Source: an uncultured Alphaproteobacteria bacterium (GTDB taxonomy: Bacteria; Pseudomonadota; Alphaproteobacteria; RF32; CAG-239). From it: a stretch of DNA of 64,000 nucleotides. The stretch spans positions 10,636 through 74,635 of the forward strand of contig CAJUCZ010000004.1 of assembly GCA_910585375.1 (NCBI GenBank), read 5' to 3'. Position numbers and translations under genes: made by a program. The notes beneath the pieces are model-generated. The model saw only the letters and a list, made by a program, of their open reading frames with translations. It was not told the DNA's origin and did no database searches. Numbering within the stretch: the first letter of the stretch is position 1; every line of letters starts with the position of its first letter. Below are positions 1 to 64,000 of this stretch, piece by piece.

Positions 1-163
1 CATGTCAGTACATATGTTTTTCGAACTCTCCGGCCACCTTCTTCTGAGGTGGTTTTTTATTACCCCGGAGAAGACAATGTATACAATTATTTTTTCTCAC
101 ATCTTTTCTGTCCGGAAGTAAAAGCCGTCTCTATGCGTTTAACATATTGAACGGAGAAAAAAT

Positions 164-1042
164 ATGAATAAAGAAGAATTACACTTTTTTCTGGGGGGAA
201 AAGATTTGGAAATGGCAGCAATTAAAACTCTTTTGGAAAAAGAGAATGTAGCTTACAGTGATGCCGGGCTGGCATGGGGAGCTTCGACATCTAAATATGG
301 TGATGAAATCAGCAAAGTATCTTCAAAGGGCAAAACCCCGGTTCTGGTGGAGTTGCAGGTTGATTCACCCCTGCCTGAGAATATTATCAATATCGACCAC
401 CATAACGACAGAGCCGGAGAACCGGCATCTATTCTGCAAGTTTGCGAAACGCTTGGAATTCAACCTACACGCACAATGCAACTGATTGCAGCTAATGACA
501 GCGGATATATTCCGGCAATGAAAGCTATGGGCGCCACACCGGAAGAGGTTAGTCAAATTCGGCTGATGGATCGTCAGGCACAGGGAATTACTGCCGAGCA
601 GGAACAGGAAGCCGAACGCGCAATTGCTGAAAAAGAAGAAGTTTACGGTGTAACGGTGGTTCGAATGAAGCATTCCAAAACGGCAACGGTAACTGATCGT
701 TTGTTCGATGAAAATAAACCACAAAATTTGTTGATATTTTCAGAGGACGGCGAAGTTAACTATTTTGGTAACGGCCTTATTTGTAAAGAGCTGCAAGGCA
801 ACAAAACAGGAAAAGATGAAAACGGTTATGACACCTTTGACCATTTTGGTGGCTGGAATGGCGGTACAGGGCTTGGTAAAAGTGATGGCACGGCTTTTTG
901 GGGCGGATATCCCAACCATGCCGAAGTGCTGAAATTTGTTATCAACCGCAACCGTGAGCTTAACCAGAAAGAAAAAAGCGCGCCGCAGCAGGATATGATA
1001 ATGAAAAGTATTATTAAAGATTTCGGAAACCGCAGCCGTTAA
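164..1042 (+). CDS. hypothetical protein, 292 aa, C-terminus ...FGNRSR
   Basis: ATG at 164 with upstream GGAG; long ORF; no recognisable family (single IDHH tripeptide is insufficient to call DHH phosphoesterase); shares C-terminal G-x-R-S-R tail with the two following CDSs. Confidence 0.5.
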   Translation: MNKEELHFFLGGKDLEMAAIKTLLEKENVAYSDAGLAWGASTSKYGDEISKVSSKGKTPVLVELQVDSPLPENIINIDHHNDRAGEPASILQVCETLGIQPTRTMQLIAANDSGYIPAMKAMGATPEEVSQIRLMDRQAQGITAEQEQEAERAIAEKEEVYGVTVVRMKHSKTATVTDRLFDENKPQNLLIFSEDGEVNYFGNGLICKELQGNKTGKDENGYDTFDHFGGWNGGTGLGKSDGTAFWGGYPNHAEVLKFVINRNRELNQKEKSAPQQDMIMKSIIKDFGNRSR

Positions 1043-1138
1043 CAATATGGAGGAACCGGAGCTATCCGGTTCCTCACCGCTGCTGGGCGGTTTGATGCAC
1101 AGCAGCTGTAAACTGCCCCAATTTGCAGGAGAAGAATT

Positions 1139-3484
1139 ATGACTGATAATGAATTACTAACATGGCCGATATTTTCGGCAAACCAAGATGAAGTGGCAAA
1201 GGCTTTAAAAGAAAAAGGTTACACGGTAAAAAAGATTTGGAAAAAGGTAAGCGGTAGCGATTCTTTACAAGAACTGTATTTTGAAATATCTGTTGCGGAT
1301 GATGTTATCAGCAAAGAAGCCATTGATGCCGTTAATAAAGATATTTCAGAATGTTCCGAGCACGTGAAAAATTATAAGTTAAAACAAATTGACAATGAAT
1401 TTGAAAAAAACATCCTTGATAAGCAAGGTATTTTATCTTTTATAAAATATAATAAATATCAGAAACCTCAGCCACAAAAAAGATATTATCAAGATAAATA
1501 TGACTACTGGTTTTCTGTAACAAGTTTTGATGACGGCAAAATATTTCTTGCAGATAGAGAAAAGTTGGAAAAAAATAAAGACCAAGCCATAGAAATTGTA
1601 AGGCCTGATTTGTTAACTACAAATATTGAAAAAGAGTTGAAGGATAAAGCATATGAGGCAAAGTTAACTTTAAAATACAAAGAATATGACCATTTTACAT
1701 ATATTGTTAAAGGCCATGAACTGGAAAATGTCTTTTGGATGGATTTGGACTTATCCAATCCCGAAGATATGCAAAAAGCCTTAGCGCAGGATTCTTTGCG
1801 CTGGCCATCGTTCAGTGCTCTAGACAAAGAACTGGCCGCAAAGCTTGAAGAACACGGATATATCTGTAGAAAAGTCGGCCGAAGCGGTTTTGACAGCCGT
1901 AATCGTTTTAATGTCATGACCCAGGACGGCAAGCTGACTTCCGAAGTCTTAGAGCGGCTTAAACAGGAAGTCAATAATTGCCGAAAGATTTTAGCTGAGG
2001 AGAAAATTCGCGCTTTTGACCAATATTTTGATGAGCAGTCACCGGATAAAAATAAGGTTTATTCTGTGGTTGAGAATGGAAATGATTTTTATTTAACCCG
2101 CACCCAAGATTCTGAAAAATATGACACGATTGCCTCTGACATTGTTGCGTTCACGGCAGACCATCGTAGAAATGTAGGACATACTTATAAAGAGCTGCTT
2201 ATTCATAAAGAACGAATCAAAACTGATAAGCGCCATGTTATTACTTTTGAGGTTCCGCAAAAGATGATCGGGCGCATTATCGGCAAAGGAGGGGCAAATA
2301 TTAAAGCGCTGGGGCAGAAATATGGCAAGCATTTTAAGGTTATTCAAGATCCCGGAGAGATTTACAGAAACAATTTGACAGAGCTGCACGAGACCTTCTC
2401 AACTATGTTGAACAACGGAACCGCTTTGTCATTTGACCTTAGTTTATCCCAATATCCGTGGCTGAATGAAAAAGATAAAAAAGAACTGCAGGAAAAGTTT
2501 ACCTCAGCCGTCATTGAAAAAGACAAACAACGGGAGAAAGAAGCGCAGCTCAAACATGAACGCGATATTTATATTGTAACATCTAACGTTATGTCTTATT
2601 TAGGAGATATGACTTCTCTGCCGGAAAATGAGGTTGTCCTTAAACTTGCAGAGTTTTTGCGGAAGAATAAAGACAATACGGAGATTATTCCGGTTCAGCC
2701 CAATCGTGAAGAACTGGAAACAATCAAGCAGAAAGCATTTGAAACCAGAGAACGGGAGATAAAAAGGCAACAGGAGCTAAAAGAAGCCGAACATCGTTAT
2801 TTTATGGATGCTGTTCATAATCAAATGCTGCGGGTTTTAGAAGAAACAGGAAAAGTAATAGAAGCAGAAAAGCTGACCCAATTCATAAACACAAAATTTG
2901 AGGGTAAAGATCCGGTTCGGCTGCAAGAACTTAAAAAAGAAGCATTCGAGGAACGTGCTGAAAAAGAGCGGCAGTTTCCCCAAAAAGTAGAGAAACTGCG
3001 CGAGATTTATTATAACGTAATTGCCGCTGAAATTACCAATCGAAACGGAGAAATTATTCGTCACGCCTGCGAAAGCAATGGATCAGCCAGCAGAGTTTTC
3101 AACGCGTTGTATGATCAGGCCGAAGAAGCCGGATTGAAAGAAGAATTTTACTTTATCAATATTGCAGAAACTCCACAAGATGACAGTGAGGCCGAACTTT
3201 ACCGGCATAATGTCAAATTCATGGAACAATTTGTGGTTCAAGATATTGAGGAAAACGGCGGCTATTATGATTCGGATGTTTGCTTTTATATTTCGAAATC
3301 GCTGAAAAAGGAAACGGCAGCAGAGATACTTCCCATACAAAAACAAACAGAAGATGTTCCTTCGGAGCCGCAAATCAGCTTGAAAGAAGCCAAAGCTCAG
3401 GCCAAAGGCCAAAAGAGTAAAGGGAAAACCAATAATCTGGCCGATTTGGCGATGCTTCTTAACGGCGGAAAAGGCAGTCGTTAA
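1139..3484 (+). CDS. hypothetical large protein (781 aa) with eukaryote-like type I KH domain and coiled-coil/charged repeats; C-terminus ...GGKGSR
   Basis: RBS caGGAGaagaattATG; KH core VPQKMIGRIIGKGGANIKALGQKYG (GXXG loop) around aa 370-400; very Lys/Glu-rich; markedly lower GC (~33-35%) than flanking core genes. Confidence 0.6.
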   Translation: MTDNELLTWPIFSANQDEVAKALKEKGYTVKKIWKKVSGSDSLQELYFEISVADDVISKEAIDAVNKDISECSEHVKNYKLKQIDNEFEKNILDKQGILSFIKYNKYQKPQPQKRYYQDKYDYWFSVTSFDDGKIFLADREKLEKNKDQAIEIVRPDLLTTNIEKELKDKAYEAKLTLKYKEYDHFTYIVKGHELENVFWMDLDLSNPEDMQKALAQDSLRWPSFSALDKELAAKLEEHGYICRKVGRSGFDSRNRFNVMTQDGKLTSEVLERLKQEVNNCRKILAEEKIRAFDQYFDEQSPDKNKVYSVVENGNDFYLTRTQDSEKYDTIASDIVAFTADHRRNVGHTYKELLIHKERIKTDKRHVITFEVPQKMIGRIIGKGGANIKALGQKYGKHFKVIQDPGEIYRNNLTELHETFSTMLNNGTALSFDLSLSQYPWLNEKDKKELQEKFTSAVIEKDKQREKEAQLKHERDIYIVTSNVMSYLGDMTSLPENEVVLKLAEFLRKNKDNTEIIPVQPNREELETIKQKAFETREREIKRQQELKEAEHRYFMDAVHNQMLRVLEETGKVIEAEKLTQFINTKFEGKDPVRLQELKKEAFEERAEKERQFPQKVEKLREIYYNVIAAEITNRNGEIIRHACESNGSASRVFNALYDQAEEAGLKEEFYFINIAETPQDDSEAELYRHNVKFMEQFVVQDIEENGGYYDSDVCFYISKSLKKETAAEILPIQKQTEDVPSEPQISLKEAKAQAKGQKSKGKTNNLADLAMLLNGGKGSR

Positions 3485-3793
3485 AGTACGGAAAGAATAC
3501 TCGGTTTTATGCAGAATGCAAACCTGAATTTATAATAAAAAATTTTTGTTCTTGATCTCAAACAGATAACACAGAACAGAATGACACCGATTAAAGGAGT
3601 GAAAAATGGATTGATATAAAAATACGTTCTATTTTAGAAAAAGCTTTCAACGAAGACGGTTGTACTCTTTATAGTTGTTAACTTTTGCAAATATATATAG
3701 CGCCTCGTCTTCAAAAATGAGGTGTTCTTCTGCCTGCCAGAACCTTGTAATGAGCCGGCTTCCTCCGCTGCTTCAACTCCAATCTTAGCCAAT

Positions 3794-3826
3794 AAAAAAG
3801 CTGTTCTTTATGAACAGCTTTTTTTG
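3794..3826. terminator. bidirectional intrinsic terminator hairpin (AGCTGTTC-ttta-tGAACAGCT flanked by A6/T7)
   Basis: perfect 8-bp stem with flanking A-run and T-run, immediately downstream (on minus strand) of tRNA-Pro. Confidence 0.55.
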
Positions 3827-3881
3827 AAGCACTTTTTGTGTCTGCGATACCGGAATAAATTGACCGCTACCGCTGTGCGGT

Positions 3882-3958
3882 TGGTCGGGATGACTGGATT
3901 TGAACCAGCGGCCCCTTGCACCCCATGCAAATGCGCTACCAGGCTGCGCTACATCCCG
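3882..3958 (-). tRNA. tRNA-Pro (anticodon GGG)
   Basis: reverse complement folds as cloverleaf: acceptor CGGGATG/CATCCCG, D-stem GCGC/GCGC, anticodon stem TTTGC/GCAAG with loop AUGGGGU (anticodon GGG), T-arm GCTGG-TTCAAAT-CCAGT, discriminator A, CCA encoded. Confidence 0.85.
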
Positions 3959-4108
3959 AAATTTTATAAAATCTAAGAATATTCTATACGGCTTTGCCGG
4001 CAAAAAAGCAAGCATTATTTTTAATTATAAATGAAATATTGCACATATAAATAAAGAATGTTACACTAAACATAATTCAGAGCATAGTTTTACAAGGAAA
4101 ATCATATC

Positions 4109-4750
4109 ATGTCATTTTTTATGTCGGTAGGCCGCCATGAATCTTATGAACGCCATGGAGCCAAATATCCGATTACGCCATCGGGAATAGCAGATGCCTG
4201 GCTGAGTGGTCCGATTCTTGAGGAACAATCCGCACCGGTAGACGTGATATACACGTCGCCTCTGCCTCGGGCGAAAGCCACGGCTGTCGCGCGCGGCATG
4301 TCAATAGGATGTTTGAATATTATAATCAGTGAAGCTCTGCACGAAAACGCTGTACCGTTGGATGTGCTGAAATTTCAAAAACAAACGCTTTCAGAAGCGG
4401 AGGCTGCCGGCATTAAACATATTCACCTTGTAACCCATCAGCCGGTTGTTTCAATTCTGGGCGGTTCTTATTCCGTGCCGCCGGGAAGCATTTATCTTTA
4501 TAAGGGAGAAAGCTGGCAGGATATTATGCAGCGCAGGGCAGAGATTATGTCGTTGCCTTCTGTGGAAAGGTTGCTGTATGTTCTGCAGTTTGAGAAGCCT
4601 GAAGCTTTTGACCGTATGTCTGTACGCTATGCCGGATTAACGGCTTTGGCGCAAGAGCATGGAGGTTCTTTTGAAAGCCTTTTGTCGGCTTATGCTGCTT
4701 CAAACCCGAAAATGATAGCGGCACAAAGGTTTTCCGGTCGATCCCGCTAA
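4109..4750 (+). CDS. histidine phosphatase superfamily protein (phosphoglycerate mutase/SixA-like); C-terminus ...FSGRSR
   Basis: N-terminal RHxxxxxRHG catalytic motif (VGRHESYERHG) and SPLPRAKATA motif typical of branch-1 histidine phosphatases; ATG with weak AAGGA RBS. Confidence 0.55.
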   Translation: MSFFMSVGRHESYERHGAKYPITPSGIADAWLSGPILEEQSAPVDVIYTSPLPRAKATAVARGMSIGCLNIIISEALHENAVPLDVLKFQKQTLSEAEAAGIKHIHLVTHQPVVSILGGSYSVPPGSIYLYKGESWQDIMQRRAEIMSLPSVERLLYVLQFEKPEAFDRMSVRYAGLTALAQEHGGSFESLLSAYAASNPKMIAAQRFSGRSR

Positions 4751-4865
4751 TTTTTATTGACCGTTTTGCCATAAATTTATCTACATGATTTGTATTTTAT
4801 TTGACATCAGGCTCTAAAGTTATAAATTAACCTCACAAGTTAAATTATTTATAATCTTATTATAT

Positions 4866-5390
4866 ATGAATATACAAATAGAGTTGAAGGACGTAGTCGG
4901 CTTGCCGGAATTGTTATCAGAAGATGATAGTGGCAATGCTTATAAGAAAAGGGTTTTTTCCATCATTATTCGTGAACAGACTCTGTCTCTTGGCGAAAAT
5001 CATGTAAATAATGCCCTTAACATCGGCAACAGCTTTAATCCGATATTGGGAAACTGCCGTTTGAATAAAGAGCCGCTGATAAATTGGAAACATCTGATAA
5101 AATCTTTAATCTGCTGTGACTATCATAATCCGGTGATTAAAAAGAAGATTCAGAAAGTGCTTGGTCAAATGGAAGAGGTGGAAAGACTTAAGATACTGTT
5201 ATCCGGTCTCGGATATTTTACCTTTCGGGACTGGCGCCGCCGCACGGCATTACTGCGCAAAAAACGAAAAATATTGCGGCAGAAAGTAGATTTTAACGTT
5301 TTTGTTGCTATGGCCATTATGGTTTATGAACAGAAGAAACTGGGAACGGGAGTAGAGTTTTTACAGGAATTGTGCGTCTGTTATGCTTAA
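4866..5390 (+). CDS. hypothetical protein (174 aa)
   Basis: ORF only, AT-rich surroundings, no recognisable motifs. Confidence 0.3.
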   Translation: MNIQIELKDVVGLPELLSEDDSGNAYKKRVFSIIIREQTLSLGENHVNNALNIGNSFNPILGNCRLNKEPLINWKHLIKSLICCDYHNPVIKKKIQKVLGQMEEVERLKILLSGLGYFTFRDWRRRTALLRKKRKILRQKVDFNVFVAMAIMVYEQKKLGTGVEFLQELCVCYA

Positions 5391-5395
5391 AACAA

Positions 5396-5425
5396 AAACC
5401 CTGACAGAAAGGTCAGGGTTTTTGT
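5396..5425. terminator. bidirectional intrinsic terminator (CCCTGAC-agaaag-GTCAGGG + T5) between convergent genes
   Basis: 7-bp perfect stem, A-run upstream and T-run downstream. Confidence 0.6.
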
Positions 5426-5734
5426 TTAGTCATTAATCGCTTTTTGAATATTCTTACGCAGTGAAACCAAATTGTCATCTGCACAATGCTTTGCTACATA
5501 ATGCCCTTCGGGCGTTGCGGCTTCACGAAAATACTCAATGATAAACAATCTTGCGGAATACGTCAGCCCCAAAGAATTGTGTTTTCCGCTTTCTATCAGG
5601 CTCAATAAGTCATTTTTTGTAATTTTTTCAATATCACAAACTTCTTCCAAGGCTTCCCATTCTTTATGACACAAACGGATGCTTGTTCTTCTGTCGTTGA
5701 TCATTACAACTTTATTAATAAGTTTAGTCATCAT
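5426..5734 (-). CDS. ribbon-helix-helix (RHH_4-like) domain protein
   Basis: motif RRTSIRLCHKEWEALEEVCD...LSLIE...NSLGLTYSARLFIIEYF matches the alphaproteobacterial RHH family often misannotated as aryl-sulfate sulfotransferase. Confidence 0.5.
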   Translation of the reverse strand: MMTKLINKVVMINDRRTSIRLCHKEWEALEEVCDIEKITKNDLLSLIESGKHNSLGLTYSARLFIIEYFREAATPEGHYVAKHCADDNLVSLRKNIQKAIND

Positions 5735-6103
5735 CTCTTTCGTACCATCATCGTTTTTATTATAATACTTTCACAATACACAAATAAAAAGGAAAATACA
5801 ATTTAAAAAAGAAAAATATGGATAATAAAAAGCTTGGTTGCGCAAAATATAGTTGCTATCTTTAATCATATCTCTAATTCGTTGAATTTCAAAATTTTAT
5901 TTAAACAAATCTCAACTTTAAAACATATAAAGACACATATATAGTACTTATGCTTTTATAAAATTGCAATCATAAAATAGTATGTTTTTAAAAATTCAGA
6001 CATTCATACTGGTTTTTCAAGCAAAACAGGCATTGAAAATTTGGGGCAATTAATAATTTTTAAAAAGAAAACAGCCTGCAAAGAAACAGGCTGTTTATGA
6101 TTG

Positions 6104-6607
6104 TTAGGACATCTTTGACTTTTTGACACTGATTTTCTTCACTTTCTGCTGCTCATTGTTTGACTTCGGAAGAACAATCCGAAGCAATCCGTCATTATAT
6201 TCCGCGTCTGCCTTGTTATAATCCAAATCCCGGGGCAGAGGGATTGTCCGTTTGACCATGCCGTATGAAATCTCGGAAAAATAATGGTCTTTGTTCTGAG
6301 AAGAATTTTCATCTTTCTTTTCGGCACTGATTGTCAGATAACCGTCGGAAGAAATCTGCAGTTCAATGTCATTCTCGGCCACGCCGGGAATTTCAGCCGT
6401 TACGGTGACGTTTGATTTATTTTCGGCAACTTCGATTTTGGGTTCCAAATTAACACTGTCGTTAAACTTCGGAAAATCAATCATATGCCATAAGTGTGAC
6501 ATCAGGTTACGCAGATCGCTGCCGCCTGAGGCGGCATGAACAGGCACGTCATTCCCCGATGTTTTATCGTTGGTTGTCAGAGAATTTTTCATTTTTCCTC
6601 CGTTCAA
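6104..6607 (-). CDS. Hsp20/alpha-crystallin family small heat-shock protein
   Basis: alpha-crystallin domain (…VTVTAEIPGVAENDIELQISSDGYLTISAEKK…LLRIVLPK). Confidence 0.85.
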   Translation of the reverse strand: MNGGKMKNSLTTNDKTSGNDVPVHAASGGSDLRNLMSHLWHMIDFPKFNDSVNLEPKIEVAENKSNVTVTAEIPGVAENDIELQISSDGYLTISAEKKDENSSQNKDHYFSEISYGMVKRTIPLPRDLDYNKADAEYNDGLLRIVLPKSNNEQQKVKKISVKKSKMS

Positions 6608-6686
6608 AATGATTAAAAAATGTATTAGTGGTTTAGCAATAATCTATCTAACGTCAAAACAAACTTTTTCAAGTTATAGAAAAAGA

Positions 6687-6932
6687 CTAGTGCCATTTTG
6701 AAGAGATAATTTCTTCCAACTTTTTTTTTGCCAGCTCCAGTTGCTCAAGATTACTGACCTTTTTGCCGGCGCGGTTCATATAAAACAACAGGCGGTGCAG
6801 CGCCAGACTGGGATTGTTGTTGGCACTTCTCATCAGGGTTTTGACAATAACCCCTGCCGGTTGGGTAAAGGTCCCGACAGGCGGATGATAATGAGTGTGA
6901 ATTTCTTCGGACCAGTGTTCATTTTTTTCCAT
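6687..6932 (-). CDS. DUF3175-like small protein
   Basis: LHRLLFYMNRAGKK...LE.AKKKL resembles DUF3175 signature (..FYINRAGKNL..); recalled from memory, not searched. Confidence 0.4.
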   Translation of the reverse strand: MEKNEHWSEEIHTHYHPPVGTFTQPAGVIVKTLMRSANNNPSLALHRLLFYMNRAGKKVSNLEQLELAKKKLEEIISSKWH

Positions 6933-7086
6933 ATTATGTCTCCTTTGTTGTTATACATCGGATATAAGGGCAAATTCCGTCAAGACAATAAAAATTTTTA
7001 TTTACCGTTGCCGCAGAGCAAAAAAGATGATTTTTTTTCTTTCAGGGTAGACAATCAAAAATCAGTAATTATATAAGCGCCCGCAA

Positions 7087-8163
7087 TTGCAGAAATTTTT
7101 TGGGGGAACAGAAGTGGAAGTCACAGATAATCATATCATCAGATATCAAAACGGTGAAGATATCCTGCAGCATCTGACATATCCTCTGGTCAATACGATG
7201 ATTATTGCCAATCACCTGAAAAAACGCTGCCTCCGGATATATCCGGATTCGCATAACAGTCGGTTGGAACTGCATTTCTCCGAAATCAAGAAGCTGATTA
7301 TATGTGAAAACTGTAGTATGGCCGTGGATATGCGAGACAATCCGTATATTAAAGAAGTTGTGATAAAAGACGGTTTTTCCGGCAGTATAAATTTGTCACG
7401 CAGCAGCGTCAGAAAGATATCTGTTGGCACCAACTGCCGATGCGATCTGATCTTGGAAAACGGTCTGAACTGTTTTGAATTCAGTGCCGGAGATGTTTTC
7501 AGCGGCCATGTCCGCATCAAAGATTCCTGTTTTCATAAATTAAGTGTCGGTTATTATTGCTATGCCGATATCAATCTGACCAAAATCCGCGGCCGTAAAA
7601 AAATTAATATCGGAGATTCGTTTCGCGGAATGCTGAAAATGAGCGGCCTGAGTGTTCCCAGGCTGAATATCGGTCATGATTGCCGCGGCAGTATTATTCA
7701 GCAAAGTCAGAATGAGAAAGAACATACAAAACGCCTGCGAATCAAAGATGATTTTGCCGGAACGCTGGACTTGAGCAATGACGGACAGGCCGAGAAAATA
7801 GAGGTCGGCAGCTTTGCTTCCGGAAATTTTAACTTGTTAAACTGCCGCGGCCTGAAATTCTTGAAGTTTGAAGATGCATTCAGCGGCGTAGCGGATTTGA
7901 GCGAGTCTGACATCGAATATGTCAGAGCCGGCAACGGCTGCCGTGGCAGAATAGTCGTGCTGAATTGTCCTCGTCTGACTTTACTGGAACTTCCGCTTAA
8001 TAAAAAAGGCGATATCACGGCCGAAAGAAACCCGCTGCGGATTGAACTTGTTCGCGGCCGCCTATCTTACCGCTTTCATGAAAGAGGGCTTCCTCTCAGC
8101 TATTTTACGCCGTTTTACATCGTCTGGCTTCGGCAGCTCGGTCGCAGTCTGCGCCGCCTTTAA
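7087..8163 (+). CDS. leucine-rich-repeat (BspA-like LRR) protein, start codon uncertain (TTG at 7087 or ATG at 7198)
   Basis: ~22-24 aa repeats of pattern I.VG..F.G...L..C..L..L (e.g. FSGSINLSRSSVRKISVGTNCRCDLILENGLNCFEFSAGDVFSGHVRI...). Confidence 0.45.
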   Translation: MQKFFGGTEVEVTDNHIIRYQNGEDILQHLTYPLVNTMIIANHLKKRCLRIYPDSHNSRLELHFSEIKKLIICENCSMAVDMRDNPYIKEVVIKDGFSGSINLSRSSVRKISVGTNCRCDLILENGLNCFEFSAGDVFSGHVRIKDSCFHKLSVGYYCYADINLTKIRGRKKINIGDSFRGMLKMSGLSVPRLNIGHDCRGSIIQQSQNEKEHTKRLRIKDDFAGTLDLSNDGQAEKIEVGSFASGNFNLLNCRGLKFLKFEDAFSGVADLSESDIEYVRAGNGCRGRIVVLNCPRLTLLELPLNKKGDITAERNPLRIELVRGRLSYRFHERGLPLSYFTPFYIVWLRQLGRSLRRL

Positions 8164-8302
8164 AAATTTGAGATGTCAAGCAAAAAATCTGCATAAATTT
8201 CAGAAAAAATGCATTTTTCCTGCCTTTGGGCTATTTAAATAATGTTACGGTTATGTTACAATAAACACATAAAGACAGATATTATTAAGAGGAGGCTCAG
8301 CC

Positions 8303-8767
8303 ATGAAGGGGATGCATTTTAAGACCATTGGCCGCAGATTAGTGGAAAATGTTTCCAAAGCCAAAGATAAAAAAGAGTTATTGTCGGCATTAAAAGATGC
8401 CTGTTGCAAAACGTCTACGCCGGAAAAAGTTGAAAAAGAGCTCGGAAGAATGGATTTTCCAAGCGGAAAAGAAGTGGCGAAACTCAAAGCGACCATGGCA
8501 AAGGTGCGCATTAACAACGCCGAAGTAAAATTTCAAAAAACTTTGGCTGCAGCCAAAAAGCCGGAACAAATCAAAAAACTTCTTCATAAATATCTGCAAA
8601 GTGAAAAAATGTTTTCCAAAGCGCAGGATTACGCCGTAATCGGCATGGATGCCTATCTTGAAAAAGGTTTTGGTTCGGCCGATGACTTCAGGAAAGACCT
8701 CAAAAAAACGTTTGCTCCGGAAATGACGATGGAACAACATCGCCAACATCAGGAAACTTATGCCTAA
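8303..8767 (+). CDS. hypothetical protein (154 aa)
   Basis: strong RBS AAGAGGAGG 7 nt before ATG; Lys-rich; preferred over overlapping antisense ORF 8390-8905. Confidence 0.5.
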   Translation: MKGMHFKTIGRRLVENVSKAKDKKELLSALKDACCKTSTPEKVEKELGRMDFPSGKEVAKLKATMAKVRINNAEVKFQKTLAAAKKPEQIKKLLHKYLQSEKMFSKAQDYAVIGMDAYLEKGFGSADDFRKDLKKTFAPEMTMEQHRQHQETYA

Positions 8768-8795
8768 ACCCGTGTGTGGCAGACAGCTCCGCAGT

Positions 8796-9716
8796 CTATT
8801 GGATGCGGGGCTGTTTTTTTGCAAAAATTTTCTTCGGGTGCTTTTGCATGCTGACCAGAGCAATGCCGCCGATAACCAGAATACCGCCGTAAACCTCGGC
8901 TGCATTAATCTGCTCGCCCAGCATGTAATAAGCCTCTATGCCGCTGAAAATCGGCAGCAGATAATAGATTATGCCGGTTTTGACATTGCCGATTTTGTTC
9001 AGCGCCGTGTTCCAGGCCAGATAAGAAAGAACCGAGTTGAACAGTCCGAGATAGACCATGACCTCAATTTCTTCCATGTTCAAATTCAGCAGTTGCGTTT
9101 CTGAAGTCGTAAATGCCAGAATTGGTGCAATAATCGCCACGCCGACAATGGCTGTTGCCGCCAGCATGACCGTTTGCGATATTTGTGCCGGCCGCTTACT
9201 TTGCAAAAGCGAATAAACGGCAAAGCAAAAAGTGTTGACCAGCATCCAGAAGTCTCCTCTGACAAAGTTGAACCGCGTTATCTGAGTGAGGTCGCCGTTG
9301 AGAATAATGACAATCACGCCCAAAACGGCAATAGTCAGTCCGGCAATTTGTTTGCCGGAAATAGGGGTGCTTAAAAAAATACGGGAGAGAATAACCAAAA
9401 AGAGCGGCCCCGTCACGTCCAGCAGCCCCATGTCAACGGCTGAGGCTGTTTGTCCGGCGTAATAAATCAGCGTATTGTCCAAAACGATTCCGGTCAAAGC
9501 CAGCCAGAGTACCAACCACCGGTTTTTCAGCAGCAGGCTGAAGTTTTCTTTCAGGCCTTTCCATGCCGCAATTCCCAGAATAACTGCAGCCACGACCCAC
9601 CGTCCGAACGCGATTTCCCACGGCGTGAGCGTATCGGCAAAATAACTGGCAATGATAATGTTAAAGCTCCAGAAAAAGGTTGCGGCAAGCGCATAAAAAT
9701 ATCCGGAATTAATCAT
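8796..9716 (-). CDS. EamA/DMT-family transporter
   Basis: 10 predicted TM helices with duplicated EamA-type halves. Confidence 0.8.
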   Translation of the reverse strand: MINSGYFYALAATFFWSFNIIIASYFADTLTPWEIAFGRWVVAAVILGIAAWKGLKENFSLLLKNRWLVLWLALTGIVLDNTLIYYAGQTASAVDMGLLDVTGPLFLVILSRIFLSTPISGKQIAGLTIAVLGVIVIILNGDLTQITRFNFVRGDFWMLVNTFCFAVYSLLQSKRPAQISQTVMLAATAIVGVAIIAPILAFTTSETQLLNLNMEEIEVMVYLGLFNSVLSYLAWNTALNKIGNVKTGIIYYLLPIFSGIEAYYMLGEQINAAEVYGGILVIGGIALVSMQKHPKKIFAKKQPRIQ

Positions 9717-9772
9717 CTTTTCCTCCTGTTTTTTTGCAGAAGATATAAGCGGTTAATTCCGGAATTAAAGTG

Positions 9773-11029
9773 CTAAGCCAACTGGGCGGCAATTTTTCGG
9801 GCTTGGCTGATAATCTCTTCCTCGCCGTCAATTTTTTTGTTTTGCATCAAAATCCTGCCATTGCACAAAACGGTATCAATAACTGAACTGTCGGCAGAAT
9901 AAACTATATTTGAAATCAGGTTATAATTCGGAACAAGCAGTACATTATTCAAGTCAACCAAAATACAGTCGGCAAGTTTTCCTTCGGCAATAATGCCGGC
10001 ATCAATTCCAAGCGCTTCGGCACCGTTGCGCGTCGCTGCCTGAAAAACCTGTGCTGCTGCGGCTGCGGTCGGATCGCCCGATTGCAGTTTTGCCGACAAA
10101 GCCGCCAGTTTCATCTCGTCAAGCATGCTGACATTGTTGTTTGAAGCGCTGCCGTCCGTACCGAGCGTAATAAAGGCGCCTTTGTCCCAAAGTTTTTTGA
10201 ACATGAACGCGCCGGAACAAAGTTTGAGGTTGGAGGCCGGATTGGTGCAGAGCTTGACACCGTGCTTCAGAATAATGTCAATATCGGAGTCGCAGAGATG
10301 AACGGCATGCGCCAATATCGTGCGCGGAGAAAGGGCGCCGAGCTTTTCCAGATACTCAATCGGTGAACAACCGTGCGCGGCAATGCAGTCTTCGACTTCT
10401 TTTCGCGTTTCGCAGGCGTGAATATGCAAAAACATATTATTTTCTTCGGCAGTTTGAACGGCAAAACGGATAAGCTCTTCCGAAGCTGTATAAACGGCAT
10501 GAACGGCCATCACCTTGCTGATACGCTCGGGACAGGGATTCTCAAGCGCCAGAAATCTGGCGGTATCGGCTTTTTTGACCGCGGTTTTGTCTTGTTCGAA
10601 AAAATCTATTTGCACAAAAGAAACGGCTGCTCTCAGTCCCATATCGCAAACCGCCTGCATAATGGCCTTTTGCTCAAAATACATATCGGAAAAAGCAACC
10701 GTGCCGGAACGGATCATCTCCAGTATGGCAAGCTTTGTACCCCAATAAATAATCTCATCGTCAAACTTGGATTCTCGTGGCCAAATATCTTCCGACAGCC
10801 AGTGAAAAAGCTCCTTGTCATCGCCCAAACCACGCAAGAGGCTCATGGCCGCATGCGTGTGCAAATTATAAAATGCCGGCAGAATGGCTTTGTCCGAGCC
10901 GTCAATTACAGTGCCGGCAGATTCGGCAGATAAGGAAAATGCCGGCGCAATTTTGGCAAAACGGCCTTTGTCAATCAAAATATCAATGTTTTTGTTTTTA
11001 TGCAGAACGTTTTGAATTATAATAGTCAT
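9773..11029 (-). CDS. amidohydrolase (MTA/SAH deaminase / chlorohydrolase family)
   Basis: metal-binding HTHAAM...HAVH...HxH-type motifs; TIM-barrel amidohydrolase signature DGSASNN. Confidence 0.8.
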   Translation of the reverse strand: MTIIIQNVLHKNKNIDILIDKGRFAKIAPAFSLSAESAGTVIDGSDKAILPAFYNLHTHAAMSLLRGLGDDKELFHWLSEDIWPRESKFDDEIIYWGTKLAILEMIRSGTVAFSDMYFEQKAIMQAVCDMGLRAAVSFVQIDFFEQDKTAVKKADTARFLALENPCPERISKVMAVHAVYTASEELIRFAVQTAEENNMFLHIHACETRKEVEDCIAAHGCSPIEYLEKLGALSPRTILAHAVHLCDSDIDIILKHGVKLCTNPASNLKLCSGAFMFKKLWDKGAFITLGTDGSASNNNVSMLDEMKLAALSAKLQSGDPTAAAAAQVFQAATRNGAEALGIDAGIIAEGKLADCILVDLNNVLLVPNYNLISNIVYSADSSVIDTVLCNGRILMQNKKIDGEEEIISQARKIAAQLA

Positions 11030-11053
11030 GATAAATCCGATAAAAGAAAGAGG

Positions 11054-11455
11054 TTATTTTTGTTGTTGTTCCTGCATCATCTTCAAAAATTTGCCCATTT
11101 GTCCGGTTGCTTTGTTGACAAACTCGTTATATTCTTCCTTCGAGATTTTTCCGTCTTTGTTGGTGTCAAGCTGAGAAAAAGATTCGGCAGACTTCTTGCG
11201 GGTTTCTTCAATCATGTAATCAATGTATTCTTCTTGCGAGATATTGCCGTCTTTATCCTTGTCCAGCTTGTTGAACTCTTCGTCGCTGATTTCCTGAAGC
11301 TTAGCCTGCAACTGTGCAAAGTCAAGCTGCTGCGACATAACTTTGGTTGAAACGTCGGCATGAGCCAGAGCCGGAACCATTGCCAAACCGCAGAGCAGGA
11401 CATATTTAATTTTGTTCATATTCTTCTTCTCCCCAAAAAACATTACATTCTTCAC
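11054..11455 (-). CDS. secreted EF-hand calcium-binding protein
   Basis: signal peptide; two canonical EF-hand loops DKDKDGNISQEE and DTNKDGKISKEE. Confidence 0.7.
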   Translation of the reverse strand: MKNVMFFGEKKNMNKIKYVLLCGLAMVPALAHADVSTKVMSQQLDFAQLQAKLQEISDEEFNKLDKDKDGNISQEEYIDYMIEETRKKSAESFSQLDTNKDGKISKEEYNEFVNKATGQMGKFLKMMQEQQQK

Positions 11456-11521
11456 AAAAATAAATCCAAAAGATTAATATTTGCTTACTCTTATATTGTG
11501 CGGGAAGAATAGAAATTCAAC

Positions 11522-11552
11522 TTGCAAAAAAGAAAGATTCGTTTAATATAAT
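11522..11552 (+). promoter_or_regulatory. sigma70-like promoter of HTH cassette copy 1 (-35 TTGCAA, -10 TATAAT region)
   Basis: TTGCAA at 11522-11527 and AATATAAT at 11545-11552; same arrangement conserved upstream of copies 2 and 3. Confidence 0.55.
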
Positions 11553-11557
11553 AGCCG

Positions 11558-11741
11558 CAGTTCGGAGACGGGCTGTGGTGTCTAACAAACATCTCAAGTT
11601 TAGTTCCTCAATGTGGGGAGTGCCGGAAATAAGTGCGCATGCGCAACGAATAACGGCGACTGTAACTTGACAGTTTGTTAGCTCCCCGCCTTTAATTTTA
11701 AAGGCGGTTTTGTTTTAACAAAATCAAGGAGCTAAAATAAA
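11558..11741 (+). ncRNA. conserved structured 5' leader (attenuator-like) of HTH cassette copy 1
   Basis: 5' hairpin CAGTTCG-GAGA-CGGGCTG (GNRA loop); anti-SD AGCTCC at 11680-11685; intrinsic terminator CCGCCTTTA-attt-TAAAGGCGG+T-run at 11686-11716; SD AGGAGCT at 11727-11733; three homologous copies with compensatory substitutions. Confidence 0.6.
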
Positions 11742-12002
11742 ATGTTATCAAGAAAATATAGAAAAGAGTGGTATAAGACCTTCCGGAGTTATTGTAATAA
11801 AGAATTAAACCGGATGATGACGGAACAGGGCTTAACAAGTACGGAACTGGCGGATCATATAGATTTTTTTGAAGGTCGGATAGAAAAATTAAAAAGAAAT
11901 ACCAGCCATGTGAGAATGGAAGAATATGTGTATTTGTTTTCCTTTCTGGATAAGGTGTTTGAAATAAAACTTGTCGATGCCAAAGATTATCCTTGGCAGT
12001 AA
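11742..12002 (+). CDS. small helix-turn-helix (XRE-like) protein, cassette copy 1
   Basis: HTH-like segment QGLTSTELADHIDFFEGRIEKLKRN; 97% nt identity to 26782-27042 with 6 synonymous and 1 non-synonymous change (purifying selection). Confidence 0.65.
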   Translation: MLSRKYRKEWYKTFRSYCNKELNRMMTEQGLTSTELADHIDFFEGRIEKLKRNTSHVRMEEYVYLFSFLDKVFEIKLVDAKDYPWQ

Positions 12003-12003
12003 T

Positions 12004-12036
12004 AAAAAAGCGGGAGTTTTCTCCCGCTTTTTTCAT
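12004..12036 (+). terminator. intrinsic terminator after HTH gene copy 1 (GCGGGAG-ttttc-TCCCGC + T6)
   Basis: stem-loop plus T-run directly after stop codon. Confidence 0.65.
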
Positions 12037-12433
12037 TTTCTCTGTTCAGAGTACATGCTTTCTCACAAACTTTGCCATAGCACCGCGGTCTCTGAAGCAC
12101 CGTACAAACTGACGCCTCACCCGCTGGGTGCGGCCTCCCGACCGCGGTCTCATGGAACCGTATAAAACGTGCGCCACCCGCCGTGCGGGTCATCCTGAGC
12201 GAAGCGAAGGATCCAATCAAATCATATGGCTTTATTAATCAACTGGATTCTTCACTCCGTTCAGAATGACAGTACGTCTTCTTCAAAGCACTTTCTCAAT
12301 CACATCCCCGCCGGAGCATCGCGGTCCTCTGGGCACGGCGTCGGCAGCTGATCGCTCAGGCCGTCGCCTGTGGCACGGTATTTGCATTAGAGAAAGCAAA
12401 GTAAAAAAATTATCCGCGATTGGGGAGAATAAC

Positions 12434-13177
12434 ATGGATAATACAAAATATATTGCGTTGTCGCGCCAAATGGGGTTGTGGAAACAAATGGACATTGTTT
12501 CCAATAACATGGCAAACATGAACACCGCCGGTTATAAACAAGACGACGCCGTATTCAGCTCATATATCGTAAAAACCGAGGGAGCCAAGGGCTTTGGACA
12601 GGTTCCTTTGTACTTTACGCAGGACTTCGGAACATTTAAAGACTTTCAGGAAGGCGCTTTTCAGGAAACCGGCAATGCTCTGGACGTGGCGTTGCAGGGT
12701 AATGCTTTTTTTGCCATAGAAACGCCGAATGGTGAAATGTATACCAAAAAAGGCCAGTTTGCGCTTGATGCCAACGGCATGATTGTCACCAAAGACGGCG
12801 ATGCCCTGTTATCAGAAAATAACGAACCGTTTTTTATCGCGCCGGGAGAAAAAGAAATCGTCATCAGCGAAAACGGCGAAGTTTCAACCGAAACCGGCGT
12901 TATCGGCCGCTTAAAACTGGTAACTTTCGGCAATGAGCAGAAGCTTTTGAAAATGGGCGGCACAAAATTTGCAAATACCGAAGGCAACATGATGACAATC
13001 GGCGGCGGCAATACGCGGGTCATGCAGGGGAAAATCGAGCAGTCCAACGTTCAGCCGATTGTTGAAATGAGCAAAATGATAAAACTGCAGCGTTCTTACG
13101 AATATGTCCAGCAGATGATTGATGAAGAGCACGAGCGCCTTTCCAATACCATCAGCACCTATTCGCAGCTTGCATAA
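12434..13177 (+). CDS. flgF: flagellar basal-body rod protein FlgF
   Basis: N-terminal rod-protein signature DIVSNNMANMNTAGYK; start moved to ATG 12434 (RBS GGGGAG) rather than ORF-track 12266. Confidence 0.85.
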   Translation: MDNTKYIALSRQMGLWKQMDIVSNNMANMNTAGYKQDDAVFSSYIVKTEGAKGFGQVPLYFTQDFGTFKDFQEGAFQETGNALDVALQGNAFFAIETPNGEMYTKKGQFALDANGMIVTKDGDALLSENNEPFFIAPGEKEIVISENGEVSTETGVIGRLKLVTFGNEQKLLKMGGTKFANTEGNMMTIGGGNTRVMQGKIEQSNVQPIVEMSKMIKLQRSYEYVQQMIDEEHERLSNTISTYSQLA

Positions 13178-13201
13178 ACAATTTTACAGGGGAATAAAAT
13201 T

Positions 13202-13990
13202 ATGAGAACATTAAATATCGGCGCAACCGGAATGCTGGCACAACAAACCAATGTTGATGTCATTGCCAACAACCTCGCCAATATGAACACCACCGCCTAT
13301 ACCAAACGGCGGGCGGAATTTACCGACCTTTTGTATCAAAACGTGATTCGTCCGGGGTCAGCTTCCACTGCCTCGCAGACAATCGTCCCGTCCGGCATCC
13401 AGCTTGGTCTGGGTGTCAGAACCGCGGCGGTTTACCGCATTACCGACGGCGACGGCCTGACCAATACCGGCAACGAACTGGATTTGGCCATTCGCGGCCG
13501 CGGCTATTTTCAGATTGAACTTCCGGACGGACAGGGCACGGCTTATACCCGTGACGGCGCTTTTCAGCGTAACGGCGACGGTGTTATTGTCACGCATGAC
13601 GGCTATACCGTTCAGCCGGAAATCACCATTCCGGAAGACGCTGTTGAAGTCTATGTTAATAACTCCGGCGAAGTCTGGGTCAAACAAGACGGCGAAACTG
13701 ATGAAGTAAACGTCGGACAGCTGGAACTGGCGACTTTTCCGAACGAGGCCGGCTTGGAAGCCATGGGCAACAACCTGTTTACCGAAACCGAAGCCTCCGG
13801 CGCACCGATTATTGACAACCCCGATACCGAGGGCTTTGGCTCTATCCTGCAAGGATATTTGTCAACGTCCAACGTCAATCCGGTGGCCGAAATTACCGAG
13901 CTGATTTCTGCCCAGCGCGCTTATGAGATGAACTCAAAAGTCATCTCGACGGCTGACCAGATGCTGAGTACCATTAATCAGCTGAAATAA
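13202..13990 (+). CDS. flgG: flagellar basal-body rod protein FlgG
   Basis: MLAQQTNVDVIANNLANMNTTAY… and C-terminal rod domain; 262 aa typical of FlgG. Confidence 0.9.
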   Translation: MRTLNIGATGMLAQQTNVDVIANNLANMNTTAYTKRRAEFTDLLYQNVIRPGSASTASQTIVPSGIQLGLGVRTAAVYRITDGDGLTNTGNELDLAIRGRGYFQIELPDGQGTAYTRDGAFQRNGDGVIVTHDGYTVQPEITIPEDAVEVYVNNSGEVWVKQDGETDEVNVGQLELATFPNEAGLEAMGNNLFTETEASGAPIIDNPDTEGFGSILQGYLSTSNVNPVAEITELISAQRAYEMNSKVISTADQMLSTINQLK

Positions 13991-14002
13991 GGGGTAGGCA
14001 AG

Positions 14003-14713
14003 ATGAAAAATTTGCTGCTGGTTTTAACGTTTGTTCTGACGGTTGCTAATCCGTTTCCGGCTTTCGGACAGACTTATGTCTCGGAAGAGGACATTGCCTC
14101 CGCGCTGAAAAAAGAATATCTCGAGCGCTTTGGCGAGGGCGATGAAATTGAGCTGGAATTTTACGGCGGCCGGACAAATTTTAGTCTGGAAGAGGCCGGA
14201 GAAGTTAAAATCATGGTGGCAAATGCCCGTTTTGACGAGCTGCAAAATAAGTTTTCCGCGGATGTGGAAGTTTTTGCCGGCGGCAAACCGGCGGCAAAAT
14301 CCGCTTATCAGGGAAAATATTACATTTTGACCGAAGTATTTGTGCCGGCGCAAAACATCAACAAGGGCGAAGTCATTACGGCCGACAAGCTGAAAAGCAT
14401 TAAAGTCCGCGCCAATCGTGTCAAACCGCAGCATCTGGCCGACAAGGACAAACTGATAAATATGGAAGCCAAAAGAAACCTGCGCGAAGGCAAAATGATA
14501 AGCGATAAAGACGTGGGCAAAATTGTTCTGATAAAAAAAGGCAGTATTGTAAATTTGATTTATCAGACCCCGTATATGCAGATAACCGCCAAGGCCGAGG
14601 CTTTGGAAGACGGCTGCCGCGGCGACCGGATTGAAATCCGCAATACCAAAAGCAAAAAAGATTTATACGGCGAGGTTGTTGACGCCGAAACGGTTCGGAT
14701 TGAGCAGCAGTAA
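14003..14713 (+). CDS. flgA: flagellar P-ring formation protein FlgA (SAF domain)
   Basis: signal peptide, C-terminal SAF-like domain, position between flgG and flgH. Confidence 0.6.
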   Translation: MKNLLLVLTFVLTVANPFPAFGQTYVSEEDIASALKKEYLERFGEGDEIELEFYGGRTNFSLEEAGEVKIMVANARFDELQNKFSADVEVFAGGKPAAKSAYQGKYYILTEVFVPAQNINKGEVITADKLKSIKVRANRVKPQHLADKDKLINMEAKRNLREGKMISDKDVGKIVLIKKGSIVNLIYQTPYMQITAKAEALEDGCRGDRIEIRNTKSKKDLYGEVVDAETVRIEQQ

Positions 14714-14728
14714 GAAGAGGGACAGAAA

Positions 14729-15487
14729 ATGAATAAATTTAACGGAATCAAACTTTGTGCAGGCATGCTGCTGATGGCGACATCGCTTTCCGGTTGCGGA
14801 ATCTGGAACCGCCTGACCTCAATCGGCGAACTTCCTCCGATCAGCCCGATTGAAAACCCGACCGAGGCCAAAGGCTATGAGCCGGTCAGTATGCCGATGC
14901 CGCAGCAGATTCAGGCGCAGCCGATGGCCAATTCTTTGTGGAAACCCGGATCGTCCGGCTTTTTCAAAGACCAGCGCGCTTCTAAGGTCGGCGATATTAT
15001 CACGGTCAAAATTTCGGCCAAAGACAATGCTTTAATGGAAAATGAAACCGAGCAGAACCGTGATGACAACAAAGATTCCGTTGGCATTACCGCCTTTGCC
15101 GGATACGAGTCTTATGCCAAAGATTATTTGCCGGATGCCGTTGATCCGACTAATCTGATTGACATTACGTCCAACCGTGAGATTTCCGGCGATGGTAAAA
15201 TTGACCGTCAGGAAAAAATCAATATGACTCTGGCCGCAATTGTCACGCAGGTTTTGCCGAACGGCAATCTGGTCATTGAAGGCAATCAGGAGATCCGCGT
15301 TAATTATGAGCTCCGCCAGATGACTGTCCGCGGCATTATCCGCCGGGCTGACATTCAGTCTGACAATACCATCGAGTCGAGCAAAATTGCCGAGATGCGT
15401 GTTTCTTACGGCGGCAAAGGTGTTATCTCGGATGTTCAGCAGCCGCGTTACGGCCGCCAGCTGATAGACATCTTATCACCGTTTTAA
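14729..15487 (+). CDS. flgH: flagellar L-ring lipoprotein FlgH
   Basis: lipobox LSGCG; FlgH signature GDIITVKISAKDNA…. Confidence 0.85.
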   Translation: MNKFNGIKLCAGMLLMATSLSGCGIWNRLTSIGELPPISPIENPTEAKGYEPVSMPMPQQIQAQPMANSLWKPGSSGFFKDQRASKVGDIITVKISAKDNALMENETEQNRDDNKDSVGITAFAGYESYAKDYLPDAVDPTNLIDITSNREISGDGKIDRQEKINMTLAAIVTQVLPNGNLVIEGNQEIRVNYELRQMTVRGIIRRADIQSDNTIESSKIAEMRVSYGGKGVISDVQQPRYGRQLIDILSPF

Positions 15488-15747
15488 TTAAAGTTTCCCT
15501 TATTATTATGTTTTGTGGTGTTAAAAAATCTCCCCATTTTTTACCCGCACGGGGCTGCCGGTCCGGAATAGATCCCCAACTTTGCCGGAAATGCACAGCC
15601 CCATCCCTAAACGGGTTCGTTTGACTTCCCCAATTTGAGCGAGCCCGTTTGTTTTTAAATAAGAAGTGAATAGCTTTAAGTTTATGGTTTAAAAGTAAAG
15701 CCGGATAGATTATATCAGAAAAGGAAAATTTTTTTGAAGGATGCAAA

Positions 15748-16413
15748 ATGAGAAAAAATATAAATGAAGTGAAACATGCGGAAAATGAAGCCGAGATTTT
15801 TTTGAGACACGCTCTGGCGATTTCAAATGCTTTTGGCAGCAACGATGAAATTGCAATCCTGACCGCATTGGATAATAACTTAAAATTGTGGGTAGAGATA
15901 GAAACTTCTCTCAAAGACGTAAAGAATTTGCTTCCTGAAGATATCAAAGAAAACTTGCTCAAGTTGTCAAAATTCATTGAGCGCCTTACCTTATCAAAAG
16001 GTCTTCATATGACTGCGCCGGATTATAACTGCCTTATTAACATCAATATGCAGATTTCCGAGGGCTTGCTGGAAGCCGTCAGAAACCATCTGGCCAAGGA
16101 AGAGGCTTTCTCTTTGTTAAAATGCGCGCTGGACATTTCTACAGCCCGCGATAATGAAGACAAAAACGGTCTGGTGGCAGCGCTTGACAATAATATGAAA
16201 CTTTGGGTTTATATTAAAACGCTGGCCAATTCCGAAGAAAATAATATGCCGAAAGAAACCAAGAACAATCTGATAAAACTGGCAGATTACGTTTCGGCCA
16301 AAACTTTGGAAGTCGGACAGGATATTGATAACCTGAACCAAAAGGCCATCGACAGCATGATTATGACCAATCTGCAAATTTCCGAAGGTCTGATGAACAA
16401 AAAAAGCGCTTAA
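15748..16413 (+). CDS. FlaF-like flagellar regulator, tandemly duplicated (two FlaF domains)
   Basis: two ~100-aa repeats each with LDNNxKLWV…INMQISEGL, matching FlaF motif (…N+xLW…IDIN+…EGL) also seen in 26044-26412. Confidence 0.55.
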   Translation: MRKNINEVKHAENEAEIFLRHALAISNAFGSNDEIAILTALDNNLKLWVEIETSLKDVKNLLPEDIKENLLKLSKFIERLTLSKGLHMTAPDYNCLININMQISEGLLEAVRNHLAKEEAFSLLKCALDISTARDNEDKNGLVAALDNNMKLWVYIKTLANSEENNMPKETKNNLIKLADYVSAKTLEVGQDIDNLNQKAIDSMIMTNLQISEGLMNKKSA

Positions 16414-16429
16414 TTAATAAAGTACATTA

Positions 16430-16461
16430 AAAAAGCGGAGGAAATCCTCCGCTTTTGTTTT
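16430..16461. terminator. bidirectional terminator between FlaF-like gene and Cys-rich gene (GCGGAGGA-aat-CCTCCGC + T-run)
   Basis: 8-bp stem, A-run/T-run flanks. Confidence 0.6.
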
Positions 16462-16478
16462 GGTGTGTATAAACCGTT

Positions 16479-17678
16479 TTAGTTGCAGGTTCCTTCATAT
16501 GATGACGTTTTACCGTCACAGGTTGTATTTTTATCACTGCAAGAGCCACAGTTTTCTGAAGTATACCCATACTTACCGGTTCCATTTTTCTCACAATCTT
16601 CTTTGGTAAGATAGATTGTTCCGTTAGAATAGCAGGCTGAGGTTGTGAATACATCATTTTCTTCTCCTGTAGAGGTGTTTCTGCAGCCTTTAGTTACCTT
16701 ATGGACCCAATGGTAACCGGAACCGCTTGGGGAACAAGAGCCGCCACCGGCTGCGCGGACATACCCGACCCACTTGTTGCCGGAACTCCCGCTCCCTGAA
16801 CTTCCGCTGCCACCAGATCCTGAACCTCCGCCTGAACCGCCGGAATTACCGGAAGACGGGGGCGGGGTATAACAAGACCCACAGCATTTTCTGGTACCGC
16901 CGCACCCGTCGGAACAAGAATAGCAGTTGCATCCGCTTTCATCACCATAAGGCGTACAGCATGATTGATAAGGATAATAGCATGTTTTCGTGCGGCATCC
17001 GTTCTTGGTCGACCCGCCGCAACCTCCGGGGTTAGAGGTTGAAGTTCCGGACGGGCAGTTAGGATTGCAGGTGTAATAGCAGGTATAACCGCAGCCGTCA
17101 GAGCCGTTTGCTCCGTAAGAAGAATAACTTAAAGACGTATTCGCCGGACAGCCGGAAGGCCTGCAGCAGGTACCGAAATTGTTATCATAAGAACAGCGGC
17201 CGGAGGCATGAAGTTTCTGACCGGACGGGCATGAGTTTGTATATCCGGTATCGCGACAAGCCCGTTGATTGTCTCTTTTACAACCTTTGTATAAAGTTGC
17301 GAAACTTGGGCAAGGCTGGTCAACATAGTTCGGGATAGAACATGAGGTCGTGTTATAACCGTTATCGGTACACCATTTAACCGGATCACATTTAAGGTAA
17401 TAATCGTCTTTCTTACACTTACCGACCTGTGCCTGATACTGCGGACATTTACCGGAAGCATAATAGGTGTAACCTTTCTTCTCACACCATTCAGTGTCAT
17501 TGTTGACATTCATGTTTACATCGCCGTGCAAGGTATCGGAATCCTGACAGTCAGGCAGGAAACAGACGCCACAATAAGCATTGGAAGGCGGGAGGAAGAC
17601 CGAGAAAGCAGCGGCCACAGCCAGGGCTGATACCGCAGAGTTTAGTTTCAGGTGTAGCATAGTGTTAATGTTTTTCAT
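16479..17678 (-). CDS. secreted cysteine/glycine/serine-rich protein (399 aa), paralog of 42285-43415
   Basis: signal peptide MKNINTMLHLKLNSAVSALAVAAAFS; ~14% Cys; GS-rich linker PPPSSGNSGGSGGGSGSGGSGSSGSGSSG; RBS GGGAGGAAGCCG-ATG; N-terminal 230 aa ~80% identical to paralog. Confidence 0.7.
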   Translation of the reverse strand: MKNINTMLHLKLNSAVSALAVAAAFSVFLPPSNAYCGVCFLPDCQDSDTLHGDVNMNVNNDTEWCEKKGYTYYASGKCPQYQAQVGKCKKDDYYLKCDPVKWCTDNGYNTTSCSIPNYVDQPCPSFATLYKGCKRDNQRACRDTGYTNSCPSGQKLHASGRCSYDNNFGTCCRPSGCPANTSLSYSSYGANGSDGCGYTCYYTCNPNCPSGTSTSNPGGCGGSTKNGCRTKTCYYPYQSCCTPYGDESGCNCYSCSDGCGGTRKCCGSCYTPPPSSGNSGGSGGGSGSGGSGSSGSGSSGNKWVGYVRAAGGGSCSPSGSGYHWVHKVTKGCRNTSTGEENDVFTTSACYSNGTIYLTKEDCEKNGTGKYGYTSENCGSCSDKNTTCDGKTSSYEGTCN

Positions 17679-17818
17679 CGGCTTCCTCCCAAAGCAAACG
17701 CACCCAGCGGGTGAGGCAACAAAAGCCCCGATCGTCTGTCAACAATGTGCCAAAGCTTTCGCGTTGCTTTTTTCTTTATCTGGGCAACCCAGTGCCCGGA
17801 ATGGTTAATACTAATGTC

Positions 17819-17847
17819 ACTATAGCACACGAAAGCGCAAGAGTCAA
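17819..17847 (-). promoter_or_regulatory. sigma70 promoter of Cys-rich gene 1 (TTGACT-17-TATAGT on minus strand)
   Basis: -10 at 17819-17824, -35 at 17842-17847, 17-nt spacer; identical architecture upstream of paralog; conserved upstream box 17852-17879. Confidence 0.6.
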
Positions 17848-17855
17848 CACATAAT

Positions 17856-18000
17856 GAAAAGTCGGGTGGAGATTTTGGGCAGCAGGATGGGAAAAGCAGA
17901 GGGGATTTTGGCTAATCAGGGAGGAGAAAGTGGAGGGAATGGAGAAAGAATGGAAAGGCGGAAATGGGAAAATAAAAAATGAATTTAAAGATAAGGAAAT
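17856..18000 (+). repeat. polypurine (GA-rich) strand-asymmetric tract
   Basis: ~145 bp almost exclusively G/A on plus strand (GGAGGAGAAAGTGGAGGGAATGGAGAAAGAATGGAAAGG…). Confidence 0.7.
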
Positions 18001-18071
18001 GATTCTTTCTCTTGAATTCATCCTAAGCCTTATTATCTATAACGCAGACAAATTTCATAAGGGCTGAAACC

Positions 18072-19226
18072 ATGACCAAACAAGAAAAAAAGACATATGC
18101 GGAAATTTTGCTGATTTTTGCCATTATCGCTGTTGTAATATATTTTTATTATCATAAGGGAACACCGCGGCAAATGGCAGCCAAAAGCGGCGAACTGCCG
18201 GAAATCACCTTAAACGTAATGCCGGCTCAGGCGGAAAAAGTTACGGTTGACAATTCGTATATCGGCTATGTCACCCCCATAAACTCCGTGGCGGTCACAC
18301 CTTATATTAACGGTTTTCTTGAAGACATTATGGTTACCGGCGGCCAGCTTGCCGAGCAGGGCGATACTCTGGTGGTTATCCGGCAGGACGAGTATAAGGC
18401 CAATCTCAAAATGGCCGAAGCCAAGCTCATGCAGGCTCAGGCTGATTACGCCAATGCCGCGGTTTATTATAAAAGAATGCGCGAGGCCGGTGTTAAAATC
18501 ATTTCCAAAACCGAACTTGATAATGCCAAAGCCCAATATTTGTCCGCACAGGCCGCTGTTGCTGAAGCCAAAGCCAGCGTAGCGCTTGCCAAAGTCAATT
18601 ATGACTATACGGTGATTCAGGCGCCCATTTCCGGTATTGTCGGCGATGTCAGTCTGAGCCGCGGCGATTATGTTTCGCCGTCTTCGCCGCCTTTGTTTAC
18701 GATTATTCAGTATGATCCGATACGCGTTGTATTTTCTCTGACGGATAAAGAATATCTGGATGAAATCACCCGCAATCCGCAACAGCCCTTCGCCAACGAA
18801 AAAATATCGCTCCGTTTGGCCAACGGCAAAATTTATGAGGCCGCCGGACAATACAAATATATGGGCAATGAACTGGACAAGCCTACAAGCTCAATCTCTG
18901 TTTATGCCGATTTTCCCAACCCCGGCCGTGAATTGGTAGCCAATGCTTATGTTGATGTTCTGGTCGAAAAAACTTACGGCGATGTCGTGCGTGTCCGCCA
19001 AAGTTACGTCACGCTCGAGAACAAAGGCGCCTATGTTTATACGGTGCAAAACGGCAAACTGAATAAAAAGCAGGTAGAGATTATAACCGTTTCAGATAAT
19101 GACTACCTGCTCAAAAATACTTTTGCTGCCGGAGAATATATTGTGGTTGACAAAGTCGGGCGCATTGCCAAAGGCCAAAAGATAAAAACCCGTTTGATTG
19201 GGGCAGAGAACGGGGAGAAGAAATAA
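18072..19226 (+). CDS. RND efflux membrane fusion (periplasmic adaptor) protein
   Basis: HlyD/AcrA-type biotinyl-lipoyl, coiled-coil and beta-barrel regions; directly upstream of AcrB-like gene. Confidence 0.85.
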
Positions 19227-22200
19227 TGTTTTCAGAGTATTTTATTGACCGTCCGCGCTTTGCCGCCGTCATTTCCATTATTATGGTGCTGGTGGGCGTG
19301 CTGGCAATTTTGGTCTTGCCGGTTTCGCAGTATCCGCAAATTACGCCGCCGCAGATTGTTGTCAGCACGACTTATCCGGGCGCCAATGCCAAAGTGTTGG
19401 TCGATACCGTGGCTATCCCGATAGAAAACGAGCTGAACGGCGTTGAAAATATGCTTTATATGTCTTCCACCTCGGATGACAACGGTTCTTATCAGCTGAC
19501 AATCACTTTTGACATCGGCACAGATCCTGACATTGCTCAGGTGCAGGTTGAAAACCGCCTGCAACAGGTCAATTCCCAGCTTCCCGCTTTGGTGATTCAG
19601 GAAGGCATCAGCGTCGAAACCCGCTCGACCAATCTGTTGGCCATGTTAATTCTGCGTTCGCCCAACCGCACCTATAATGACTTGTTTCTGAGCAACTTTG
19701 CCTATGAGAATATTCAAAACCCGCTGGCGCGCGTCAAAGGTATCGGCGATGTCCAGATTTACGGTCCGCAATACAGTATGCGCATTTGGTTGAATACGGA
19801 AAAAATTTCTTCCCTCGGATTGGACAGCACCGATGTTGTTAAAGCCATTGAAAGCCAGAACATTCAGGCTTCAATCGGAGAAATCGGTGCCGCTCCGAGT
19901 CGCCCCGATACGGCGGTTGTAATGTCGCTTACCGCCAAAGGCTTGTTGAACAGCGTGGAAGATTTTGAGAATATTGTCATCACGACTTCGGCTGACGGTG
20001 GAATTATCCGGCTGAAAGACATTTCCCGCATTGAACTGGGAGCGGACACTTACAGCATGAATGCCCATTTTGACAACGCTCCGGCAGTGGTTATCGGTCT
20101 GAGCCAGACGCCGAACTCCAATTCTCTGGATATTATGAAAAATGTTCAAAAAGAAATCGCCAGTCTCCAAAAAACTTTTCCTGCCGATATGGAATTTGCC
20201 GTAGCATACGATTCGACAGATTTTGTACGTGCATCTATTGAAAGCATTTTGGAAACGCTGGTCATAACTTTCTCGCTGGTTGTGTTGGTCACTTATGTTT
20301 TTCTGCAACGCGCCAAAACCACGTTGATTCCGCTCATTACCATTCCTGTATCGTTGGTTGCGACCTTCGCCGTCATCTTTGCGCTTGGCTTTGATATTAA
20401 TATTTTAACACTGTTCGCCATGATTCTGGCCATTGGTCTGGTTGTGGACGATGCGATTATTGTGGTCGAACGCGTCCAATATCTGATGCTTAATGAAAAA
20501 ATGGATGCCAAAGCAGCCTCTGTCAAGGCCATGCAGCAGATTGCCAGTGCCATCGTCGCTACAACTTTTGTGCTGTTGTCAATCTTTATTCCGGTCGGAT
20601 TGATGGCGGGTATTACCGGCAAGATTTATCAGCAGTTTGCCGTCACGATTGCCACATCAGTTGCTTTTTCGGCATTTAATGCCTTAACGCTGAGCCCGGC
20701 GCTTTGCTCGATTTTTCTCAGGGGCGATGACGGCACGACCGACAATCCTTTATTTATCTGGTTTAATGACCTGATAACTTTTTTCCGCGATAAATATGTG
20801 GCTGTCGTGGGTTGGTTCTCAAGCCGTTTAAAGTTGACGTCCGTTGTTGTTCTGGCCGCAATCGCCGTTGTTATGCTGACTTTTGCCGGTACCGCCACTT
20901 CTTTTATTCCGGAAGAAGATCAGGGGATTATCTTTACCAATGTCCAGCTCCGCAATACCGCGACCATCAACCAGACAAACGAGCTGTTGGACAAGCTTGG
21001 ACACGAGGTTTTGCAGGAAGATGGCGTGGAATATTTTATTTCTGTAGCCGGCTATTCAATGCTGGGCGGCGGCGGTGAAAACGTTGCACTGGGCGTTATC
21101 GGCCTGAAGCCGTGGAAAGAGCGCACCGCCAAAAGTCTGTCAATGGAAAGCATAACCAATCATCTGACCGCCCAATACGGTCAGAATCCCGATGCCGAAA
21201 TCAACTTCTTTGCTCCGCCGTCCATTCCGGGTATCGGCAGTGCCAACGGCCTGACGTTTGAAATGCTTGCCATTCGCAACAGCCTGACACCGGCAGATTT
21301 GTTTGACAAAATGGAAACCTTCCTCGGACAGTTAAATCAAAAGCCGGAAATGTCTTATGCCTTTTCAACCTTTACCGCCGATACGCCGCATGTCTTTTTG
21401 GACATTGACCGCACCAAACTCGAGGCCTATAACGTTCCTGTGTCCAACCTGTTTACGGCGCTGCAAAATAATCTGGGCTCCCGTTATATTAACAATATTA
21501 CGCTGAACGGACAGGTAAATAAGGTTATTATTCAGGCTGATTTCCAATATCGCCAAAACCTTCGTAATATCGAAAATATGTATGTCCGTTCCAAAACCGG
21601 CGACCTTGTCCGAGTCAAGAGCTTTGCCACGGTAAGTACTGAAATCTCGCCCAATATTGTGTATCGTTACAATCAATATACCTCCGCCTCGGTCACGGCT
21701 CAGTCTGCCCCCGGCGTCAGTACCGGTACTGCCATTGATACCATCCGCAGTCTGGCCTCTCAGACGCTGGGGCAGGATTACGGTATAGCCTGGACGGGGC
21801 TGAGCCTGCAGGAAGTCGAGGCTGCAGGGCTGGCGCAGGTGCTGATTGCACTGGCCTTGGTGTTTTGCTACCTGTTTTTGGTGGCGCTCTATGAAAGCTG
21901 GATGTTGGCTTTTTCGGTAATGTTCTCAACCGTGTTCGGCATTCTGGGCGCTCTGGCCGGATTACACCTGATGGGGCTGTCATTGAGTATTTATGCCCAG
22001 CTCGGACTGATTATGCTGATTGGTCTGGCAGCCAAAAATGCCATTTTGATTGTGGAATTTACCAAGGCTTATCGTGATGATGGCGCAAGCATTCTCGAGG
22101 CAGCCAAAAAAGGGGCGGAAGAGCGCTTTCGCGCCGTGTTGATGACGGCTTTAACGTTTATTCTGGGCGTTTTTCCGATGGTCGTGGCTACCGGTGCCGG

Positions 22201-22426
22201 AGCGTCAAGCCAGATTGCCATCGGGACGTCGGTTTTTTTCGGAATGATTGTCGCCACGTTGATCGGCATTATCTTTATTCCGGCGCTGTTTGCAGTCTTT
22301 GAGAGTATCAAAGAATGGGCGGGCGGCAGCCGGGAAGAAGCCGAAGTTATTCGGGAAACCAAAGTCCATGGCAACAAACTGGGCATCAAACTGGATGATA
22401 CGCCGGAACGGGAGGGCGCAAAATGA
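19226..22426 (+). CDS. RND multidrug efflux permease (AcrB/MexB family)
   Basis: 1066 aa, 12 TM, conserved AcrB motifs (…[12 protein letters not shown]…, …[17 protein letters not shown]…). Confidence 0.95.
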
Positions 22427-23892
22427 AAAAAGAAATAAGTTTTGGATTAATGGCCTTCTTGCTGGCTTCTTGTACGGTAGGGCCGGACTATCATCGCCCG
22501 CAGGTTTATAGAGATGAAGAAATCTCCAAAAACCTTGGCCTGAATCCGGCAGAAAGGACGTCCGTTGCCAAAGACTGGTACAAACAGTTTAATGATCCGG
22601 TCTTAAATGAGCTTGTCGCTCTGAGCCTCAAAGACAGCCCCGACGTTAAAATTGCCGTTCAAAAGCTGCGTCAGGCCAGAAACGAATTTGATATCAACGC
22701 TTTTAATTTTTTTCCGATGATAGACGTTGACGGCAGTTATCACTATAACAAACCGAGCCGTAAAATCGGCTATACCATTGATACCGATTATTATCAGACC
22801 GGATTGGATGCCAGCTGGGAACTTGATATCTGGGGCGGCGGACGCCGGCTGAACGAAAGCCAACAGGCTTTGATGAAAGCGGCTGCGGCGGATCTGGACA
22901 ATGTGTATGTCAGTCTGGCGGCAGAAACCGCAACGGACTATATTACCCTGCGCAGCCTTCAGGTTCAGTTGAAAATAGCCGAACAAAATCTGGAATTGCA
23001 GCAAAAAATTTATGATATCGTCAAGCGCAAAAATGAAGTCGGGCTGGAAGACGATGTTGCGCTGAATCAGGCCAAATATGCGATTGAAAATACCAAAACG
23101 CTGATTCCTGATTTGCAGCAAAACATTTCCGAGGCCCGCAACGCGCTGGCAATTCTGACCGGCCGCCTGCCCGGGCAGCTGGACGGGCTTTTGGTTGACC
23201 GTAATAAAAATCTGGTGCGCCGCCGGTTTAACTTTGAACTGGGTAAAATTTACGAACAACCGGCTTCCGTTATCCGCAACCGTCCGGACGTACAGGTTGC
23301 CGAGCAGCAGCTGATTGCACAAAATGCCCTGGTAGGGCAGGAGATTTCAAAATTGTTTCCCAATGTCAGCCTGAGCGGTTTTCTGGGCTTTCAGGCGCTG
23401 GAGGTTTCCGGTCTGGTCGGCAGCAAAACCTTTATGTATACCTATTCGCCGGCTGTAACCCTGCCGCTTTTGCACTGGGGACAGTTGCAAAATCAGGTGG
23501 AACTGCAAAAAAATGTAACGCTGGAATATTTTTACCGTTACCAGAACAGCATATTGAACGCCGTGGAAGAAGTTAAAAATGCCATGACTTCTATCGGCAA
23601 TGAATACAAAAAGAACCTTTCGGCCTATGAAGCCGCTTCATCTCAAAAAAAAGCCACAATGTTGATTTTGGAAAAATACAAACGCGGCCTGATAGAGTTT
23701 AATGATGTTTTGACCGCCGAACAGAATTTATTAAGCGCGCAAAACAATCTGGCTGCCAGCAACGGTAAGATTTATCAGACGATTATTGCTTATTATAAAG
23801 CGGTCGGCGGCGGATATGCCCATAATGCGCCGGAATTCTGCACACTTTATAAGTCGTCGTTATTAAACGGCACGCCCTGCAATGCTCTCTGA
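22423..23892 (+). CDS. outer-membrane efflux channel lipoprotein (OprM/NodT family)
   Basis: lipobox [11 protein letters not shown]; two OEP repeats; canonical ending …[10 protein letters not shown] followed by ~24-aa extension. Confidence 0.85.
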
Positions 23893-24323
23893 GGCTTGTA
23901 AATATAGATGTTGGTGATTTCCGGAATATTGGTTGTGCGATGCTCATAACCGCGTTTTTCCATACAACGGCGGTATTTGCGCGGGCTGATGTTCTCGTCA
24001 TTGCGCAGGGAGTTGACAATCAGCGGCTGCGCATTCCAATAAGGAACATAGGTTGCCCAGATACCGCGGTCGGAGTGCCAGTCAGCCCGAATGTTCAGCT
24101 TTGCTTCCTCCGAGTAAAAATAATTGCTGAAGTCCGGCATCAGAACCCAATCCTCCGCGGCTCGCAAACATTCCGAGTGATCGCTGGAAAACTTTTGAAT
24201 GCCGGTATTTTTCCTTTGCCAGTGATAAATCACCTGACCTTGCGGATCATCATCGTATAGACTCCCGCAGGCGCTTAAACCCAGAATAGCGGCCATCAAC
24301 CCCGCTGTCGTTCTCTTATCCAT
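23847..24323 (-). CDS. hypothetical lipoprotein (158 aa)
   Basis: signal peptide + lipobox LGLSACG; overlaps 3' end of convergent OMP gene by 46 nt. Confidence 0.4.
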   Translation of the reverse strand: MDKRTTAGLMAAILGLSACGSLYDDDPQGQVIYHWQRKNTGIQKFSSDHSECLRAAEDWVLMPDFSNYFYSEEAKLNIRADWHSDRGIWATYVPYWNAQPLIVNSLRNDENISPRKYRRCMEKRGYEHRTTNIPEITNIYIYKPQRALQGVPFNNDDL

Positions 24324-24332
24324 CTTTTTTTC

Positions 24333-24998
24333 CTAAAAGTCCAGATTCGCATAATGCTTTGCCGGCAAAATCCCTTTAATGCTGTCTTTCAAAATATCCT
24401 TAAATGCCGGACGCGATTTGATTTTTGAATACCAAAGTTTGGCATTGCGGTAGCTTTCCCATGGCACATCGCCGAGATAGTCCAAAATGGAAAGCTGAGC
24501 GCTGGCACTGATATCGGCAAAAGAAAACATTTCTCCGCCGAGATAGCTCCGCCTTTCACAAAGCCAGTCCAGATATTCCATGTGAAAGTTAAGATTGTTG
24601 ATACCGGTCTTCAAACGGCGGGAATCCGGAGCCAAACCCTGACTGAAACGCTTGTGGACTTTTTCAATCACCACGTTTTTGTAAACGTCGTTATAAAATT
24701 TTCCGTCAAACCATTCGCACAGCCGGCGAACCTCGGCACGCTGTTCCGCGGTATCGGGCAATAGGCGCACTTCTTTGTCCGCGTCTTCCAAAAACTCCGA
24801 AATTGCATAATTGCCGGAGATGACTTTTCCGTCATTGATAAAAATCGGCAGTTCTCCGGCCGGATTCAACTTAAAAACATCGGGAGACATATTCCACGGC
24901 TCTTCTTCTTTCAAAACAAAAAGCATTTTCTTTTCGCTCATGGCTATTCTGATTTTGCGCGAAGCCGCAGAAAACGGATGATGTATTAAAAGAACCAT
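24333..24998 (-). CDS. glutathione S-transferase family protein
   Basis: N-terminal thioredoxin-like GST fold (…HHPFSAASRKIRIAMSEKK…ELPIFINDGKVISGNYAISEFL…) and C-terminal helical domain. Confidence 0.75.
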   Translation of the reverse strand: MVLLIHHPFSAASRKIRIAMSEKKMLFVLKEEEPWNMSPDVFKLNPAGELPIFINDGKVISGNYAISEFLEDADKEVRLLPDTAEQRAEVRRLCEWFDGKFYNDVYKNVVIEKVHKRFSQGLAPDSRRLKTGINNLNFHMEYLDWLCERRSYLGGEMFSFADISASAQLSILDYLGDVPWESYRNAKLWYSKIKSRPAFKDILKDSIKGILPAKHYANLDF

Positions 24999-25088
24999 AT
25001 TGTCTCTCCGGAAATTGACCCCAACTTATTCTGATTATAAATTTTAATCATTAGAACAAAAAGGTCAAGTCCGGAAAGTGATTTATAA

Positions 25089-25949
25089 TTATTTTGTGTA
25101 CATCGGCGGCGTTATGCTGTTGTTCAGAACTTCAAATTCATGAATCACGTTCAGCAAATGCTTTTTAAACTTTTCCTGCACTTCTTTTTTCTCCAGATAT
25201 TTTCCGAGGCGTCCGATTAAAAATGCCCGGTTTTTAGAAGCTTTGGAAACGCCGATAAAAAGCGGAATGTCCCAGATGATTTGCTTGGAAAAAGCCACAT
25301 AATTGCGCAGCCCGAGCTTTGATGCTTCTATCAGTCCGGTATAGTATCCGGTAAAGACATAGTCGATTTCTTTGGTAAAAAGTTTTTTGAACAACTCGTT
25401 CGGGTCGCGGATTTTGATAACGTCATAATCTTTCATCTGTTCGTTGACATAATCGCTCAGAATTTCTTTTTCCAAAATCGCGCCTTTAAGTTTTTTTACG
25501 TCTTCCAAAGACTTAATTTCGCCGCGGCGGGAGGGCAGGGTCATCAGCGTAATCGGATTGGAAACCGGAGCCGGCAATACATAATCAAGGCCGGCATAAA
25601 GCTTGGTGTCATGATACATTCCGAGCAAAATATCAATGTCTCCGCTGCGCACGTCACGAATAATGCCGTTATAATCGGTCAGATAATCCATGTAGGTGAC
25701 AACAGCGTTGTTTTCTTCGGCAAATTCTTCAAGCAGCTCCTTGAAAAGATAATGCCGGCGGACAAATTTCTCTTCATTGTCCTGATTGAATTCGATAGAA
25801 ACATAGCCAAAGGGCGGATAGTCATAAAAACCGGCAGCCGTCATCTGGCGTTCGGCTCTGGTATCGCTGAAATCAACCAGAGCATCGGCATTTCCCGCAG
25901 AAAACAAAACAAGAAGCGCCGCCATTATGATTTTTTTGGGATTGTTCAT
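25089..25949 (-). CDS. periplasmic substrate-binding protein (family 3-like)
   Basis: signal peptide; bilobal SBP-like sequence (…GDIDILLGMYHDTKLY…). Confidence 0.45.
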   Translation of the reverse strand: MNNPKKIIMAALLVLFSAGNADALVDFSDTRAERQMTAAGFYDYPPFGYVSIEFNQDNEEKFVRRHYLFKELLEEFAEENNAVVTYMDYLTDYNGIIRDVRSGDIDILLGMYHDTKLYAGLDYVLPAPVSNPITLMTLPSRRGEIKSLEDVKKLKGAILEKEILSDYVNEQMKDYDVIKIRDPNELFKKLFTKEIDYVFTGYYTGLIEASKLGLRNYVAFSKQIIWDIPLFIGVSKASKNRAFLIGRLGKYLEKKEVQEKFKKHLLNVIHEFEVLNNSITPPMYTK

Positions 25950-26043
25950 ATTTATTCCTTTAAAAAATGCAGAAAATTGTATATATCATGACTTAAACAT
26001 TACACAATTATAGTTAAAAAATATTTTATAGGCCAGGTGAAAA

Positions 26044-26412
26044 ATGAATGAATCCGATCAATATTCCAACAATGAAATGCAGTCATTGTCACAGTCGGAG
26101 TTAGAAAGCAGAGCCCTCATTAATACGGCGTCCAAACTGAATTATATCAGAGAACATTGGGAAGAGGGAAAAGCCGGGTTGGATGAAGCTCTGGATAAAA
26201 ACCGCAAATTATGGGCGATTATTGCTTCAGCCATGCAGGAGGCAGATTGTCCGCAGCCGGCTGACGTCCGCCAGAATATTTTGAATCTGTCTGTCTTTAT
26301 ATTTAAGCGTACAATTGATATTTTGACAGACCCCAAACCGGAAAGCCTGCGCGTGCTGATTGATATTAATATGAATCTGGCAAAAGGCCTGAACCATAAA
26401 GGCATTGATTAA
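26044..26412 (+). CDS. flaF: flagellar biosynthesis regulator FlaF
   Basis: LDKNRKLWAIIASAM…LIDINMNLAKGL matches Caulobacter FlaF pattern (HKNRQLW…IDINRAIMEGL). Confidence 0.6.
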   Translation: MNESDQYSNNEMQSLSQSELESRALINTASKLNYIREHWEEGKAGLDEALDKNRKLWAIIASAMQEADCPQPADVRQNILNLSVFIFKRTIDILTDPKPESLRVLIDINMNLAKGLNHKGID

Positions 26413-26566
26413 TCGGTGATTAAGTAAAAAAGTTTTACCAGCCCCGACTTACTTGGGGCTTTTATTTTTCCTGCCTCACTGCCTTCAGCTGTATTCCGGA
26501 TGCCAAGCCAATTCCTATGTCTCCACCACCCGCTTTTTCCCGTCAGTCTCCCCCAAAAAAATCCGC

Positions 26567-26597
26567 TTGCAAAAGTCATAGATTTGTTTATGATAAT
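26567..26597 (+). promoter_or_regulatory. sigma70-like promoter of HTH cassette copy 2 (TTGCAA … TATGATAAT)
   Basis: AAAAAAATCCGCTTGCAAAA block shared verbatim with copy 3. Confidence 0.55.
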
Positions 26598-26602
26598 ACC
26601 CG

Positions 26603-26781
26603 CAGTCCGGAGGCGGACTGTGGTGTCGAAAACATCTTACGAGTTAATCCGCTTTGGCGGAGTTTGGGAAATAAGCCGCTTTGCGGGCGAATAACCATAG
26701 CTGTCTCGTACAGTTTTTCGGCTCCGCCACCCTTGTTTTAGGGTGGTTTTGTTTTAATCAAAACTAGGAGCTAAAAATAAA
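26603..26781 (+). ncRNA. structured 5' leader of HTH cassette copy 2
   Basis: hairpin CAGTCCG-GAGG-CGGACTG at 26603-26620; anti-SD GGCTCC; terminator CCACCC-ttgtttta-GGGTGG + TTTTGTTTT; SD AGGAGCT; homologous to 11558-11741 and 31504-31684. Confidence 0.6.
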
Positions 26782-27042
26782 ATGTTATCAAGAAAATATA
26801 GAAAAGAGTGGTATAAAACCTTCCGGAGTTATTGCAATAAAGAATTAAACCGGATAATGACGGAACAGGGCTTAACAAGTACGGAACTGGCGGATCATAT
26901 AGATTTTTTTGAAGGTCGGATAGAAAAATTAAAAAGAAATACCAGCCATGTGAGAATGGAAGAATATGTGTATCTGTTTTCATTTCTGGATAAAGTGTTT
27001 GAAATAAAACTTGTCGACGCCAAAGATTATCCTTGGCAGTAA
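26782..27042 (+). CDS. small HTH (XRE-like) protein, cassette copy 2
   Basis: 85/86 aa identical to 11742-12002. Confidence 0.65.
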   Translation: MLSRKYRKEWYKTFRSYCNKELNRIMTEQGLTSTELADHIDFFEGRIEKLKRNTSHVRMEEYVYLFSFLDKVFEIKLVDAKDYPWQ

Positions 27043-27950
27043 TAAAAAAGCGGGAGAGAATCCCGCTTTTTTTCTTCCCTCTTCAAAACAGAAACCCTAT
27101 CACATTTCCCATTGGAGTACCGCAATCCTCAGGGCACCGTACAAACTGACGCCTCACCCGCCGGGTGTGACCGCGGGTCTCATGGCACACGTTTTGTACG
27201 GTGCCACCGGTTGTACCGGTCACCCTCTGTCTTTTTTTTATTGTCACCCTCGGGCTTCAACCCGAGGGACCATCTCACAATCGGCACAGTGCTTGTTTCC
27301 TTATGGATTCTCGGGTCGCAGCCCGAGAATGACAGTAGAAGAAAGCCGCAGAATGACAAATGCTTCAAAGCACCATTCCCCCGTCCGGCACGGTTTGTGT
27401 GCCCTTTGCGAATGGCTTAGGTTTTGGAGCAAAAACCGAAAGTGAAACACCACTCCCCTCAAGCCTGAGGGGTGGGGGAGCGCTAAGTAAAAACAACCGC
27501 AGCTCCGGTTGTTTTTGTCTGCAAGCTCTTTGGAACATCTTGGCAAGCGAGGAAAGCGTTAGCAACCGCAGCGAGCCTAGATGCCTAAGTTGCCCCGCCC
27601 GATTACCGAATGATTTCTTAGCTTTTGGCCCAAAGAGGCGAATATTAAGTACTGAGCCTTGGAACGTAGTGATGTTTGTGGCTGCCGGCCTCCCGGCCTT
27701 TGGGTTGAAAGCTTAGAAAATGAGGTTGGGCTTGACTTTTGCCATTTATTCCTCCCCTGAAGCACATCCTCACATCCGGCATGGTTTGGGTGCCCTTTGC
27801 GAATGGCTTAGGTTTTGGAGCAAAAACCGAAAGTGAAGCACAATGGTAGAGAGCGTAGCGAGATTAATTTTGCTCTGAAACCTTAGCAAATGAGCGTAGG
27901 GCTGCCTTTTTGGTTACTTTTTGGCAGTCAAAAAGTAACAATAAAAAATA
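27043..27950 (+). repeat. non-coding repeat/palindrome-rich region (cassette 3' tail plus ~85-bp direct repeats 27366-27450 and 27757-27842; palindromes at 27133-27205, 27247-27268, 27308-27329, 27490-27520, 27912-27938)
   Basis: no credible ORF; multiple perfect inverted repeats (CCCTCGGG…CCCGAGGG; TTCTCGGG…CCCGAGAA; GTTACTTTTTG-gcagt-CAAAAAGTAAC) and an 85-bp direct repeat 390 bp apart. Confidence 0.6.
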
Positions 27951-27961
27951 AACAACTCTAT

Positions 27962-28320
27962 GAAGAAAACAAAACCAGAAAATAAAAAAAGAAAAACAAC
28001 GAAAAAAGAGAGGAGTAAAGAGAGCGGAGAACAAAAGGGACAAGGGGGCGGGAAAAAGAAAGTAGTGGGGAGATCAGAGAACGGGAAGCGGAGAAGACGG
28101 TGCGGGGAGTGATAGGGCGGAAAGAGAGCGGAGAACAAAAGGAACGGGGAAGCAGGAAAAAGAAAGTAGCGGGGAATGAGGAAAAAGAGAGGAGAAAAAA
28201 CGAAAGAGGGAAAAAGGAAAAATGCGGGGAGTGTGGAATGAGAGGAGAGGACTAAACATCCCCTGATGAGAAAATAAATATGAGTAATGAGATAAAAGAA
28301 AATGAAGAAAACGGGATATA
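27962..28320 (+). repeat. long polypurine (A/G) tract with internal ~104-bp imperfect tandem repeat
   Basis: >90% purines on plus strand for ~360 bp; unit AAAGAGAGCGGAGAACAAAAGG… at 28017 and 28121. Confidence 0.75.
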
Positions 28321-28323
28321 ATA

Positions 28324-28341
28324 AAAGGGGCAAAGCCCCTT
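28324..28341 (-). terminator. intrinsic terminator of proS (GGGGC-ttt-GCCCC flanked by A/T runs)
   Basis: hairpin AAAGGGGCAAAGCCCCTTTT immediately after proS stop. Confidence 0.6.
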
Positions 28342-28344
28342 TTA

Positions 28345-29862
28345 TCAATAGGATCTGGCGTAAATCACATCCATAGTCGCCGGCTTGCCGGTCAGCAGAC
28401 AAACGCCTTCACTGTTGCTCTGGTCAAACGGGATACAACGGATTGTAATCTTCATCTCTTTGAGGATTTCCTCAGTCTGCGGATCAGCACACCACTTTCC
28501 GCGGACAAAAGCAACTTTTCCGGCCTTGCCGTCGGCAATCCACTCGTTGGCCTGGCCAAAATAGTTGCGGAATTCTTCCGGCGAAGTAATATCTGTACGG
28601 ATGTTTGACATTAAACGATTCTTGGCGCGGTCAAACATCTCGGATTGAATATTTTCCAAACGTGCAACAATTGAATTTTCAAATTCTTCAACGGAAAGAA
28701 TCTGTTTGCCTTCCGGCGTATTGAGTTTAAGGCGTTCTTTAACCATAACTTTGCCGCCGTCCACATCACGCATGCCGATTTCGCAAATAACCGGCGCGCC
28801 TTTCTTGGTCCATTCCCAAAACTTGTCAACGCTCTTGCGGTCACGCTTGTCAACCTTGATGCGGATTTTTTCGCCAAACGGTGCCTTTGCCTTGAGAGCG
28901 GCTTGCAGTTTGGCAATATAATCCATAATTTTGTCTTCGTCTTCCGGATTTTTGATAACCGGAATAATAACCACCTGATACGGTGCAATTCTGGGCGGAA
29001 CAACCATGCCGTCATCATCGGCATGAGTCATAATCACGCCACCGATAAGACGGGTTGAAACCCCCCATGAAGTTGTATAAGCATATTCCTGCTCATTATT
29101 TTTGTTTACAAAAGAAATATTGGCAGATTTTGCAAAATTCTGTCCGAGAAAATGTGATGTTCCGGCCTGCAGGGCTTTACCGTCCTGCATCATGGCTTCA
29201 ACGCAATAAGTGTCAATTGCGCCGGGGAACTTCTCATGCTCCGGCTTGCGGCCGGTCAAAACCGGCATGGCAAGAGTTTCTTCGCAAAGTTCGCGATACG
29301 CTTCCAGCATACGTTTGGTTTCTTCTTCGGCTTCGTTGGCTGTGGAATGGGCAGTATGGCCTTCCTGCCAGAGAAATTCGCGGGTACGCAAAAACAGGCG
29401 CGGACGCATTTCCCAACGCACAACGTTAGCCCACTGATTGACCAGAACCGGAAGATCGCGATAAGATTTGACCCATTTGGAAAACGAGTCGGCAATAATG
29501 GCTTCCGACGTCGGACGGACGATTAAAGGCTCTTCAAGTTTTGAATCCGGAACAAGCTTGCCGTCTTTCATTGATAGGCGGGAATGGGTGACAACCGCCA
29601 TTTCTTTGGCAAAACCGTCAACATGCTCAGCTTCTTTCTGAAAGAATGAAAGCGGAATAAACATAGGAAAATAGCAGTTTTCATGATCGGTAGATTTGAT
29701 TTTCTCGTCAAAAACGTCGCGGATACGCTCCCAAATGCCGTATCCCCACGGCTTAATCACCATACATCCGGGAGAAGACGAGTTCTCGGCCATGTCGGCT
29801 TCATTGATAACATTTTGATACCATTCAGGATAGTTGCCTGCTCTAGTGGATTTTAATACCAT
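28345..29862 (-). CDS. proS: prolyl-tRNA synthetase, archaeal/eukaryotic-type (no insertion/editing domain, C-terminal Zn-domain ending in Tyr)
   Basis: class II motifs; 505 aa; terminal …IYARSY characteristic of archaeal-type ProRS. Confidence 0.9.
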   Translation of the reverse strand: MVLKSTRAGNYPEWYQNVINEADMAENSSSPGCMVIKPWGYGIWERIRDVFDEKIKSTDHENCYFPMFIPLSFFQKEAEHVDGFAKEMAVVTHSRLSMKDGKLVPDSKLEEPLIVRPTSEAIIADSFSKWVKSYRDLPVLVNQWANVVRWEMRPRLFLRTREFLWQEGHTAHSTANEAEEETKRMLEAYRELCEETLAMPVLTGRKPEHEKFPGAIDTYCVEAMMQDGKALQAGTSHFLGQNFAKSANISFVNKNNEQEYAYTTSWGVSTRLIGGVIMTHADDDGMVVPPRIAPYQVVIIPVIKNPEDEDKIMDYIAKLQAALKAKAPFGEKIRIKVDKRDRKSVDKFWEWTKKGAPVICEIGMRDVDGGKVMVKERLKLNTPEGKQILSVEEFENSIVARLENIQSEMFDRAKNRLMSNIRTDITSPEEFRNYFGQANEWIADGKAGKVAFVRGKWCADPQTEEILKEMKITIRCIPFDQSNSEGVCLLTGKPATMDVIYARSY

Positions 29863-30099
29863 AAGTTTATTCCTTTTTTAATATGACATAATTAAAAGTC
29901 CGCCGCCCCGTTGCGGCAGACGCAGAGAGCAATCTAACAGAAATAAAACAATTTGTGAAGCCCTTATTTTTGCACAAAATTTAATGTTGTCCGGCCATGA
30001 AAATTATGATATAATAAAATTCTAAATTATATTAGTTTTTTTATTATTAACCTGAAACGGCTGCCTTCCGGTGACTGTTTCATAAAATATTATTAGATT

Positions 30100-30372
30100 A
30101 TGGGAACACTTTGGAATATTTTCGCGTTGTTGTTAATGATTTTTGCTGTTTATGCCGTTTGGGTCATTAATAAAGACTACGCAAAAAAAGGAGAGGCGCC
30201 GCTGAGCGGTTCGTTTTTCCTATGTTTCTTCGTCGGGATTTTTTTCCTGTATCGGTTTATGCCGGTTGCAGGATTTACCATCCCCGGTTTCCTGGACGTA
30301 TGCTTAATCTCGGCAGCAATAGCCGCCGTTTGGTGGATTTGTTGCTTTGTATGGCATTCTGTCTTAAATTAA
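30100..30372 (+). CDS. small membrane protein (90 aa), hypothetical
   Basis: three hydrophobic helices; ORF only. Confidence 0.3.
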   Translation: MGTLWNIFALLLMIFAVYAVWVINKDYAKKGEAPLSGSFFLCFFVGIFFLYRFMPVAGFTIPGFLDVCLISAAIAAVWWICCFVWHSVLN

Positions 30373-30427
30373 AAAACGGGATGATCTCTTTTGAGGTCAC
30401 CCCGTTTTCCTTTGAGAAACAAAGTTT

Positions 30428-30862
30428 TTAATCCAGAATCTCATTCACTTCTTTAACGCTTTTGCGGTTTTCTTTGCTTTGCATCATCTCGTTGCGCATA
30501 CCTTCGCGCTCCTGCCAATGCTTCATCATCAAATCGCCGCGGTCTTGCAACTGTTTCAGCATCAGGTCTTTATTATGCTGTGCCTGTGTCTTCAAAATTT
30601 CTTTATTGGCGTCAGAAAAAGTAGATTTGTTGATTTTCTTGACGGCTTTGCTGTAGTCTTCATTAATCTCGTTGGTTTCTTCGCTCATCCAGTGTTTGAT
30701 TTTGGCATCTTTTTTATCCACCATTTCAACGGCGGCTTTCATGTCTTTTTCCGTTGTGTTTTTACGTTGAGCCTGAGCTTCGGACAGGTTTGCCAGCAAA
30801 ACGACCGGCAAAATTGCCGACATTACATAAAGCATTTTTTTCATCAGATTTTTTCCTTTCAA
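30428..30862 (-). CDS. secreted periplasmic protein, hypothetical (Spy/CpxP-like helical, Lys/Glu/Met-rich)
   Basis: signal peptide MKKMLYVMSAILPVVLLANLSEAQA; repeated …KHWM…/…KHWQ… segments. Confidence 0.45.
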   Translation of the reverse strand: MKGKNLMKKMLYVMSAILPVVLLANLSEAQAQRKNTTEKDMKAAVEMVDKKDAKIKHWMSEETNEINEDYSKAVKKINKSTFSDANKEILKTQAQHNKDLMLKQLQDRGDLMMKHWQEREGMRNEMMQSKENRKSVKEVNEILD

Positions 30863-31093
30863 AAGATTTCCTACGCAATGCGATATAAGCAGTAAAACTT
30901 GAAAAACAAGAAAATAAAAAAATAATTTTCTTGCAAACTAAAATTTATGGTTTACACTGAATCCATAACTAAGCTCTGTGGTCAGAGAGTGAATGCTTTT
31001 GATAATTGTTGATACCAGCACTATTGGCCAGACAGTTTCCCACAATAAGATAGTTATATTGTATCAACCTGTTATTTAATAAGGAATATCTCG

Positions 31094-31297
31094 ATGGCAA
31101 CAGGAACAGTTAAATGGTTTAACAATAAAAAAGGTTTTGGCTTTATTACTCCGGATGCCGGTGGACAAGATGTATTTGTACATATTTCAGCCGTTCAAAA
31201 AGCCGGTCTGCGTTCTTTGGAAGAAGGCGCCAAAATCTCTTATGAACTTTTAACTGAAAGAGGCAAAACAGTCGCCGGCAATTTGAAACTGGCCTAG
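31094..31297 (+). CDS. cspA: cold-shock protein CspA family
   Basis: MATGTVKWFNNKKGFGFITPDAGGQDVFVHISAV (RNP1/RNP2 motifs); long 5' UTR typical of csp genes. Confidence 0.9.
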   Translation: MATGTVKWFNNKKGFGFITPDAGGQDVFVHISAVQKAGLRSLEEGAKISYELLTERGKTVAGNLKLA

Positions 31298-31373
31298 GTT
31301 TTGTAAAAATGTAAAACTCCGTAATTTTGGACAATTCTTAAATTTTAAGATAGTTTTAAGAGAATTACATAAA

Positions 31374-31406
31374 AGCACCGGTATGATGCCGGTGCTTTTT
31401 TATTTT
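31374..31406 (+). terminator. intrinsic terminator (GCACCGG-tatgatg-CCGGTGC + T-run)
   Basis: perfect 7-bp GC-rich stem followed by TTTTTTATTTTT. Confidence 0.65.
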
Positions 31407-31467
31407 TATCATCTACATGCTCTCTCTTTCGTCATCCCCGCGTTCTCTCTTCTTCAAAAAAATCCGC

Positions 31468-31684
31468 TTGCAAAATCTTTGTAATACATTATGATAACTC
31501 TCGCAGTCCGGAGACGGACTGTGGTGTCTCAAAACATCTTACAGATTTTCCACCATGAGGTGGAGTGCCTAAAATAAGCCGCTTTGCGGACGAATCATGG
31601 CGACTGTGTCTGTACAGTTTTGAGCTCCACCACCTTAGTTTCTAAGGTGGTTTTGTTTTAACAAAATTATGGAGCTAAAAAATA
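31468..31684 (+). ncRNA. promoter (TTGCAA-16-TATGAT) plus structured 5' leader of HTH cassette copy 3
   Basis: hairpin CAGTCCG-GAGA-CGGACTG at 31504-31521; anti-SD AGCTCC; terminator CACCACCTTAG-tttc-TAAGGTGG + TTTTGTTTT; SD GGAGCT; ATG 31685. Confidence 0.6.
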
Positions 31685-31957
31685 ATGAAGAATATAAAAT
31701 ATCAATCCAGAGCGACAAATCCGCTGAAAGCGATTCACCGGACGCTGGGTTTCGCCTTTTACTGCGAAAGGCGAAAAGACGAGATTCCGTTAAAAAAAGT
31801 CAGCAAGAAACTAAAAGTCCCAACCGAATATATAGAAGATTTGGAATTAGGACGCGGCAAAATCAGACCGTGGCTGATAAAAGAACTTCTGGAATATTAT
31901 AATAGAAAAATATCAGTCTACCTTGACATACCGGAAGATAAGATGAAAAAGAACTAA
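31685..31957 (+). CDS. small HTH (XRE-like) protein, cassette copy 3 (divergent paralog)
   Basis: HTH segment KKVSKKLKVPTEYIEDLELGRGKIRPWLIKEL; same leader/terminator/tail context as copies 1-2. Confidence 0.55.
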   Translation: MKNIKYQSRATNPLKAIHRTLGFAFYCERRKDEIPLKKVSKKLKVPTEYIEDLELGRGKIRPWLIKELLEYYNRKISVYLDIPEDKMKKN

Positions 31958-32113
31958 AACAAAAGCGGGCTTAACCTCCCGCTTTTTTCATTTCAAAGCA
32001 CCATCTCCCCCACAAACCCCGCCATAGCATCGCGGTCCTCAGAGCAGGGTGTTAACAACCGAAGCCTCACCCGCCGGGTGCGGCCTCCCGACAGCAGCCG
32101 ATGTTCGGCAAAT

Positions 32114-33559
32114 TTAACGTTGTGAAAGTTTTGTCTGCACACTCTTGGATTCGTTTTCTGCAAACATCTTGGAATAAGATTGTTTGATGTCAGCAACAAT
32201 CCGTTTGAACTTTTGCAAATTCTTTCCGCCGAGATTCTCTCCTGTTGCCGCCTTAATCGTTGTCGGATTAACGCGCCGGCCTTTGTGAATCACTTCATAA
32301 TGCAGGTGAGGGCCGGTAGATCTTCCGGTACTGCCGACATACCCGATTAATTGTCCTTGCTTTACGCGCACACCGGGTTTGATGCCTTTGGCAAATTTGT
32401 TCATATGCCCGTAAGCCGTGGAATATTCGGAATTGTGTCTGATTTTGATGTAGTTGCCGTAGCCGCCGTTGTATTTTGCAACGGTAACGACACCATCTCC
32501 GCCGGCATAAATCAAAGAATTTTTCGGTGCGGCATAGTCAACACCCCAGTGGATGCGTATGTCTTTGTGAATCGGGTGTCTGCGTTTGCCGAAAGGTGAG
32601 GAAATTCTGGCCTGCTGATAAGACATCGGCTTGCGGTGCAGAAACTTCTTCATAGCCTGGCCTTTTTCATTATAATAGCCGACAGTGCCGTTTGCATCGG
32701 TATAACGATAAAGCTCCAGCTTTGTTTTGCGCAATTTAAGGGCGGCATACAAAATATCACCCGATTTTACGACTTTTCCGTCCGGAGTGATTTTGTTTTC
32801 GAAAACAATTTCAAAACGGTCGCCTTTACGCACTTCTCGGCGAAAGTCCACCGAATAAGCAAAAATTTTGATAAAGTCGCTGACGACCTTTGACGGCACG
32901 CCCTGAGCCCGAAGCGCGGTAGAAACCGTACCATTAATGACACCGGCGGCACTGTTGACTTCTTCCACCAGCTCGTCTTTGATTTCCAGAGCCACATATT
33001 GTGCTTTGTCATTTTTCTTTAAAATGTAACGCAAACCGATTTTTGGTTCGATTGTAATATTTTCAATACTTAAAAGTTCGTGCTTATGAGAATCGATTTT
33101 TGTGGTAACGGCAATCTTTTGCCCGACTTTCAAACTTGAGGGGTTGTAAACCTTTTTAAGAATCTGATAGAGTTTGTGAGATTCGCTGTAACCCAGCCCG
33201 AGGTCATTAAGAATAGAGATGAAAGAATCGCCTTTTTGTACAATAATTTCTTTTTCAATGGTTTTTTCAACAGATTCGCTGATGACTTTCTCAAACAGGC
33301 TGCGTATGTTGCCGACGGCATTGTCAGAATAAGCCAGAGAAGTTTCGGGTATTTCTTCCGTGGTTTCAGCAGCGAGAGTAACTTCTTCGGCAAGATCTCT
33401 GCTGAGGTCGTCTCTGGAAACCGAGGCGCTGACATTATTATTGTTTGATAAAGACACCACAAACGCAAAAATAATGGCAACAGCATAAGCGACAGTCATT
33501 ATTTTATGGTTTTTCTGGGTGTTAAAATCAAAGTTAAAATACTTTTTTAACGACTTCAT
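32114..33559 (-). CDS. M23 family metallopeptidase with N-terminal TM anchor and OapA/LysM-like domain
   Basis: HxxxD and HxH M23 motifs (HWGVDYAAP…GSTGRSTGPHLHYEV). Confidence 0.85.
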   Translation of the reverse strand: MKSLKKYFNFDFNTQKNHKIMTVAYAVAIIFAFVVSLSNNNNVSASVSRDDLSRDLAEEVTLAAETTEEIPETSLAYSDNAVGNIRSLFEKVISESVEKTIEKEIIVQKGDSFISILNDLGLGYSESHKLYQILKKVYNPSSLKVGQKIAVTTKIDSHKHELLSIENITIEPKIGLRYILKKNDKAQYVALEIKDELVEEVNSAAGVINGTVSTALRAQGVPSKVVSDFIKIFAYSVDFRREVRKGDRFEIVFENKITPDGKVVKSGDILYAALKLRKTKLELYRYTDANGTVGYYNEKGQAMKKFLHRKPMSYQQARISSPFGKRRHPIHKDIRIHWGVDYAAPKNSLIYAGGDGVVTVAKYNGGYGNYIKIRHNSEYSTAYGHMNKFAKGIKPGVRVKQGQLIGYVGSTGRSTGPHLHYEVIHKGRRVNPTTIKAATGENLGGKNLQKFKRIVADIKQSYSKMFAENESKSVQTKLSQR

Positions 33560-33711
33560 CCGATTAATCTTTTCAGATACAAGTTAAACCAAAACAAAAA
33601 AACTATATATTTTTTTGTCGGAAAACACAAACAAAATTATTTTACACCGTGTATAAATAAAATTGTAAACAATAGAAATGAAAATTTTTTTAACAAAATT
33701 AAAAAAAGTGC

Positions 33712-33740
33712 TTGCATTTAATTTTTTTTCCCTATATAAG
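33712..33740 (+). promoter_or_regulatory. putative promoter of tRNA-Asp (TTGCAT-17-TATATA/TATAAG)
   Basis: near-consensus hexamers 14 nt upstream of tRNA 5' end. Confidence 0.5.
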
Positions 33741-33753
33741 AAACTCATCTTAC

Positions 33754-33830
33754 GGGGGCGTAGTTCAGCTGGTTAGAATACATGCCTGTCACGCATGGGG
33801 TCGCGAGTTCGAGCCTCGTCGCTCCCGCCA
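33754..33830 (+). tRNA. tRNA-Asp (anticodon GUC)
   Basis: cloverleaf: acceptor GGGGGCG/CGCTCCC, D-arm TAGTTCAGCTGGTTAGAATA, anticodon stem CATGC/GCATG loop CUGUCAC, T-arm GCGAG-TTCGAGC-CTCGT, discriminator G, CCA encoded. Confidence 0.9.
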
Positions 33831-33841
33831 TTATAAAAAAA

Positions 33842-33911
33842 AGCTGCCTTTATGGCGGCTTTTTTTATAATATCAGGGTAGCAGAGGCTCGAACTCGGAA
33901 GAGCCCGCTAA
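33842..33911 (+). repeat. 70-bp direct repeat copy A (terminator hairpin AGCTGCC-ttta-TGGCGGCT + T7, plus tRNA T-arm-like fragment)
   Basis: 69/70 identical to 34179-34248; contains RC of a tRNA-Asp-like T-arm (CCGAGTTCGAGCCTCTG). Confidence 0.7.
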
Positions 33912-33941
33912 GGAAATTTTACCGAGCTCCGGTAAAATTTC
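33912..33941. repeat. near-perfect palindrome GGAAATTTTACCG-agctc-CGGTAAAATTTC (12-bp arms)
   Basis: seen directly; lies between the two 70-bp direct repeats. Confidence 0.7.
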
Positions 33942-34178
33942 TCTGCAAGAGCAATGACATCTTAGTGAAAGAGGGCGTGTGAGCAACCGAATTGAACTTA
34001 GATGCCATTGGACGAAGCTGCGAAGCAGCGTGCCTCGTTGCTCCCAAAAAACATCCTGATTAAAGCTTGTGAGCGAGAGGGCAAAGCGAAACAAGCGTTA
34101 CATAGCGGTGCCCGCAGCGAGTTAGCGTTGCGAATGAAGGTAATGCTTACAAGCCGGAAAAGCCTCATCACAAATTTG

Positions 34179-34248
34179 AGCTGCCTTTATGGCGGCTTTT
34201 TTTATAATGTCAGGGTAGCAGAGGCTCGAACTCGGAAGAGCCCGCTAA
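34179..34248 (+). repeat. 70-bp direct repeat copy B
   Basis: see copy A; spacing 337 bp. Confidence 0.7.
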
Positions 34249-34319
34249 AAGTCGTCATAATTTCTTGAACATCCGTTGTGAATATCATATAATTTGATTT
34301 AAGAATAAGGAAAAAATCA

Positions 34320-35201
34320 ATGCATGACATCTGGAATCCGTGGCACGGTTGTGTTAAAAAAAGCGAGGGCTGCCAAAATTGTTATATGTACTTTCTGGAT
34401 AAACAGCGCAATCAGGACGGCCGCCGGATTTATAAAGTAAAAAACAATTTTGATTATCCGCTGCAAAAAGATAAAAACGGCCGCTATAAAATCAAAAGCG
34501 GTGAGCAGATTCGCGTCTGCATGACATCGGATTTCTTTTTGGAAGAAGCTGATGAGTGGCGTTCGGAAGCATGGAAAATCATGAAAAAAAGGCCGGATGT
34601 CGTCTTTTTTCTGCTGACAAAACGACCGGAACGGGTGGCAGAATGCCTGCCGCCGGATTGGCATGACGGCTGGGAAAATATTTTCTTTAACGTGACTTGC
34701 GAGAATCAGAAACGTGCCGATGAACGGATTCCGCTGCTGTTTAAACTGCCGTTCAAGCATAAAGGCATTATGGTTGCGCCGTTTGTCGGGCCGGTCAGTA
34801 TTAAAAGTTACCTTCCTGCCGGACAAATAGAGCAGGTGATAGCAGGCGGCGAGAACTATGACGGCTCCCGCCCTCTGGCGTATGACTGGGTTAAAAGTCT
34901 TTATGATGAATGTGTCGGGGCAGATGTAACCTTTTGCTTTATTGAAACCGGAACTAATTTTATGAAGGACGGCAAAACATATCATATGCCGGACAAAAGG
35001 CTGCAAAGCCGTATGGCATACAAATCCGGCCTGCAATATCAAGGAAAAGCACAGAAATTTCTGCTCGACAATATAGGACAGGGCTCATTGTTCGGAGAAG
35101 AAGTCTGGCAAAAGTCTTTCTGTTCTCGTTGTCAAACCTGCGGCAGCCGGCTGATTTGTAACGGCTGTTCCGATTGCGGCCAATGCAAAAAACGAAATTG
35201 A
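34320..35201 (+). CDS. phage Gp37/Gp68-like protein (DUF5131 family)
   Basis: N-terminal WNPWHGCVKKSEGCQNCY signature of PF07505; C-terminal Cys cluster; fully overlapped by antisense ORF 34317-35042 which I regard as spurious. Confidence 0.6.
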   Translation: MHDIWNPWHGCVKKSEGCQNCYMYFLDKQRNQDGRRIYKVKNNFDYPLQKDKNGRYKIKSGEQIRVCMTSDFFLEEADEWRSEAWKIMKKRPDVVFFLLTKRPERVAECLPPDWHDGWENIFFNVTCENQKRADERIPLLFKLPFKHKGIMVAPFVGPVSIKSYLPAGQIEQVIAGGENYDGSRPLAYDWVKSLYDECVGADVTFCFIETGTNFMKDGKTYHMPDKRLQSRMAYKSGLQYQGKAQKFLLDNIGQGSLFGEEVWQKSFCSRCQTCGSRLICNGCSDCGQCKKRN

Positions 35202-35270
35202 CATTTGAAAAAATAATCATAAGATAACAAAACAATATACTTATTTTGTTATCTTATTATTCTTCAATCT

Positions 35271-35726
35271 ATGATAAATTATAATTATGTGAAAACTTTC
35301 AGCCGGAATGATATCCCTCTGTATATGAACCTGTTTAAAATACTGGCTCATTTGAAGCGGAGTTACCCTGATTTTGCCCGCTGGTATTTTACCGGATTTA
35401 TTCCGGGGCTGGTTAACAGGCAAAGACAGATAATTTATGCAAAAAATGCCAAGGAACAGATTATAGCTGTCTCTTTGTTAAAGAAAACGCCGCAGGAAGA
35501 TAAAATATGTTGCTTATGGATAAAAAAGGAATATCGCCGTCGGGGCATAGCCTCGCAATTAATGTATAAAAGCCTGAAAGCTCTGGACAATCCCAAGCCG
35601 AAAGTAACGGTTTCCGAAGAAAATTATCCTGAATTTGAAGCTTTATTCAAAAAGTACGGTTTTATTTTAACTTGTATCCGCGATGATGAATACATAGCCG
35701 GAAAAAGGGAGTTCCATTTTAACTAA
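35271..35726 (+). CDS. GNAT family N-acetyltransferase
   Basis: motif A …CLWIKKEYRRRGIASQLM… (R/Q-x-x-G-x-A). Confidence 0.65.
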   Translation: MINYNYVKTFSRNDIPLYMNLFKILAHLKRSYPDFARWYFTGFIPGLVNRQRQIIYAKNAKEQIIAVSLLKKTPQEDKICCLWIKKEYRRRGIASQLMYKSLKALDNPKPKVTVSEENYPEFEALFKKYGFILTCIRDDEYIAGKREFHFN

Positions 35727-35826
35727 AGGTACTTGCGGTAAAACAGCAGGTGCCTTTTTTATACTTTATTCTTGTTTTTGCAAATTTTTGCCGCTAAACT
35801 TCAAAACAACCCGAAGGAGATGTGAA

Positions 35827-36243
35827 ATGAGTGAAAATCAGACAGAAAAAAGCCGTTGGAAAAAATTTGCCCTCTTTTGCCTGCGCAATGTCGTAAATGT
35901 CGCATTTTTTCTTTTTGCGGCTTATTATGCCTTGCTGGCATATGTTTTTCAGGTTTCCCCAACAACAAATAAAATGATGCTGGTCGGTGTCTGCTGCCTG
36001 TGGTTGATATGGATATTTGCCAAAGCGGTCATCAAAATCGTGCTGGCATTGCTGCTGGTCGTGTTTGTAATCGCCGGTTGGTATCATGTCAGTCATTATG
36101 ACGAAATTCAGTGTAAAAACAATGACGGGGTTTGGAATGCCGAAACACAAAGCTGTGAAGAAAAACTCGGTTTGTGGCAGCGGGTACAAAAGCTGTGGCA
36201 GTCCCGAACGGAAGTCAAAATCGAAAAGAACAGGGAAAAATAA
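35827..36243 (+). CDS. hypothetical membrane protein
   Basis: RBS GGAG 7 nt before ATG 35827 (shorter than ORF-track start 35788); 3-4 TM helices. Confidence 0.4.
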   Translation: MSENQTEKSRWKKFALFCLRNVVNVAFFLFAAYYALLAYVFQVSPTTNKMMLVGVCCLWLIWIFAKAVIKIVLALLLVVFVIAGWYHVSHYDEIQCKNNDGVWNAETQSCEEKLGLWQRVQKLWQSRTEVKIEKNREK

Positions 36244-36341
36244 GTGCTTATTGTTAATTACATGGCTAAACCCTTTACTTTTCTTTATAAGCTAATAAGG
36301 TGATTAATATTTACAAAATTTAAGGACGATAAGAACTGCTG

Positions 36342-37925
36342 ATGAAAAAATATTATTTTAAAATAAGTTCGACAGGTTTTATCTTGCTTTCGGCTCTGGT
36401 TTCCGTTACTTTCAACTATACTTTTTTGGGCAAAATATATGCCGCTGCCGGAGTACTTTTTTGTCTGTTGACCGGAATCATCTTGTTTTGTATATTTTGC
36501 GGTGCTTATTCCTTGTTGTTTATAAAAAAAGCCGAAAAATGGCTGGCGGCATTTTTTATCATCGGCAACGGTGCCGCTTTATATTTTATGCAAACCTATA
36601 ATGTTGCTGTCGATAAAGTGATGATGCTCAATGTGTTTCAGACAGATGCTGCGGAGGTCAGCGGACTGCTGAGCACGGAGATGATTCTTTTTGCCGTATC
36701 CTTTTGTGGGTTGCCGTTGTTTTTACTATACAAAACCCGAATAGAATATTCGGACTTTAAGCGTGAAGTAAAAATCAGGCTGACTGTAATTGCTGCTTCC
36801 TTTATCTTGTCAGGGCTGATTATTTTGCCTTTTTCCGCCCGTCTTGATACTTTTGTACAAGAGCATAAAAGGCTTCTTTATACGTTAATGCCGAGTAATT
36901 ATATCGATTCGACCATGTCAGCGCTTAAAATCATACATAAACATCATGACTTCAAACCATTGGATAAAAAAGCGGAATTAAACAATTACTGGAAAGATAA
37001 CGGCCGTAAAAACCTGTTTATAGTGATTGTCGGGGAGAGTGCCCGTGCCGCAAATTTTTCGTTGAATGGCTATGAGCGCGATACCAATAAGGCTCTGAGG
37101 CCGTTTGCCGATGAGATGATGATCTTCAAAAAAGCCAAAGCCTGCGGCACGTCAACGGCCATCTCCGTACCTTGCCTGTTTTCGCCTTATGAAAGAATAA
37201 ACTTTGTTGCCGGTTCATCTTCCTATACCGAAAATGTTTTGGATGTGCTGGCTTATAACGGTTATCAACTTTTATGGCGGGAAAATAATTCCAGTTGTAA
37301 AGGCAACTGCAACCGTATTCCCACGGAGGTCTTCTGTCAAAACGGCAAGTGTTATGATGAGCTGATGAACGCCGGTATTGCCGAAAAGGCGCGGACAATG
37401 GGGGACAAAGCCGTGATTGTCCTGCACCAGCACGGCAGCCATGGTCCGGATTATTTCCTGCGCTATCCGGAAGAATATGAAATTTATAAACCGGTCTGCA
37501 AAGACGAGGTTCTGAAAAACTGCACGCTCGGGCAGATTCGCAACACCTATGACAACAGCATTGTATATACCAGCCATGTGGTGGCCGATTTGCTGAAAAA
37601 ACTGCAACCTCTGGAAGATGAATATAACCTTGCCGTTATATATACGTCGGATCACGGCGAATCTTTGGGAGAAGACGATATGTATCTTCATTCGGCCGTG
37701 TATGATTATGCGCCTGATTATCAGACCGAAGTGCCTTTTTGGGTATGGATGCCGGATTCAGCTGTCAAAAACATGAACTACAGCCGTTCCTGTCTGCGCC
37801 GTCAAAGTCAAAAGCAAATATCGCATGATAATATGTTTCATTCCCTGCTGGGGTTGGCCGGCGTGGAAATTGAACATTACCGTCCGGAGCTGGATATTTT
37901 TGCGCCTTGCCGGCAATCAAGATGA
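36342..37925 (+). CDS. phosphoethanolamine transferase (EptA/OpgE, sulfatase-domain)
   Basis: 5 N-terminal TM helices; sulfatase-domain motifs IVIVGESARAANF…HGSHGPDY…YTSDHGESLGE. Confidence 0.8.
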   Translation: MKKYYFKISSTGFILLSALVSVTFNYTFLGKIYAAAGVLFCLLTGIILFCIFCGAYSLLFIKKAEKWLAAFFIIGNGAALYFMQTYNVAVDKVMMLNVFQTDAAEVSGLLSTEMILFAVSFCGLPLFLLYKTRIEYSDFKREVKIRLTVIAASFILSGLIILPFSARLDTFVQEHKRLLYTLMPSNYIDSTMSALKIIHKHHDFKPLDKKAELNNYWKDNGRKNLFIVIVGESARAANFSLNGYERDTNKALRPFADEMMIFKKAKACGTSTAISVPCLFSPYERINFVAGSSSYTENVLDVLAYNGYQLLWRENNSSCKGNCNRIPTEVFCQNGKCYDELMNAGIAEKARTMGDKAVIVLHQHGSHGPDYFLRYPEEYEIYKPVCKDEVLKNCTLGQIRNTYDNSIVYTSHVVADLLKKLQPLEDEYNLAVIYTSDHGESLGEDDMYLHSAVYDYAPDYQTEVPFWVWMPDSAVKNMNYSRSCLRRQSQKQISHDNMFHSLLGLAGVEIEHYRPELDIFAPCRQSR

Positions 37926-37992
37926 TAATGCTGGATTTTTACGGAAGAAGCATTTATATTAAAACAAAATATTTTGGGAAAGGGGAGATGCG

Positions 37993-38382
37993 ATGCCTAA
38001 AAATGCCAGTCAGTTCGCGCTGATTGAAAAAATAAAATCTTTTGTAAAAAGTACCGGACGTTTTCTCGGAGCGGATGACAAGTCCAAAATTACCGAGAAT
38101 ATGGCGCGCAAAATTCAGCAGACGGCCTATGAAAAAAGCCTGACTGAGATAAAAGACGTTTATACGCCGCCGTATCTCGCCTTGGCCAAACAACTTGAAG
38201 TCGATAATTATCAGATTTTTTGTGCCGCTGTTTTTAACATGACCGAGATTGCCAAAAACAGCAGCAAACACCGCCGCGAAATTATTGAAATATTTGAAAA
38301 AGTTCAGAAGGAAGACAACCGGTCGCCGGAAATGGCGGAATATCTTGACGGGGCGTTAAAAGAACTGAAAAAATTAAAATAA
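37993..38382 (+). CDS. hypothetical protein (129 aa)
   Basis: RBS GGAAAGGGGAG before ATG; followed by bidirectional terminator ~38400-38440. Confidence 0.45.
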   Translation: MPKNASQFALIEKIKSFVKSTGRFLGADDKSKITENMARKIQQTAYEKSLTEIKDVYTPPYLALAKQLEVDNYQIFCAAVFNMTEIAKNSSKHRREIIEIFEKVQKEDNRSPEMAEYLDGALKELKKLK

Positions 38383-38454
38383 TCCGCTCTTCTTAAATAA
38401 AAAATCCGATTCCTTTTCAGAAACCGGATTTTTTTTGCAAAACTACTGTGCAGG

Positions 38455-39282
38455 TTATTTCAACTCGGCGGCTTTCATGGGCTTGCCGTTCAAATCATAT
38501 CTTTCGATTTTGGTGTTTTTGTTAATCTGCTCAAAAGTCTCTGCAATGGCGTTTTGTGTCAGACGCGCCTTAATCTGCGGTTCGACTTTGTTCAGCGGCA
38601 GCGGCTTGGTATCGCGAATGTCTTCAACCTTGATGATGTGATAACCAAACTGGGTCTTAACCGGTTTCTGCGAATATGTGCCTTTTTTCATTGCATTGGC
38701 GGCATCCCAGAATTCGGGGACCATCACGCCTTTGTTAAAATAACCAAGCTCAGCTTGTTTGTCTAAAGAATATTTGTCTGCCAAAGTATTAAACTTTTCG
38801 CCTTTTTTCAATTTGGCAATAATCTCTTGAGCCGTAGCTTCGTCTTTTACCAGAATGTGAGAAGCTTTGATTTCTTTTTCGGGTTGGAAGTTTGCCTTAT
38901 ATCCCTTGTAAAATTCTTCAATGGCTTTTGGGGTAACTTTTTTCTCTACCTTCTTTTCCAGATAAATCTTGCGGGCCAGTTCTTCCTGAGCAAGTTTCAG
39001 TTGTTGTTTATATTCGGCAGAGGAGGTTACGTTGTCTTCTTGGGCAGCCTGATAAAGTACGGCGCCGTTAACATAAACTTCGACCGCTTTCGGATAAAAC
39101 TCGTCAAACGGAACTTTTTTCTTCAAATCGGGATTGGCGTTATAAGCTTCTCTGATTTCGGCAACGGTAATTTTCTGTCCGTTAACCACGGCGGCAACGC
39201 CGTTTTTTCCCTCGGCCGCGGCATTGAGCGGATTCAGAAGCATAACGGAAACGGCAGCCAGAGCCAGATATTTCTTTTGCAT
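38455..39282 (-). CDS. parvulin-type peptidyl-prolyl cis-trans isomerase (SurA/PpiC-like)
   Basis: signal peptide; PpiC domain IKASHILVKDEATAQEIIAKLKKGEKF…GYHIIKVED. Confidence 0.8.
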   Translation of the reverse strand: MQKKYLALAAVSVMLLNPLNAAAEGKNGVAAVVNGQKITVAEIREAYNANPDLKKKVPFDEFYPKAVEVYVNGAVLYQAAQEDNVTSSAEYKQQLKLAQEELARKIYLEKKVEKKVTPKAIEEFYKGYKANFQPEKEIKASHILVKDEATAQEIIAKLKKGEKFNTLADKYSLDKQAELGYFNKGVMVPEFWDAANAMKKGTYSQKPVKTQFGYHIIKVEDIRDTKPLPLNKVEPQIKARLTQNAIAETFEQINKNTKIERYDLNGKPMKAAELK

Positions 39283-39460
39283 ATTATAAATTCCTCCAAA
39301 TAGAATATTAGAACTAAATCAAATATAATACAACCGGAGCTATTTCCAAGCATTTTTTTCATGAACGTTCATAACTTTTCAAAGACAAGTTGACAATCCG
39401 GCCAATAAACACTATTTCTAAACTAAAGTTATGTTTCAAAAGAATAAGGTATAAAAAATA

Positions 39461-42190
39461 ATGTTAGGTAGTATCGCTCGTAAAGTTTTTGGCAGCGCCA
39501 ATGACCGCTTTGTAAAAAAACAGTACAAACTCGTCCAGAAAATCAATTCTTATGAACCCGAAATCTCCAAATTAAGCGATGAAGAATTAAAAAATAAAAC
39601 GCTGGAATTTAAAAAGCGCCTGAAAGAAGGGGAAACGCTGGATGATTTGCTGCCCGAAGCCTTTGCCGTTGTCCGCGAAGCCGCAAAGAGAACGCTCGGA
39701 CAAAGACATTACGATGTCCAGCTGATCGGGGGTATTGTCCTGCATAAAGGCATGATAGCCGAAATGAAGACCGGTGAAGGCAAGACCCTTGTCGCTACAT
39801 TGGCGGCATATCTGAATGCCCTTGAAGGCAAAGGCGTTCATATCGTGACCGTCAATGATTATCTGGCCAAACGCGATGCCGAATGGATGGGGCAGGTATA
39901 TCGTTTTCTCGGCTTGAGCGTTGACTATATTATTCATGAAAAAAATGATATGGAGCGCAAAATTGCCTATAACAGCGATATTATCTATGCCACGAATAAC
40001 GAACTGGGTTTTGATTATCTGCGTGATAATATGAAATTCAGCCTTGATGAATTGGTACAGCGCCCGTTCAATTTTGCCATCGTTGATGAGGTTGATTCCA
40101 TTCTGATTGACGAGGCCAGAACCCCGCTTATTATCTCCGGCGCCGCCGAAGACAGTTCTGAAAAATATATTTTGGTCAATCAGATTATTCCCGAGTTGGT
40201 AGACAGCGATTATGAAAAAGATGAAAAGGCCAAATCCGTTACTTTGACGGAAAGCGGTATGGAACACGTTGAACAGCTGCTCAAAAAAGTCGGTCTGATT
40301 AAAGAAGGCGGCTTATACGATATCGGTAACGTTACGCTGGTTCATCACGTCAATCAGGCGTTGCGCGCACATAAAATGCATATCCGTGACGTTGATTATA
40401 TCGTCAAAGATAATAAAGTGGTTATTATTGACGAGTTTACCGGCCGTATGATGGAAGGGCGCCGCTACAGTGACGGCCTGCATCAGGCGATTGAAGCCAA
40501 AGAAGGCGTTAAAATCCAGTCAGAAAACCAAACGCTGGCATCCATTACGTTCCAAAACTATTTCCGCCTTTATCCCAAACTCTCCGGTATGACCGGCACA
40601 GCCATGACCGAAGAAGCCGAGTTCGGCGATATTTACAATCTGTCCTGTGTCGAAATTCCGACCAACCGTTCAGTTGCCCGCAAAGATGAACATGATGAGA
40701 TTTATCGGACGGCGCGCGAAAAATACAATGCGATTATTGATACGATTATCGACTGCCAAAAACGCGGTCAGCCGATTCTGGTCGGTACGACCTCGATTGA
40801 GAAGTCGGAACTTCTGGCCGATATGCTGAAAGCCAAATCCAAAATCAAATTTGAAGTTTTGAATGCGCGCCATCATGAACGCGAAGCCGCAATCGTTGCT
40901 CAGGCCGGTGTTCCGGGAGCCGTTACCATTGCAACCAATATGGCCGGCCGCGGTACCGATATCCAGCTTGGCGGCAACTTGGAAATGCGCCTGAAAGAAA
41001 TGCTGAAAGGCGATGAGACCGAAGAGCAAATTGCCGGTATCAAAGAAAAACTGAAAAAACAAATCGCCGAAGATAAAGAAAAGGCAATGGCAGCCGGCGG
41101 TTTGTACGTCTTGGGAACGGAGCGCCATGAAAGCCGACGCATTGACAATCAGCTGCGCGGCCGATCCGGACGTCAGGGCGACCCCGGAACTTCTAAGTTC
41201 TTCCTGTCTTTGGAAGATGACCTGATGCGGATCTTCGGTTCCGAAAGAATGAGCAATATGTTGCAAAAATTAGGCTTGCCGGAAGGCGAAGCCCTGATTC
41301 ACCCGTGGATTAACAAGGCCTTGGAAAAAGCTCAGCAAAAAGTGGAAGAACGCAACTTTGACATTCGTAAAAACCTGCTGAAATATGACAATGTCATGAA
41401 TGATCAGCGAAAGGTAATTTATGAGCAGCGCCATGAACTGATGGAAGCTGAAGATGTGGCTGAAACAGTTGCCGAAATGCGTGAAGACTATCTTGCCGAT
41501 GTTATCCATAATTATATTCCGTATGGAGCTTCTCCAAGTGAGTGGCGTCCGGAAGAATTAAAGCAGGAAATTACACGTATTACCGGATTTGTACTTCCGA
41601 TTGGCGAATGGGCTGCACAGCCGGAAGCCGAAGCCGCTCAGATTGAAGAATATATTCAGGATGCTGTCCGTAAAGGTCTGGCAGAAAAGAACCGTTTTGT
41701 TCCGGCGGAATTAATGCATTTGGTAGAAAAAAGCATTTTGCTTCAGGTGCTTGACCAGCTTTGGAAAGAGCATATTGCCACTTTGGACATGATGCGCCAT
41801 ACCATTGTTCTGAGAGCTTACGGCCAGAAGGATCCGTTGAATGAGTATAAAAAGGAAGCGTTCAAAATGTTCTCTCTGATGCTGGATCAGTTGCGCGAAA
41901 AAACAACTTTCCTGCTGTGTCGGGCTCAAATTCAGAATGACGCGATAGATGCTCTGCGCGCACAAGAACAAAAGGCTCAAAATGTTCAGGAAATCCATGA
42001 ACAGCCGGAAGCTTTGGTTGGCGGTGATGCCCGCCTGCAAAATCCGGCAGCAGAGAAAGCCGAGCCTTTCCGCTACAGTAACGAACCTTTTGACCCGAAC
42101 CGTCCGGAAACCTGGGGTAGAATTTCCCGTAATGACCCATGTCCTTGCGGCAGCGGCAAAAAGTTCAAACATTGCCACGGTAAACTATAG
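39461..42190 (+). CDS. secA: preprotein translocase ATPase SecA
   Basis: DEAD-motor motifs ([27 protein letters not shown]), C-terminal zinc finger [14 protein letters not shown]. Confidence 0.97.
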
Positions 42191-42199
42191 AAAGCATCT

Positions 42200-42230
42200 C
42201 GGTCTGTTATGAACTGTCCTCCCAAACAGG
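42200..42230. repeat. perfect 10-bp-stem hairpin GAACTGTCCT-cccaaac-AGGACAGTTC between convergent secA and Cys-rich gene (no T-run)
   Basis: seen directly. Confidence 0.6.
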
Positions 42231-42284
42231 ACAGTTCAGCACGGCCAAGGGATTTTAAGGAAAAAATAGGGAGGAGTTCATGTT

Positions 42285-43415
42285 CTAATAACATGTAAAC
42301 TCAGCACTTATACCGCCCCAAGAGCAACCAATAAATTCTGCGTTGTTGCAGCTTGATAATGCGCTGCTGCAATTGCTAAAGCCGATACCTGAAAATTTAA
42401 AAGCACAGTCATTATAGCGGCCACAGTAGGAACCAATATCATCACAACAACTCATATGGTAGCCTGGATTACTGGGAGAGCAGCCGTAACCGCCGCATTG
42501 CGGATCACAAGAATCAATAGAGCCGTCTTTGCAGCAGTCGCCATGACATGTAGAATGGACGGAGCACCAGTTGGAAGAGGACGAGTTGCAGCAAGAAGAA
42601 CACCTTTTGCAAGTCCCCCCGCAACCATCGGAAATCGTGTAAGAGCCGCAGGAACAAGAGCTTGTGGTATCGGAACAGCTTGGCGTACAACAAGCTTGAT
42701 AAGGATAATAACAAGTTTTATCCCCGCATCCATTTTTGGTCGAACCGCCACAACCTCCGGGGTTGGAAGTTGAAGTACCTGACGGGCAGTTAGGGTTGCA
42801 GGTGTAATAACAGGTATACTCGCAGCCATCGGTACCGTTCATGCCGTAGGATGAAGAAGTTAAAGACGTATAAGCCGGACAATCAGACGGCGTACAGCAG
42901 GTGCCGTAGGATGAATCGTAAGTACAACGACCGGAGTTCTTTTTAAGCTTCTGACCTGACGGACAGGTTTTGGTATATTTGAGTTCCTTACAAGCCCGTT
43001 GATTGTCTCTTTTACAACCTTTGTATAAAGTTGCGAAACTTGGGCAAGGCTGGTCAACATAGTTCGGGATAGAACAAGTTGTCGTGTTATAACCGTTTTG
43101 CTGACACCAGGTCTTTGCGTCACATTTGAGGTAATAGTCGTCAAAAGGGCATGTATCCGTCACAGCCTGGTACTGCGGACATTTACCGGAAGCGTAATAG
43201 GTAAAGCCTTCTTTTTCACATTTATCGGTATCAATGTTGGGATTAGGGTTAGGCCCCGGAAAAACGCCGTCTTCATCGCCGCAGTCCGGCAGGAAGCAGA
43301 CGCCACAATAAGCATTGGAAGGTGGGAGGAAGACCGAGAAAGCAGCGGCCACAGCCAAGACTGATACCGCAGAGTTTAGTTTCATGTGTAGCATATTTCT
43401 GTTAATGTTTTTCAT
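42285..43415 (-). CDS. secreted cysteine/glycine/serine-rich protein (376 aa), paralog of 16479-17678
   Basis: start set to ATG 43415 with RBS GGGAGGAAGCCG (not upstream ATG 43454); signal peptide; conserved N-terminal 230 aa, divergent C-terminal region. Confidence 0.7.
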   Translation of the reverse strand: MKNINRNMLHMKLNSAVSVLAVAAAFSVFLPPSNAYCGVCFLPDCGDEDGVFPGPNPNPNIDTDKCEKEGFTYYASGKCPQYQAVTDTCPFDDYYLKCDAKTWCQQNGYNTTTCSIPNYVDQPCPSFATLYKGCKRDNQRACKELKYTKTCPSGQKLKKNSGRCTYDSSYGTCCTPSDCPAYTSLTSSSYGMNGTDGCEYTCYYTCNPNCPSGTSTSNPGGCGGSTKNGCGDKTCYYPYQACCTPSCSDTTSSCSCGSYTISDGCGGTCKRCSSCCNSSSSNWCSVHSTCHGDCCKDGSIDSCDPQCGGYGCSPSNPGYHMSCCDDIGSYCGRYNDCAFKFSGIGFSNCSSALSSCNNAEFIGCSWGGISAEFTCY

Positions 43416-43557
43416 CGGCTTCCTCCCATAATAAAAATTCTTTTCAAAGCACATACTTTGTCATAATTAACTGCTGAAGCAACGCAGGTTCTAAGACACT
43501 GTATAAACCGATCGCTGCCGACGTTCGGCCACCTGTCGTGCAGGTGACAATGAAGAT

Positions 43558-43617
43558 ACTATAGCACAATAAAATACCTGTGTCAATATGCAATGAAAAG
43601 TCGAGTAGAGATTTTGG
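43558..43617 (-). promoter_or_regulatory. sigma70 promoter of Cys-rich gene 2 (TTGACA-17-TATAGT) with conserved upstream box
   Basis: -10 43558-43563, -35 43581-43586; box CCAAAATCTCTACTCGACTTTTCATT (minus strand) ~27/28 identical to gene-1 box. Confidence 0.6.
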
Positions 43618-43774
43618 CTAATAAAAGAAAATTGCAAAGTTAAAAAGGCAAAATAAGTTCAACAAAAAAAGGAGGTTTCACCTCCTTTTTTATAATGTAC
43701 CATACGATACCGGAGCAAAACGGTATACCTGATGATAAATTTACCGCTCTGTTTGCCTTTTTTTTTAACTTTGG

Positions 43775-44008
43775 TTACATTTTTTTGCCGGATTTTTTTT
43801 CAAGAGCCTGATTAACAGCTTTGCGGGCATTAAAATTGGCGTTAAACATTGCATTATATTGATGCAATGGTGCATTTGCCTGAATCCAGACCAAGTCTTC
43901 GCAATAAAGGGAATAGAGCTTTTTCAGTTTTTCCGTAGAGAGTTGATCAAGTTTGGTCAAGCCTCCCAAGTTGATAATTTCCTGATGAATTTCTTTTCGC
44001 GTTCTCAT
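43775..44008 (-). CDS. hypothetical small protein (77 aa)
   Basis: ORF only. Confidence 0.25.
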   Translation of the reverse strand: MRTRKEIHQEIINLGGLTKLDQLSTEKLKKLYSLYCEDLVWIQANAPLHQYNAMFNANFNARKAVNQALEKKSGKKM

Positions 44009-44128
44009 GTTATTGTCGTTTTGAAATTAAACACTAAATCACCAAGAATATATTCTTGGAATAATATAAATACTAATAAATGAAGAAGTCAGCAGATTAG
44101 CAAGGCAGAAAAATTAAGTCAAGAATTT

Positions 44129-45505
44129 TTATAAATTCTTTTCATAATCATCAATTCTTGCTAACAAATCATTAAGTTTAAGCCGAAGTTTTTTGTTTCC
44201 GGCGGCTTGCCTCAGAGCATTTTCGGCCTGCCGTCTGGCGGCTTTAAATTCTCCGATGCCGAGACTGAATTCGGCAGCTGTATATTCTGCATATTCCCTT
44301 TGCCCCAAACCTTCATAAGCGCGGGAAAGCAGCATATAAATCAGACTCCCCGGCCTTTGTACGGCAGCCTGATTCAGTTGATTGACAATTTTTTGCAATT
44401 TGCTTTTGTCCGGAGAAGTTTCCAAAGCCGCCTGCGCCCAGTTGACCTTGAACAGAGCCGAGTTGGGCATAAGGGATAATGCTTTTTCATATTCCGCCTC
44501 GGCCTGTCTGACCTTGCCGTTTTCAATGTAAATCTGGCCTTTTAACTCATGAAAATACGGATTGTCCGGCTCTCTGGCAATCAGTTCGTCAGCGTTGCGC
44601 AAAGCCTGTTGAAGTTTCATTTGCTTAAAATAGGCGATCGTACGGGCGTACAATGCCGGAGTGGACGAATCCGACGCCGGATATTTACGGAGTGTCTGAG
44701 TTGGAGTTTCCAAAAAGCCGGTAAGCTTGGCTTTAATCCTGTCAAACTTGTCGTCTTTGACGGATAAAGCCGAAACGCCCGATTCTTTGACGGCTTGTTC
44801 CAAGAATGAAATTCTTTCCTTTGTCATCGGGTGCGTTCGGAAATAGGGCATTTCTTCTCGTCCGCTCATAATATTGCGCTGCTCGATTTTTTTCATAAAA
44901 TCAAGCATTCCGGCCGGAGATTTGTGATTGGCCTTTAACAATTTGACGGCAGCCTCGTCCGCACTTCTTTCTTCGCTGGTCCGGTAATTCAAAAACTGGT
45001 TGAGCGTCGCCCCCTGACTGCCGACCGCCATTGCCATGGCTACATCGCCGCGTCCGCCCAAAACTGCGGCGGCACCGGCAAGAACAGCCGAGGCCAGCCC
45101 GATTTTTTGTAAAGACTGGGCTTGAATTTTTCCGCGCAAAATATGTCCGCCTTCAATATGTCCGATTTCGTGGGCTATAACGCCTTCAAGCTCGTTGCGG
45201 CTGTCAGCGGCGGTAATGGTTCCTGTATGCACAAAAAGATTGTTGCCGTCGCCGACAAAAGCATTCAGGCTGTTATCCTGCACGATATAAAGCTTGTTGC
45301 GGTTAAAAGGAATTCCGGCGGATTTGAAAAACGGTCTGGCCGTATCGGCAAGAAACTGCTCGGTTTCTTCGTCAGAAATAATGATAATCGCCTGAGCGTT
45401 CCTGCATTCAAAAGCCAAAAAGGCCAACAGCAGAAAAATTCCGCTGTTAAGCCTTTTCAGCCAGTGTCTGAAAGAAGTTAACCTTTTATCAGTTTTTTCC
45501 ACCAA
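44129..45505 (-). CDS. M48 family periplasmic metalloprotease with TPR repeats (BepA-like)
   Basis: signal peptide; HEIGHIEGGH zinc motif; C-terminal TPR-like region. Confidence 0.8.
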   Translation of the reverse strand: MVEKTDKRLTSFRHWLKRLNSGIFLLLAFLAFECRNAQAIIIISDEETEQFLADTARPFFKSAGIPFNRNKLYIVQDNSLNAFVGDGNNLFVHTGTITAADSRNELEGVIAHEIGHIEGGHILRGKIQAQSLQKIGLASAVLAGAAAVLGGRGDVAMAMAVGSQGATLNQFLNYRTSEERSADEAAVKLLKANHKSPAGMLDFMKKIEQRNIMSGREEMPYFRTHPMTKERISFLEQAVKESGVSALSVKDDKFDRIKAKLTGFLETPTQTLRKYPASDSSTPALYARTIAYFKQMKLQQALRNADELIAREPDNPYFHELKGQIYIENGKVRQAEAEYEKALSLMPNSALFKVNWAQAALETSPDKSKLQKIVNQLNQAAVQRPGSLIYMLLSRAYEGLGQREYAEYTAAEFSLGIGEFKAARRQAENALRQAAGNKKLRLKLNDLLARIDDYEKNL

Positions 45506-48081
45506 GTTGTTTTTTCCTTTGTATCTTCCGTGCCGGCGGCATCAGAATTGGCCGTTGCCTTGTTCTCTGACAAAGATGTAGTATTGCCGCGGCTGTTATA
45601 CAAGATGATGGCTTCTTGTTTTTCTTTAACGACCGGAGCCGGTCTGCTGCCGGAATCTCTCGGTGAACGGTCTTTTCTGTCCCGATTGCCCCTGTCGCGC
45701 CGTCCTCTGCGGTTGCGGTCACGGCGGTCTCTCCGGTTGCCGGTATTTTCTCTGTCGCTTTCTTCAGCTTGAACAATTTCTTCGGCCGTCGTATCAGAAC
45801 TTTCATTGATGTTAGAAAGCTCTTCCTGCTTTTCTTCCGTTTTTTCGCGTCGGGAATTCCTTTTTCCTTCGCGGCGTTCGTTACGGCTGTCATCACGCTT
45901 TTCTTCACGTTTTTCTTTTTCAGCCGTTTTTTTGTCTTCCTCTTCGGATTTTGTGCTCTTAACCCGCTCAATCCGGTAGTCGGAAACGTTTTTAATGCTG
46001 TTGTCAGCGCTGATGATAATGCTCATGCCGTAACGCTTTTCCAAATCAATCAGTTTTTCGCGTTTGTGATTTAGCAGATAAACGGCAATATCGCCGGGCA
46101 CAAACACATTGACCGAAGTCGAACGGTTGCGGATGCCTTCTTCTTCAATTCCGCGCAAAATCAGAACCGCTGCGGAATCCGTTGTCCTGACAAGGCCTTT
46201 TCCTCCGCAGTAAGGGCAGGTCGTATAATTGCTTTCAAAGAAAGAAGAGTGCATTCTCTGGCGCGAAAGCTCCAGCAGCCCGAAGCAGCTCATCTTGCCG
46301 ACCTGAACACGGGAGCGGTCTTTTTTCAAAGCCTCTTTCATCCGGCGTTCAACGGCATGGTTGTTTGCCGGTTCATCCATATCAATAAAGTCAATCACAA
46401 CCAACCCGGCCAGATTGCGCATTCTGAGCTGGCGGGCAATTTCATCGCATGCTTCAAGATTGGTCTTGAGAGCGGTTTCTTCCAAATCTTTTTCTTTGGT
46501 TGCACGGCCGGAGTTGACGTCAATTGAAACCAGAGCCTCTGTCGGGTTAATGACCAGATAGCCGCCGGATTCCAGTTGCGCATTGGCGTCATGCAGCTTG
46601 TCAAGCTGGGTCTCAACCTGAAAACGCTGGAACAGCGGCATTTCATTATTGCGATAATTTTTGATTTTTTTCAGGCTGTGCGGGGAAAGGATTCTGAAAA
46701 AGTCCTTGGCCATTTTATAGGCATTCTCGCCTGAAACCAAAATCTCCGAAACTTCTTTGGTATAAATATCGCGCAATGCCCGCTTAATCAGATTTCCTTC
46801 CTCATGAATCATGGCTGGAGCCTTGCTGCTCAAAGATGCGATTCGGATCTGATTCCAGCTTCTGATAAGATAATTGTAATCACGCACAATATCTGCTTTT
46901 GTCTTTTCTTCACCGGCAGTGCGGACGATAATGGACATATCGCTGGTCAGCGGCAGTTCTTTGACAATATTTTTAAGTCTCTTGCGGTCAGCCACATTGG
47001 TAATTTTACGGGAAACTCCGCCGCTTTTGATCCTGTTTGGCATCAAAACGCAGTATCTTCCGGCCAGAGACAGGTACGTTGTTAAAGCGGCGCCTTTGTT
47101 TCCGCGTTCTTCTTTAACAATCTGAACCATTAAAATCTGGCCTTCTTTAATCACTTCCTGAATACTGTGGCGGTGGTAAAGCTTGCGGGACTTCAAAAGT
47201 TTTTTCTGCAGGTCAAAATCATATTCCTGCTCTTCATCGTCATCTTCGTCAAAAGCCTCGCTGCCGCAAACTTCGTCATCTTCTTCGTCATCGGCCGCGG
47301 AAGAGGGCGAAACTGCCTCGGTGATACTGTCTTCTTCTGTACCGCTGTCTTCGCTCAAAACTTTCAGTTCTTCGTTGGCTTCACGTTTCTTGCTGCGGCG
47401 CGGCCTTCTGCGATAACGTGATTTCCGGCCTTTTTCTTCCTCCTGATTTTCCTCATCGGGTTCCGAAGCTTCGGCAGTTGTTTCGGAAACTTCTTCTGCT
47501 GTTTCGGTAACATCACCTGCGGCTTCAGTTGCTTGTTCTTCAGCTTCGGCCGGAGTATCTTGCGCCGTCGTTTCTTCATTTGTCGCTTCGCCGGCATTTC
47601 CTGCTTGCATAGCACTGTCGCTGTTATCCGATTCGTCCGGGGCTGATGCTTTTGTCTCAGGTTGTTCCGCCTGCGTTGCCGCTTCCTGTTCGGCTTTCAG
47701 TCTTTCGGCTTCCAGCCGGGCCTGTTGTTTTTCGGCGCGGATTCTTTCTCTTTCGAGTTCGCGTTCTTTGATTGCGGCCTTTTTGTTCTCAATAATCTCG
47801 TCAACTTCTTTGTCAACCTCGGCCAGCTCTTCTTCCGATACATTATAATAGTCGGGATGAATTTCGCCAAAAGCCAAAAATCCATGCTTGTTGCCGCCGT
47901 AATCCACGAATGCGGCCTGCAGGGAGGGCTCGACCCTCATGACTTTGGCAAGATAAATGTTTCCTTTAATCTGGCGGCGATAAGCAGTTTCGCATTCAAC
48001 ATCTTCCAGCTTGTTTCCGTTAATAACCACAACCCGTGTTTCTTCCGGATTAGTGTCGTCAATCAACATTCTTTTAATCAT
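45478..48081 (-). CDS. rne: ribonuclease E
   Basis: N-terminal S1/RNase E catalytic domain (MIKRMLIDDTNPEETRVVVI…), acidic/Arg-rich C-terminal scaffold; start chosen at ATG 48081 (MIKRMLIDD). Confidence 0.9.
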   Translation of the reverse strand: MIKRMLIDDTNPEETRVVVINGNKLEDVECETAYRRQIKGNIYLAKVMRVEPSLQAAFVDYGGNKHGFLAFGEIHPDYYNVSEEELAEVDKEVDEIIENKKAAIKERELERERIRAEKQQARLEAERLKAEQEAATQAEQPETKASAPDESDNSDSAMQAGNAGEATNEETTAQDTPAEAEEQATEAAGDVTETAEEVSETTAEASEPDEENQEEEKGRKSRYRRRPRRSKKREANEELKVLSEDSGTEEDSITEAVSPSSAADDEEDDEVCGSEAFDEDDDEEQEYDFDLQKKLLKSRKLYHRHSIQEVIKEGQILMVQIVKEERGNKGAALTTYLSLAGRYCVLMPNRIKSGGVSRKITNVADRKRLKNIVKELPLTSDMSIIVRTAGEEKTKADIVRDYNYLIRSWNQIRIASLSSKAPAMIHEEGNLIKRALRDIYTKEVSEILVSGENAYKMAKDFFRILSPHSLKKIKNYRNNEMPLFQRFQVETQLDKLHDANAQLESGGYLVINPTEALVSIDVNSGRATKEKDLEETALKTNLEACDEIARQLRMRNLAGLVVIDFIDMDEPANNHAVERRMKEALKKDRSRVQVGKMSCFGLLELSRQRMHSSFFESNYTTCPYCGGKGLVRTTDSAAVLILRGIEEEGIRNRSTSVNVFVPGDIAVYLLNHKREKLIDLEKRYGMSIIISADNSIKNVSDYRIERVKSTKSEEEDKKTAEKEKREEKRDDSRNERREGKRNSRREKTEEKQEELSNINESSDTTAEEIVQAEESDRENTGNRRDRRDRNRRGRRDRGNRDRKDRSPRDSGSRPAPVVKEKQEAIILYNSRGNTTSLSENKATANSDAAGTEDTKEKTTWWKKLIKG

Positions 48082-48114
48082 AAATAATAACTCCATTGCT
48101 TGGCTGTAATGCAA

Positions 48115-48593
48115 ACAGCCTGATTCTATATGCCGGAGTTTGTCGACTTTAAACGGATTCCTTTTATCTGTAAGTCCGTCAATCTTAAAATATCTATATT
48201 TCCGAGCTGTGACAACAGCTTGTCTTTATATAAAAACTTTTTCATATTCACAACAGGTTCAAAGTCTTATCCAAATGCTTTTAACATGTTGTAAATACAC
48301 AGACATCGTCCGGCAAAAACTTTTTCTCGCGGGTTGGATGAGGCCGAAAATATCAATGATAAAACGGCGGTATCAAAATTTGGTCTTGCAAAATCAGTCT
48401 TCTTAAGTGTAAATGTTAAAACCAAGCCCTGATACAAAAAAATTCATTTAACCCAACAATAAGATATACGAATTGTTTTAAAACACAACAACAAAATCAT
48501 CTCGGGCACAAATTTTTTGCCGCAAAGTTTAACGACTTGGTAATGAATGTTTTGTATCATGAAAAAACAGAAGAATTTTTTGAATAGCGCATA
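48115..48593 (-). promoter_or_regulatory. long rne 5' UTR/divergent promoter region (rne <-> amiC)
   Basis: ~480-bp non-coding gap upstream of rne; RNase E genes characteristically carry long autoregulatory leaders. Confidence 0.4.
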
Positions 48594-49859
48594 ATGTTGT
48601 CAAAACTGAAAAAAAATATTGCCGTTTTTTTCAAAAGGTTCGCCGTATCGGCGGCCCTTGCTTTGTTTTGCCTGCCGTTTTTTTGCAGAGGGGAAGCTTC
48701 GGCAGCAACAATTCAGTCTTTGCGTATCGGGCAGAATGCCGGAGGAATCCGCATTGTTTTTGATACTGATGCCAAAATAGGTTACAATGCCTTTTTGCTG
48801 AGCGGTCCGCGCCGTTTGGTAATTGATTTTGATAACGTCACGCTTAATGCCAAAGTCGAGAAAAGTCTGACAAGCAATAACGTGCTGGAAAATCCCCGTA
48901 TCGGACGCAATGTCGATACCGGCGCCGCCCGTCTGGCTTTTGACCTCAAACAGCCTGCCGTTATCAAAAAAGCTTTTATGCTTCCGCCGCAAATTAACTT
49001 TGGCTGGCGTTTTGTGGTCGATTTGGAAATCACGGCCGAAAGCGACTTCTCGAAACACGTCGGAGCGGCCTATGCCGTGTCGGATGACGGCGGTTCTTCT
49101 TCGCAGAGCGTTAAAAATGCCAAAAGCGCCAAGCCTTCTGCAGCCGTGGAAAAAAGAAGCAAAGCCAAAAAAATCATTGTGCTGGATCCCGGACACGGCG
49201 GACAAGATCCCGGAGCAATCGGCGTTTCCGGCGTTTATGAAAAAAATATCACGTTGTCGGCAGCCCGGGAACTGAAAAAAATCCTTGATGCAAAAGGTGA
49301 GTATAAGGTTTATATGACCCGCAACCGCGATGTCTTTATTCCTCTGCGAGAAAGGGTTAAAATTGCCCGCAAATACAAGGCCGATTTATTCTTGTCCATT
49401 CATGCCGACAGCGCTTTAAACCGCAATGCCAAAGGTCTGTCCGTTTATACTTTGTCAGAAAAAGCGTCAGACAAAGAAGCCGCTGCATTGGCGGAACGTG
49501 AAAATAAAGCCGATGTTATTGCCGGCCTGAATTTTGCCGAACATTCCAAAGAAGTGTCGGATATTTTGATTAATCTTGCCCAGCGCGAAACCTTAAACCG
49601 TTCATCGGAATTTGCAACCTTTATGGTTTCGGAAATGCGCAAAAGCTGCAAACTTTTGGACAATACGCACCGCTTTGCCGGCTTTGCCGTTCTGAAAGCG
49701 CCGGACATTCCTTCCGTTCTGCTGGAAATGGGATACTTGTCTAACCGCTCGGAAGAAAAACTTCTGCGCCAGTTGTCCTACCGCCAGAAACTGGCCAAAT
49801 CCGCCGCCGCCGCCATTGATAAATATTTTGACAATATGCACCACGCCTCATTGTTTTAA
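48594..49859 (+). CDS. amiC: N-acetylmuramoyl-L-alanine amidase AmiC (AMIN + Amidase_3 domains)
   Basis: signal peptide; AMIN domain; catalytic domain VLDPGHGGQDPGA…LSIHADS. Confidence 0.85.
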   Translation: MLSKLKKNIAVFFKRFAVSAALALFCLPFFCRGEASAATIQSLRIGQNAGGIRIVFDTDAKIGYNAFLLSGPRRLVIDFDNVTLNAKVEKSLTSNNVLENPRIGRNVDTGAARLAFDLKQPAVIKKAFMLPPQINFGWRFVVDLEITAESDFSKHVGAAYAVSDDGGSSSQSVKNAKSAKPSAAVEKRSKAKKIIVLDPGHGGQDPGAIGVSGVYEKNITLSAARELKKILDAKGEYKVYMTRNRDVFIPLRERVKIARKYKADLFLSIHADSALNRNAKGLSVYTLSEKASDKEAAALAERENKADVIAGLNFAEHSKEVSDILINLAQRETLNRSSEFATFMVSEMRKSCKLLDNTHRFAGFAVLKAPDIPSVLLEMGYLSNRSEEKLLRQLSYRQKLAKSAAAAIDKYFDNMHHASLF

Positions 49860-49891
49860 GGCAATTCCGGCAGTTGAAAGTTTAATTCTTT

Positions 49892-50273
49892 CTATTCGCA
49901 CAAATAATAAATAGAATTATAAATGCTATAAGTATCGCAGTAGCCACTTTTATAAACAGGTTTGCCTCCGATTGCTTTGCAGCTGGCTTTCATATCACTG
50001 CAATCAGGTTTTTCTTTATTATCGGAAATGCAATCAGAATAGCGATCACAGTATGTAAACTTGTCATCACAACAGAAGCCGCGTAGTACGACAGTCAGGC
50101 AATTTCCGTTTTTACAAATTTGCCCGCTTGAACACTTAGAACTTCCGCAGCTTTCGTAATTAGTTGTCCCGTTTCTTCCGCATGATGCGCCTGCGGTATA
50201 TTGGCATTCTCTGGCACAGTCGGCCCCCGACTGCGCCTGCTGCGCAGGTGTCAGCGTTAAGCTTTACTGACAT
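49892..50273 (-). pseudogene. small Cys-rich protein gene interrupted by frameshift at C5/G5 homopolymer (50224-50228)
   Basis: ATG 50273 frame encodes MSVKLNADTCAAGAVGG…, and removing one C from the C5 run restores a continuous ~126-aa Cys-rich ORF ending at 49892 (…ECQYTAGASCGRNGTTNYESCGSSKCSSGQICKNGNCL…YYLCE). Confidence 0.5.
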
Positions 50274-50499
50274 TAATCTTATTATAAAGTCATGTATATA
50301 TAAACCATGTTTGAGAAGGGGTGTGATTTTCGGGAAAAGTTCGTGCAGAACGGTCGGAAAAAGAATTTTTATCAGCAAAGGTTTGCCGGAACAAAGGGGG
50401 AAAAATAAAAAATTTCTTTGCAATTTTCTTAAATTGTAATAGATTAAGCACGAGATTTTGAACAATAAGATTAAAAAGCCCTAAAACCACGGATTTGAA

Positions 50500-52962
50500 A
50501 TGTTAAAAACGCTGTCTTCTTTATTAAGCACTTTTTTCTTTTTTGCAGTTATTGTGTTTGTTGTTGTAATCAGCACAATTTGGGATTATGCCGGAAAACT
50601 TCCTGATTATCGTCAGTTGGCCAAATACGAACCGGCCGTTACGACCCGCCTGTATGCCGGCGATGGCCGCTTGTTGATGGAATATGCAACGGAAAAGCGT
50701 TTTTTTGTACCGGTAGATAAAATTCCTGAAAAAGTAAAGAATGCGTTTATTGCGGCTGAAGACAAAAAGTTTTATTCCCATTCCGGTATTGATTATGTCG
50801 GAATTGTGCGCGCGGTCTTGAGCAATATTAAAAAAATCGGTACCGGCGCCCGTCCCGGCGGCGCTTCGACAATTACCCAGCAGGTAGCTAAAAATTTCTT
50901 GTTGTCGTCCGAATTGTCTTACAGCCGCAAAATCAAAGAAGCCATTTTGGCAACGCGGATTGAACAGGCTTTTTCCAAAGATCATATTTTGGAACTTTAT
51001 CTGAATGAAATTTATCTCGGTAACCGCTCCTATGGGGTCGGTGCCGCTGCATTGAATTATTTTGGCAAATCTTTGGACGAGTTGACTTTGGAAGAAGCCG
51101 CTTATCTGGCGGCTTTGCCTAAAGGACCGAACAATTATAATCCCAAAACCAAAAACGCTGCTGCCGTCGCCCGCCGCAACTGGGTGATTGACCGCATGGT
51201 CGAAGACGGCTATGTCAGTGAGGAAGAAGCGCTTGCAGCCAAGGAAAAACCGTTGGTTACCATACAGCGGAATAATGAGTTTGTCAAAGATTCACAATAT
51301 TTTAGTGAAGAAGTCCGCCGCCGCATAACCGACAAATTCGGAGATGATGCCTTGTATGAAGGCGGATTGCTGGTTCGGACGACTGTTGATCCTAAATTGC
51401 AGGAAATTGCCACAAAAGTCTTTAGAAAAGGTTTGCAGGATTATGACGATCGTCACGGTTGGCGCGGGGCTGTGGCCAATATTAGTTTGGATGGCGATTA
51501 TAAAGAAACTCTTGCTAAAATTGAAATGCCGAAAGGCGCGGACAAAAACTGGCAGAAAGCCGTCGTACTCGAAACATCCAAAGACAAAGCCGTTATTGAA
51601 ACAAGTGCCGGAGAACGCGGCTCAATTCCTCTGGCCTTTATGCCTTCTGCCGGCAAGACGCTGAAAAATCAAGGGATTACCGGTCCGTTGGGCAGTGTTG
51701 CCAAATATTTGGAAAAAGGCGATGTGATATATGTGGAGAAAGCGGCTGAAAAGGAAATTGCCGCCAAAAAATTGACGGCGGACAGTTATCATTTGCGTCA
51801 GGTGCCGGATGTTCAGGGCGCTTTGATTGTACTTGACCCGCATACCGGCAAAGTGTTGGCTGCTGTCGGCGGATATGATTTTTCCCAGTCGCAGTTTAAC
51901 CGCGCGACGCAGGCCAAACGCCAGACCGGCTCTTCTTTCAAGCCTTTTGTTTATATTACGGCTTTGGATAACGGCTATTCTCCCACGGATTTAATTTTGG
52001 ATGCGCCGTTTGTGTTGGATCAGGGCGAGGGGTTGCCGAAATGGAAACCCAAAAACTATTCGGTTAATTTTTACGGCCCGACAACATTACGTCAGGGAAT
52101 TGAAAAATCGCGCAATTTGATGACTGTCCGTCTGGCGCAGGACTTGGGCATGGATAAAGTTTCGGATTATGTCCGCCGCTTCGGGATTAACGATAATCTG
52201 CCAAAACTGCTTTCCATGTCTCTGGGGGCTTCAGACACGCGTTTGATTAATATGGCGGCGGGCTATGCCATGATTGTAAACGGCGGCAAAAAAATTGAGC
52301 CTTATTTTATTGAGCAGGTGCAGGATCGCAACGGCAAAACCATTTTGAAACATGACAAACGCGAATGTGCCGGCTGCAATGTAAACTTTTATGAAAGTCA
52401 GGAAACGCCGAAACTGATTGATAATCGGGAACAAATTGTTGATCCGCTCAGCGCTTATCAGATGACCAGTATTCTTGAAGGCGTGGCAATCAGGGGAACA
52501 GCCTCCCGTCTGCGTAATTTAAACAAACATCTGGCGGGCAAAACCGGAACCACCAATGATAATAAAGATTCCTGGTTCATTGGCTTTTCTCCGGATTTGG
52601 TCGTGGGCGTTTATCTTGGCTTTGACGAACCGAGAACGTTGGGCAGACGGGAGACCGGCGCAACCGCAGCGCTGCCGGTTTTTTATGATTTTATGCAGCA
52701 GGCCCTGAAAAACCAGCCGGATATTCCTTTCCGGATTCCAAACGGCATTAAGCTTGTGCGGGTTAACCATACGACCGGAAAACCGGCAACCCCGATGGAT
52801 AAGTCCGTTATTGTCGAGGCTTTGAAACCGGACTTTGATTTTGACAAACAGGCACAAAGGGTAATTGGCGGAGAAACGGTGGCCGCAGACGGTAAAGAAG
52901 CGCCGTCTTCCGGTTATTCCGCAGAAGAGGGCGGAGATTTTCAGCTTGGCGGACAATATTAA
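50500..52962 (+). CDS. mrcA: penicillin-binding protein 1A (bifunctional transglycosylase/transpeptidase)
   Basis: GT51 motifs (EDKKFYSHSGID, GASTITQQ), TP motifs SxxK (SSFK), SxN, KTGT. Confidence 0.95.
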   Translation: MLKTLSSLLSTFFFFAVIVFVVVISTIWDYAGKLPDYRQLAKYEPAVTTRLYAGDGRLLMEYATEKRFFVPVDKIPEKVKNAFIAAEDKKFYSHSGIDYVGIVRAVLSNIKKIGTGARPGGASTITQQVAKNFLLSSELSYSRKIKEAILATRIEQAFSKDHILELYLNEIYLGNRSYGVGAAALNYFGKSLDELTLEEAAYLAALPKGPNNYNPKTKNAAAVARRNWVIDRMVEDGYVSEEEALAAKEKPLVTIQRNNEFVKDSQYFSEEVRRRITDKFGDDALYEGGLLVRTTVDPKLQEIATKVFRKGLQDYDDRHGWRGAVANISLDGDYKETLAKIEMPKGADKNWQKAVVLETSKDKAVIETSAGERGSIPLAFMPSAGKTLKNQGITGPLGSVAKYLEKGDVIYVEKAAEKEIAAKKLTADSYHLRQVPDVQGALIVLDPHTGKVLAAVGGYDFSQSQFNRATQAKRQTGSSFKPFVYITALDNGYSPTDLILDAPFVLDQGEGLPKWKPKNYSVNFYGPTTLRQGIEKSRNLMTVRLAQDLGMDKVSDYVRRFGINDNLPKLLSMSLGASDTRLINMAAGYAMIVNGGKKIEPYFIEQVQDRNGKTILKHDKRECAGCNVNFYESQETPKLIDNREQIVDPLSAYQMTSILEGVAIRGTASRLRNLNKHLAGKTGTTNDNKDSWFIGFSPDLVVGVYLGFDEPRTLGRRETGATAALPVFYDFMQQALKNQPDIPFRIPNGIKLVRVNHTTGKPATPMDKSVIVEALKPDFDFDKQAQRVIGGETVAADGKEAPSSGYSAEEGGDFQLGGQY

Positions 52963-52976
52963 GGAGTATAAAAGAG

Positions 52977-54072
52977 ATGAGAGCAGAAATTGCGGAAGTT
53001 GTTGAAGAAATCAGGCAGTCGCTGGAACTGCTGAGGAGGTCTCTTTGACTATGATAATGCTGTATTGCGCCTGAGCGAACTCAATGCGTTGAGCGAAGAT
53101 GCCAATCTTTGGAACGATGCTGAAAAAGCCAAAAAACTGATGAGCGAAAAAACGCGTCTGGAAGACAATCTCGGCCATTATGATGCAATGTTCAAGGCTC
53201 TGAATGATACGGTTGAACTTGCAGAAATGGCAGAAACAGAGGATGACGAAACCGTTATTGCCGAAGCTTATCAGGAACTTTTGTCCTTAAAAGAGGAGGC
53301 CAAACGCGGTGAACTGGAAGCCTTGCTCTCGGGAGAAGTCGATGCCAACGACGCCTTTTTGGAAGTTCATGCCGGCAGCGGCGGCACCGAGGCGCAGGAC
53401 TGGGCGGAAATGCTGGCGCGTATGTACAGCCGCTGGGCGGAAAACCGCAAATTTAAAACCGAATATATAGAAGAAACCGAAGGCGATGTCGCCGGCATTA
53501 AATCCGTAACCCTGAAAATTTCCGGACATAATGCCTATGGCTGGTTGAAGTCGGAAACCGGAGTACATCGTCTGGTGCGGATTTCACCTTTCGACAGTGC
53601 GGCGCGCCGCCATACCAGTTTTGCCTCGGTCGGAGTCTATCCGGTACTGGATGATGATATTGAAATTGAGATTAATGAATCCGACTGCCGGGTTGATACC
53701 TATCGCGCCAGCGGTGCCGGCGGCCAGCATATTAACAAAACCGATTCTGCGGTTCGTATAACGCACATTCCGACCGGAATAGTCGTACAGTGCCAAAACC
53801 AGCGCTCTCAGTTTCAAAACCGTGACGCTGCGTGGAAAATGCTCAAAGCCCGCCTGTACGAGCTGGAACTCAAAAGACGCGAAGAAGCCGAGCAGGCAAT
53901 GCGAGATAATCAAAGCGACATCGGCTGGGGGCATCAGATCCGTTCTTATGTTTTGCAGCCTTATAAAATGGTCAAAGATTTGCGGACGGAAGCTGAAACT
54001 TCTGATACCAAGGCCGTTCTAGACGGTAATATTGATATGTTCTTAAGTGCGGCGCTCGCACATAAATTATAG
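52977..54072 (+). CDS. prfB: peptide chain release factor 2, with programmed +1 frameshift at CTT-TGA-C (53043-53049)
   Basis: frame-0 ORF of 23 codons ([23 protein letters not shown]) ends at in-frame TGA preceded by SD-like AGGAGG; +1 frame continues [13 protein letters not shown]… through GGQ motif ([10 protein letters not shown]) and SPF motif. Confidence 0.9.
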
Positions 54073-54083
54073 ATGAGGCAAAA

Positions 54084-54929
54084 ATGAAAAAAAGTGGAAA
54101 ATGGTTAAAAAGGGCCGTTGTTGCCGGTGTTGTAATTTATGCTTTATTTTGTGCTGCTGTTTATTTTTATCCGCAATACTTTTTTTACAATCCAACGCAT
54201 GTGCCTTCAAATCTGGACAATGCCCGTGCAAAAGGTTTTATGGCCGAGCGTGTTGATTATGTTTCCGAAGACGGCACGCCGCTGTTCGGCTGGTATATTC
54301 CTCCGCGTCAGAACAATATGCCGTTGGTTGTATTTATGCATGGAAATTCTTATAATATTGAAACCTTTTATAATAAAATGCAGCCGCTGGCAGAAGCCGG
54401 ATATGGCGTTTTTATGCCGGAATATCGAGGATTTGGCGGCATAGAGGGCAAAATTACGCAGGCCAATCTGGAGGCAGACGCCATCGCTGCGGTCAGAAAA
54501 CTGCAACAAATGGGGTATGATAATTCCCGTATGGTGATCTATGGCATGTCTTTGGGATCTCATATGGCAACCAACAGCGTTTATAAACTGCAGAATGACG
54601 GAAACTTTGCCGGCCTGATTTTGGAAGTGCCGTTTGATAATATTGAAAACGTTGTCCGGCTGGTTGTGCCTGTTCCGCTGCCGCTGCAATACATTGTTCA
54701 AGACAAATATCACAATGAAGAAATGCTTTCCGGTGTAAATGCGCCTCTTTTGCTGATGGGCGGCACACATGACCGCACGGTTCCCGTTGAATTGGCAAAA
54801 AAATTATATACATTTGCTAAAGAACCCAAAAATATGATTATATATCAGGAAGGAACACACAGCGGCCTGTACGATATGCAAAATTATAAAGATGTTCTTT
54901 CATGGTTGGAAAACTTAAGAAGAAAGTAA
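54084..54929 (+). CDS. alpha/beta hydrolase
   Basis: N-terminal TM; nucleophile elbow GMSLGSH; …HGTHD…. Confidence 0.7.
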   Translation: MKKSGKWLKRAVVAGVVIYALFCAAVYFYPQYFFYNPTHVPSNLDNARAKGFMAERVDYVSEDGTPLFGWYIPPRQNNMPLVVFMHGNSYNIETFYNKMQPLAEAGYGVFMPEYRGFGGIEGKITQANLEADAIAAVRKLQQMGYDNSRMVIYGMSLGSHMATNSVYKLQNDGNFAGLILEVPFDNIENVVRLVVPVPLPLQYIVQDKYHNEEMLSGVNAPLLLMGGTHDRTVPVELAKKLYTFAKEPKNMIIYQEGTHSGLYDMQNYKDVLSWLENLRRK

Positions 54930-54932
54930 AAA

Positions 54933-57900
54933 ATGAAAATAATCAGCAATCGGGCATATATTTTTCATAAAACAATGGATTATCTCGGGGTTGCCGTTCT
55001 CGGGCTGATTTTGTTGTTTTTGTGGCAGCTGTACAGCGGTCCGATAGCCGTTCCTTTCTTAAAGCCTTATATTATAAAGGCATTGAATCATGATGATGCC
55101 GAATATCAGGTTTCTCTGGATTCCGTCAACCTGGAACTGGTCAGGTCAATTAAGCCGGTGAAAATTATTGCCAATAACGTGTCTTATCGCAAAACGGACG
55201 GAAGTTTTGTCGCCAGTGCACCCAAAACTTCTGTTTCCTTCAGTATTCGCGCACTTTTGCATGGTGTCGTTGCCCCGAGCAATATTGAGGTCAGCAGTCC
55301 GCGGATTTATGTTTTTACCGATTACGGGGTTCAAAAAGAACAGGAAAATATTGCCAACCAGAAAAAGCTGGCTTTTTATTTTGACTATTTTGAAGATTTT
55401 CTGGAACGCTTCAATTCCGATGACCAGACTTATTCCGAGAGTTATATCAACAAAATAGAAATTAATAATGCCGAGGTTGAATTGCATGAAGTCGATCTGG
55501 GGCGCAAATGGGTCTTTTCTGATTTGAACTATCTTTTTGACCGGAATTTTACCTCTATAGAATCAGACATCAGTGCTTTGCTGAAATTTGAAGACCAACT
55601 GGCCTCGGTCGGATTAAATCTGGAATATAAAATGCTGGGTGAAAAACTGGCGCTGGAATTTTATTTTTCTGACGTCGTGCCGTCACAAATAGCAACATCC
55701 ATGCCGGCCGGCGGTTTTGCCGATGAACTGGCCAAAGTCAATTTGCCGTTGAGTGGCAGACTCGATGCCCTGATAGATTTTCGCAGCGTTCTGAAAAATA
55801 AAGATGATGTGGCACGGAGCCTTGATAACGCTCTGGAAAAAATAAGCTTTTCTCTTGAAGGCGGTAACGGCAGCATCCAGTTTTCCGAGGGTGCTGACTA
55901 TAAATATAAAGTCGCCTCGCTGGTGCTGGGCGGAAACATCTCTGCCGGTTTGGACAAAGTCAGCATCAAAGACGCCTCGTTTGATTTGGATAACCAGAAG
56001 ACCAAACTGAATTTGGAGCTGACCGGACTGAAAAAATATTTTCTTGAGCAGTCAGCCGAGGATATGAAGGTTTCTTTTCAGGCTGATATTGCCGAACTGA
56101 AGTTTGATGATCTGTACCGGCTCTGGCCGCGGGCTCTGGCCGAAGACGCCTGGGTATGGAGCGAAGACAGCTTGTACGGAGGCAAGGCTAAAAATGCCCG
56201 CTTTAATGTGGACTTTGCATATGATAAAAAGCAAAAGGCCGTGGTGTTTAAAGACTTTAAAGGCAGAGCGGATATTGACGGTGTTAACCTGAATTATCTG
56301 CGAGGAATGCCTGATATCCAAAATATATACGGAACTTTCAGTATTGATACCAAAGAATTAAAAGTTGCCATAGACAAAGGTGTTTCAAACGGCGTTATCA
56401 TGACCGGCGGTTCGGTTCTGCTGTACGATCTTGATAAGGAAGACAGCTTTGCCGATATTAATATTGTTGCCGAGAGCTCTATTACCGATGCTCTGAAGCT
56501 GATTGACAATCCGCCGCTGGGTTTTGCTTCGGAAATGGGGTTGAAACCCGACAGCATTGACGGAACTGCCGTAACCGATTTGGGGTTGAAATTTGAGCTG
56601 CGCAATGACCTCGGGACGGATGATGTTCAGGTCAAAGTAAAATCTGATCTGAAAGATGTGACTATTCCCAAGATTGTTGGAGAAAAAGATGTCAAGGCAC
56701 AGGAATTGAAAATGGATGTAACTAACGCCGGTATGCTGATTGAGGGAAATGTTACACTTGACGGATCACCTTTTAAACTGGTCTGGAGCGAGAATTTTAC
56801 TAAAGAAAAAAAATATAACAGCCGTTACCAATTGTCATTTCTGTACAACGCAGCTTTTAAAAAGAAGTGGGGAATTGACTATGAGATTCTGAACCCGCCT
56901 TATATTGACGGGACAGCCGAAGTTCTGGCCGAAATTACCTCCTTCCCGCAGGATAAAATGAAAGTCAGCCTCAATGCCGAACTGACAAACGCAAAATTGG
57001 ATTTTTCATTCTTGGGACTGAACAAAAAACTGGGAGAAAAAGCATTATTAAAAGCGGATATTGATGTCGATAACGGAAAAATTGTTTCCGTGCCGTCTTT
57101 GAGCTTTGATAAATTTGACTTTAATCTTCAGGGTAAAATTGCCCTTAATAAAAACCAACAAGTAACAACGGTTGACATCTCGGGCATCCGTGCACCCAAA
57201 ACGGCGGCCAAAGCTAAAATCGAATTTGCTTACAAGCCCAGAGAAAAGGTCAAAATCAATGTTTCCGGCACCAGTTACGACTTGTCAGCCTTGTTTGCGC
57301 AAAAAGAAAACGCCAAACCTAAAAACAATAAAAATGTAAAAAGCGCAAAAAATCTTTCCCGCCCCAAAACGGAAGACAGCCTGAAAAACGTGACGGATAC
57401 CGATATTAATATTGCTGTAAATAACCTTTGGACCAGTGAAAAATCAATGATAAAGAATTTTGCCGGTTCTGCCAAACTTGTTAACGGCATTGGCATTAAG
57501 GAAATGCATTTGGTCGGCAACTTCACGTCATCGCCCCATTCTTATCTGCGCTTGAATTATGTGCCGCATGCCAATAAGGAATATTTGCTGGACATTGACA
57601 GCAACGATGCCGGCAACACACTCAAATTTTTGCGGCTTTATGATAATATGAAAGGCGGACGGCTGAATGTGAGCGCGCGGCGGGATAAGAACAAAGACTT
57701 TGTCGGTCATGCCAAAATTCGTGATTTCAGTGTTCATAATACGCCGGTTCTGGCCAAATTGCTGACCGTGGCTTCTTTTACCGGCATGGTCAATTTGTTG
57801 ACCGGCGAAGGCGTGAAATTCTCTCATTTTGACGCCCCGTTCACTTATTCTGACCAGATATTGTCTGTAAAAGAGGCAAAAACCTTTGGAAATGTATTGG

Positions 57901-58175
57901 GCATTACCGCTAATGGGAGCTACGATTTGTATTATGACGACATAGATGTCAGCGGCGTGGTTGCTCCGGCTTACAGCTTGAACAGCTTTATCGGTAAAAT
58001 TCCGTTGGTTGGAAACTTGCTTTCCGGCAAGGATGGCACGGTTTTTGCCGCTAATTATAAGATTAAAGGCAATATTGAAGATCCGCAAATCAGCTTAAAT
58101 CCGCTTTCGGCGTTGAGCCCGAGTTCGTTAAAGGATATGCTGTCTTCCCTTTTTGGAGGGAGTAATGGCAAATAG
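54933..58175 (+). CDS. AsmA-family (YhdP/DUF3971-like) large envelope protein
   Basis: N-terminal TM anchor then ~1000-aa beta-rich region; conserved C-terminal AsmA-like segment (…GKIPLVGNLLSGKDGTVFAANYKIKGNIEDPQISLNPLS…). Confidence 0.6.
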   Translation: MKIISNRAYIFHKTMDYLGVAVLGLILLFLWQLYSGPIAVPFLKPYIIKALNHDDAEYQVSLDSVNLELVRSIKPVKIIANNVSYRKTDGSFVASAPKTSVSFSIRALLHGVVAPSNIEVSSPRIYVFTDYGVQKEQENIANQKKLAFYFDYFEDFLERFNSDDQTYSESYINKIEINNAEVELHEVDLGRKWVFSDLNYLFDRNFTSIESDISALLKFEDQLASVGLNLEYKMLGEKLALEFYFSDVVPSQIATSMPAGGFADELAKVNLPLSGRLDALIDFRSVLKNKDDVARSLDNALEKISFSLEGGNGSIQFSEGADYKYKVASLVLGGNISAGLDKVSIKDASFDLDNQKTKLNLELTGLKKYFLEQSAEDMKVSFQADIAELKFDDLYRLWPRALAEDAWVWSEDSLYGGKAKNARFNVDFAYDKKQKAVVFKDFKGRADIDGVNLNYLRGMPDIQNIYGTFSIDTKELKVAIDKGVSNGVIMTGGSVLLYDLDKEDSFADINIVAESSITDALKLIDNPPLGFASEMGLKPDSIDGTAVTDLGLKFELRNDLGTDDVQVKVKSDLKDVTIPKIVGEKDVKAQELKMDVTNAGMLIEGNVTLDGSPFKLVWSENFTKEKKYNSRYQLSFLYNAAFKKKWGIDYEILNPPYIDGTAEVLAEITSFPQDKMKVSLNAELTNAKLDFSFLGLNKKLGEKALLKADIDVDNGKIVSVPSLSFDKFDFNLQGKIALNKNQQVTTVDISGIRAPKTAAKAKIEFAYKPREKVKINVSGTSYDLSALFAQKENAKPKNNKNVKSAKNLSRPKTEDSLKNVTDTDINIAVNNLWTSEKSMIKNFAGSAKLVNGIGIKEMHLVGNFTSSPHSYLRLNYVPHANKEYLLDIDSNDAGNTLKFLRLYDNMKGGRLNVSARRDKNKDFVGHAKIRDFSVHNTPVLAKLLTVASFTGMVNLLTGEGVKFSHFDAPFTYSDQILSVKEAKTFGNVLGITANGSYDLYYDDIDVSGVVAPAYSLNSFIGKIPLVGNLLSGKDGTVFAANYKIKGNIEDPQISLNPLSALSPSSLKDMLSSLFGGSNGK

Positions 58176-58641
58176 GCTGAAAATCGGGGTGGATTTTCAC
58201 GGTGTTATTACGGCAAATCCTCATTTTTTCAGCGCTTTCACGCAGGAAGCCGTCAGTCGCGGTTGGGAGATACACGTGATTACCGGCGGTCCAGGCAGTG
58301 TTATCTGTAAAATGCTGGACGATTGGAAAATCTCTTATACCACCGTTTTTGCAATTTTAGATTTTTATGCAGCCTTAGATAAGGTAGCCTACAAGAAAAA
58401 TAACGAATTCCATATTGACGATAAATTATGGAACAGCGCCAAGGCTTTATATTGCAAAGAGCACGGCATAGATATTCATATTGACGACAGCACGATTTAT
58501 AAAAAATGGTTTTCCACGCCATATTGTCTTTATGATGCTTTTGATAACAGATGTCGTCTGGATAACGGAACTGAAATGGATTTTTCTGCCGGTGCGGTTG
58601 CCGCGCTGGATGAAATCGGGCGAATGGCAAAAAGGGCATAA
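58165..58641 (+). CDS. hypothetical protein (possible HAD-like fold)
   Basis: RBS GGAGGGAG before ATG 58165; IGVDFHGVI resembles but does not match HAD motif I. Confidence 0.35.
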   Translation: MANRLKIGVDFHGVITANPHFFSAFTQEAVSRGWEIHVITGGPGSVICKMLDDWKISYTTVFAILDFYAALDKVAYKKNNEFHIDDKLWNSAKALYCKEHGIDIHIDDSTIYKKWFSTPYCLYDAFDNRCRLDNGTEMDFSAGAVAALDEIGRMAKRA

Positions 58642-58858
58642 AGACGTCCGGTATCCGCTTTTTCAAATTAAAATTTTAAACGAATCTTAAGAATTCCCCG
58701 TTACACTGTGCGCGGAAAAGAAGGATAATATGCCTTTGTGGGCAGAAAGCTCAAAACTGACGGCTATAAACGAAAGTAAGTCTACAAGTCTGATTTTTAA
58801 AGACTAAATAAGACGGCATTCGTCAATAATACGCTGTAAGGCCCGTAATTAAAGGTGA

Positions 58859-59569
58859 GTGGTAATGATAAGTGAAGAAATTGTCCATGTCAAAGGTCAG
58901 CCCCAAAAGCTGGTTGTGTTTCTGCACGGCTATATAGACAGCGCGCCTGCGCTTGACCGGAAGATAAATGTTCTGACGGACGGTCTGGACAATACTGCGG
59001 TTCACGTTCCGCAGGCGCCCGTTATCTGTGAGGTACATGAAAACAAACGCCAATGGTATTCCATGCACCGTTTTGATCCGGATGATGCCCGCAAATTTGT
59101 TCCGACCATGGAAGAATGCGTTGCAATTTATGACCGGATGGGACTGGGTCTGGCAGAGGCTTATGCTTATCTGAATGATTATATTGAAGAACGTCTGGAT
59201 TTATACGGATTGGAAGCTGAAGACCTGTATCTTTGCGGTTTTTCTCAGGGTGCCATGCTTGCTATGTATTACGCTTTGCAACATGAAGAAACAATCGGCG
59301 GCTGCGTCAGTTTCAGCGGGATATTAACGCCGCATACTTATTTGCTCAAACATCACAAATCAACGCCGGATGTCTTGCTTATCCATGGCAATGCCGACAA
59401 TCTTGTTCGTTTTGAAGCGCTGAATTTTACACGTAGCCAACTGGAACAAATGGGCTGCAGTGTTTCGACTTATGTTGTAAAAGACGGCCGCCACATGGTA
59501 ACGGAAGACGGGATGGCAAAGGCTCTGGAATATATAAACGGCCGGCATCTGAAACAAAAGGCTGTCTGA
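58859..59569 (+). CDS. phospholipase/carboxylesterase family alpha/beta hydrolase
   Basis: LHGYxDS…GFSQGAML…HGNAD catalytic triad arrangement (Abhydrolase_2). Confidence 0.7.
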   Translation: MVMISEEIVHVKGQPQKLVVFLHGYIDSAPALDRKINVLTDGLDNTAVHVPQAPVICEVHENKRQWYSMHRFDPDDARKFVPTMEECVAIYDRMGLGLAEAYAYLNDYIEERLDLYGLEAEDLYLCGFSQGAMLAMYYALQHEETIGGCVSFSGILTPHTYLLKHHKSTPDVLLIHGNADNLVRFEALNFTRSQLEQMGCSVSTYVVKDGRHMVTEDGMAKALEYINGRHLKQKAV

Positions 59570-59573
59570 ACGG

Positions 59574-60602
59574 CTAAAGAAAAGGCCGAGGCATCACGAC
59601 GCCGCCGTCGGAACTCAGGCTTCCTGTAATACGTCGCACGTTCAGATCCGAATTGTCTCCCAATGTCCGGTGATAAATATCGGCATAATTCCCGTGTACT
59701 TTCAATGCTTCGCGGAAGCCTTTCGGATTCATTTCAAACTTCTGCCAAAGCTTGGGGTCCAGTCCGAGCATATTGCGAATAGATTGATCCTGTGCATTGT
59801 TTAAGATATCAACGTTTGTCGTGGTAATGCCGTATTCTTCCGCCAGATACAGGTTGTTAATCAGCCAGCTGATAATGCTTTGCAGCCTTGTGTTGTCACG
59901 GCTCACATAGGCATATACAGGTTTTGCGGTAATTACTTCCGGCAAGACCGCCACCTTGGATTTTTGCTGTTCATAAGCGATAGATTTCAAAAAAGCTTCG
60001 TTGCCGGTTATCAGGGCGCAGCGGTTCAGCATGAAAGCTTCTTTGGTTTTTTGCTGGCTGGGAAATTTAATTGCTTTAAGCTTGAGTTTGTATTGCCTGT
60101 TGTATAAATCAAGATTATACAGCTCTTCCGAATTGTTAACGGCGCAAACCGTTTTGCCTTTAAATTCCAGCATGGATGTTGCTTCGCCGGGGTTGCGTGC
60201 GGCAAACATTTGCCGGTCAAAATACAACAAACCGGCCGGAACAATCCTGCGGGAGATGTCCAGAGAGGCGGAATAAGGCGTGTTGCCGAGCATAACGTCA
60301 ACTTTGCCTGATTGCAGGGCAGCTGCGGCCTCGGATTGCGGCACGTTGACCAGCTCAAAATATTTTTCATTGCCAAAAATGGCGGAAGCAAAAATTTTGC
60401 ATATTTCCGCATCAAAACCCTGCCACTGTTTTTCTTCGTCACGATAAGCAAAAGCGCGGCTGTCCAGCGTCGTACCGCAGCGAATGGCACCGTGCGACTT
60501 AATGTAGCGCAATCCTGCGTCTTCCGCCCGTGCGGAAACTGTTGTAAAAATACAGGCCGTTAAAATTAAAATTGTGTGTTTCAGTTTCATTTTTTTAACC
60601 AA
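59574..60602 (-). CDS. amino-acid ABC transporter periplasmic binding protein (AapJ/BztA-like)
   Basis: signal peptide; …GAIRCGTTLDSRAFAYRDEEKQWQGFDAEICKIFASAIFGN… resembles general L-amino-acid binding proteins. Confidence 0.6.
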   Translation of the reverse strand: MVKKMKLKHTILILTACIFTTVSARAEDAGLRYIKSHGAIRCGTTLDSRAFAYRDEEKQWQGFDAEICKIFASAIFGNEKYFELVNVPQSEAAAALQSGKVDVMLGNTPYSASLDISRRIVPAGLLYFDRQMFAARNPGEATSMLEFKGKTVCAVNNSEELYNLDLYNRQYKLKLKAIKFPSQQKTKEAFMLNRCALITGNEAFLKSIAYEQQKSKVAVLPEVITAKPVYAYVSRDNTRLQSIISWLINNLYLAEEYGITTTNVDILNNAQDQSIRNMLGLDPKLWQKFEMNPKGFREALKVHGNYADIYHRTLGDNSDLNVRRITGSLSSDGGVVMPRPFL

Positions 60603-60649
60603 TATGTTATACTATAAACTCAGGCAAAATTAATATAAGGCATTTTTTC

Positions 60650-61345
60650 ATGAAACGTAATCATTTTTTACAACTTATTATCGTCTGTTTTTTATTGTTG
60701 TTGTCCTCCGGAGTTCGTGCCTTGCCGATTGATAAAACTGTGGCCGAATCCTGGGTGCGGGATAAAGGAAACAGATTGCTGGATACTTTCAATGAAAAAG
60801 ACCTTTCCGTCAAATATCAAAAACTTGATACGCTTTTTATAAAATATGTAGACTTGGACTATATTGGAAAATTTGTGCTTGGAAAATACTGGAAGCTCTT
60901 GAATGAAAAACAGCAAAAAGAATACCTTTCCCTGTTTCGCCGGTATGCATTGTCTTTGTACAAAGGCTTTCCGCTGAGTTTTGACAACCGCCTGTCTTTT
61001 AAGGTCGGAAACGTTGACAGCCGCGAAAGTTATACCGATGTCTGGACCGGCATAAATTTGGCGCCGGCAGAAAAAGGCGGAGCTGATACAACCGTCAGCG
61101 TTGCCTTTCGCTTGCATAAGAAAAACAATGAAATCAAAATCATTGACATCACGTTGGGCGAGAGCAGTCTGATTTTATCTTACCGCAGCCGTTTTTATCA
61201 AATGATGGAAGAAGCCGATTCTGATCCCGTCTGGTTTATGGAAGACTTGCAAACCATAACGGAATCAAACGAGAAGAACAACCGGCTGCAGCTGCAAAAT
61301 TTCGAATTTGGGCAAAAACCTGCGGCATTGCCGGTACAATTGTAA
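60650..61345 (+). CDS. MlaC/Ttg2D-family phospholipid-binding periplasmic protein
   Basis: signal peptide; …IGKFVLGKYWKLLNEKQQKEY…FRRYALSLYKG… pattern. Confidence 0.5.
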   Translation: MKRNHFLQLIIVCFLLLLSSGVRALPIDKTVAESWVRDKGNRLLDTFNEKDLSVKYQKLDTLFIKYVDLDYIGKFVLGKYWKLLNEKQQKEYLSLFRRYALSLYKGFPLSFDNRLSFKVGNVDSRESYTDVWTGINLAPAEKGGADTTVSVAFRLHKKNNEIKIIDITLGESSLILSYRSRFYQMMEEADSDPVWFMEDLQTITESNEKNNRLQLQNFEFGQKPAALPVQL

Positions 61346-61412
61346 AAAGCTGTTGAATTTCCGGCCGTATAAGATTATTATCTCTCTCATGTTTTGAATG
61401 AGGAGAAAAAGA

Positions 61413-62801
61413 ATGACTAAAATATATCTGCATAATACCGTCAGCCGCCGTAAGGAGGAGTTTGTTCCGATTGACGCTGAAAATGTGCGGATGTATGTCT
61501 GCGGTCCGACAGTTTATGACAAGGCTCACCTCGGCAATGCCAAGACCTCTGTGGTTTTTGACGTCTGGTACCGGCTCTTGCGCGCCGTTTACGGAGCAGA
61601 ACATGTTACCTATGTTTCCAATATCACCGATGTTGATGATAAGATTTTGAATAAACACAAAGAAACCGGCAAACCCATTCGCGAAATTACCGAACAGACT
61701 TATCAGTGGTATCTGGACGATATGAAACGCCTGAACGTGCTGGATCCGAATTACCGTCCGCGCGCGACCGAATATATTGGTGAGATGATAGAACTTGTCA
61801 AGCGCCTGCTTGCCAACGGCCATGCTTATGAGGCTGCCGGTCATGTCCTGTTTAGTGTCGATTCTATGCCCGCTTACGGCTTTTTGTCCGGCCGCTCAAT
61901 GAAAGAAATGCTGGCGGGCGCACGGATTGATGTGGCTGATTATAAGAAAAATCCGGCGGATTTTGTCTTGTGGAAACCGTCTGACGCAGATCAGCCGGGA
62001 TGGGACAGCCCTTGGGGTTACGGCCGTCCGGGCTGGCATCTGGAATGTTCTGCCATGAGCTCAAAACTGCTGGGAAATGATTTTGACATTCACGGCGGCG
62101 GTTCGGATTTGATTTTTCCGCACCATGAGAATGAATGTGCCCAGTCATGTTGCGCTTTTGAGGGCTCAAAATTTGCCCGTTATTGGATTCATGCCGGCAT
62201 GCTGATGGTTGACGGCGTTAAAATGTCCAAGTCCTTGGGCAATTTTTATATCGTTGATGAGATTTTGGCCAAATATCCGGCTGAGGCTTTGCGTCTTTTG
62301 TTCCTGAGCGGACACTACCACCAGCCGTTTAACTTTACGTTTGACGGTCTGAATCAGGCCAAGGCAACGCTCGATAAATTTTATAACGCATTGCTCAAGA
62401 CCGCGGAAGTTGAAGTTGATGATAAGGCTGCACCGGATGCGCGGGTGCTGGAAGCGCTGGCTGATGATTTGAACACGCCGCTGGCAATTTCTTATCTGCA
62501 TGAGATTGTGAACAGCCTGAATAAAGCCGAAACGCCGGAAGAAAAGAAAAAATATAAGTCACAGTTGCTGGCAAGCGCAGATTTGCTTGGCTTGTTGTGG
62601 CAGCAGCCAGAGATTTGGTTTAAGGGTGGTGAAAACGCTGCATCGCTGGATGAAAAAGCGATTGAAGCTAAAATTGCCGAGCGTTTGGCCGCTAAAAAGA
62701 ATAAGGACTATGCCTTGGCGGATAAGATTCGCAATGATTTGAAAGAACAGGGGATTTTGCTTGAAGACGGCCCCGCGGGCACGACTTGGAAAATTGCCTG
62801 A
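61413..62801 (+). CDS. cysS: cysteinyl-tRNA synthetase
   Basis: HIGH-like (HLGNAKT) and KMSKS motifs; start at ATG 61413 preceded by AGGAG. Confidence 0.95.
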   Translation: MTKIYLHNTVSRRKEEFVPIDAENVRMYVCGPTVYDKAHLGNAKTSVVFDVWYRLLRAVYGAEHVTYVSNITDVDDKILNKHKETGKPIREITEQTYQWYLDDMKRLNVLDPNYRPRATEYIGEMIELVKRLLANGHAYEAAGHVLFSVDSMPAYGFLSGRSMKEMLAGARIDVADYKKNPADFVLWKPSDADQPGWDSPWGYGRPGWHLECSAMSSKLLGNDFDIHGGGSDLIFPHHENECAQSCCAFEGSKFARYWIHAGMLMVDGVKMSKSLGNFYIVDEILAKYPAEALRLLFLSGHYHQPFNFTFDGLNQAKATLDKFYNALLKTAEVEVDDKAAPDARVLEALADDLNTPLAISYLHEIVNSLNKAETPEEKKKYKSQLLASADLLGLLWQQPEIWFKGGENAASLDEKAIEAKIAERLAAKKNKDYALADKIRNDLKEQGILLEDGPAGTTWKIA

Positions 62802-63139
62802 ATTGTAAAAACGCCGCCGTCCGTGCGGCGTTTTTTTATATCTGAATTTTCGTCCGGAGATTAAATTTTATAAAATTTCCGCAGCAATGGTGTATAATGC
62901 AGTTTGCGGCGGGTGGTGGAAGAAGATATTTCTGACGGGGGAGGAAACAAAGGGTGGTCGGGAAAGATAGACATGCAGCTGACAAGATCTTGTTCTCGCA
63001 GACGGACGGTTGATTTGTAATAGTATGTATCCGTTGGCATAATATTAAACGCCTTGGGACTATTGGGATTTTTGTTACTCACTTTTGTTTCCGATCATTA
63101 TAATGAAAAAGCCCCTGAGTGACAGAGGCGCTTTTCTTG

Positions 63140-63361
63140 TTAATTGATTTTATATTCTTCCGTTGAATCTTGAATGTTTTGACAAACGGCCTTTGCAAAA
63201 GATTTTTTGGCAATGTAAGTCAGGAAAAGAGGCTCTTCCAATTTTAGCATCCCCAAAGCTTCTTCGAGAGCTTCAAAACTTTGATGAATTTTGCTGATCA
63301 AAATGGCGTTGCTGTTGATTAAGTCGTAGTCCGCATTAATGTTTTCATTAATATTTCTCAT
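63140..63361 (-). CDS. hypothetical small protein (73 aa)
   Basis: GGAGG 5 nt upstream of ATG; ORF only. Confidence 0.35.
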   Translation of the reverse strand: MRNINENINADYDLINSNAILISKIHQSFEALEEALGMLKLEEPLFLTYIAKKSFAKAVCQNIQDSTEEYKIN

Positions 63362-63594
63362 CACTACCTCCTAAAGGAATTTTTTGTGGATAACTAAATT
63401 CAGTCCTCGACATGAATATTAGCAATAAATTTTTAATCTGGGTAGTAGGTAAATTTCGATACCTGTGTACGAAAAATAGGTACACCTAAGCGAATTGAAA
63501 TTTTATAATAATTTCATATATATAGCAAACTAAAAACGAAAAACGGACGCTTTTTCATAAGGCGTCCGTCTCGATTCCTTTAGATTCGTTGCGT

Positions 63595-64000
63595 TTACGG
63601 CTCCATGATAATGCATTCGATTCCGTTATTTTTACTGTCAATGAGCTTTTTAAAATCATGCGGGTTAACCGGACCCTGTGTAAAGAGATCATAATGAATT
63701 GGCACAACTGTCTTAACGCCGAGCCATTCGGCAGCCAGAACCGCTTGCGGAATATCCATGTTCACCCGTCCGCCAATCGGAATAAGCGCCATTTCGGGCT
63801 GATAAATTTCTTTAACCAGTTTGAAGTCAAAATTGACAGCCGTGTCACCCAGATGATAAATTCGGATAGTGCCGAAATCAAAAATAATGCCAGCTGATAT
63901 GTCAAACGGTGTGTTGTCCGGCAAAAGTCCGCTGTGTACGGCCGGACGAAAAATTGCCTTGCCCCACGGAAAAAGCTGCTCAACGCCAATCGGAACGCCA
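63595..64000 (-). CDS. metal-dependent hydrolase (MBL-fold, UPF0173-like), 5' end outside window
   Basis: reading frame open to window edge (…GVPIGVEQLFPWGKAIFRPAVHSGLLPDNTPFDISAG…HLGDT…IPIGG…). Confidence 0.5.
   Translation of the reverse strand, partial: GVPIGVEQLFPWGKAIFRPAVHSGLLPDNTPFDISAGIIFDFGTIRIYHLGDTAVNFDFKLVKEIYQPEMALIPIGGRVNMDIPQAVLAAEWLGVKTVVPIHYDLFTQGPVNPHDFKKLIDSKNNGIECIIMEP

Follow-up and report, generated by a model that had tools for sequence, protein, structure and literature searches.

Three neighbouring genes around a tRNA-Pro encode proteins ending in -SR

The window (the whole 64-kb stretch of DNA that was analysed) opens with three plus-strand coding sequences flanking a tRNA-Pro(GGG) gene, an arrangement already recognized in the original prediction. 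The features of this part of the window are as follows:

1-3881, no strand assigned: presence/absence segment with the NrN-KH pair (blastn of L048/L049 against L001)
164-1042, plus strand: gene 1, NrN-family DHH/DHHA1 phosphodiesterase, 292 aa, ending in ...KDFGNRSR
1050-1075, no strand assigned: GC-rich 11-bp stem-loop in the 96-nt NrN/KH spacer (GAGGAACCGGATAGCTCCGGTTCCTC, as printed for the minus strand)
1139-3484, plus strand: gene 2, KH-domain partner protein, 781 aa, ending in ...LLNGGKGSR
3882-3958, minus strand: tRNA-Pro(GGG) (ARAGORN; Rfam tRNA, 59 bits)
4109-4750, plus strand: gene 3, SixA-like histidine phosphatase, 213 aa, ending in ...QRFSGRSR
4866-5734, no strand assigned: backbone neighbours, a 174-aa protein of unknown function (plus) and an RHH_4 protein (minus) (ORF and domain scan, synteny)

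The tRNA is placed between genes 2 and 3, with its 3' end toward the NrN-KH segment. A G-x-R-S-R tail had been ascribed to all three proteins, but the middle tail reads G-K-G-S-R. Similarly, the low-GC block proposed before comes down to gene 2, whose GC content is modestly low (38.5%, not 33-35%; z -1.55, GC3 z -2.2), while genes 1 and 3 are normal (44.4% and 48.8%, respectively; gene mean 44.6 +/- 3.9%).

Genes 1 and 2 form an accessory module at the tRNA

Gene 1 encodes a DHH phosphodiesterase of the NrN family, homologous to the type III CRISPR accessory enzyme that degrades SAM-AMP. Its profile matches the PDB NrN entries 9lq9/9lqa/9lqc with E 3e-50, Foldseek aligns it to NrN-SAM-AMP structures with TM 0.84-0.86, PADLOC matches include C3a116 (2.5e-68) and DHH_CorA (7.5e-57), and the AF2 model has a pLDDT of 90.8. 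It belongs to the same fold and family as NrN from the type III-B CRISPR associated with CorA in Bacteroides fragilis (31% identity; PDB 9LQ9-9LQC), sharing with it the DHH triad as well as the residues (E21, D119) that carry mutations in the deposited structures. As the catalytic residues E16, D78-H79-H80 and D112 are invariant in alignment A1, the enzyme is probably catalytically intact. The NrN family was first described from CorA-type type III CRISPR, as an accessory enzyme that degrades SAM-AMP (PMC10600005). Unlike the CorA-associated enzyme, gene 1 is paired with a gene for a KH-domain protein, and no cas, cas10 or corA was found near it, NrN standing alone here.

The KH domain predicted earlier in gene 2 is indeed present:

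2240-2353, plus strand: KH domain with GxxG loop (Pfam KH_1, aa 368-405, E 1.9e-7; IGRIIGKGGANIKAL)

The loop (G382-K-G-G385) is invariant in alignment A2, and the protein has two copies of a W-P-x-F-S-A...G-R-S-G-F-x-S-R-N domain. The conserved core and type I KH domain span aa ~205-405, and the AF2 model is well folded over aa 200-470; the remainder consists of long helices (aa 444-632), followed by a basic linker and the tail. NrN and KH genes neighbour each other in at least 8 independent loci from MAGs of gut Alphaproteobacteria; the KH gene adjoins NrN in L008, L011, L015, L016, L034 and L053, and lies near it in L029 and L033. In P0006 and P0150 the two are fused in one polypeptide, both fusions being devoid of a tail. 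Thus, while the three proteins share no sequence relationship, as was claimed, genes 1 and 2 are functionally linked by adjacency and fusions and constitute an accessory two-gene module, in which gene 2 appears to be a dedicated RNA- or nucleotide-binding partner of NrN.

The segment carrying this module begins ~540 bp upstream of window position 1 and extends precisely to the tRNA-Pro(GGG) 3' end. In the blastn comparison of L048/L049 with L001, homology breaks off at L001 position 9296 and returns at 13718, which is window position 3881. A related species with flanks 88-90% identical has the order porin - tRNA-Pro - phosphatase, without NrN or KH genes, and the match picks up again precisely at the tRNA 3' end; L053 has the NrN-KH pair in the same slot. 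The pair is thus present or absent as an indel at the tRNA. Neither an integrase nor an att repeat was found. Serine recombinases adjoin NrN genes in several MAGs. No plasmid or PHROG matches were obtained, and viral contigs yielded one weak locus only.

Gene 3 is a resident phosphatase outside the insertion

Assignment of gene 3 to the histidine phosphatases was correct (His_Phos_1, E 1.5e-7), although its catalytic motif is R9-H10-E and not RHG. It resembles SixA, of branch 1 of the histidine phosphatase superfamily, in its N-terminal R-H, the SPLxRAxxT motif and the second catalytic His (THQP), with R9, H10 and H110 invariant. It differs from SixA in having RHE, in scoring below the NCBIfam cut-off (TIGR00249 sixA, E 8e-7; 29 vs 74.5 bits) and in carrying a C-terminal helical extension of about 70 aa with the basic tail at its end.

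The order tRNA-Pro - phosphatase - RHH_4 - HSP20 is kept in L048, L049 and L050, all covered by the tRNA scan, and L051 keeps phosphatase - RHH_4 - HSP20. Of L048, L049 and L050, the first two alone have the 174-aa gene 3' of the phosphatase; in the window it converges with the RHH_4 gene on a perfect 16-bp hairpin (5390-5427). A relative without the NrN-KH pair still has a phosphatase ending in ...RFSGRSR. Gene 3 is therefore a lineage-native backbone gene, separated by the tRNA from genes 1 and 2, and the acquired islet postulated for all three genes shrinks to a presence/absence segment with the first two. The block combines a movable NrN-KH module with an unrelated resident phosphatase next to it.

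Each protein family carries its own conserved tail

The three C-terminal tails are located as follows:

983-1039, plus strand: NrN tail, polar linker (aa 267-273), then helix (aa 274-290), QQDMIMKSIIKDFGNRSR
3434-3481, plus strand: KH-protein tail, NNLADLAMLLNGGKGSR
4706-4747, plus strand: phosphatase tail, ...NPKMIAAQRFSGRSR (homologue comparison)

The NrN tail matches D-x-x-M-x-K-[FIL]-L-x-[DE]-[FLM]-x(2-4)-[KR], a family motif found in a subset of homologues only, and contains conserved acidic residues, including Asp; AF2 predicts its helix with pLDDT ~76-81. Most homologues stop at ...FVIDFFA, and they, like the 260-aa B. fragilis enzyme, lack the linker and helix of about 25 residues. Long alphaproteobacterial homologues of the KH protein conserve the tail motif [GN]-L-x-[GAS]-L-A-[AM]-L-[LWK]-G-[GA]..[KR]; all of them have an AKKAAK-rich linker and, behind it, a terminal peptide of the G-L-x-G-L-A-A-L-L-G-G type, whereas short homologues stop at the KH domain. 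The phosphatase pattern is [FY]-x-x-x-[SC]-R with an invariant terminal R; three homologues (69-83% identity) end in RFSGRSR, others in AFRTASR or PYRSRCR. In distant homologues this tail contains prolines, and so it may not be helical.

Conservation of the tails is family-specific, and the NrN and KH tails are two different motifs rather than the one shared translocation signal proposed earlier. They nevertheless follow a common plan: a flexible polar/basic linker, a hydrophobic or amphipathic helix of 8-12 residues, a turn of Gly/Asn/Ser and, at the very end, Lys or Arg. Judged from their distribution, the tails are modular add-ons. Besides the tailed and tail-less NrN and the long and short KH forms (in L035, tailed and tail-less NrN paralogues occur in one genome), an unrelated 255-aa protein between two NrN copies in L008 bears the NrN tail motif at its end (NIAKFLADFANKK).

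The tails as candidate docking motifs or membrane anchors

All three proteins are of cytoplasmic type, and the best explanation that we can tentatively offer is that their tails are intracellular short linear docking motifs. An alphaproteobacterial precedent exists: the GWW peptide at the C-terminus of RNase E, in the RNA degradosome, follows a long disordered charged linker and recruits the RNA-processing enzyme PNPase (PMC3376730). The tails likewise are short conserved peptides at the extreme C-terminus, behind linkers. Unlike that peptide, they have no WW motif. RNase E of this genome does have an end of that kind (...KTTWWKKLIKG), and only an NrN-adjacent protein in L010, another MAG (ending in ...KTTWFSKLIDKMKGKEN), resembles it. 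The corA-nrn fusions described along with NrN biochemistry (PMC10600005, PMC11346440) imply site-specific action. Several observations speak against docking. Core motifs differ among the three tails, and the data do not call for one receptor common to all. Under a loose definition, tails show no more than a weak enrichment beside NrN genes (5/94 vs 8/447, p 0.057). The modelled KH tail is a short helix (aa 768-774) of low AF2 confidence, and no intramolecular docking is predicted.

It is also possible, if unlikely, that the tails are membrane-targeting sequences of the MinD/FtsA type, with an amphipathic helix in the inner leaflet holding the enzymes at the cytoplasmic membrane. MinD anchors likened to the tails include that of B. 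subtilis. The tails are also similar to KGFLKRLFGG of E. coli MinD (PMC5471200); the role of MinD's C-terminal amphipathic helix has been studied (PMC13537761). The position, length, linker, helix, aromatic-Gly (F-G-G-like) cap and basic end would all fit, and the NrN tail, with its predicted helix, has a hydrophobic moment (muH) of 0.63. In other organisms, NrN acts together with CorA, a membrane protein, or is fused to it (PMC10600005). A YhdP-like lipid-transport protein (window 54933-58175) ends in ...SLFGGSNGK, close to KH-family tails such as ...AKFGGNSGK. On the other hand, the tails are lower in charge than MinD/FtsA helices (net charge of the last 16 residues +1 to +4 here, 0 to +3 in homologues) and have acidic residues conserved within the NrN helix; hydrophobic moments of the KH and phosphatase tails (0.33 and 0.34) do not exceed the window median of 0.45, and the phosphatase tail has prolines in homologues. 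Lipid binding needs neither a family-specific motif nor a coordinated change from K to R, and the position-specific conservation of the tails, conserved Asp included, exceeds what generic lipid binding would demand.

Three -SR ends in a row greatly exceed chance expectation

The window and the 10 kb upstream hold 63 genes of 100 aa or more; 4 of these have SR ends, against ~0.25 expected, so that the original claim of a non-random ending is borne out. For three consecutive SR ends P is ~4e-6, or ~5e-5 at the empirical rate of 0.9% in related loci, itself 2-3 times the compositional expectation. It is nonetheless conceivable, though rather improbable, that the endings are functionally unrelated and that -SR reflects a general bacterial bias toward a small plus a basic residue at the C-terminus. 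Three families with different core motifs are involved, and gene 3 evolves independently of the NrN-KH pair. The exact RSR spelling is species-specific and differs already in the sister species L053 (88% identity), where NrN ends in ...LGKNGR and the KH protein in ...NRGESR. K or R is the commonest last residue (17/53 window C-termini), and EptA, an ordinary membrane enzyme, ends in QSR. Part of the coincidence may be chance added to this general preference. Against pure coincidence stand the P value at the empirical rate, the purifying conservation of a terminal basic residue in all three families, and the choice of R three times despite the local preference for K. The tails end in [SG]-R in this genus and in K in other genera, a difference for which neither GC nor K/R usage accounts; the window's own C-termini favour K over R by 12:5.

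Secretion signals and degrons are poorly compatible with the tails

The original prediction took the tails for C-terminal translocation signals of type IV (or other one-step) secretion, delivering the proteins into another cell. If so, NrN could act as an injected anti-defence factor. VirB/D4 substrates do have Arg-containing, positively charged C-termini (PMC10025392), and here also the tails are C-terminal and end in Arg, with a terminal R-x-R in 2 of the 3 proteins; the lineage-specific convergence toward Arg at the end hints at a protein receptor, and the pair is accessory, at a tRNA hot spot, with serine recombinases beside NrN genes in several MAGs. We nevertheless consider this reading very improbable. 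No T4SS, coupling protein, relaxase or other specialised secretion genes were found in the 64-kb window and 10 kb upstream. The tails have two Arg only and are weakly charged, with conserved acidic residues among them; a BID- or XVIPCD-like domain is missing, and tail-bearing proteins are not scattered across the window. Gene 3 is a native, housekeeping-type enzyme, NrN-KH fusions do without any tail, the hosts are flagellated gut-lumen MAGs, and plasmid, PHROG and viral matches are lacking but for the weak locus mentioned above. An effector role is also at odds with the characterised NrN member, which breaks down an intracellular second messenger (PMC10600005).

Known bacterial C-degrons, such as ssrA-like LAA and other non-polar ends, are hydrophobic, not basic, at the very end. 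It is thus hardly probable that a shared protease or adaptor reads the hydrophobic patch and terminal Arg and keeps the enzymes at low, regulated levels, all the more as the locus has no linked gene for a protease or adaptor, even though the tails are exposed, flexible and C-terminal, after linkers, their lineage-specific terminal residues are compatible with a co-evolving recognition protein, and NrN activity requires tight control in the CRISPR context (PMC10600005).

Possible role of the tails

What is shown are the identities of the genes, the linked and in relatives fused state of genes 1 and 2, the indel beside the tRNA and the conservation of each tail within its family. Docking is inferred from these, and any partner of the tails, like the phosphodiesterase substrate, is putative. 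In such a scenario, the tails, whose three terminal residues have converged on [S/G]-Arg in this genus, would tether the enzymes to one or more intracellular partners or to a hub. Such tethering would co-localise nucleotide- and RNA-processing activities in the cell.

Three neighbouring genes share C-terminal ends beyond chance

The open reading frames (ORFs) and the tRNA were found where the original prediction had placed them.

Features of the tRNA-Pro locus (window genes: mean GC 44.6 +/- 3.9%)
164-1042, + strand: gene 1, 292 aa, ends ...IIKDFGNRSR; GC 44.4% (z -0.06), normal
1139-3484, + strand: gene 2, 781 aa, ends ...AMLLNGGKGSR; GC 38.5% (z -1.55), GC3 z -2.2
3882-3958, - strand: tRNA-Pro(GGG), between genes 2 and 3
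4109-4750, + strand: gene 3, 213 aa, ends ...AAQRFSGRSR; GC 48.8% (z +1.06), normal

In the window and the 10 kb upstream of it (74 kb in total), 63 ORFs are 100 aa or longer, and 4 of these end in Ser-Arg, as against about 0.25 predicted by composition; the 4 are genes 1-3 and the gene of a lipid A phosphoethanolamine transferase (36342-37925). The probability of three consecutive ends of this kind is about 4e-6 by composition, or about 5e-5 if the empirical rate of 0.9% (528 ORFs of related loci) is used, and the idea that the endings are shared beyond chance thus stands. The shared ends of these neighbouring genes are real, but they mark neither a single islet nor a demonstrable secretion signal, and the block had been taken as more unitary than is warranted. 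It had also been described as a low-GC block with gene 2 at 33-35% GC; genes 1 and 3 are normal in composition, and the figure for gene 2 was overstated.

Gene 1 encodes an NrN-family phosphodiesterase outside a CRISPR context

Gene 1 is an NrN-family DHH/DHHA1 phosphodiesterase. The PDB chains named NrN (9LQ9, 9LQA/B, 9LQC) were matched at E 3e-50 by a profile of 25 homologues and at E 2e-31 by the single gene 1 sequence. Its AlphaFold (AF2) model (pLDDT 90.8) has the NrN-like two-domain DHH fold and aligns in Foldseek with the NrN-SAM-AMP and NrN-SAH-AMP structures (9lqa/9lqb/9lqc) at TM 0.84-0.86 (E ~1e-21 to 1e-22), while PADLOC returned C3a116 (2.5e-68) and 'DHH family hydrolase, CorA associated' (7.5e-57). 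Residues D78-H79-H80, E16 and D112 are invariant in the 25 homologues and align to the NrN chain, E16 and D112 being the equivalents of E21 and D119, which are mutated in the deposited NrN structures. The enzyme is predicted to be catalytically intact.

To our knowledge, NrN has been known solely as a SAM-AMP-degrading accessory enzyme of CorA-type type III CRISPR systems. NrN of Bacteroides fragilis degrades the type III CRISPR messenger SAM-AMP; it acts together with CorA, a membrane effector, and in some species the two form a fusion protein (PMC10600005, PMC11346440). Gene 1 belongs to the same family and keeps the catalytic residues, but it differs in having no association with type III CRISPR or CorA: there are no cas, CRISPR or corA genes in the 64-kb window or in the 10 kb upstream, and its neighbours are a porin gene, the KH-protein gene and the tRNA.

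The NrN family comprises at least 449 clusters in a protein database clustered at 90% identity, mostly from metagenome-assembled genomes (MAGs) of uncultured gut and rumen Alphaproteobacteria, and also from Patescibacteria. Among the homologous loci (numbered with L, from assemblies or MAGs of the same or related species), L009, L011, L022 and L038 carry genes for a Resolvase (serine recombinase), which adjoin NrN directly in three of them; two NrN copies occur in L008 and four in L035, and a C-terminal NrN fragment is found in L012 and another in L038. The Resolvase neighbours together with the truncated or multiple copies suggest that the family is mobile or recombining. A second conserved partner of NrN, met across nine loci, is a small Zn-ribbon protein (...CPKCGATRP.GGG.W), encoded directly 3' of a tail-less NrN in most of L017, L019, L021-L024, L029, L030 and L033. 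In L010 the second gene downstream of a tailed NrN encodes a nucleotidyltransferase (Adenyl_transf/Pol-beta-like, with weak PADLOC cyclase matches; 11880-12881), which might supply a nucleotide signal.

NrN and the KH protein are a functional pair

The KH domain that had been read from the gene 2 sequence was confirmed (Pfam KH_1, E 1.9e-7, aa 368-405). It is of type I, with an invariant GKGG (GxxG loop) and, in the AF2 model, a beta-alpha-alpha-beta core (E367-372, H374-381, H383-395, E398-403). The well-folded part of the model, aa ~200-470, consists of ferredoxin-like units and the KH domain; long helices come next, and then a disordered basic linker. A fold search of the PDB with this protein gave KH/NusA and weak PII-like ferredoxin matches alone, all at E >0.03. 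In 1.84 billion representatives a profile search found 37 clear members of this KH family, the short forms of which consist of the core and the KH domain alone.

Homologues of the KH protein adjoin an NrN gene in L008, L011, L015, L016, L034 and L053 and lie near one in L029 and L033. Moreover, in two database homologues (P0006 and P0150) the NrN domain is complete (40% identity, E 3e-57) and is followed, within the same polypeptide, by the core that is conserved in the KH protein (33% identity, E 3e-17). Genes 1 and 2 form a functionally linked pair. By eye, another homologue (P0213) appears to couple the KH-family core to a further possible DHH-like segment. A 153-aa protein from the representatives search (P0215) joins the first ~35 residues of NrN to the last ~115 of the KH partner, tail included, and probably arose by a deletion that reached from one gene of such a pair into the other.

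The pair lies in a variable slot beside the tRNA, gene 3 in the conserved backbone

A related species (L048, L049), with flanks 88-90% identical, has neither the NrN nor the KH gene; its order is porin - tRNA-Pro(GGG) - phosphatase - 174-aa gene - RHH_4 - HSP20. Its alignment to the species of the window breaks after the porin and restarts exactly where the tRNA has its 3' end. In another sister species, L053, the same slot holds the NrN-KH pair. In one more assembly of the window's species (L002, 13322-14390) the KH gene and tRNA-Pro stand 672 bp further apart, the insertion containing a 95-aa ORF with a match to EF-Tu domain 2. It follows that the site next to the 3' end of the tRNA, where the pair sits, is variable; this side of the tRNA is an insertion hot spot, for which the 672-bp insertion is further evidence.

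Gene 3 lies on the opposite side of the tRNA, in the conserved backbone, and its ending ...QRFSGRSR is kept in the species that lacks the pair; in distant relatives with the same synteny the phosphatase ends ...AFRTASR or ...PYRSRCR. The proposal of a tRNA-linked islet therefore holds for genes 1 and 2, absent from L048 and L049 with a junction at the tRNA 3' end, and fails for gene 3.

As to how the pair arrived, neither an integrase in the NrN-KH segment nor an att-like direct repeat of the 3' part of the tRNA was found. Plasmid origin was rejected (megablast of 1-6000 against PLSDB, no match), and so was phage origin (no PHROG matches for window proteins and only one weak NrN locus among 2.9 M viral contigs); a capsid-packaging signal was discarded on these grounds. 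A search for riboswitches and known RNAs upstream of the pair detected the tRNA alone.

The histidine phosphatase assignment of gene 3 was borne out (His_Phos_1, E 1.5e-7). Its likeness to the SixA phosphohistidine phosphatase is partial: the catalytic residues R9, H10 and H110 are invariant, but the motif reported as RHG is in fact R9-H10-E, and the SixA model TIGR00249 scores 29 bits (8e-7), below its cut-off of 74.5.

Several other features were seen in this region and elsewhere in the window. A 433-aa gene without Pfam matches lies between the UDG and porin genes (L001, 6894-8195) in the species of the window and is absent in the sister species (L048). At the porin position of L049 there is a called gene of 424 aa (7255-8529, - strand; no Pfam match on record), followed by a 240-aa ORF; the DNA of 7255-8529 aligns to the porin region of L001. 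Two FlaF paralogues (15748-16413 and 26044-26412) flank the flagellar rod and efflux region. Finally, a lower-GC stretch at 33754-35201 is possibly a further small islet; here tRNA-Asp(GTC) is followed by an 88-aa ORF and then by genes for a DUF5131 (phage Gp37/Gp68-type) and a GNAT protein.

Each of the three families has its own C-terminal tail

All three families have a C-terminal extension of their own. Most NrN homologues stop at ...FVIDFFA, at ~264 aa, and a subset adds a polar linker and D-x-x-M-x-K-[FIL]-L-x-[DE]-[FLM]-x(2-4)-[KR], with an Asp conserved inside. In one MAG (L035) tailed and tail-less NrN paralogues stand side by side, and in L008 an unrelated 255-aa protein encoded between two NrN genes ends in the NrN tail motif, NIAKFLADFANKK. 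Long KH homologues end, past an AKKAAK-rich linker, in [GN]-L-x-[GAS]-L-A-[AM]-L-[LWK]-G-[GA]...[KR], for example GGLSGLAALLAQREK, ENLAALWGAKKGKLK and GLDSLAALKAKFGGNSGK; the fused NrN-KH proteins are tail-less. In the phosphatase, [FY]-x-x-x-[SC]-R is the sole conserved pattern. A YhdP/AsmA-like protein of the window (PF13116; 54933-58175, + strand) ends ...SSLKDMLSSLFGGSNGK, very close to KH tails of other species (...SLAALKAKFGGNSGK).

The features common to the three tails are generic ones: each has a short stretch that is hydrophobic or amphipathic, a turn of Gly/Asn/Ser, and a basic residue at the end. The exact RSR spelling is species-specific; in the sister species (L053) NrN ends ...LGKNGR and the KH protein ...NRGESR. 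The family motifs differ. Nevertheless, all three families end in [S/G/C]-Arg in this genus, against mostly Lys for the NrN and KH tails of other genera, and the window's own C-termini prefer Lys over Arg 12:5. GC content or K/R usage was rejected as the cause, composition being similar between the groups, and the convergence on [S/G/C]-Arg argues for a coordinated constraint.

A generic 'helix plus basic end' expression was discarded as a proteome-wide tail class, as it is too unspecific; such loosely defined tails are only weakly enriched near NrN genes (p 0.057).

The tails might dock the enzymes to an intracellular partner

The beta-clamp binding motif is QLxLF and the encapsulin cargo-loading peptides read LxIGSLK; the tails match neither of these, nor the SSB tail, the FtsZ C-terminal peptide, the microcompartment encapsulation peptides or the T1SS and T7SS C-terminal signals. 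Sortase, PEP-CTERM and GlyGly-CTERM sorting signals were ruled out by the lack of a transmembrane segment and of a signal peptide.

The reading that we favour, with less than even confidence, is that the tails would be short linear docking motifs tethering the enzymes to one or more intracellular partners. A precedent for a C-terminal docking peptide is RNase E of alpha-proteobacteria, the C-terminal GWW peptide of which recruits PNPase (PMC3376730); for the tails, docking is deduced from sequence. RNase E of the window (45478-48114, - strand) ends ...KTTWWKKLIKG (EDTKEKTTWWKKLIKG) past a long Arg/Glu-rich disordered region, at the position of this PNPase-recognition peptide. In L010, a 303-aa protein encoded just downstream of NrN (10951-11862) ends ...KTTWFSKLIDKMKGKEN (DNKTTWFSKLIDKMKGKEN), which looks like a mimic of the GWW-type peptide. 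Intramolecular docking of the KH tail was not seen in the AF2 model, where the tail is at low confidence.

A plausible, if rather unlikely, alternative is a membrane anchor similar to that of MinD or FtsA. The tails have a linker-helix-FGG-basic architecture, NrN-CorA fusions are a precedent, and the YhdP-like protein ends in a very similar peptide. In gene 1 an amphipathic helix does follow the flexible linker (residues 274-290 in the AlphaFold model; hydrophobic moment 0.63), but the KH and phosphatase tails are weak in this respect (0.33 and 0.34, with prolines in the phosphatase homologues). Hydrophobic moment and charge are unexceptional, being in the range of the background C-termini of the window, and were dropped as discriminators of membrane binding. 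Furthermore, the position-specific conservation and the K-to-R shift exceed what lipid binding needs. As for a coincidence of unrelated tails, we consider it improbable in view of the P values for three consecutive ends.

Translocation of the proteins as secreted effectors, as originally proposed, is very improbable. Signals of VirB/D4-type T4SS rely on Arg-rich positive charge (PMC10025392), whereas the last 16 residues carry little net charge (+2, +1 and +4 in the three proteins, 0 to +3 in homologues) and the NrN tail has conserved acidic residues; the supposed positively charged, Arg-rich tail is thus not there. No secretion-system genes, T4SS and coupling protein included, were found in the 74 kb. 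Moreover, the member of the NrN family that has been characterised breaks down a second messenger inside the cell, gene 3 encodes a native enzyme of housekeeping type, and the fused NrN-KH proteins have no tail, all of which leaves the T4SS-type signal unsupported. That the tails serve as degradation signals (degrons) is equally hard to credit.

A stand-alone NrN-KH module as a variant of a known enzyme family

The stand-alone NrN-KH module with its modular C-terminal peptides is a variant of a known enzyme family. As a long shot, the pair might be a mobile module for the removal of a nucleotide messenger, SAM-AMP-like or other, in anti-defence or in signal turnover, and might be sorted, together with the native SixA-like phosphatase, by a lineage-specific [S/G]-Arg peptide. 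The dedicated receptor of this peptide would be the coupling protein of a secretion system, the shell of a compartment or a hub still undescribed in these gut Alphaproteobacteria. The NrN family is widespread outside CRISPR loci, and a single KH-domain family recurs as its neighbour or fusion partner. Should a nucleotide signal or RNA ends be what the pair acts on, this would point to SAM-AMP-like signalling beyond CRISPR or to a counter-defence module on mobile elements. The modular C-terminal peptides, as tags of 15-20 residues, would offer a tractable handle on the destination or the partner of the proteins that carry them.

Follow-up and report, generated by a model that had tools for sequence, protein, structure and literature searches.

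A covarying two-state 5' leader RNA proposed to gate cassettes of solitary XRE-type genes in uncultured gut Alphaproteobacteria

Riboswitches and attenuators combine an intrinsic terminator in the 5' leader with pairing between an anti-Shine-Dalgarno (anti-SD) strand and the Shine-Dalgarno sequence (SD), a strand of the structured domain that has a second, exclusive partner beside the terminator, and conserved junction and loop nucleotides set against hypervariable, covarying stems. Some RNAs of this kind, such as the T-box and c-di-GMP-I RNAs, occur in many copies per genome. The type I toxin mRNAs hok, tisB, dinQ and zorO possess refolding 5' UTRs, and their inert primary transcripts are activated by processing. 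A further RNA, sRNA-Xcc1 (Rfam RF02221), has been reported as a virulence-linked sRNA of plant pathogens, is present in Stx phage 933W as well, and is catalogued by Rfam as trans-acting; it runs at ~88-100 nt on Northern blots and in EHEC is abundant with low ribosome coverage. Among proteins, the controller (C) proteins of restriction-modification systems and the XRE antitoxins (C.BclI, C.AhdI, HigA and HipB) are XRE helix-turn-helix (HTH) regulators of about 75-100 aa. Here we describe a leader RNA that shares features with all of these systems, is confined to uncultured gut Alphaproteobacteria with up to ~23 copies per small genome, and precedes a private XRE family.

The window, that is, the whole stretch of DNA analysed, comprises 64,000 nt of an uncultured Alphaproteobacteria bacterium (RF32; CAG-239; GCA_910585375.1, CAJUCZ010000004.1 positions 10,636-74,635, forward strand). 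A first-pass annotation had placed three cassettes in it, at 11522-12200, 26567-27260 and 31468-32110, and all three are present on the plus strand (Table 1). A covariance model run across the window returned exactly three leaders, at 11555-11712 (118.6 bits), 26600-26751 (147.3 bits) and 31501-31655 (175.2 bits), and the 27-nt motif of the 5' hairpin P1 gave three matches at ≤2 mismatches where shuffles expect 0. The description "three-copy" is thus right for the window and understates a family of ~100 members, since scans beyond the window yielded ~95 further leaders, all from gut Alphaproteobacteria MAGs or gut metagenomes. The 98 leaders collected represent 82 distinct sequences, which are non-independent samples because leaders of one genome swap segments, and the collection patterns demanded CTGTGGTGTC, AACATC and GGAGT, so that the apparent conservation of those segments is inflated. 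Both the window and the related loci lie on chromosomes, and their genes include flagellar, ProRS, RND-efflux and M23-peptidase genes. An association with phages was rejected, the single viral-contig match being a chance one inside a high-GC phage gene, and comparison with PHROGs and PADLOC gave generic HTH matches only. The supplement of Fremin & Bhatt (2021) contains 15 candidate RNAs upstream of HTH_XRE genes; our motif strings were absent from ~194 of its 3161 alignments, and the leader may be listed elsewhere among them.

Table 1. Coordinates of cassette features in the window (nt, numbered from its first letter)
Feature	Coordinates	Strand	Detail	Basis
Copy 1 promoter	11522..11553	+	-35 TTGCAA 11522-11527; -10-like TAATAT/TATAAT 11544-11552	
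Copy 1 leader to U-tract end	11555..11716	+		covariance-model match, fold, terminator scan, covariation
Copy 1 P1	11555-11578	+		leader hairpin
Copy 1 P2-P6 domain	11582-11681	+		leader
Copy 1 P4 switch hairpin	11605-11621	+		leader
Copy 1 switch strand	11615..11621	+	P4 3' strand GGGGAGT; OFF partner TCCTC 11605-11609; ON partner GCTCCCC 11681-11687	
Copy 1 UAA/GAN-like loop	11627-11633 / 11647-11652	+	AAATAAG / CGAATA	leader
Copy 1 anti-SD	11680-11685	+	AGCTCC	leader
Copy 1 leader terminator	11686-11707	+	stem, followed by T-tract	terminator scan
Copy 1 SD and ORF	11728..12002	+	SD GGAGCT 11728-11733; 86-aa XRE-like ORF 11742-12002 incl. stop	
Copy 1 3' terminator	12004..12033	+	AAAAAAGCGGGAG-TTTT-CTCCCGCTTTTTT	terminator scan
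Copy 2 promoter	26567..26598	+	-35 TTGCAA 26567-26572; -10 region TATGATAAT; A-tract and TCCGC before	
Copy 2 leader	26600..26755	+	P1 26600-26623; P4 26648-26663; terminator and U-tract to 26755	
Copy 2 switch strand	26656-26663	+	GGCGGAGT; ON partner GCTCCGCC 26721-26728	
Copy 2 anti-SD	26720-26725	+	GGCTCC	leader coordinates
Copy 2 SD and ORF	26767..27042	+	SD GGAGCT 26767-26772; 86-aa ORF 26782-27042	
Copy 2 3' terminator	27046..27073	+		coordinates
Copy 3 promoter	31468..31499	+	-35 TTGCAA 31468-31473; TATGATAAC	
Copy 3 leader	31501..31659	+	P1 31501-31524; P4 31549-31566; terminator and U-tract 31629-31659	
Copy 3 switch strand	31559-31566	+	GGTGGAGT; ON partner GCTCCACC 31624-31631	
Copy 3 anti-SD	31623-31628	+	AGCTCC	leader coordinates
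Copy 3 SD and ORF	31671..31957	+	SD GGAGCT 31671-31676; 90-aa XRE-like ORF 31685-31957, different sub-family	
Copy 3 3' terminator	31961..31988	+		coordinates

Each cassette runs in the order promoter, ~187-nt leader, small HTH gene, 3' terminator, its promoter, transcription start, termination and read-through being predicted from the DNA. The near-identical promoter block noted at first reading was recovered, with TTGCAA in all three copies and AAAAAAATCCGCTTGCAAAA ... TATGATAA common to copies 2 and 3, and the arrangement TTGCAA, spacer, TAnnAT is conserved 5' of all ~100 leaders. A simple promoter scan did not flag the copy 1 promoter (8/12 at 16-nt spacing); the copy 1 transcript probably starts at P1 or just before it. 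A separate promoter for the ORF, TTAACA-17-TAAAAT at 11715-11743, was discarded because it overlaps the start codon and could give no translatable mRNA. At the other end the conserved unit stops at the 3' terminator (12033, 27073 and 31988), and the GC-rich palindromic tail that had been counted as part of the module does not belong to it, as it differs between copies and is missing after L002, L011 and L020. The tails are real inverted repeats of several REP/MITE-like repeat families, and one tail motif also lies at 17701, where there is no cassette. A role of the tail as attC or cassette part was ruled out by the variation, the absences, the solo motif and the inverted-repeat check.

The leaders of the three copies fold far more stably than shuffled sequences (z = -6.3, -4.4 and -6.4 for copies 1, 2 and 3). 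In the fold that we term OFF, the stable 5' hairpin P1 is followed by a three-way junction closed by P2/P3, which bears hairpin P4 and a P5-P6 arm with a UAA/GAN-like internal loop, and then by the intrinsic terminator. Across the distinct leaders 96.0% of 3611 cells are paired in this fold, with 760 double-sided changes, and its covariation score is 0.562, where slid controls do not exceed 0.087 and shuffles do not exceed 0.189. The covariance analysis with homologues found very strong covariation in six helices and the terminator, and compensatory evolution is seen in seven helices, while junction and loop nucleotides are conserved and the stems are hypervariable. On this comparative covariation, the leader is a genuine structured RNA. 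An intrinsic terminator ~25 nt before the ATG, likewise proposed, is present in each leader (in copy 1, from the scan, a 9-bp stem with TTTTGTTTT); 6/8 of its stem pairs covary and the U-tract TTTTGTTTT is found in nearly all copies. The hexamer AGCUCC, said to be complementary to the SD GGAGCU, stands as such in copies 1 and 3 and is replaced by GGCTCC in copy 2, and anti-SD/SD complementarity is present in all copies.

P1 itself had been offered as the structural argument, and here the earlier reading requires correction. The GNRA cap is a property of the window's sub-clade, relatives carrying UUCG, UCCG or CCAGAA instead, and the supposed change of two C-G pairs to U-G in copy 1 is in fact one C-G and one U-A changed to U.G, which is one-sided and non-compensatory; neither the cap nor these changes are the real evidence for structure. 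Strand-specific G.U pairs are frequent in P1, column 3-22 being G.U in 81/82, and these pairs together with the GNRA/UNCG loops identify P1 as an RNA hairpin and rule it out as a DNA operator. Recognition of a GNRA loop by a basic N-terminus, after the manner of lambda N/boxB, was set aside, as the P1 loop of relatives is UNCG or a hexaloop and the B-type proteins have no basic segment. Leader-peptide (ribosome-mediated) attenuation was rejected in turn, since neither frame nor ORF is conserved: the frame from a candidate GUG to the conserved UAA is split 40/31/25 over the three phases, and the longest closed ORF of the leader varies from 10 to 49 codons with no favoured length. A type III toxin-antitoxin system, in which RNA repeats and a terminator precede a toxin, was dismissed, as the RNA has no tandem repeats and the gene encodes an HTH protein in place of an endoribonuclease.

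Wherever the sequence 3' of the leader was readable, an XRE-like ORF of 75-165 aa was found, a few being frameshifted or carrying an insertion. The small HTH proteins of 86-90 aa proposed for the window are confirmed (86, 86 and 90 aa) and are XRE-type by profile matches. Taken singly the window proteins reach 16.9 and 19.9 bits in Pfam, under the cut-offs, and cassette relatives score above them (HTH_31 33.9, HTH_25 29.8 and HTH_3 24.3 bits). All cassette protein types can be aligned end to end and share a conserved C-terminal beta-strand-like '..IELVD' tail, and the family is extremely narrow, with 12 and 2 clusters among 5.8 billion proteins. The ORFs of copies 1 and 2 differ, as noted previously, at 7 nt (6 synonymous and 1 non-synonymous, hence one residue), while the leaders are far less alike, with 66-75% identity among copies; a pN/pS of 0.20 agrees with the purifying selection that had been suspected.

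The resemblance of these proteins to known autoregulators raises the alternative that the encoded protein controls its own cassette by binding either the leader RNA or, as DNA, the P1 palindrome or the promoter. The family profile matches the solved structures of C.BclI, HigA, ImmR-like, DdrOC, ClgR and the 434 repressor at E = 2e-7 and weaker, the C proteins and XRE antitoxins, C.AhdI and HipB included, being alike in size and fold and matched at E = 2e-7 to 1e-3; as DNA, P1 forms an inverted repeat just past the promoter, and A-type proteins have a basic N-terminus. We nevertheless regard autoregulation as quite unlikely, because leaders, promoters and protein sub-families (sharing 11-26% identity) recombine freely with no cognate pairing, P1 bears the RNA signatures described above, and the promoter spacers, which are of two unrelated types, either one combined with either protein, share no palindromic operator. 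Comparison of cassettes revealed one leader type with differing proteins and one protein with differing leaders, so that paralogues exchange promoters, leaders and coding regions among one another, a striking case of concerted, modular evolution. Unlike C proteins and antitoxins, moreover, the cassette genes are solitary, each with its own promoter and terminators and with no partner toxin or R-M genes alongside.

The 3' strand of P4 has a second potential partner. In an alternative helix of 8 bp, termed ON, the P4 3' strand GGNGGAGU pairs with G+CUCC of the anti-SD and the next three bases, which excludes P4 of the OFF fold. This helix is 97.9% paired, its sole variable pair being U-A in 36, C-G in 21, A-U in 6, U.G in 3 and G.U in 2 leaders, and it was predicted independently by RNAalifold from a sequence-only alignment. 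Of the information in the variable P4 3' base, 81% is shared with the ON partner, which lies 80 nt from it, against 7-27% with the shuffled intervening helices, so that inheritance as a block does not account for the covariation. By this comparative signal, a second and mutually exclusive helix is under selection as well. On average, the ON fold is less stable than the OFF fold by just 4.3 kcal/mol at the decision point. The anti-SD is fully overlapped by the ON helix and the terminator stem by 2 bp only, and control of ribosome access is therefore better supported than true antitermination, which is uncertain because the terminator and the ON helix could coexist. The SD:anti-SD pairing and the proposed ON hairpins GGUGU:ACAUC and ACUG:CAGU are invariant and for that reason lend no covariation support. 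The attenuator- or riboswitch-like layout seen at first reading is accordingly sustained in its terminator, its anti-SD/SD pair and its covarying alternative helix, and less so in its antitermination part.

High copy number, at about 23 in one MAG, could also suggest that the cassettes are selfish, gene-converting or mobile repeats without switching, the second helix being a by-product of an SD/anti-SD-like constraint. Mosaic or chimeric copies (L030, L120), tandem cassettes that abut each other without tails (L067, L089), assembly breaks inside leaders, the REP/MITE-like repeats that adjoin cassettes and a MITE inserted in two leaders would all suit such elements. However, the same flanks recur across species, the copy 1 site in L007/L016/L120 and the copy 3 site in L030 and L043-L052; neither terminal repeats nor a transposase nor a viral association was found for the cassettes; and there is purifying selection on the protein and compensatory evolution in the helices. 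Furthermore, the base that follows CUCC has no partner in the OFF fold but still varies in step with the P4 3' base, which is not what the by-product model predicts, and we consider this explanation very improbable.

We therefore favour, with a probability of roughly 60%, the view that each copy is a self-contained XRE-protein cassette with a two-state 5' leader RNA that acts in cis to gate its output, and we assign the leader to a new structured cis-regulatory family. In the OFF state the P2-P6 domain would form and most transcripts would stop at the terminator as a ~160-nt RNA, while in those that read through AGCUCC would pair with the SD GGAGCU and mask the ribosome-binding site. In the ON state the P4 3' strand would capture the anti-SD together with the two lowest base pairs of the terminator, and the middle of the leader would refold into an sRNA-Xcc1-like three-way junction made of an outer helix, the P5/P6 arm and the ACUG:CAGU hairpin; the ribosome-binding site would thereby be freed and termination probably weakened. 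The switch may be flipped by a metabolite or an ion, by a common host factor, or by processing at the 5' end in which the partner strands of the OFF state are lost. Given the shuffling of promoter, leader and coding modules among paralogues, the 20-odd cassettes in one genome would all share one signal. With ~80 distinct sequences the leader is a large and clean example of a two-state RNA in which both folds carry a comparative signature, and the design is for that reason directly testable with a handful of mutants.

The leader and its XRE family point to a regulatory circuit that spans the genome and has gone unrecognised, in a little-known inhabitant of the gut of humans and animals, and the comparison with described switches bears on what its input might be. 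The leader displays all of the features of riboswitch and attenuator platforms listed at the outset, including the multiplicity of T-box and c-di-GMP-I RNAs, and a ligand-binding aptamer would be consistent with its UAA/GAN-like loop and with the conservation of its junction and loop nucleotides. Unlike those platforms, the shared strand belongs to the internal hairpin P4 and not to a closing helix, and overlaps the terminator by 2 bp; there is no leader peptide and no riboswitch or T-box match; and the controlled genes are small transcription-factor-like paralogues and not metabolic or transport genes. Like the type I toxin mRNAs, it has a long structured leader in which the SD is predicted to be masked by a distant anti-SD and exposed by an alternative fold, and removal of the 5' third of the leader would leave exactly the ON three-way junction; sRNA-Xcc1 relatives, in parallel, precede symE-type toxin genes. 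It differs from these mRNAs in having no antisense partner, an XRE HTH product in place of a toxin, and a terminator within the leader. Tentatively, and as a possibility still well short of even odds, the leader may be a new signal-sensing RNA switch, either a riboswitch for a small molecule or ion or a processing-activated one, through which a single input governs about twenty solitary XRE regulators in each genome, and at the same time the ancestral-type, full-length form of the widespread sRNA-Xcc1 element. If so, this would be a 'riboswitch-controlled family of transcription factors' with one common input.

The link to sRNA-Xcc1 arises from the Rfam searches. As the first-pass annotation had supposed, the leaders match no family at threshold, the window at gathering threshold containing two tRNAs only, and E-value scans of the leaders returned terminator look-alikes and sub-threshold sRNA-Xcc1 with no riboswitch or T-box model. 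The statement that no named family is recognised thus holds at threshold and has to be qualified below it, where sRNA-Xcc1, the only Rfam family to match leaders repeatedly, does so on the ON fold. Its best leader scores are 21.1 (window 11612-11698), 24.5, 26.6, 28.4 and 31.4 bits, against a gathering score of 53. In the model alignment the sRNA-Xcc1 three-way junction maps helix for helix onto the ON fold, both having a G-rich/C-rich outer helix, a second hairpin, a UUnGAG linker and an arm with an AUAxAA / GAAUAA internal loop. The arm with the AUAcAA/GGGAAUA loop by which the sRNA-Xcc1 junction is judged is found in the leaders, where the outer helix and P5/P6 covary and the second hairpin is invariant. 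In the reciprocal direction, an ON-fold model built from 32 leaders (R2) gave no match on the 69-bit sRNA-Xcc1 of 933W with filters off at E ≤10, and a BLAST search of plasmids with the sRNA-Xcc1 model consensus found nothing. In contrast to sRNA-Xcc1, the leader described here has double the length, an additional 5' hairpin, a complete OFF fold, a true intrinsic terminator and an invariant GGAGU/GCUCC outer helix, is followed exclusively by XRE-type genes, and is chromosomal in gut Alphaproteobacteria, whereas sRNA-Xcc1 resides on integron cassettes, transposons, plasmids or phages.

This relationship lends some weight to the idea that the leader is mainly a stand-alone trans-acting sRNA gene, giving a ~160-nt terminated RNA or a processed, sRNA-Xcc1-like junction of ~100 nt, with the XRE gene either expressed through leakage alone or a passenger. 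A strong promoter is followed by a strong terminator before the ORF, the nearest Rfam family is the catalogued trans-acting RNA whose length on Northern blots and low ribosome coverage in EHEC are given above, and the leader is intact in L006, L031, L080 and L123 although the ORF is frameshifted. Yet the XRE-type ORF lies 25-60 nt downstream of the leader in all ~100 cases, the RNA never being seen without one; the anti-SD is complementary to the SD of that ORF in every copy; the covarying alternative helix uses precisely the anti-SD strand, a choice that suits control in cis and for which a trans role offers no explanation; and within hypervariable helices there is no conserved single-stranded seed besides the switch strands. 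We hold it unlikely that the leader is mainly an sRNA gene, though sRNA and cis roles are not mutually exclusive.

The cis-acting reading may extend to sRNA-Xcc1 itself. Genuine sRNA-Xcc1 elements are found immediately 5' of small genes that share their orientation, for example symE in Xanthomonas integron cassettes, an ORF6N gene in the APSE phage and ant in 933W, and can be multicopy and tandem, as in Xylella, where five of the 7 copies recur at intervals of ~381 nt. In phage 933W the element sits ~40 nt upstream of ant and is followed by a hairpin and an SD, and in the MFE fold the 5' strand of the junction is paired with a strand from further upstream, so that the 933W leader resembles the present one in its predicted upstream competing strand and in the hairpin and SD past the junction. 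This analysis suggests that sRNA-Xcc1 could be reinterpreted as the core of leaders that act in cis on small toxin or regulator genes; if correct, integrons and phages would carry it as the ON-state core of such leaders, and it would not be an sRNA acting in trans. As a separate observation, the EDL933 coordinates given for sRNA-Xcc1 in the literature fall on hokW/sokW in the assembly examined, the element itself being found in phage 933W.

The three cassettes that the first-pass annotation had placed in the window were found where it put them, each as one unit and all in the same orientation (see the table). A 27-nt motif at the leader start matched three times at up to 2 mismatches, against 0 expected in shuffled sequence, and a covariance model built later detected three leaders in the 64 kb and no more (11555-11712, 26600-26751 and 31501-31655). 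All three leaders folded far more stably than their own shuffles (z = -6.3, -4.4 and -6.4, respectively). The 7 coding differences reported between copies 1 and 2 (6 synonymous, 1 non-synonymous) were confirmed, as was the divergence of the leaders (66-75% identical). The changes in P1, the 5' hairpin, of copy 1 had been read as covariation; they turn a C-G pair and a U-A pair into U.G and, being one-sided, do not qualify as such. The GC-rich palindromic tail does contain inverted repeats, but its inclusion in the cassette was not upheld, since the sequence past the 3' terminator comprises several different interspersed repeat families, varies between cassettes and is absent after some, while one tail motif is solitary at 17701 and tandem cassettes adjoin directly without tails between them. 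A promoter-like match at 11715-11743 (TTAACA, 17 nt, TAAAAT; 10/12) sits in the stretch from leader terminator to ORF and overlaps the start codon; its TTAACA is kept in most cassettes because it is part of the invariant GGTTTTGTTTTAACAAAA segment, the U-tract of which is able to pair with the following AACAAAA.

Features of the cassettes, their neighbours and the phage 933W element
Feature	Position	Strand	Remarks
-35 box TTGCAA	11522, 26567, 31468		Copies 1, 2 and 3
Leader RNA			~187 nt in each copy, intrinsic terminator inside
Shine-Dalgarno (SD) GGAGCT			Each copy
ORF			86, 86 or 90 codons in the copies
Second terminator			Each copy, downstream part of cassette
flgF/G, flgA, flgH	After copy 1		Flagellar genes
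flaF	Before copy 2		Flagellar gene
ProRS, RND efflux pump, GST, M23 peptidase			Also part of the genomic context
sRNA-Xcc1 of phage 933W (L166)	L166 41137-41225 = NC_000924 61136-61224	minus	Unannotated in record; 5' leader of ST933Wp80

A degenerate pattern, scanned against one genome per species, gave 42 further copies, all in four gut 'Alphaproteobacteria' MAGs, with ~23 in MGYG-HGUT-04444 and 13 in RGIG9125. Metagenome contigs, searched with a looser pattern and a covariance-model filter, added 55 more divergent leaders (40 distinct), which came from gut samples. Because CTGTGGTGTC, AACATC and GGAGT were held constant in the search patterns, the apparent conservation of those segments is inflated. 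The sole match on a viral contig was a chance match within a phage gene.

In an alignment of 98 leaders (82 of them distinct) that was fitted to the covariance model, 96.0% of 3611 cells in P1, P2, P3, P4, P5, P6 and the terminator were paired, and 760 cells were changed on both sides. The covariation score of this OFF fold was 0.562, compared with 0.189 in shuffles and at most 0.087 with slid partners; the covarying pairs included all those of P3, P5 and P6 and 6 of the 8 in the terminator, and P1 covaried in the wider leader set. The loop of P1 is GAGA, GAGG, GAAG, UUCG, UCCG or a hexaloop, and its stem carries frequent G.U pairs confined to one strand, which identifies it as an RNA hairpin and rules out a DNA operator. 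The internal loop between P5 and P6 sets AUAAG opposite CGAAU or CGAAG and resembles a UAA/GAN motif. In two of the outside sequences compared, L001 (7686-7951) and L040 (from ~235), a MITE-like element of ~266 bp with terminal inverted repeats of 16-17 bp (GGGCATAAAATATCCCC ... GGGGATATTTTATGCC) is inserted into the 3' strand of P2, parting the structured domain from the terminator; P3 of the L001 leader is mismatched as well.

On a plain MAFFT alignment, RNAalifold left out the switch hairpin P4 and returned an alternative helix, in which the P4 3' strand plus GU is paired with G+CUCC+3 nt, that is, with the anti-SD strand and the terminator foot. Counted on the large alignment, this 8-bp ON helix was 97.9% paired. 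Its sole variable pair occurred as U-A (36), C-G (21), A-U (6), U.G (3) and G.U (2), with a single mismatch in a chimeric copy; the GGGGAG/CUCCCC cases (n=10) pair once shifted by one column. The downstream base of this pair has no partner in the OFF fold; even so, the information it shares with the P4 base 80 nt upstream amounts to 81%, against just 7-27% for variable positions of the intervening helices, and linkage by descent thus does not explain the coupling. As judged from the alignments, both folds are shown to be under selection. With the polymerase just past the anti-SD region, the predicted stability of the ON fold falls short of that of the OFF fold by 4.3 kcal/mol on average, a gap compatible with a switch. 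Invariant linkers are predicted to form two more, putative ON hairpins, GGUGU:ACAUC and ACUG:CAGU; the invariance is as expected for strands fitting two structures.

The leader terminator is conserved and the anti-SD is complementary to the SD in every copy. A strong promoter would start the transcript at P1; in the OFF state the terminator would stop most transcripts and the SD would be masked in those that read through, while in the ON state the P4 3' strand would capture the anti-SD, thereby freeing the SD, at the cost of the two lowest terminator pairs. Since ON helix and terminator share no more than 2 bp, there is better support for translational control than for antitermination.

The surroundings of the cassettes are ordinary chromosome, and their positions are conserved across species: the upstream flank of copy 1 was found again in L007, L016 and L120, and the copy 3 locus in L030 and L043-L052. 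The leaders differ at these orthologous sites, near-identical leaders are found ahead of different protein types (copy 1 of the window and L015), two promoter-spacer types are each seen with either protein, and chimeric leaders with a broken P3 occur in L030 and L120. Promoter, leader and ORF thus behave, on these sequence comparisons, as modules shuffled by recombination among paralogues. The chimeras (L030 588-744, L120 844-1008) join the 5' half of one variant to the 3' half of another, leaving P3 and, in L120, the ON helix unpaired; such leaders would stem either from recent recombination or from chimeric metagenome assembly across the repeat.

Wherever the sequence beyond a leader could be read, a small ORF (75-165 aa) was present 25-60 nt past the terminator. 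The ORF types share 11-26% identity, yet are alignable end to end. Several cassette ORFs passed the Pfam cut-offs for HTH_31, HTH_25 or HTH_3, and the two window proteins on their own fell under the Pfam thresholds. Compared with solved structures, a profile of cassette proteins matched XRE-family proteins, namely C.BclI, HigA, the ICEBs1 Xre regulator, DdrOC, ClgR, C.AhdI, HipB, SinR and the 434 repressor. Close relatives of the two window proteins are extremely rare: a set of 5.8 billion proteins contained 12 clusters for one and 2 for the other, none of them annotated. A pooled pN/pS of 0.20 in genes of the A-type (one protein sub-type) indicates purifying selection. Some divergent cassettes (L091, L084, L132, L099, L098/L123) carry an extra insert of 25-50 nt between terminator and SD, often a hairpin, e.g. 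GTCACCCGCCATTGGGGGCAAAAC; others encode longer proteins, of 152 aa or of 165 aa with Pfam HTH matches in the C-terminal half. That the cognate XRE protein works the switch (autoregulation) is unlikely, given the shuffled modules and diverse proteins. A leader peptide was excluded as trigger; candidate triggers are a shared ligand, a shared host factor and processing at the 5' end.

It is strongly supported that the leader represents a real, previously uncatalogued structured family of two-state design, which in gut Alphaproteobacteria serves a private family of small XRE regulators. As a cis-acting RNA switch that combines a terminator with SD masking it is of a known kind, but it is unusual in its very high copy number, its modular shuffling, the use of an internal hairpin as toggle and a likely link to sRNA-Xcc1, described next.

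Rfam scans of the leaders gave no family at threshold. A sub-threshold match to sRNA-Xcc1 (RF02221) recurred in the same register in five distinct leaders (21-31 bits, cutoff 53), and the three-way junction of sRNA-Xcc1 aligns helix for helix with the leader ON fold. In the literature, sRNA-Xcc1 is described as a ~88-nt RNA in Xanthomonas, upstream of symE and co-oriented with it in the integron cassette that is most widespread in that genus; it also precedes an ORF6N gene in APSE phages, occurs in seven copies in Xylella, five in tandem with ~381-nt spacing, and is abundant with low ribosome coverage in EHEC. Tandem complete cassettes in L067 (9161-9857) and L089 (1274-1978), 542 nt from start to start and differing in leader and XRE sub-type, recall the Xylella array. 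A genuine sRNA-Xcc1 in phage 933W (69.1 bits) lies ~40 nt upstream of an antirepressor gene and is followed by a hairpin and SD; in its predicted fold the 5' strand of the junction is captured by a strand further upstream, as the logic of the gut leader would have it. This location and the predicted competition suggest that sRNA-Xcc1 elements may be cis-acting leaders. A link between the two is likely; the ON-state covariance model, however, did not detect the 933W element, so that the leader is not established as a member of the sRNA-Xcc1 family. The two may be distant homologues or may have converged. According to Fremin and Bhatt (2021), no domain is encoded immediately downstream of their candidate gut RNAs more often than HTH_XRE; the leader motif was not found in the small portion of their alignments searched.

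Further repeats were observed in the window. GC-rich interspersed repeats of several families are intergenic (12040-12370, 17690-17720, 27080-27360, 32000-32100; also tails in L004-L039), frequent after cassettes and present elsewhere too; they include 'TTCAAAGCAC..GCCATAGCAnCGCGGTC..GCCTCACCCGCYGGGTG', 'GTCATCCTGAGCGAAGCGAAGGATCC ... CAGAATGACAG' and a 55-nt inverted-repeat element (27219-27357). Cassette 2 and the ProRS gene are separated by a gap with two pairs of direct repeats, 27374-27450/27765-27841 (77 nt, 91% identity) and the purine-rich 28012-28071/28116-28175 (60 nt, 85% identity); an ORF at 27360-27716 had no Pfam match. A duplication of ~930 bp (16951-17878 and 42682-43617, 25.7 kb apart, 77-95% identity) spans most of a 399-aa ORF (16479-17678, minus strand), likewise without Pfam match, together with its upstream region, and is best conserved (95%) around the start codon. 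Finally, two direct repeats of 83 nt and 92% identity (33829-33911, 34166-34248), each with a terminator-like hairpin, come after tRNA-Asp (33754-33830); they bracket ~250 nt and could be a remnant att duplication.

Follow-up and report, generated by a model that had tools for sequence, protein, structure and literature searches.

The window analysed here, a stretch of 64,000 nucleotides (64 kb), carries two genes, A and B, each predicted to encode an exported cysteine-rich protein. The pair was singled out in an earlier note, and both reading frames exist where that note placed them, with the correction that both are on the minus strand. Their parts, and the neighbouring elements, are as follows.

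16479..17678, minus strand: coding sequence of gene A, a predicted exported, cysteine-rich modular protein of 399 residues (open reading frame, homologues, syntenic orthologue in L001)
17574..17678, minus strand: Sec-type signal peptide of A, residues 1-35, predicted cleavage after SNA (A-x-A-like c-region)
17547..17564, minus strand: near-invariant CFLPDC motif of A, residues 39-44, just past the signal-peptide cleavage site (close members: 116 of 120; also 47 distant members)
16869..17504, minus strand: conserved base of A, residues 59-270 (AlphaFold2 pLDDT, invariant columns, repeat alignment)
16779..16868, minus strand: low-complexity Gly/Ser/Pro linker of A, residues 271-300 (pLDDT below 50)
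16482..16778, minus strand: C-terminal tip domain of A, residues 301-399, a rare type found only in A, P0001, P0002, P0004 and L001
17679..17818, minus strand: 5′ leader of A, 'Y' type
17819..17847, minus strand: promoter of A, TTGACT, 17 nt, TGcTATAGT (extended -10)
17853..17878, minus strand: family-specific upstream box of A, CCAAAATCTCCACCCGACTTTTCATT, at about -38 to -65
17890..17915, minus strand: second, degenerate half-copy of the box, TTAGCCAAAATCCCCTCTGCTTTTCC, directly upstream of it (read from sequence)
16431..16456, strand not assigned: hairpin flanked on either side by T-runs, in the interval that separates gene A from the convergent flaF
42285..43415, minus strand: coding sequence of gene B, a paralogue of 376 residues (open reading frame; identical protein P0038 in NCBI/ENA assemblies)
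42501..42629, minus strand: spacer module of B, residues 263-305, NSSSSNWCSVHSTCHGDCCKDG..C..CGG.GC, not present in A (more than 50 family members have it, at 63-93% identity)
42288..42500, minus strand: C-terminal tip of B, residues 306-376, a fast-diverging cysteine-framework type with remote relatives only
43416..43557, minus strand: 5′ leader of B, 'X' type
43558..43586, minus strand: promoter of B, TTGACA, 17 nt, TGcTATAGT (extended -10)
43592..43617, minus strand: upstream box of B, CCAAAATCTCTACTCGACTTTTCATT

The observation of two related cysteine-rich genes was confirmed with small corrections, and the interpretation first attached to it is partly supported. The cysteine content, given as about 14% for both, is 10.3% in A (41/399) and 13.0% in B (49/376). 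CC pairs are present (3 in A, 5 in B), but the reported CxxC clusters are sparse (4 in A, 3 in B), and of the two reported Gly/Ser-rich linkers only that of A is long. Both signal peptides were correctly recognised; each has a basic n-region and a 15-residue hydrophobic core (mean Kyte-Doolittle 2.3-2.5) followed by PPSNA, and neither protein contains a further hydrophobic segment. The first 230 residues are 77% identical, close to the 80% first given, and identity over approximately 270 residues is 74%. The C-termini are unrelated, as claimed: alignment of the two tails gives no significance, and they differ wholesale, not at scattered positions. The RBS context GGGAGGAAGCCGATG is identical in the two genes. 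The frame of B is open to 43454, but public gene calls start at the ATG at 43415, which bears the RBS common to both genes. A frameshift or annotation artefact can be dismissed, since a tblastn search of each protein against the window found no out-of-frame copy of the other's tail, and both tails recur intact in public assemblies, that of A as P0001 and that of B in P0038, which has the same start and the same neighbours. The hairpin at 16431..16456 is likely a terminator shared by gene A and flaF.

A and B are, judged by sequence, two members of a large multigene family restricted to uncultured gut Alphaproteobacteria. We found 232 homologues of A, all unannotated and all from gut alphaproteobacterial MAGs, and only 181 cluster representatives among 1.84 billion proteins. 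The MAGs came from a human-gut catalogue, from Hadza- and BRZ-labelled metagenomes and from water-deer rectum. A scan confirmed 126 family loci, of which 80, from six species-level gut alphaproteobacterial MAGs, were retained; one MAG alone holds at least 25 copies. The family genes are single, dispersed and monocistronic, and orthologues remain at syntenic chromosomal sites. No conserved partner gene was detected, no neighbour family being common to more than 4 of the 80 loci, and no copy or silent cassette besides A and B was found in the window.

The earlier reader had not recognised the family, and it matches nothing known end to end. Neither A nor B has a Pfam-A match at E<=1; NCBIfam gave one meaningless match (11.6 bits against a cut-off of 297), and PDB sequences, PDB folds and viral models gave no significant match. 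Among 122 members, only two have marginal domain matches. Literature searches found no description of this cysteine-rich family. An origin from mobile elements was considered and rejected on the lack of phage or plasmid relatives and of a viral fold match.

The order of parts is a Sec signal peptide, [A/G][I/V]CFLPDC, repeats, a beta-rich cysteine module, an optional cysteine-rich spacer, a Gly/Ser linker and a tip. The near-invariant [A/G][I/V]CFLPDC lies at the predicted mature N-terminus, always directly after the A-x-A site, distant members included. It falls in a low-confidence part of the AlphaFold2 model of A, and the region is probably flexible. The base of A consists of three helix-plus-hairpin cysteine repeats of about 38 residues (59-98, 99-136 and 137-175) and then the beta-rich cysteine module; block-mean pLDDT is 79-97 over residues 61-270. 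This segment of some 210 residues is a confidently predicted fold without known relative. The base alignment has 37 invariant columns, mostly cysteines, and the conserved cysteines number 25, an odd count. The tip of A was modelled with low confidence.

No lipobox ([LVI][ASTVI][GAS]C), beta-barrel, transmembrane anchor or known sorting signal was found in A or B. Visual comparison with the lipobox consensus showed V, I or T before the conserved cysteine and, ahead of that residue, an A-x-A site for signal peptidase I; no C-terminal beta-barrel translocator was matched in Pfam, the tails being cysteine-rich modules of 70-130 residues. The two proteins likewise contain no detectable ligand-binding domain. 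Their cysteines might instead bind metals, in periplasmic metal-binding or redox-buffering proteins, a reading which draws on the high cysteine content with some CxxC and CC pairs. We regard it as very unlikely: CxxC is rare, with 3-4 per protein, CxxCH is absent from both, and massive diversification of paralogues would not be expected for metal buffering. The spacing of the conserved cysteines, moreover, lies in beta-hairpins and helices that are predicted with confidence, as is typical of extracellular domains stabilised by disulfides.

The pattern of a conserved N-terminus and a variable C-terminus, first noticed in A and B, holds over approximately 230 homologues. The term hypervariable, earlier applied to the C-terminus, is misleading in that the tails are discrete modules. 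Single-linkage BLAST clustering, with the spacer included, divided 161 tails into about 33 clusters, and there are about 30 small cysteine-framework tip types (a few dozen), shared across species. The suggested comparison of orthologues gave different results for the two genes. The tip of A is 91-93% identical to that of its syntenic orthologue (dS 0.19, dN/dS 0.33), whereas the tip class of B does diverge fast; its cysteine framework is common only to the remote relatives P0031 and P0039 and the syntenic L030. This class has a conserved cysteine framework with hypervariable loops. The linker of A is 47% identical between orthologues (dN/dS 0.32) and contains a weak 12-nt tandem repeat at 16819-16842. 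The tip of A alone, searched against a large protein database, returned nothing, though identical tips occur there, so this blank carries no information.

Between the syntenic orthologues of A, the base (N-domain) has a dS of 1.16-1.6, as against 0.19 in the tip and 0.06-0.33 in the flanking genes. Recombination among paralogues therefore overwrites the base and not the tip; in A the N-domain and the leader are the overwritten parts, and the tip diverges like the flanking genes. Reassortment is visible in individual members: P0003 and P0005 have bases 95-100% identical to that of A with different tips, and P0004 has the tip of A on a different base. At saturation, codon identity between A and B would be expected to stand at 0.41; it reaches 1.00 for residues 113-140 and 0.87 in the signal peptide (counted at shared residues), the DNA of which is 93-97% identical, and is about 0.5 elsewhere. 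These sequence comparisons show that bases and tips are joined in new combinations and that promoter, signal peptide and base are kept alike by patchy gene conversion. In the window, neither tail has a second copy such as a DGR-type template would provide.

Conserved N-termini with swappable C-termini and recombination between them are also what secreted polymorphic toxins or bacteriocin-like effectors would display, with an N-terminal part for export and target entry and a toxic module as the tip; the small disulfide-rich tips, those of the B class in particular, resemble peptide toxins and defensins. The earlier note had compared the pattern to that of toxin-like proteins, whose main hallmarks are missing. 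None of the 122 members has a toxin domain, and a conserved downstream gene is absent in the 80 loci. In the window, the convergent housekeeping genes flaF (at A) and secA (at B) directly follow the two genes, and thus leave no room for an immunity gene. With orthologues fixed at syntenic chromosomal sites and no phage or plasmid relatives, we consider a toxin function unlikely.

The claim of near-consensus sigma70 promoters on both genes was borne out, and the sharing of promoter, box and RBS holds family-wide. The same promoter architecture, always with a 17-nt spacer and TGn, precedes 60 family genes. The box was described as 27 bp long and measures 26 nt; it is shared and lies upstream of the -35 as stated. 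Exactly two copies of it lie in the window, as against an expectation of 0 from shuffles even with 3 mismatches allowed; the family consensus of the box, TAGCCAAAATccccaccc.a.ttTTCA, is found upstream of 60 genes in 7 genomes. The tandem of box and half-copy seen at A recurs in L003, L017, L027, L028, L039, L049, L066, L078 and L080. The similar 5′ UTR of the two genes, put at about 135 nt, is real (140 nt from the -10 end to the ATG in A, 142 nt in B) but coincidental, this distance ranging from 22 to 681 nt across the family.

The leaders are themselves shown, at the sequence level, to be built from reusable modules. At least 24 family loci, from 5 species, have a Y-type leader (76-87% identical) abutting the ATG; the X-type has a full-length match in L014, and its last approximately 45 nt recur in many loci. 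A riboswitch or other known RNA in the leaders was rejected: Rfam found only two tRNAs at gathering score in the window and no known cis-regulatory RNA in the leaders, and the leaders fold no better than shuffles (z-scores of -0.3 and, for B, -1.1). RNAalifold yielded no robust structure for the Y-type leader, and a hand-derived structure was 84% paired with covariation not above controls.

The earlier suggestion of antigenic variation bears on these promoters. One or a few paralogues would be expressed at a time, evading host IgA or phages. In favour stand the size and dispersal of the family, the conservation of its promoter, RBS and signal peptide, the variable exposed parts, the mosaic gene conversion and the host-associated life of the bacterium; the general layout recalls the variable protein families of mycoplasma and Borrelia. 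Switching is nevertheless quite improbable, as every copy has its own complete strong promoter. An inverton or slipped-strand promoter found no support: the 17-nt spacer is invariant, only weak inverted repeats (10-15 nt, 80-90%) lie around the window promoters, and a search of the 9 loci without a forward promoter found none in reverse orientation. The family promoters contain no homopolymer tract, the window holds no promoterless silent cassettes, and the tip of A is stable between related species.

The distant members of the family speak for a binding function. These proteins, of 750-1843 residues, retain the signal peptide, CFLPDC and base and continue into Lcl_C (PF07603) domains, with one to three such domains in P0146, P0150, P0161, P0165 and P0244. 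In Legionella, the C-terminal domain of Lcl with PF07603 is the C-type-lectin-like, glycosaminoglycan-binding head of a stalked adhesin (PMC11162425). Because the distant members bear the counterpart of an adhesin head, we read the family as exported modular binding proteins of a new kind, with a shared base and interchangeable tips, forming a repertoire in gut bacteria; we give this reading a probability of about one half. The proteins would be exported, with disulfides in their folded form. The common base may hold or present the protein at the cell envelope, or may assemble it, perhaps by means of the CFLPDC peptide, and the tip would give the binding specificity. If so, each genome would encode a set of adhesin- or lectin-like proteins that bind ligands of host, dietary or microbial origin, and the shared box could let this set be co-regulated. 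An Lcl_C identity of one tip type of the close family was rejected, the profile-profile match being not significant (E = 0.024, probability 2%).

The strong, constitutive-looking promoters on all copies suit abundant structural proteins equally well. The family might then form a disulfide cross-linked, protease-resistant outer layer, functionally comparable to the cysteine-rich envelope proteins of chlamydiae or the cysteine-rich coats of protozoa. In its favour are the 10-13% cysteine, the odd count of conserved cysteines, which would allow bonds between molecules, the high expression suggested by near-consensus promoters and strong RBS, and the gut habitat. Such a coat leaves the dozens of unrelated tip types and the Lcl_C-bearing relatives unexplained, and the organism has normal peptidoglycan machinery (PBP1a, amidase, M23 peptidase); we find it improbable. 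A bolder reading, which we consider unlikely, is a dedicated surface-diversity system: dozens of disulfide-knotted proteins displayed via a new N-terminal sorting or attachment signal, A-x-A|[A/G][I/V]CFLPDC, switched on together by a box-binding regulator and continually re-assorted by recombination that moves cassettes of promoter, leader and base onto locus-fixed tips. It would have no described bacterial counterpart and, if true, would give bacteria an equivalent of the cysteine-rich coats found on gut protozoa.

These uncultured gut Alphaproteobacteria live in humans and animals, and their interaction with the host is almost unstudied. With at least 25 strongly promoted genes in one MAG, the family probably counts among the chief investments that these bacteria make outside the cell. 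The CFLPDC peptide is a candidate for a new N-terminal sorting or anchoring motif, and the box is a defined cis-element with which a candidate regulator may be sought. The family is also a natural example in which the "conserved" half of the genes is the recombining half. Should the tips be binding modules, they would amount to a collection of small binders, stabilised by disulfides and suited to conditions in the gut.

Several known systems resemble the family in part. Polymorphic toxin systems (CDI, Rhs) share the conserved N-terminal region, the variable C-terminal module and the diversification by recombination; the A/B proteins differ in being small and in having no immunity gene, recognisable toxin domain or adjacent dedicated secretion partner. 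The Vsp/Vlp proteins of Mycoplasma and Borrelia are paralogues with a highly conserved promoter, 5′ region and signal peptide, a varying mature part and recombining copies, in all of which the A/B family is alike. Vsp/Vlp proteins are lipoproteins with a lipobox and are switched by promoter tracts, inversions or an expression site, whereas in the A/B family a lipobox is lacking (V, I or T stands at position -1), the promoter spacer never varies and signs of inversion are absent.

In the VSPs of Giardia, the conserved part is a C-terminal membrane anchor, CXXC motifs are dense, and one protein is expressed at a time. These proteins are eukaryotic, whereas the A/B family is conserved N-terminally, anchorless and CxxC-sparse, with a strong promoter for each gene. 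The VSP-type traits are lacking in A and B (each has 3-4 CxxC and, beyond the signal peptide, no hydrophobic segment), and no sequence or fold relation was found. The likeness is to another dweller of the gut whose exported proteins form a large family with one conserved end, one variable part and a cysteine content of 10% or more (VSPs and high-cysteine proteins; 10.1101/2022.03.07.483299, PMC2188815).

The Hcp family of Helicobacter pylori (Sel1-like repeat paralogues; PMC3608669) is likewise a set of cysteine-rich paralogues, in a bacterium of the gastrointestinal tract. Neither A nor B matches any Pfam family; they are modelled as helix-plus-hairpin and beta-rich units and belong to a larger family. 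Hcp proteins, by contrast, are made of Sel1-like helical repeats. From Lcl, finally, A and B differ in having neither an Lcl_C domain nor collagen repeats, and in a cysteine-rich base where the Lcl C-terminal domain is without disulfides; Lcl is a single gene and the A/B family is expanded. With Lcl and its Lcl_C domain (DUF1566, PF07603) they share the plan of a Sec-exported protein in which a stalk or base carries a C-terminal binding head, a role that in A and B would fall to the tip.

Two paralogous genes for cysteine-rich proteins, A and B, are located in the window, and both reading frames proposed in the earlier note are real, with the minus strand as the coding strand:

16479-17678, minus strand, gene A (399 aa, 41 Cys, 10.3%)
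42285-43415, minus strand, gene B (376 aa, 49 Cys, 13.0%)

The cysteine content is high as proposed, at lower values than the suggested 14% or so. A and B were 77% identical in the first 230 residues (about 80% had been estimated), and BLASTP gave 74% identity across the N-terminal ~270 residues and no significant match beyond, in agreement with the description of the C-termini as unrelated. Frameshifting as the cause of the tail divergence was ruled out; no out-of-frame copy was found and both tails are intact in public assemblies. The anticipated signal peptide was evident at the start of both proteins (basic n-region, 15-residue hydrophobic core, PPSNA), with no hydrophobic segments following it in either.

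The surroundings are ordinary chromosome (44.3% G+C) with flagellar genes, an RND efflux operon, tRNA synthetases and the genes for SecA, RNase E, PBP1a and RF2. Gene A is flanked by flaF and the RND efflux operon and gene B by secA and an M48 peptidase gene, the downstream neighbour being convergent in both cases. Two FlaF-type flagellar regulator genes are present, 15748-16413 (+) and 26044-26412 (+), and the product of the one adjoining gene A (221 aa) consists of two FlaF units in tandem. At 11054-11455 (−) lies a gene for a small exported protein, 133 aa long, that has two EF-hand calcium-binding motifs.

A search with A returned 232 homologues, none of them named and all in uncultured Alphaproteobacteria, most of them matching A only over its N-terminal two thirds. 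When 1.84 billion cluster representatives were searched with a profile, only 181 matched. Scanning one genome per species confirmed 126 family loci, of which 80 were retained from six MAGs of human and animal guts (25, 16, 16, 12, 6 and 5 loci per MAG), many of them at contig ends. The earlier reader did not recognise the family, and indeed it had no match in Pfam, NCBIfam, PDB sequences, PDB folds or viral models; phage and plasmid collections held no relatives. A and B belong to an expanded, lineage-restricted family of Sec-exported, cysteine-rich modular proteins. A toxin role is possible; the absence of a partner gene at all 80 loci argues against toxin/immunity pairs as well as dedicated transport operons.

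The 37 invariant columns of the family alignment, mostly Cys, are confined to residues 65-228 of A, within the conserved base (residues 59-270). AlphaFold2 with the family alignment modelled residues 61-270 with block-mean pLDDT of 79-97, as three helix and beta-hairpin repeats of about 38 residues (59-98, 99-136 and 137-175) with four Cys each, followed by a beta-rich Cys module. Low-confidence parts of the model are the signal peptide, the start of the mature protein (~20 residues), the Gly/Ser linker and the tip of A. In 116 of 120 close members the peptide (A/G)(I/V)CFLPDC comes directly after the A-x-A cleavage site, and it recurs in 47 distant members with otherwise unrelated signal peptides. 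The near-invariance of this short stretch at the flexible start of the mature protein suggests that a partner recognises it. The stretch does not qualify as a lipobox.

After the base come an optional spacer (in B and more than 50 other members, not in A), the Gly/Ser linker and a tip of 60-130 residues. Single-linkage BLAST clustering with the shared spacer left in divided 161 tails into about 33 clusters, and the same tip types occur in different species. In distant members (750-1843 aa) the signal peptide, CFLPDC and the base are retained, and they are followed by Cys-rich repeats and by one to three Lcl_C domains (PF07603). In Legionella Lcl, the PF07603-containing C-terminal domain is a C-type-lectin-like head binding glycosaminoglycans (PMC11162425).

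The expression signals described earlier were largely borne out. A and B share the RBS context GGGAGGAAGCCGATG and have the promoters TTGACT and TTGACA, respectively, each followed by 17 nt and TATAGT, with TG preceding the −10. The distance from the −10 end to ATG is similar (140 nt in A, 142 nt in B). The conserved box upstream of the −35 exists, with a length of 26 rather than 27 nt; the only two copies in the window are those at A and B (0 expected by chance). In seven genomes, 60 family genes are preceded by the module TAGCCAAAATccccaccc.a.ttTTCA-N9-TTGAC-N17-TATAGT, always with the 17-nt spacer and TGn. The box was found upstream of family genes only and was missing from one distant Lcl_C-bearing relative. 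The main box of A is preceded, directly and in tandem, by a second, degenerate one (17890-17915); this duplication is not at gene B and recurs at about nine other family loci. Switching with mutually exclusive expression of the paralogues finds no support at the sequence level, as no inverted promoter or silent cassettes were found and the promoter spacer is invariant.

Family leaders are 22-681 nt long and assembled from reusable modules. The Y-type leader of gene A recurs beside the start codon at 24 or more loci of five species, and the X-type leader of gene B, whole or in part, at other loci. Neither leader matched Rfam or folded better than shuffles, and covariation gave no support for structure.

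In the BRZ_BN bin26 loci (L004-L072), the long leaders upstream of ~4001 are mosaics of short palindromic units (for example GTCATCCCCGGGC..GCCCGGGGATGAC and GGATTGCCGGATCAAGTCCGGCAATGAC). They also contain tandem units of ~28 nt that have mirror counterparts on the opposite side, and as many as four copies of the ~100-nt X module. Every tract of ≥97% identity between these paralogues lay within 300 nt upstream of the ATG and none in the coding sequence. Similar modules occupy three intergenic regions of the window away from family genes (12063-12373, 27132-27374 and 31990-32062), and the leader modules therefore look like REP/MITE-like dispersed repeats. A 13-nt hairpin, CACCCGC(T/C)GGGTG, occurs four times in the window (0.03 expected):

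12118-12130, hairpin copy
17701-17713, hairpin copy, in the A leader just before the RBS, then a T-rich run
27155-27167, hairpin copy
32068-32080, hairpin copy

A dispersed repeat of ~610 nt (84% identity) was found at 11521-12130 and 26566-27167, with a partial copy at 31502-31687 and 32011-32092. It contains an 86-aa ORF (11742-12002 and 26782-27042) whose product weakly matches the Cro/C1-type helix-turn-helix; another HTH ORF, related to it and 90 aa long, lies at 31685-31957, and the palindromic modules described above follow each of the three. The flagellar rod protein ORF (FlgE/F/G domains) at 12266-13177 (+), listed as 303 aa, probably starts later than 12266, since an X-type module in reverse orientation makes up the first ~110 nt and the Pfam domains begin at residue 62.

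The syntenic orthologue of A in MAG RGIG9125 (L001), beside flaF-flgH-flgA-flgG, allowed the gene parts to be compared separately.

Divergence between A and its orthologue L001
Flanking genes: dS 0.06-0.33, dN/dS 0-0.15
Tip of A: dS 0.19, dN/dS 0.33
Base of A: dS 1.16-1.6, dN/dS 0.07-0.11

These values, together with upstream regions that do not align between the orthologues, indicate that the base, seemingly conserved among paralogues, was replaced after the species diverged from each other and that the tip was inherited in place. Other combinations point in the same direction: the homologues P0003 and P0005 have different tips on bases 95-100% identical to that of A, and P0004 has the A tip joined to a different first repeat. 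So does codon identity between A and B, which at shared residues is complete for 113-140 (28/28), 87% in the signal peptide and ~50% elsewhere, with 41% expected at saturation. The modules recombine with one another, and the family reverses the usual expectation of which half of a gene recombines. The comparison of orthologues for C-terminal variability suggested in the earlier note shows little of it for the A tip and much more for the B tip: beside secA, the syntenic gene of a more distantly related MAG (L030) has kept the spacer and shares little of the tip beyond the Cys framework, and the tips of homologues P0031 and P0039 are comparably remote from that of B.

The proteins are likely to be disulfide-stabilised and extracellular or envelope-associated, with a common base that may present a variable tip and putative binding specificity that would reside in the tips. 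This reading is supported mainly by the arrangement of base, linker and tip and by the Lcl_C heads that distant relatives carry; a structural coat is also possible. Functionally, its parallels are with stalked adhesins, Lcl for example, and with the variable exported protein families known from mycoplasmas, Borrelia and Giardia. The family belongs to none of these; their defining features, when tested, were lacking in it. Multigene families of variable exported proteins are a kind already known, in which its fold, conserved N-terminal motif and cis-element are new.

Follow-up and report, generated by a model that had tools for sequence, protein, structure and literature searches.

The window analysed here, meaning the whole 64-kb stretch of DNA, originates from the metagenome-assembled genome (MAG) of an uncultured human-gut alphaproteobacterium. 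Within it, a 1.3-kb region separates an 86-aa HTH-like gene on the plus strand (26782-27042), with a FlaF gene further upstream, from the convergent proS on the minus strand (28345-29862). The HTH-like gene is followed by an intrinsic terminator (27050-27073, plus strand; GCGGGA...TCCCGC and then T7) that belongs to a repeated HTH cassette and is kept behind each copy of the gene. At the opposite border, a bidirectional intrinsic terminator at 28327-28343 (GGGGC-aaa-GCCCC with a T run) is common to the convergent proS, and is kept in the compared loci L004, L023, L030 and L031. The initial annotation had described the intervening sequence as unusual, devoid of credible ORFs and packed with palindromes and repeats, a description that is borne out, the palindromes and repeats being non-random. 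Mechanical ORFs of 102-162 aa do exist; the three longest (118-162 aa) gave no match in a Pfam search, strains with identical ProRS differ in the region by one 104-nt and one 1-nt indel, and the pyrimidines of the purine-rich part show no 3-nt phase. Searching the whole window against Rfam 15 at the gathering score returned two tRNAs only and no family in the region, and with permissive thresholds the best sub-threshold matches in the region were microRNA-like hairpins, with nothing credible among them. Judged from the sequence, the region is non-coding, neither a gene nor a pseudogene.

Most of the region can be divided into discrete modules. Module M1 (27085-27226, plus strand) consists of a CT-rich leader, a long hairpin at 27133-27205 and an ACCGGT-tgt-ACCGGT hairpin, and forms the final part of the ~680-bp HTH cassette repeat (26558-27226), which is 81% identical to window positions 11513-12196 and related to 31951-32085. 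The long hairpin encloses CACCCGCCGGGTG and has a DNA fold z of -3.67; the 14-bp stem around CACCCGCCGGGTG and the ACCGGT-tgt-ACCGGT behind it are as initially annotated, except that the T9 run reported after them is a T8. Next, at 27231-27345, follows a REPIN-like inverted doublet of two REP-like hairpins, one on the minus strand (27240-27270) and one on the plus strand (27305-27334), the latter reading GGAT-TCTCGGG-tcgcag-CCCGAGA-ATGACA. The two CTCGGG...CCCGAG palindromes annotated here are present, and jointly fold into a single ~115-nt hairpin (z = -5.07, with 0/200 shuffles as good). The wider REP-like family conforms to GGAT-NNNN-GGG-loop-CCC-NNNN-ATGACA with covarying stems (TCTC/GAGA, TGCC/GGCA, CCCC/GGGG and TCCC/GGGA). 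Thirteen perfect-stem copies were counted in ~120 kb of compared loci, and inverted pairs spaced ~60 nt apart recur in L017 and L023 (two pairs).

Downstream of the doublet, the 85-bp direct repeat of the initial annotation is real, and was refined to 77 nt at 91% identity (27374-27450 and 27765-27841); its 30-nt core sequence is expected by chance 0 times. Copy 1 of this core repeat spans 27367-27450 (plus strand) and comprises an AAAGCAC junction heptamer, a 70-nt core and its own 3' heptamer GAAACAC, while copy 2 (27759-27841, plus strand) is composed of GAAGCAC, a 69-nt core and GAAGCAC. Between the two lies a unit (27451-27756, plus strand) made up of a CCCCTC/GAGGGG hairpin (27455-27472) and module C (27596-27756), split by module B (27470-27600, plus strand). 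A mini-hairpin, GGCTGCCGGCCTCCCGGCC, is located within the unit at 27680-27698, and is found at other positions in L004, L014 and L038. The second core is succeeded by module A (27842-27945, plus strand), which ends in the annotated perfect palindrome with 11-bp arms (GTTACTTTTTG-gcagt-CAAAAAGTAAC, 27913-27939), and finally by a purine-rich tail (27946-28320, plus strand). Module A is 97-99% identical in L009, L013, L016, L017, L021 and L022, and its palindrome is maintained through compensatory variants: GTTAC/GTAAC, GCTAC/GTAGC (L020, L031) and CTTAC/GTAAG (L014). The idea that the palindrome serves as an operator for the HTH protein was rejected, as the half-site CAAAAAGTAAC does not occur elsewhere in the window beyond chance; a fold search with the 86-aa protein was likewise abandoned, the AlphaFold2 model being too poor (mean pLDDT 57.5).

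A search for further copies of the direct repeat, as proposed in the initial annotation, recovered the 30-nt core sequence at seven loci. Of 185,579 species genomes only 3 contain it, each a MAG of an uncultured gut (alpha)proteobacterium, and the matches are often at contig ends; a degenerate core pattern added seven metagenome loci. The same modules, with order and orientation kept, are present at no fewer than 20 loci (at least 20, from three gut alphaproteobacterial MAG species and metagenomes), following the sequence optional M1 long hairpin, REP-like hairpins, core, optional B and C, optional second core, module A and purine tail. The succession from core through module A to tail alone is kept in at least 10 loci. 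Moreover, an identical 86-aa HTH protein is encoded at seven or more genomic sites, usually with an array behind. Contigs of these MAGs break repeatedly inside the tract. The core sequence was absent from the viral contigs and plasmids searched; a plasmid or virus origin was accordingly dismissed, with module B alone being found in three unverified gut 'Bacteriophage sp.' contigs. Aggregated, the comparison indicates that the region represents a single copy of an intergenic repeat that is composite, lineage-specific and strain-variable.

Relatives show how the array came to lie beside proS. In L025-L029 (ProRS 85-90% identical), an EF-hand gene is situated 10-100 nt from proS, representing an empty site, while in L023/L024 (ProRS 93%) the order is proS, a ~770-nt array, HTH gene and EF-hand gene. 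Considering these empty and filled forms, the HTH cassette and the array together constitute a ~1.35-kb insertion into an ancestrally tight junction. The window retains an EF-hand gene at 11054-11455, where it adjoins another cassette copy (11513-12196) whose encoded protein differs by one residue. The site also differs among close strains: L004, with an identical ProRS, misses a heptamer-bounded block of ~690 nt (roughly 27073-27757) as well as one 104-nt tail unit, and has a 1-nt indel besides. The initial annotation had named a collinear, degraded pseudogene in relatives as the observation that would reduce the region to simple gene decay, and the relatives instead display the empty site. 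From these alignments, the 1.3-kb stretch is, as far as can be read, a recently inserted stack of small repeated modules and not a decayed gene.

For the core, both filled and empty sites are found in other arrays. At the junction of module C and module A, it is absent in L014, L020 and L031 and present in L011, L013 and L021; similarly, at the junction of the REP-like hairpin and the CCCTC hairpin it is absent in L013 and present in L011 and the window. RAAGCAC-like heptamers mark the module junctions of the arrays, with those of the window located at 27367, 27444 (GAAACAC), 27759 and 27835, and with no enrichment of the heptamer over the entire window (16 occurrences against 19 expected). 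GAAGCAC is the core's 3' heptamer in 14 of 22 copies, independent of the 5' heptamer. Because the target heptamer recurs at the 3' end of the core itself, the flanking heptamers may possibly be an ordinary 7-bp target duplication. Some 50 bases of the core are near-invariant across species, and the element holds subterminal hairpins (GGCAC/GTGCC and GGTTTT/AAAACC), a single orientation and an RAAGCAC target, without inverted ends. As a whole, the core folds no better than shuffled sequence (z -0.5 to +0.7). The 85-bp repeat is, on this comparison, best described as two copies of a ~77-nt miniature insertion (~70 nt plus GAAGCAC). Two other identities were considered and discarded. In the case of a coding core, 1-2-nt indels disrupt its 26-codon reading among copies; in that of a diversity-generating retroelement, the differences between the two core copies are not adenine-specific, and only one locus (L014) adjoins a reverse transcriptase.

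Module B is a structured element of ~115 nt with a three-helix fold, in which helix P1 (27489-27516; AAAAACAACCG-cagctc-CGGTTGTTTTT, z = -3.5) corresponds to the terminator-like hairpin of the initial annotation, and a second long helix lies downstream. P1 is terminator-like on both strands. An alignment of eight copies comprises 31 pairs with 97.9% of the cells paired, and 14 of the pairs have changes on both sides, a level of covariation reached by 0/500 shuffles and compared to 1-4 such pairs in slid controls. The covariance model, R1, recovers 10 full-length copies on the modelled strand. One copy is located at window 33895-34021, behind tRNA-Asp, and the module also occurs in three gut 'Bacteriophage sp.' records that are unverified, with three copies in two of them. 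In L010, L012 and L013 the unit of CCCCTC hairpin and module C lacks B, which is present in that of L011 and L014; in L033, B resides inside one copy of a duplicated sequence. Since it interrupts an array unit that is elsewhere empty, and only one of the duplicates in L033, module B behaves as an insertion. A conserved promoter flanking the module was not found on either strand, and the balance of G-U against A-C (7 versus 3) does not decide the strand. The covariation is equally expected for a hairpin acting as single-stranded DNA for a transposase.

Among loci, the start (caactctatgaagaaa...) and the end (ggactaaacatcccctgatgagaaaataa...) of the tail are conserved, and between them the window holds the annotated ~104-bp imperfect tandem repeat, its 104-nt units starting at 28012 and 28116 and being 85% identical. 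The tract had been reported as more than 90% purine and strand-pure, which does not hold: the purine content is 84-86%, with uninterrupted purine runs of 23 and 21 nt at the longest. Nonetheless, against a mean of 51% (sd 7%) for 100-nt windows across the 64 kb, only 27923-28287 and 17875-18002 reach 80%. The latter overlaps the GA-tract initially listed as being of the same flavour. That tract (17856-18000) does have a high purine content, 79%, yet is part of another repeat family. Folding detected no secondary structure in the tail. Several specific roles were tried and rejected. A sponge function is not apparent, as GGA (CsrA-type), GGAG/GAGG/AGGA (Shine-Dalgarno-like) and GGGG (G-quadruplex) are not enriched over composition (z -0.2 to 1.3), and there is no A-R-N phase for an Hfq sponge. 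A hammerhead ribozyme was also discounted, CUGAUGAG in the tail end having no adjacent stem and no Rfam match, as was a coding tail start, where the small ORF MKKxKPENKK lacks a Shine-Dalgarno sequence and varies between loci from 8 to 50 codons before its stop.

In at least 10 loci the tail is always found behind module A and on the same strand, and internal blocks are common to different loci. Its length ranges from ~60 nt (L009) to ~520 nt (L038). At proS, five forms were encountered in strains or contigs: ~360 nt with two 104-nt units in the window (the ProRS reference), ~250 nt in L004 (ProRS identical), a (GAGGA)n expansion in L030 (99%), ~130 nt in L031 (97%), and an A-rich form of ~100 nt in L023 (93%). 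The comparison of tract length across strains suggested in the initial annotation thus reveals differences even between near-identical strains. L039 combines a window-like array with an L038-like tail after ~28050 and a different flanking gene, with the proviso that the comparison loci are all short-read metagenome contigs, of which repeat-crossing junctions (notably L039 and some HTH contexts) may be chimeric. Read across these loci, the purine tract is the conserved terminal module of the array, variable in length between near-identical strains.

Several known types of repeat share features with the arrays. Bacterial interspersed mosaic elements (BIMEs) are known from enterobacteria, and RIMEs from Rhizobium/Sinorhizobium. 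Like these, the arrays are extragenic, multi-copy mosaics of palindromic units and conserved non-palindromic linker motifs, often placed between convergent genes or after operons and with a composition that varies by locus and strain; palindromic units and other motifs were found in variable combinations across ~20 mapped loci. In contrast to BIMEs and RIMEs, the modules here are longer (70-160 nt), all point one way and have a common junction heptamer, and the arrays end in a purine-rich tail that can reach 520 nt and often have a small HTH cassette attached, without any sequence similarity. REPINs are elements mobilised by RAYT transposases (Bertels & Rainey 2011, PMC3116915; PMC3337134). 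The doublet at 27231-27345 resembles them in that two inverted REP-like palindromes of ~30 nt, with covarying stems and recurring as doublets, form one long hairpin, in line with the ~20-30-nt imperfect palindrome in two inverted copies that defines REPIN/REP. It differs through the lack of a GTAG-type flanking tetranucleotide and by being only one module of a larger array, and no RAYT gene is present in the window, flanks or compared loci. REPIN/REP families usually amount to tens to hundreds of extragenic copies per genome, accompanied by one cognate RAYT (a Y1 transposase) gene with REPs on its flanks.

Miniature elements derived from IS200/IS605 are palindrome-associated transposable elements. 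Such elements insert one way beside a fixed target of 4-7 nt. The core and module B are similar to these in lacking terminal inverted repeats, in their subterminal hairpins and in what may be one-way insertion at a short sequence, but no TnpA (HUH Y1 transposase) was found in the window or the compared loci, and the core's 3' end repeats the target heptamer. As no cognate transposase was seen in the window or the compared loci, membership of the REPIN or IS200/IS605 families is not claimed. Integron cassette arrays are likewise polar, with one-way units and a conserved 7-nt core site at each junction; here, however, there is no integrase and no attC-type imperfect inverted repeat, the heptamers are direct and the units non-coding. 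Pneumococcal BOX and Neisseria Correia elements are also small, modular intergenic repeats that may carry terminators or promoters and vary in module number, yet their sequences, hosts and architecture are unrelated, and neither has a long purine-rich terminal module. To our knowledge, the uniform module orientation, the common junction heptamer, the attachment to a multi-copy HTH cassette and the long purine-rich end module are not features of described families. By analogy, the region would work as a mosaic of the BIME/RIME type that includes a REPIN-like component as well as MITE-like insertions.

With some reserve, we favour reading the region as a nest of mobile repeats, non-autonomous and uniformly oriented, that built up behind a multi-copy HTH gene cassette. 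The modules would be mobilised in trans, by an enzyme that recognises the hairpins and the heptamer and whose gene lies elsewhere in the genome. Considering the subterminal hairpins, the missing terminal inverted repeats and the fixed orientation and target, this enzyme could be a single-strand transposase of the RAYT or IS200/IS605 type. Each insertion would regenerate the heptamer, and arrays would therefore grow. The tail would be without sequence-specific function, its length shifting through replication slippage, unequal crossing-over of the 104-nt units and ectopic recombination between tails of different loci, and any consequence for the host, for instance insulation of the convergent genes or termination between them, would be secondary. 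Against this interpretation, neither a transposase nor a recombinase was found in the 64-kb window or any compared locus, the heptamer is not enriched across the window, and array junctions running through repeats may be chimeric. Conversely, the uniform orientation and order of the modules, the ~50 near-invariant core bases and the covariation of module B could reflect a selected function, as an RNA or a protein-binding platform. A bolder reading, which we regard as rather doubtful, is that the arrays were built by a heptamer-targeted cassette-insertion system that has not been described before, stacking structured non-coding modules one way behind a mobile HTH gene with riboswitch-like regulation; the palindrome and purine tail would then be a functional end, serving either as an outward promoter for a purine-rich RNA that is long and unstructured or as a platform for recombination, and not slippage debris.

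Other explanations assign the array a role of its own. It may encode regulatory RNAs, in accordance with the small RNAs suggested in the initial annotation, either a module B sRNA (best read on the minus strand, a 5' stem-loop and then a terminator) or a ~385-nt purine-rich, unstructured RNA that starts from a promoter at the module A palindrome (about 27957-28343, plus strand), ends at the proS terminator and titrates an RNA-binding protein or ribosomes, or both. In favour are the covariation-supported three-helix fold of module B, with 14 of 31 pairs compensated, the conserved start and end of the tail, and an intrinsic terminator behind it here, in L009 and in L022. TTGGCA-N17-AAAAAT, a weak promoter-like sequence in module A that faces the tail (27921-27949), is found ahead of the tail in most loci, and L015 retains it in three tandem copies, but such matches do not exceed chance in the region (3 against 2.9 expected). 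In addition, despite the presence of terminator-like hairpins, no promoter at a conserved position accompanies the core or module B on either strand, nor any other module, and the strand of module B is left undecided by its G-U and A-C counts. Further arguments against are that the core folds like shuffled sequence, that no Rfam family matches, that the GGA, GGAG/GAGG/AGGA and GGGG motifs and an A-R-N phase are missing as signals in the tail, and that near-identical strains differ in tail length and sequence. Regulatory RNAs thus appear unlikely, although they merit some weight. We consider it quite improbable that the array is a BIME-like element serving the host, with hairpins for the stabilisation or termination of the transcripts converging from the HTH gene and proS, and a minus-strand tail that acts as a Rho-loading back-up terminator behind proS. 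Its position between convergent genes here and in L009, L011, L014 and L022, the bidirectional terminator hairpins, and a minus-strand tail that is unstructured with 35% C and 8% G would fit such a role; nevertheless, the tail precedes a co-directional gene at L013/L016, L015 and L018, proS has its own intrinsic terminator, and relatives do without an array at the proS site.

The strand asymmetry of the tract, strong and conserved at every locus, also raises the question of selection for H-DNA (triplex) or another non-B structure with a regulatory effect on recombination or nearby genes. To form H-DNA, a homopurine-homopyrimidine mirror repeat must be free of interruptions and of sufficient length to fold back on itself. 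In the tail, ~15% pyrimidines interrupt the tract throughout and pure runs do not exceed 23 nt. H-DNA formation is possible for short runs only; partly mirror-symmetric purine runs of 21-23 nt lie at 28178-28222. Tails do appear to be recombination breakpoints; however, their length and sequence vary between strains, in several relatives the tail measures 60-100 nt and is mostly A-rich, and selection for such a structure seems very improbable. Finally, it is barely credible that the region is a gene in decay or was created by metagenome assembly. Mechanical ORFs and the many contigs that break within the tract could be taken to suggest either, yet the ORFs tested lack a Pfam match and relatives have an empty site with no homologous gene. 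Three assemblies from different samples match the window at 99.8-100% over the shared parts, and contig breaks are as expected from repeats and strain variation.

The nest of mobile repeats that we favour would explain a conspicuous gene-free and structure-rich region by its architecture instead of by gene decay. The analysis also defines unclassified elements in an uncultured clade of human-gut alphaproteobacteria: a heptamer-targeted insertion of 77 nt, the 115-nt module B and a hypervariable purine-rich tail. These may be of use as strain markers, and as test cases for the diversification of REPIN-like populations. Furthermore, the repeats appear to reshape the genomes in which they reside, as reflected by recombination of tails between loci, by the contig breaks of the MAGs and by the segment between cassette copies in the window, where two copies flank ~14 kb of flagellar, efflux and other genes.

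The HTH cassette copies at 11513-12196 and 26558-27226 lie in direct orientation and flank approximately 14 kb that contain flgF, flgG, flgA, flgH, a FlaF-like gene, an RND efflux operon, a GST gene and FlaF. In L023, a relative with a 93% identical ProRS, proS, the composite repeat array, the HTH gene and the EF-hand gene are all contiguous, and the arrangement suggests that recombination between cassette copies led to an integration or rearrangement. The encoded 86-aa protein, which displays weak Cro/C1 likeness, is specified at 26782-27042 and 11742-12002 as well as in the comparison loci L038-L045, and at least seven unrelated genomic sites encode an identical form. A set of 5.8 billion proteins contains no more than 12 clusters of this family, which thus represents a lineage-restricted multi-copy gene. 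An AlphaFold2 model was also generated, the quality of which was too poor for use.

Preceding this gene is the cassette leader (26572-26781), further copies of which are found at 11527-11741 and 31473-31684, and outside the window in L020, L023, L038, L040-L042 and L045. It starts with a good promoter, TTGCAA-N16-TATGAT, downstream of which a structured RNA of approximately 190 nt is predicted, with compensatory changes in 19 of the 53 predicted pairs and numerous G-U pairs. The predicted fold includes a long-range helix and an intrinsic terminator, and the ribosome-binding site of the 86-aa ORF, GGAGC, is predicted to pair with a GCUCC segment of the leader. No match was recovered among Rfam families, and we consider the element a candidate new cis-regulatory leader.

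Module B, the structured element of the array with the terminator-like helix P1, also recurs behind tRNA-Asp (33754-33830), in the region 33829-34248. Here, a direct repeat of 83 nt, whose two units (33829-33911 and 34166-34248) are 92% identical and of which the tRNA-Asp terminator forms a part, encloses approximately 250 nt. Within them lies a copy of module B in which the P1 stem is fully compensated.

A 19-nt GC-rich mini-hairpin, GGCTGCCGGCCTCCCGGCC, present at 27680-27698 and in L004, L014 and L038, occupies different positions from array to array; in L038 it is located within the palindrome of module A and looks like one more tiny insertion. Moreover, the loop of a REP-like hairpin, ggattctcgggt[...]tcaagcccgagaatgaca, is split in L009 (about 690-880) and L015 (reverse strand) by an insert of approximately 185 nt, resembling insertion sequences that target REP loops.

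The purine-rich repeat at 17819-18002 is a second family, distinct from the purine tail of the array, with further members at 43558-43617, L017 477-586 and L023 2163-2229. The copy at 17819-18002 terminates in AAGGAAATG and a 23-codon ORF, directly upstream of the RND membrane-fusion gene (18072). Simple-sequence expansions were detected at the edges of arrays, upstream of the array in L031 ((CTCCACCT)n, 2560-2625) and within the purine tail in L030 ((GAGGA)n), both coinciding with contig ends. Separately, the array in L014 adjoins a diversity-generating retroelement (511-2868; bAvd-like protein and reverse transcriptase), the sole locus where such a neighbor was seen.
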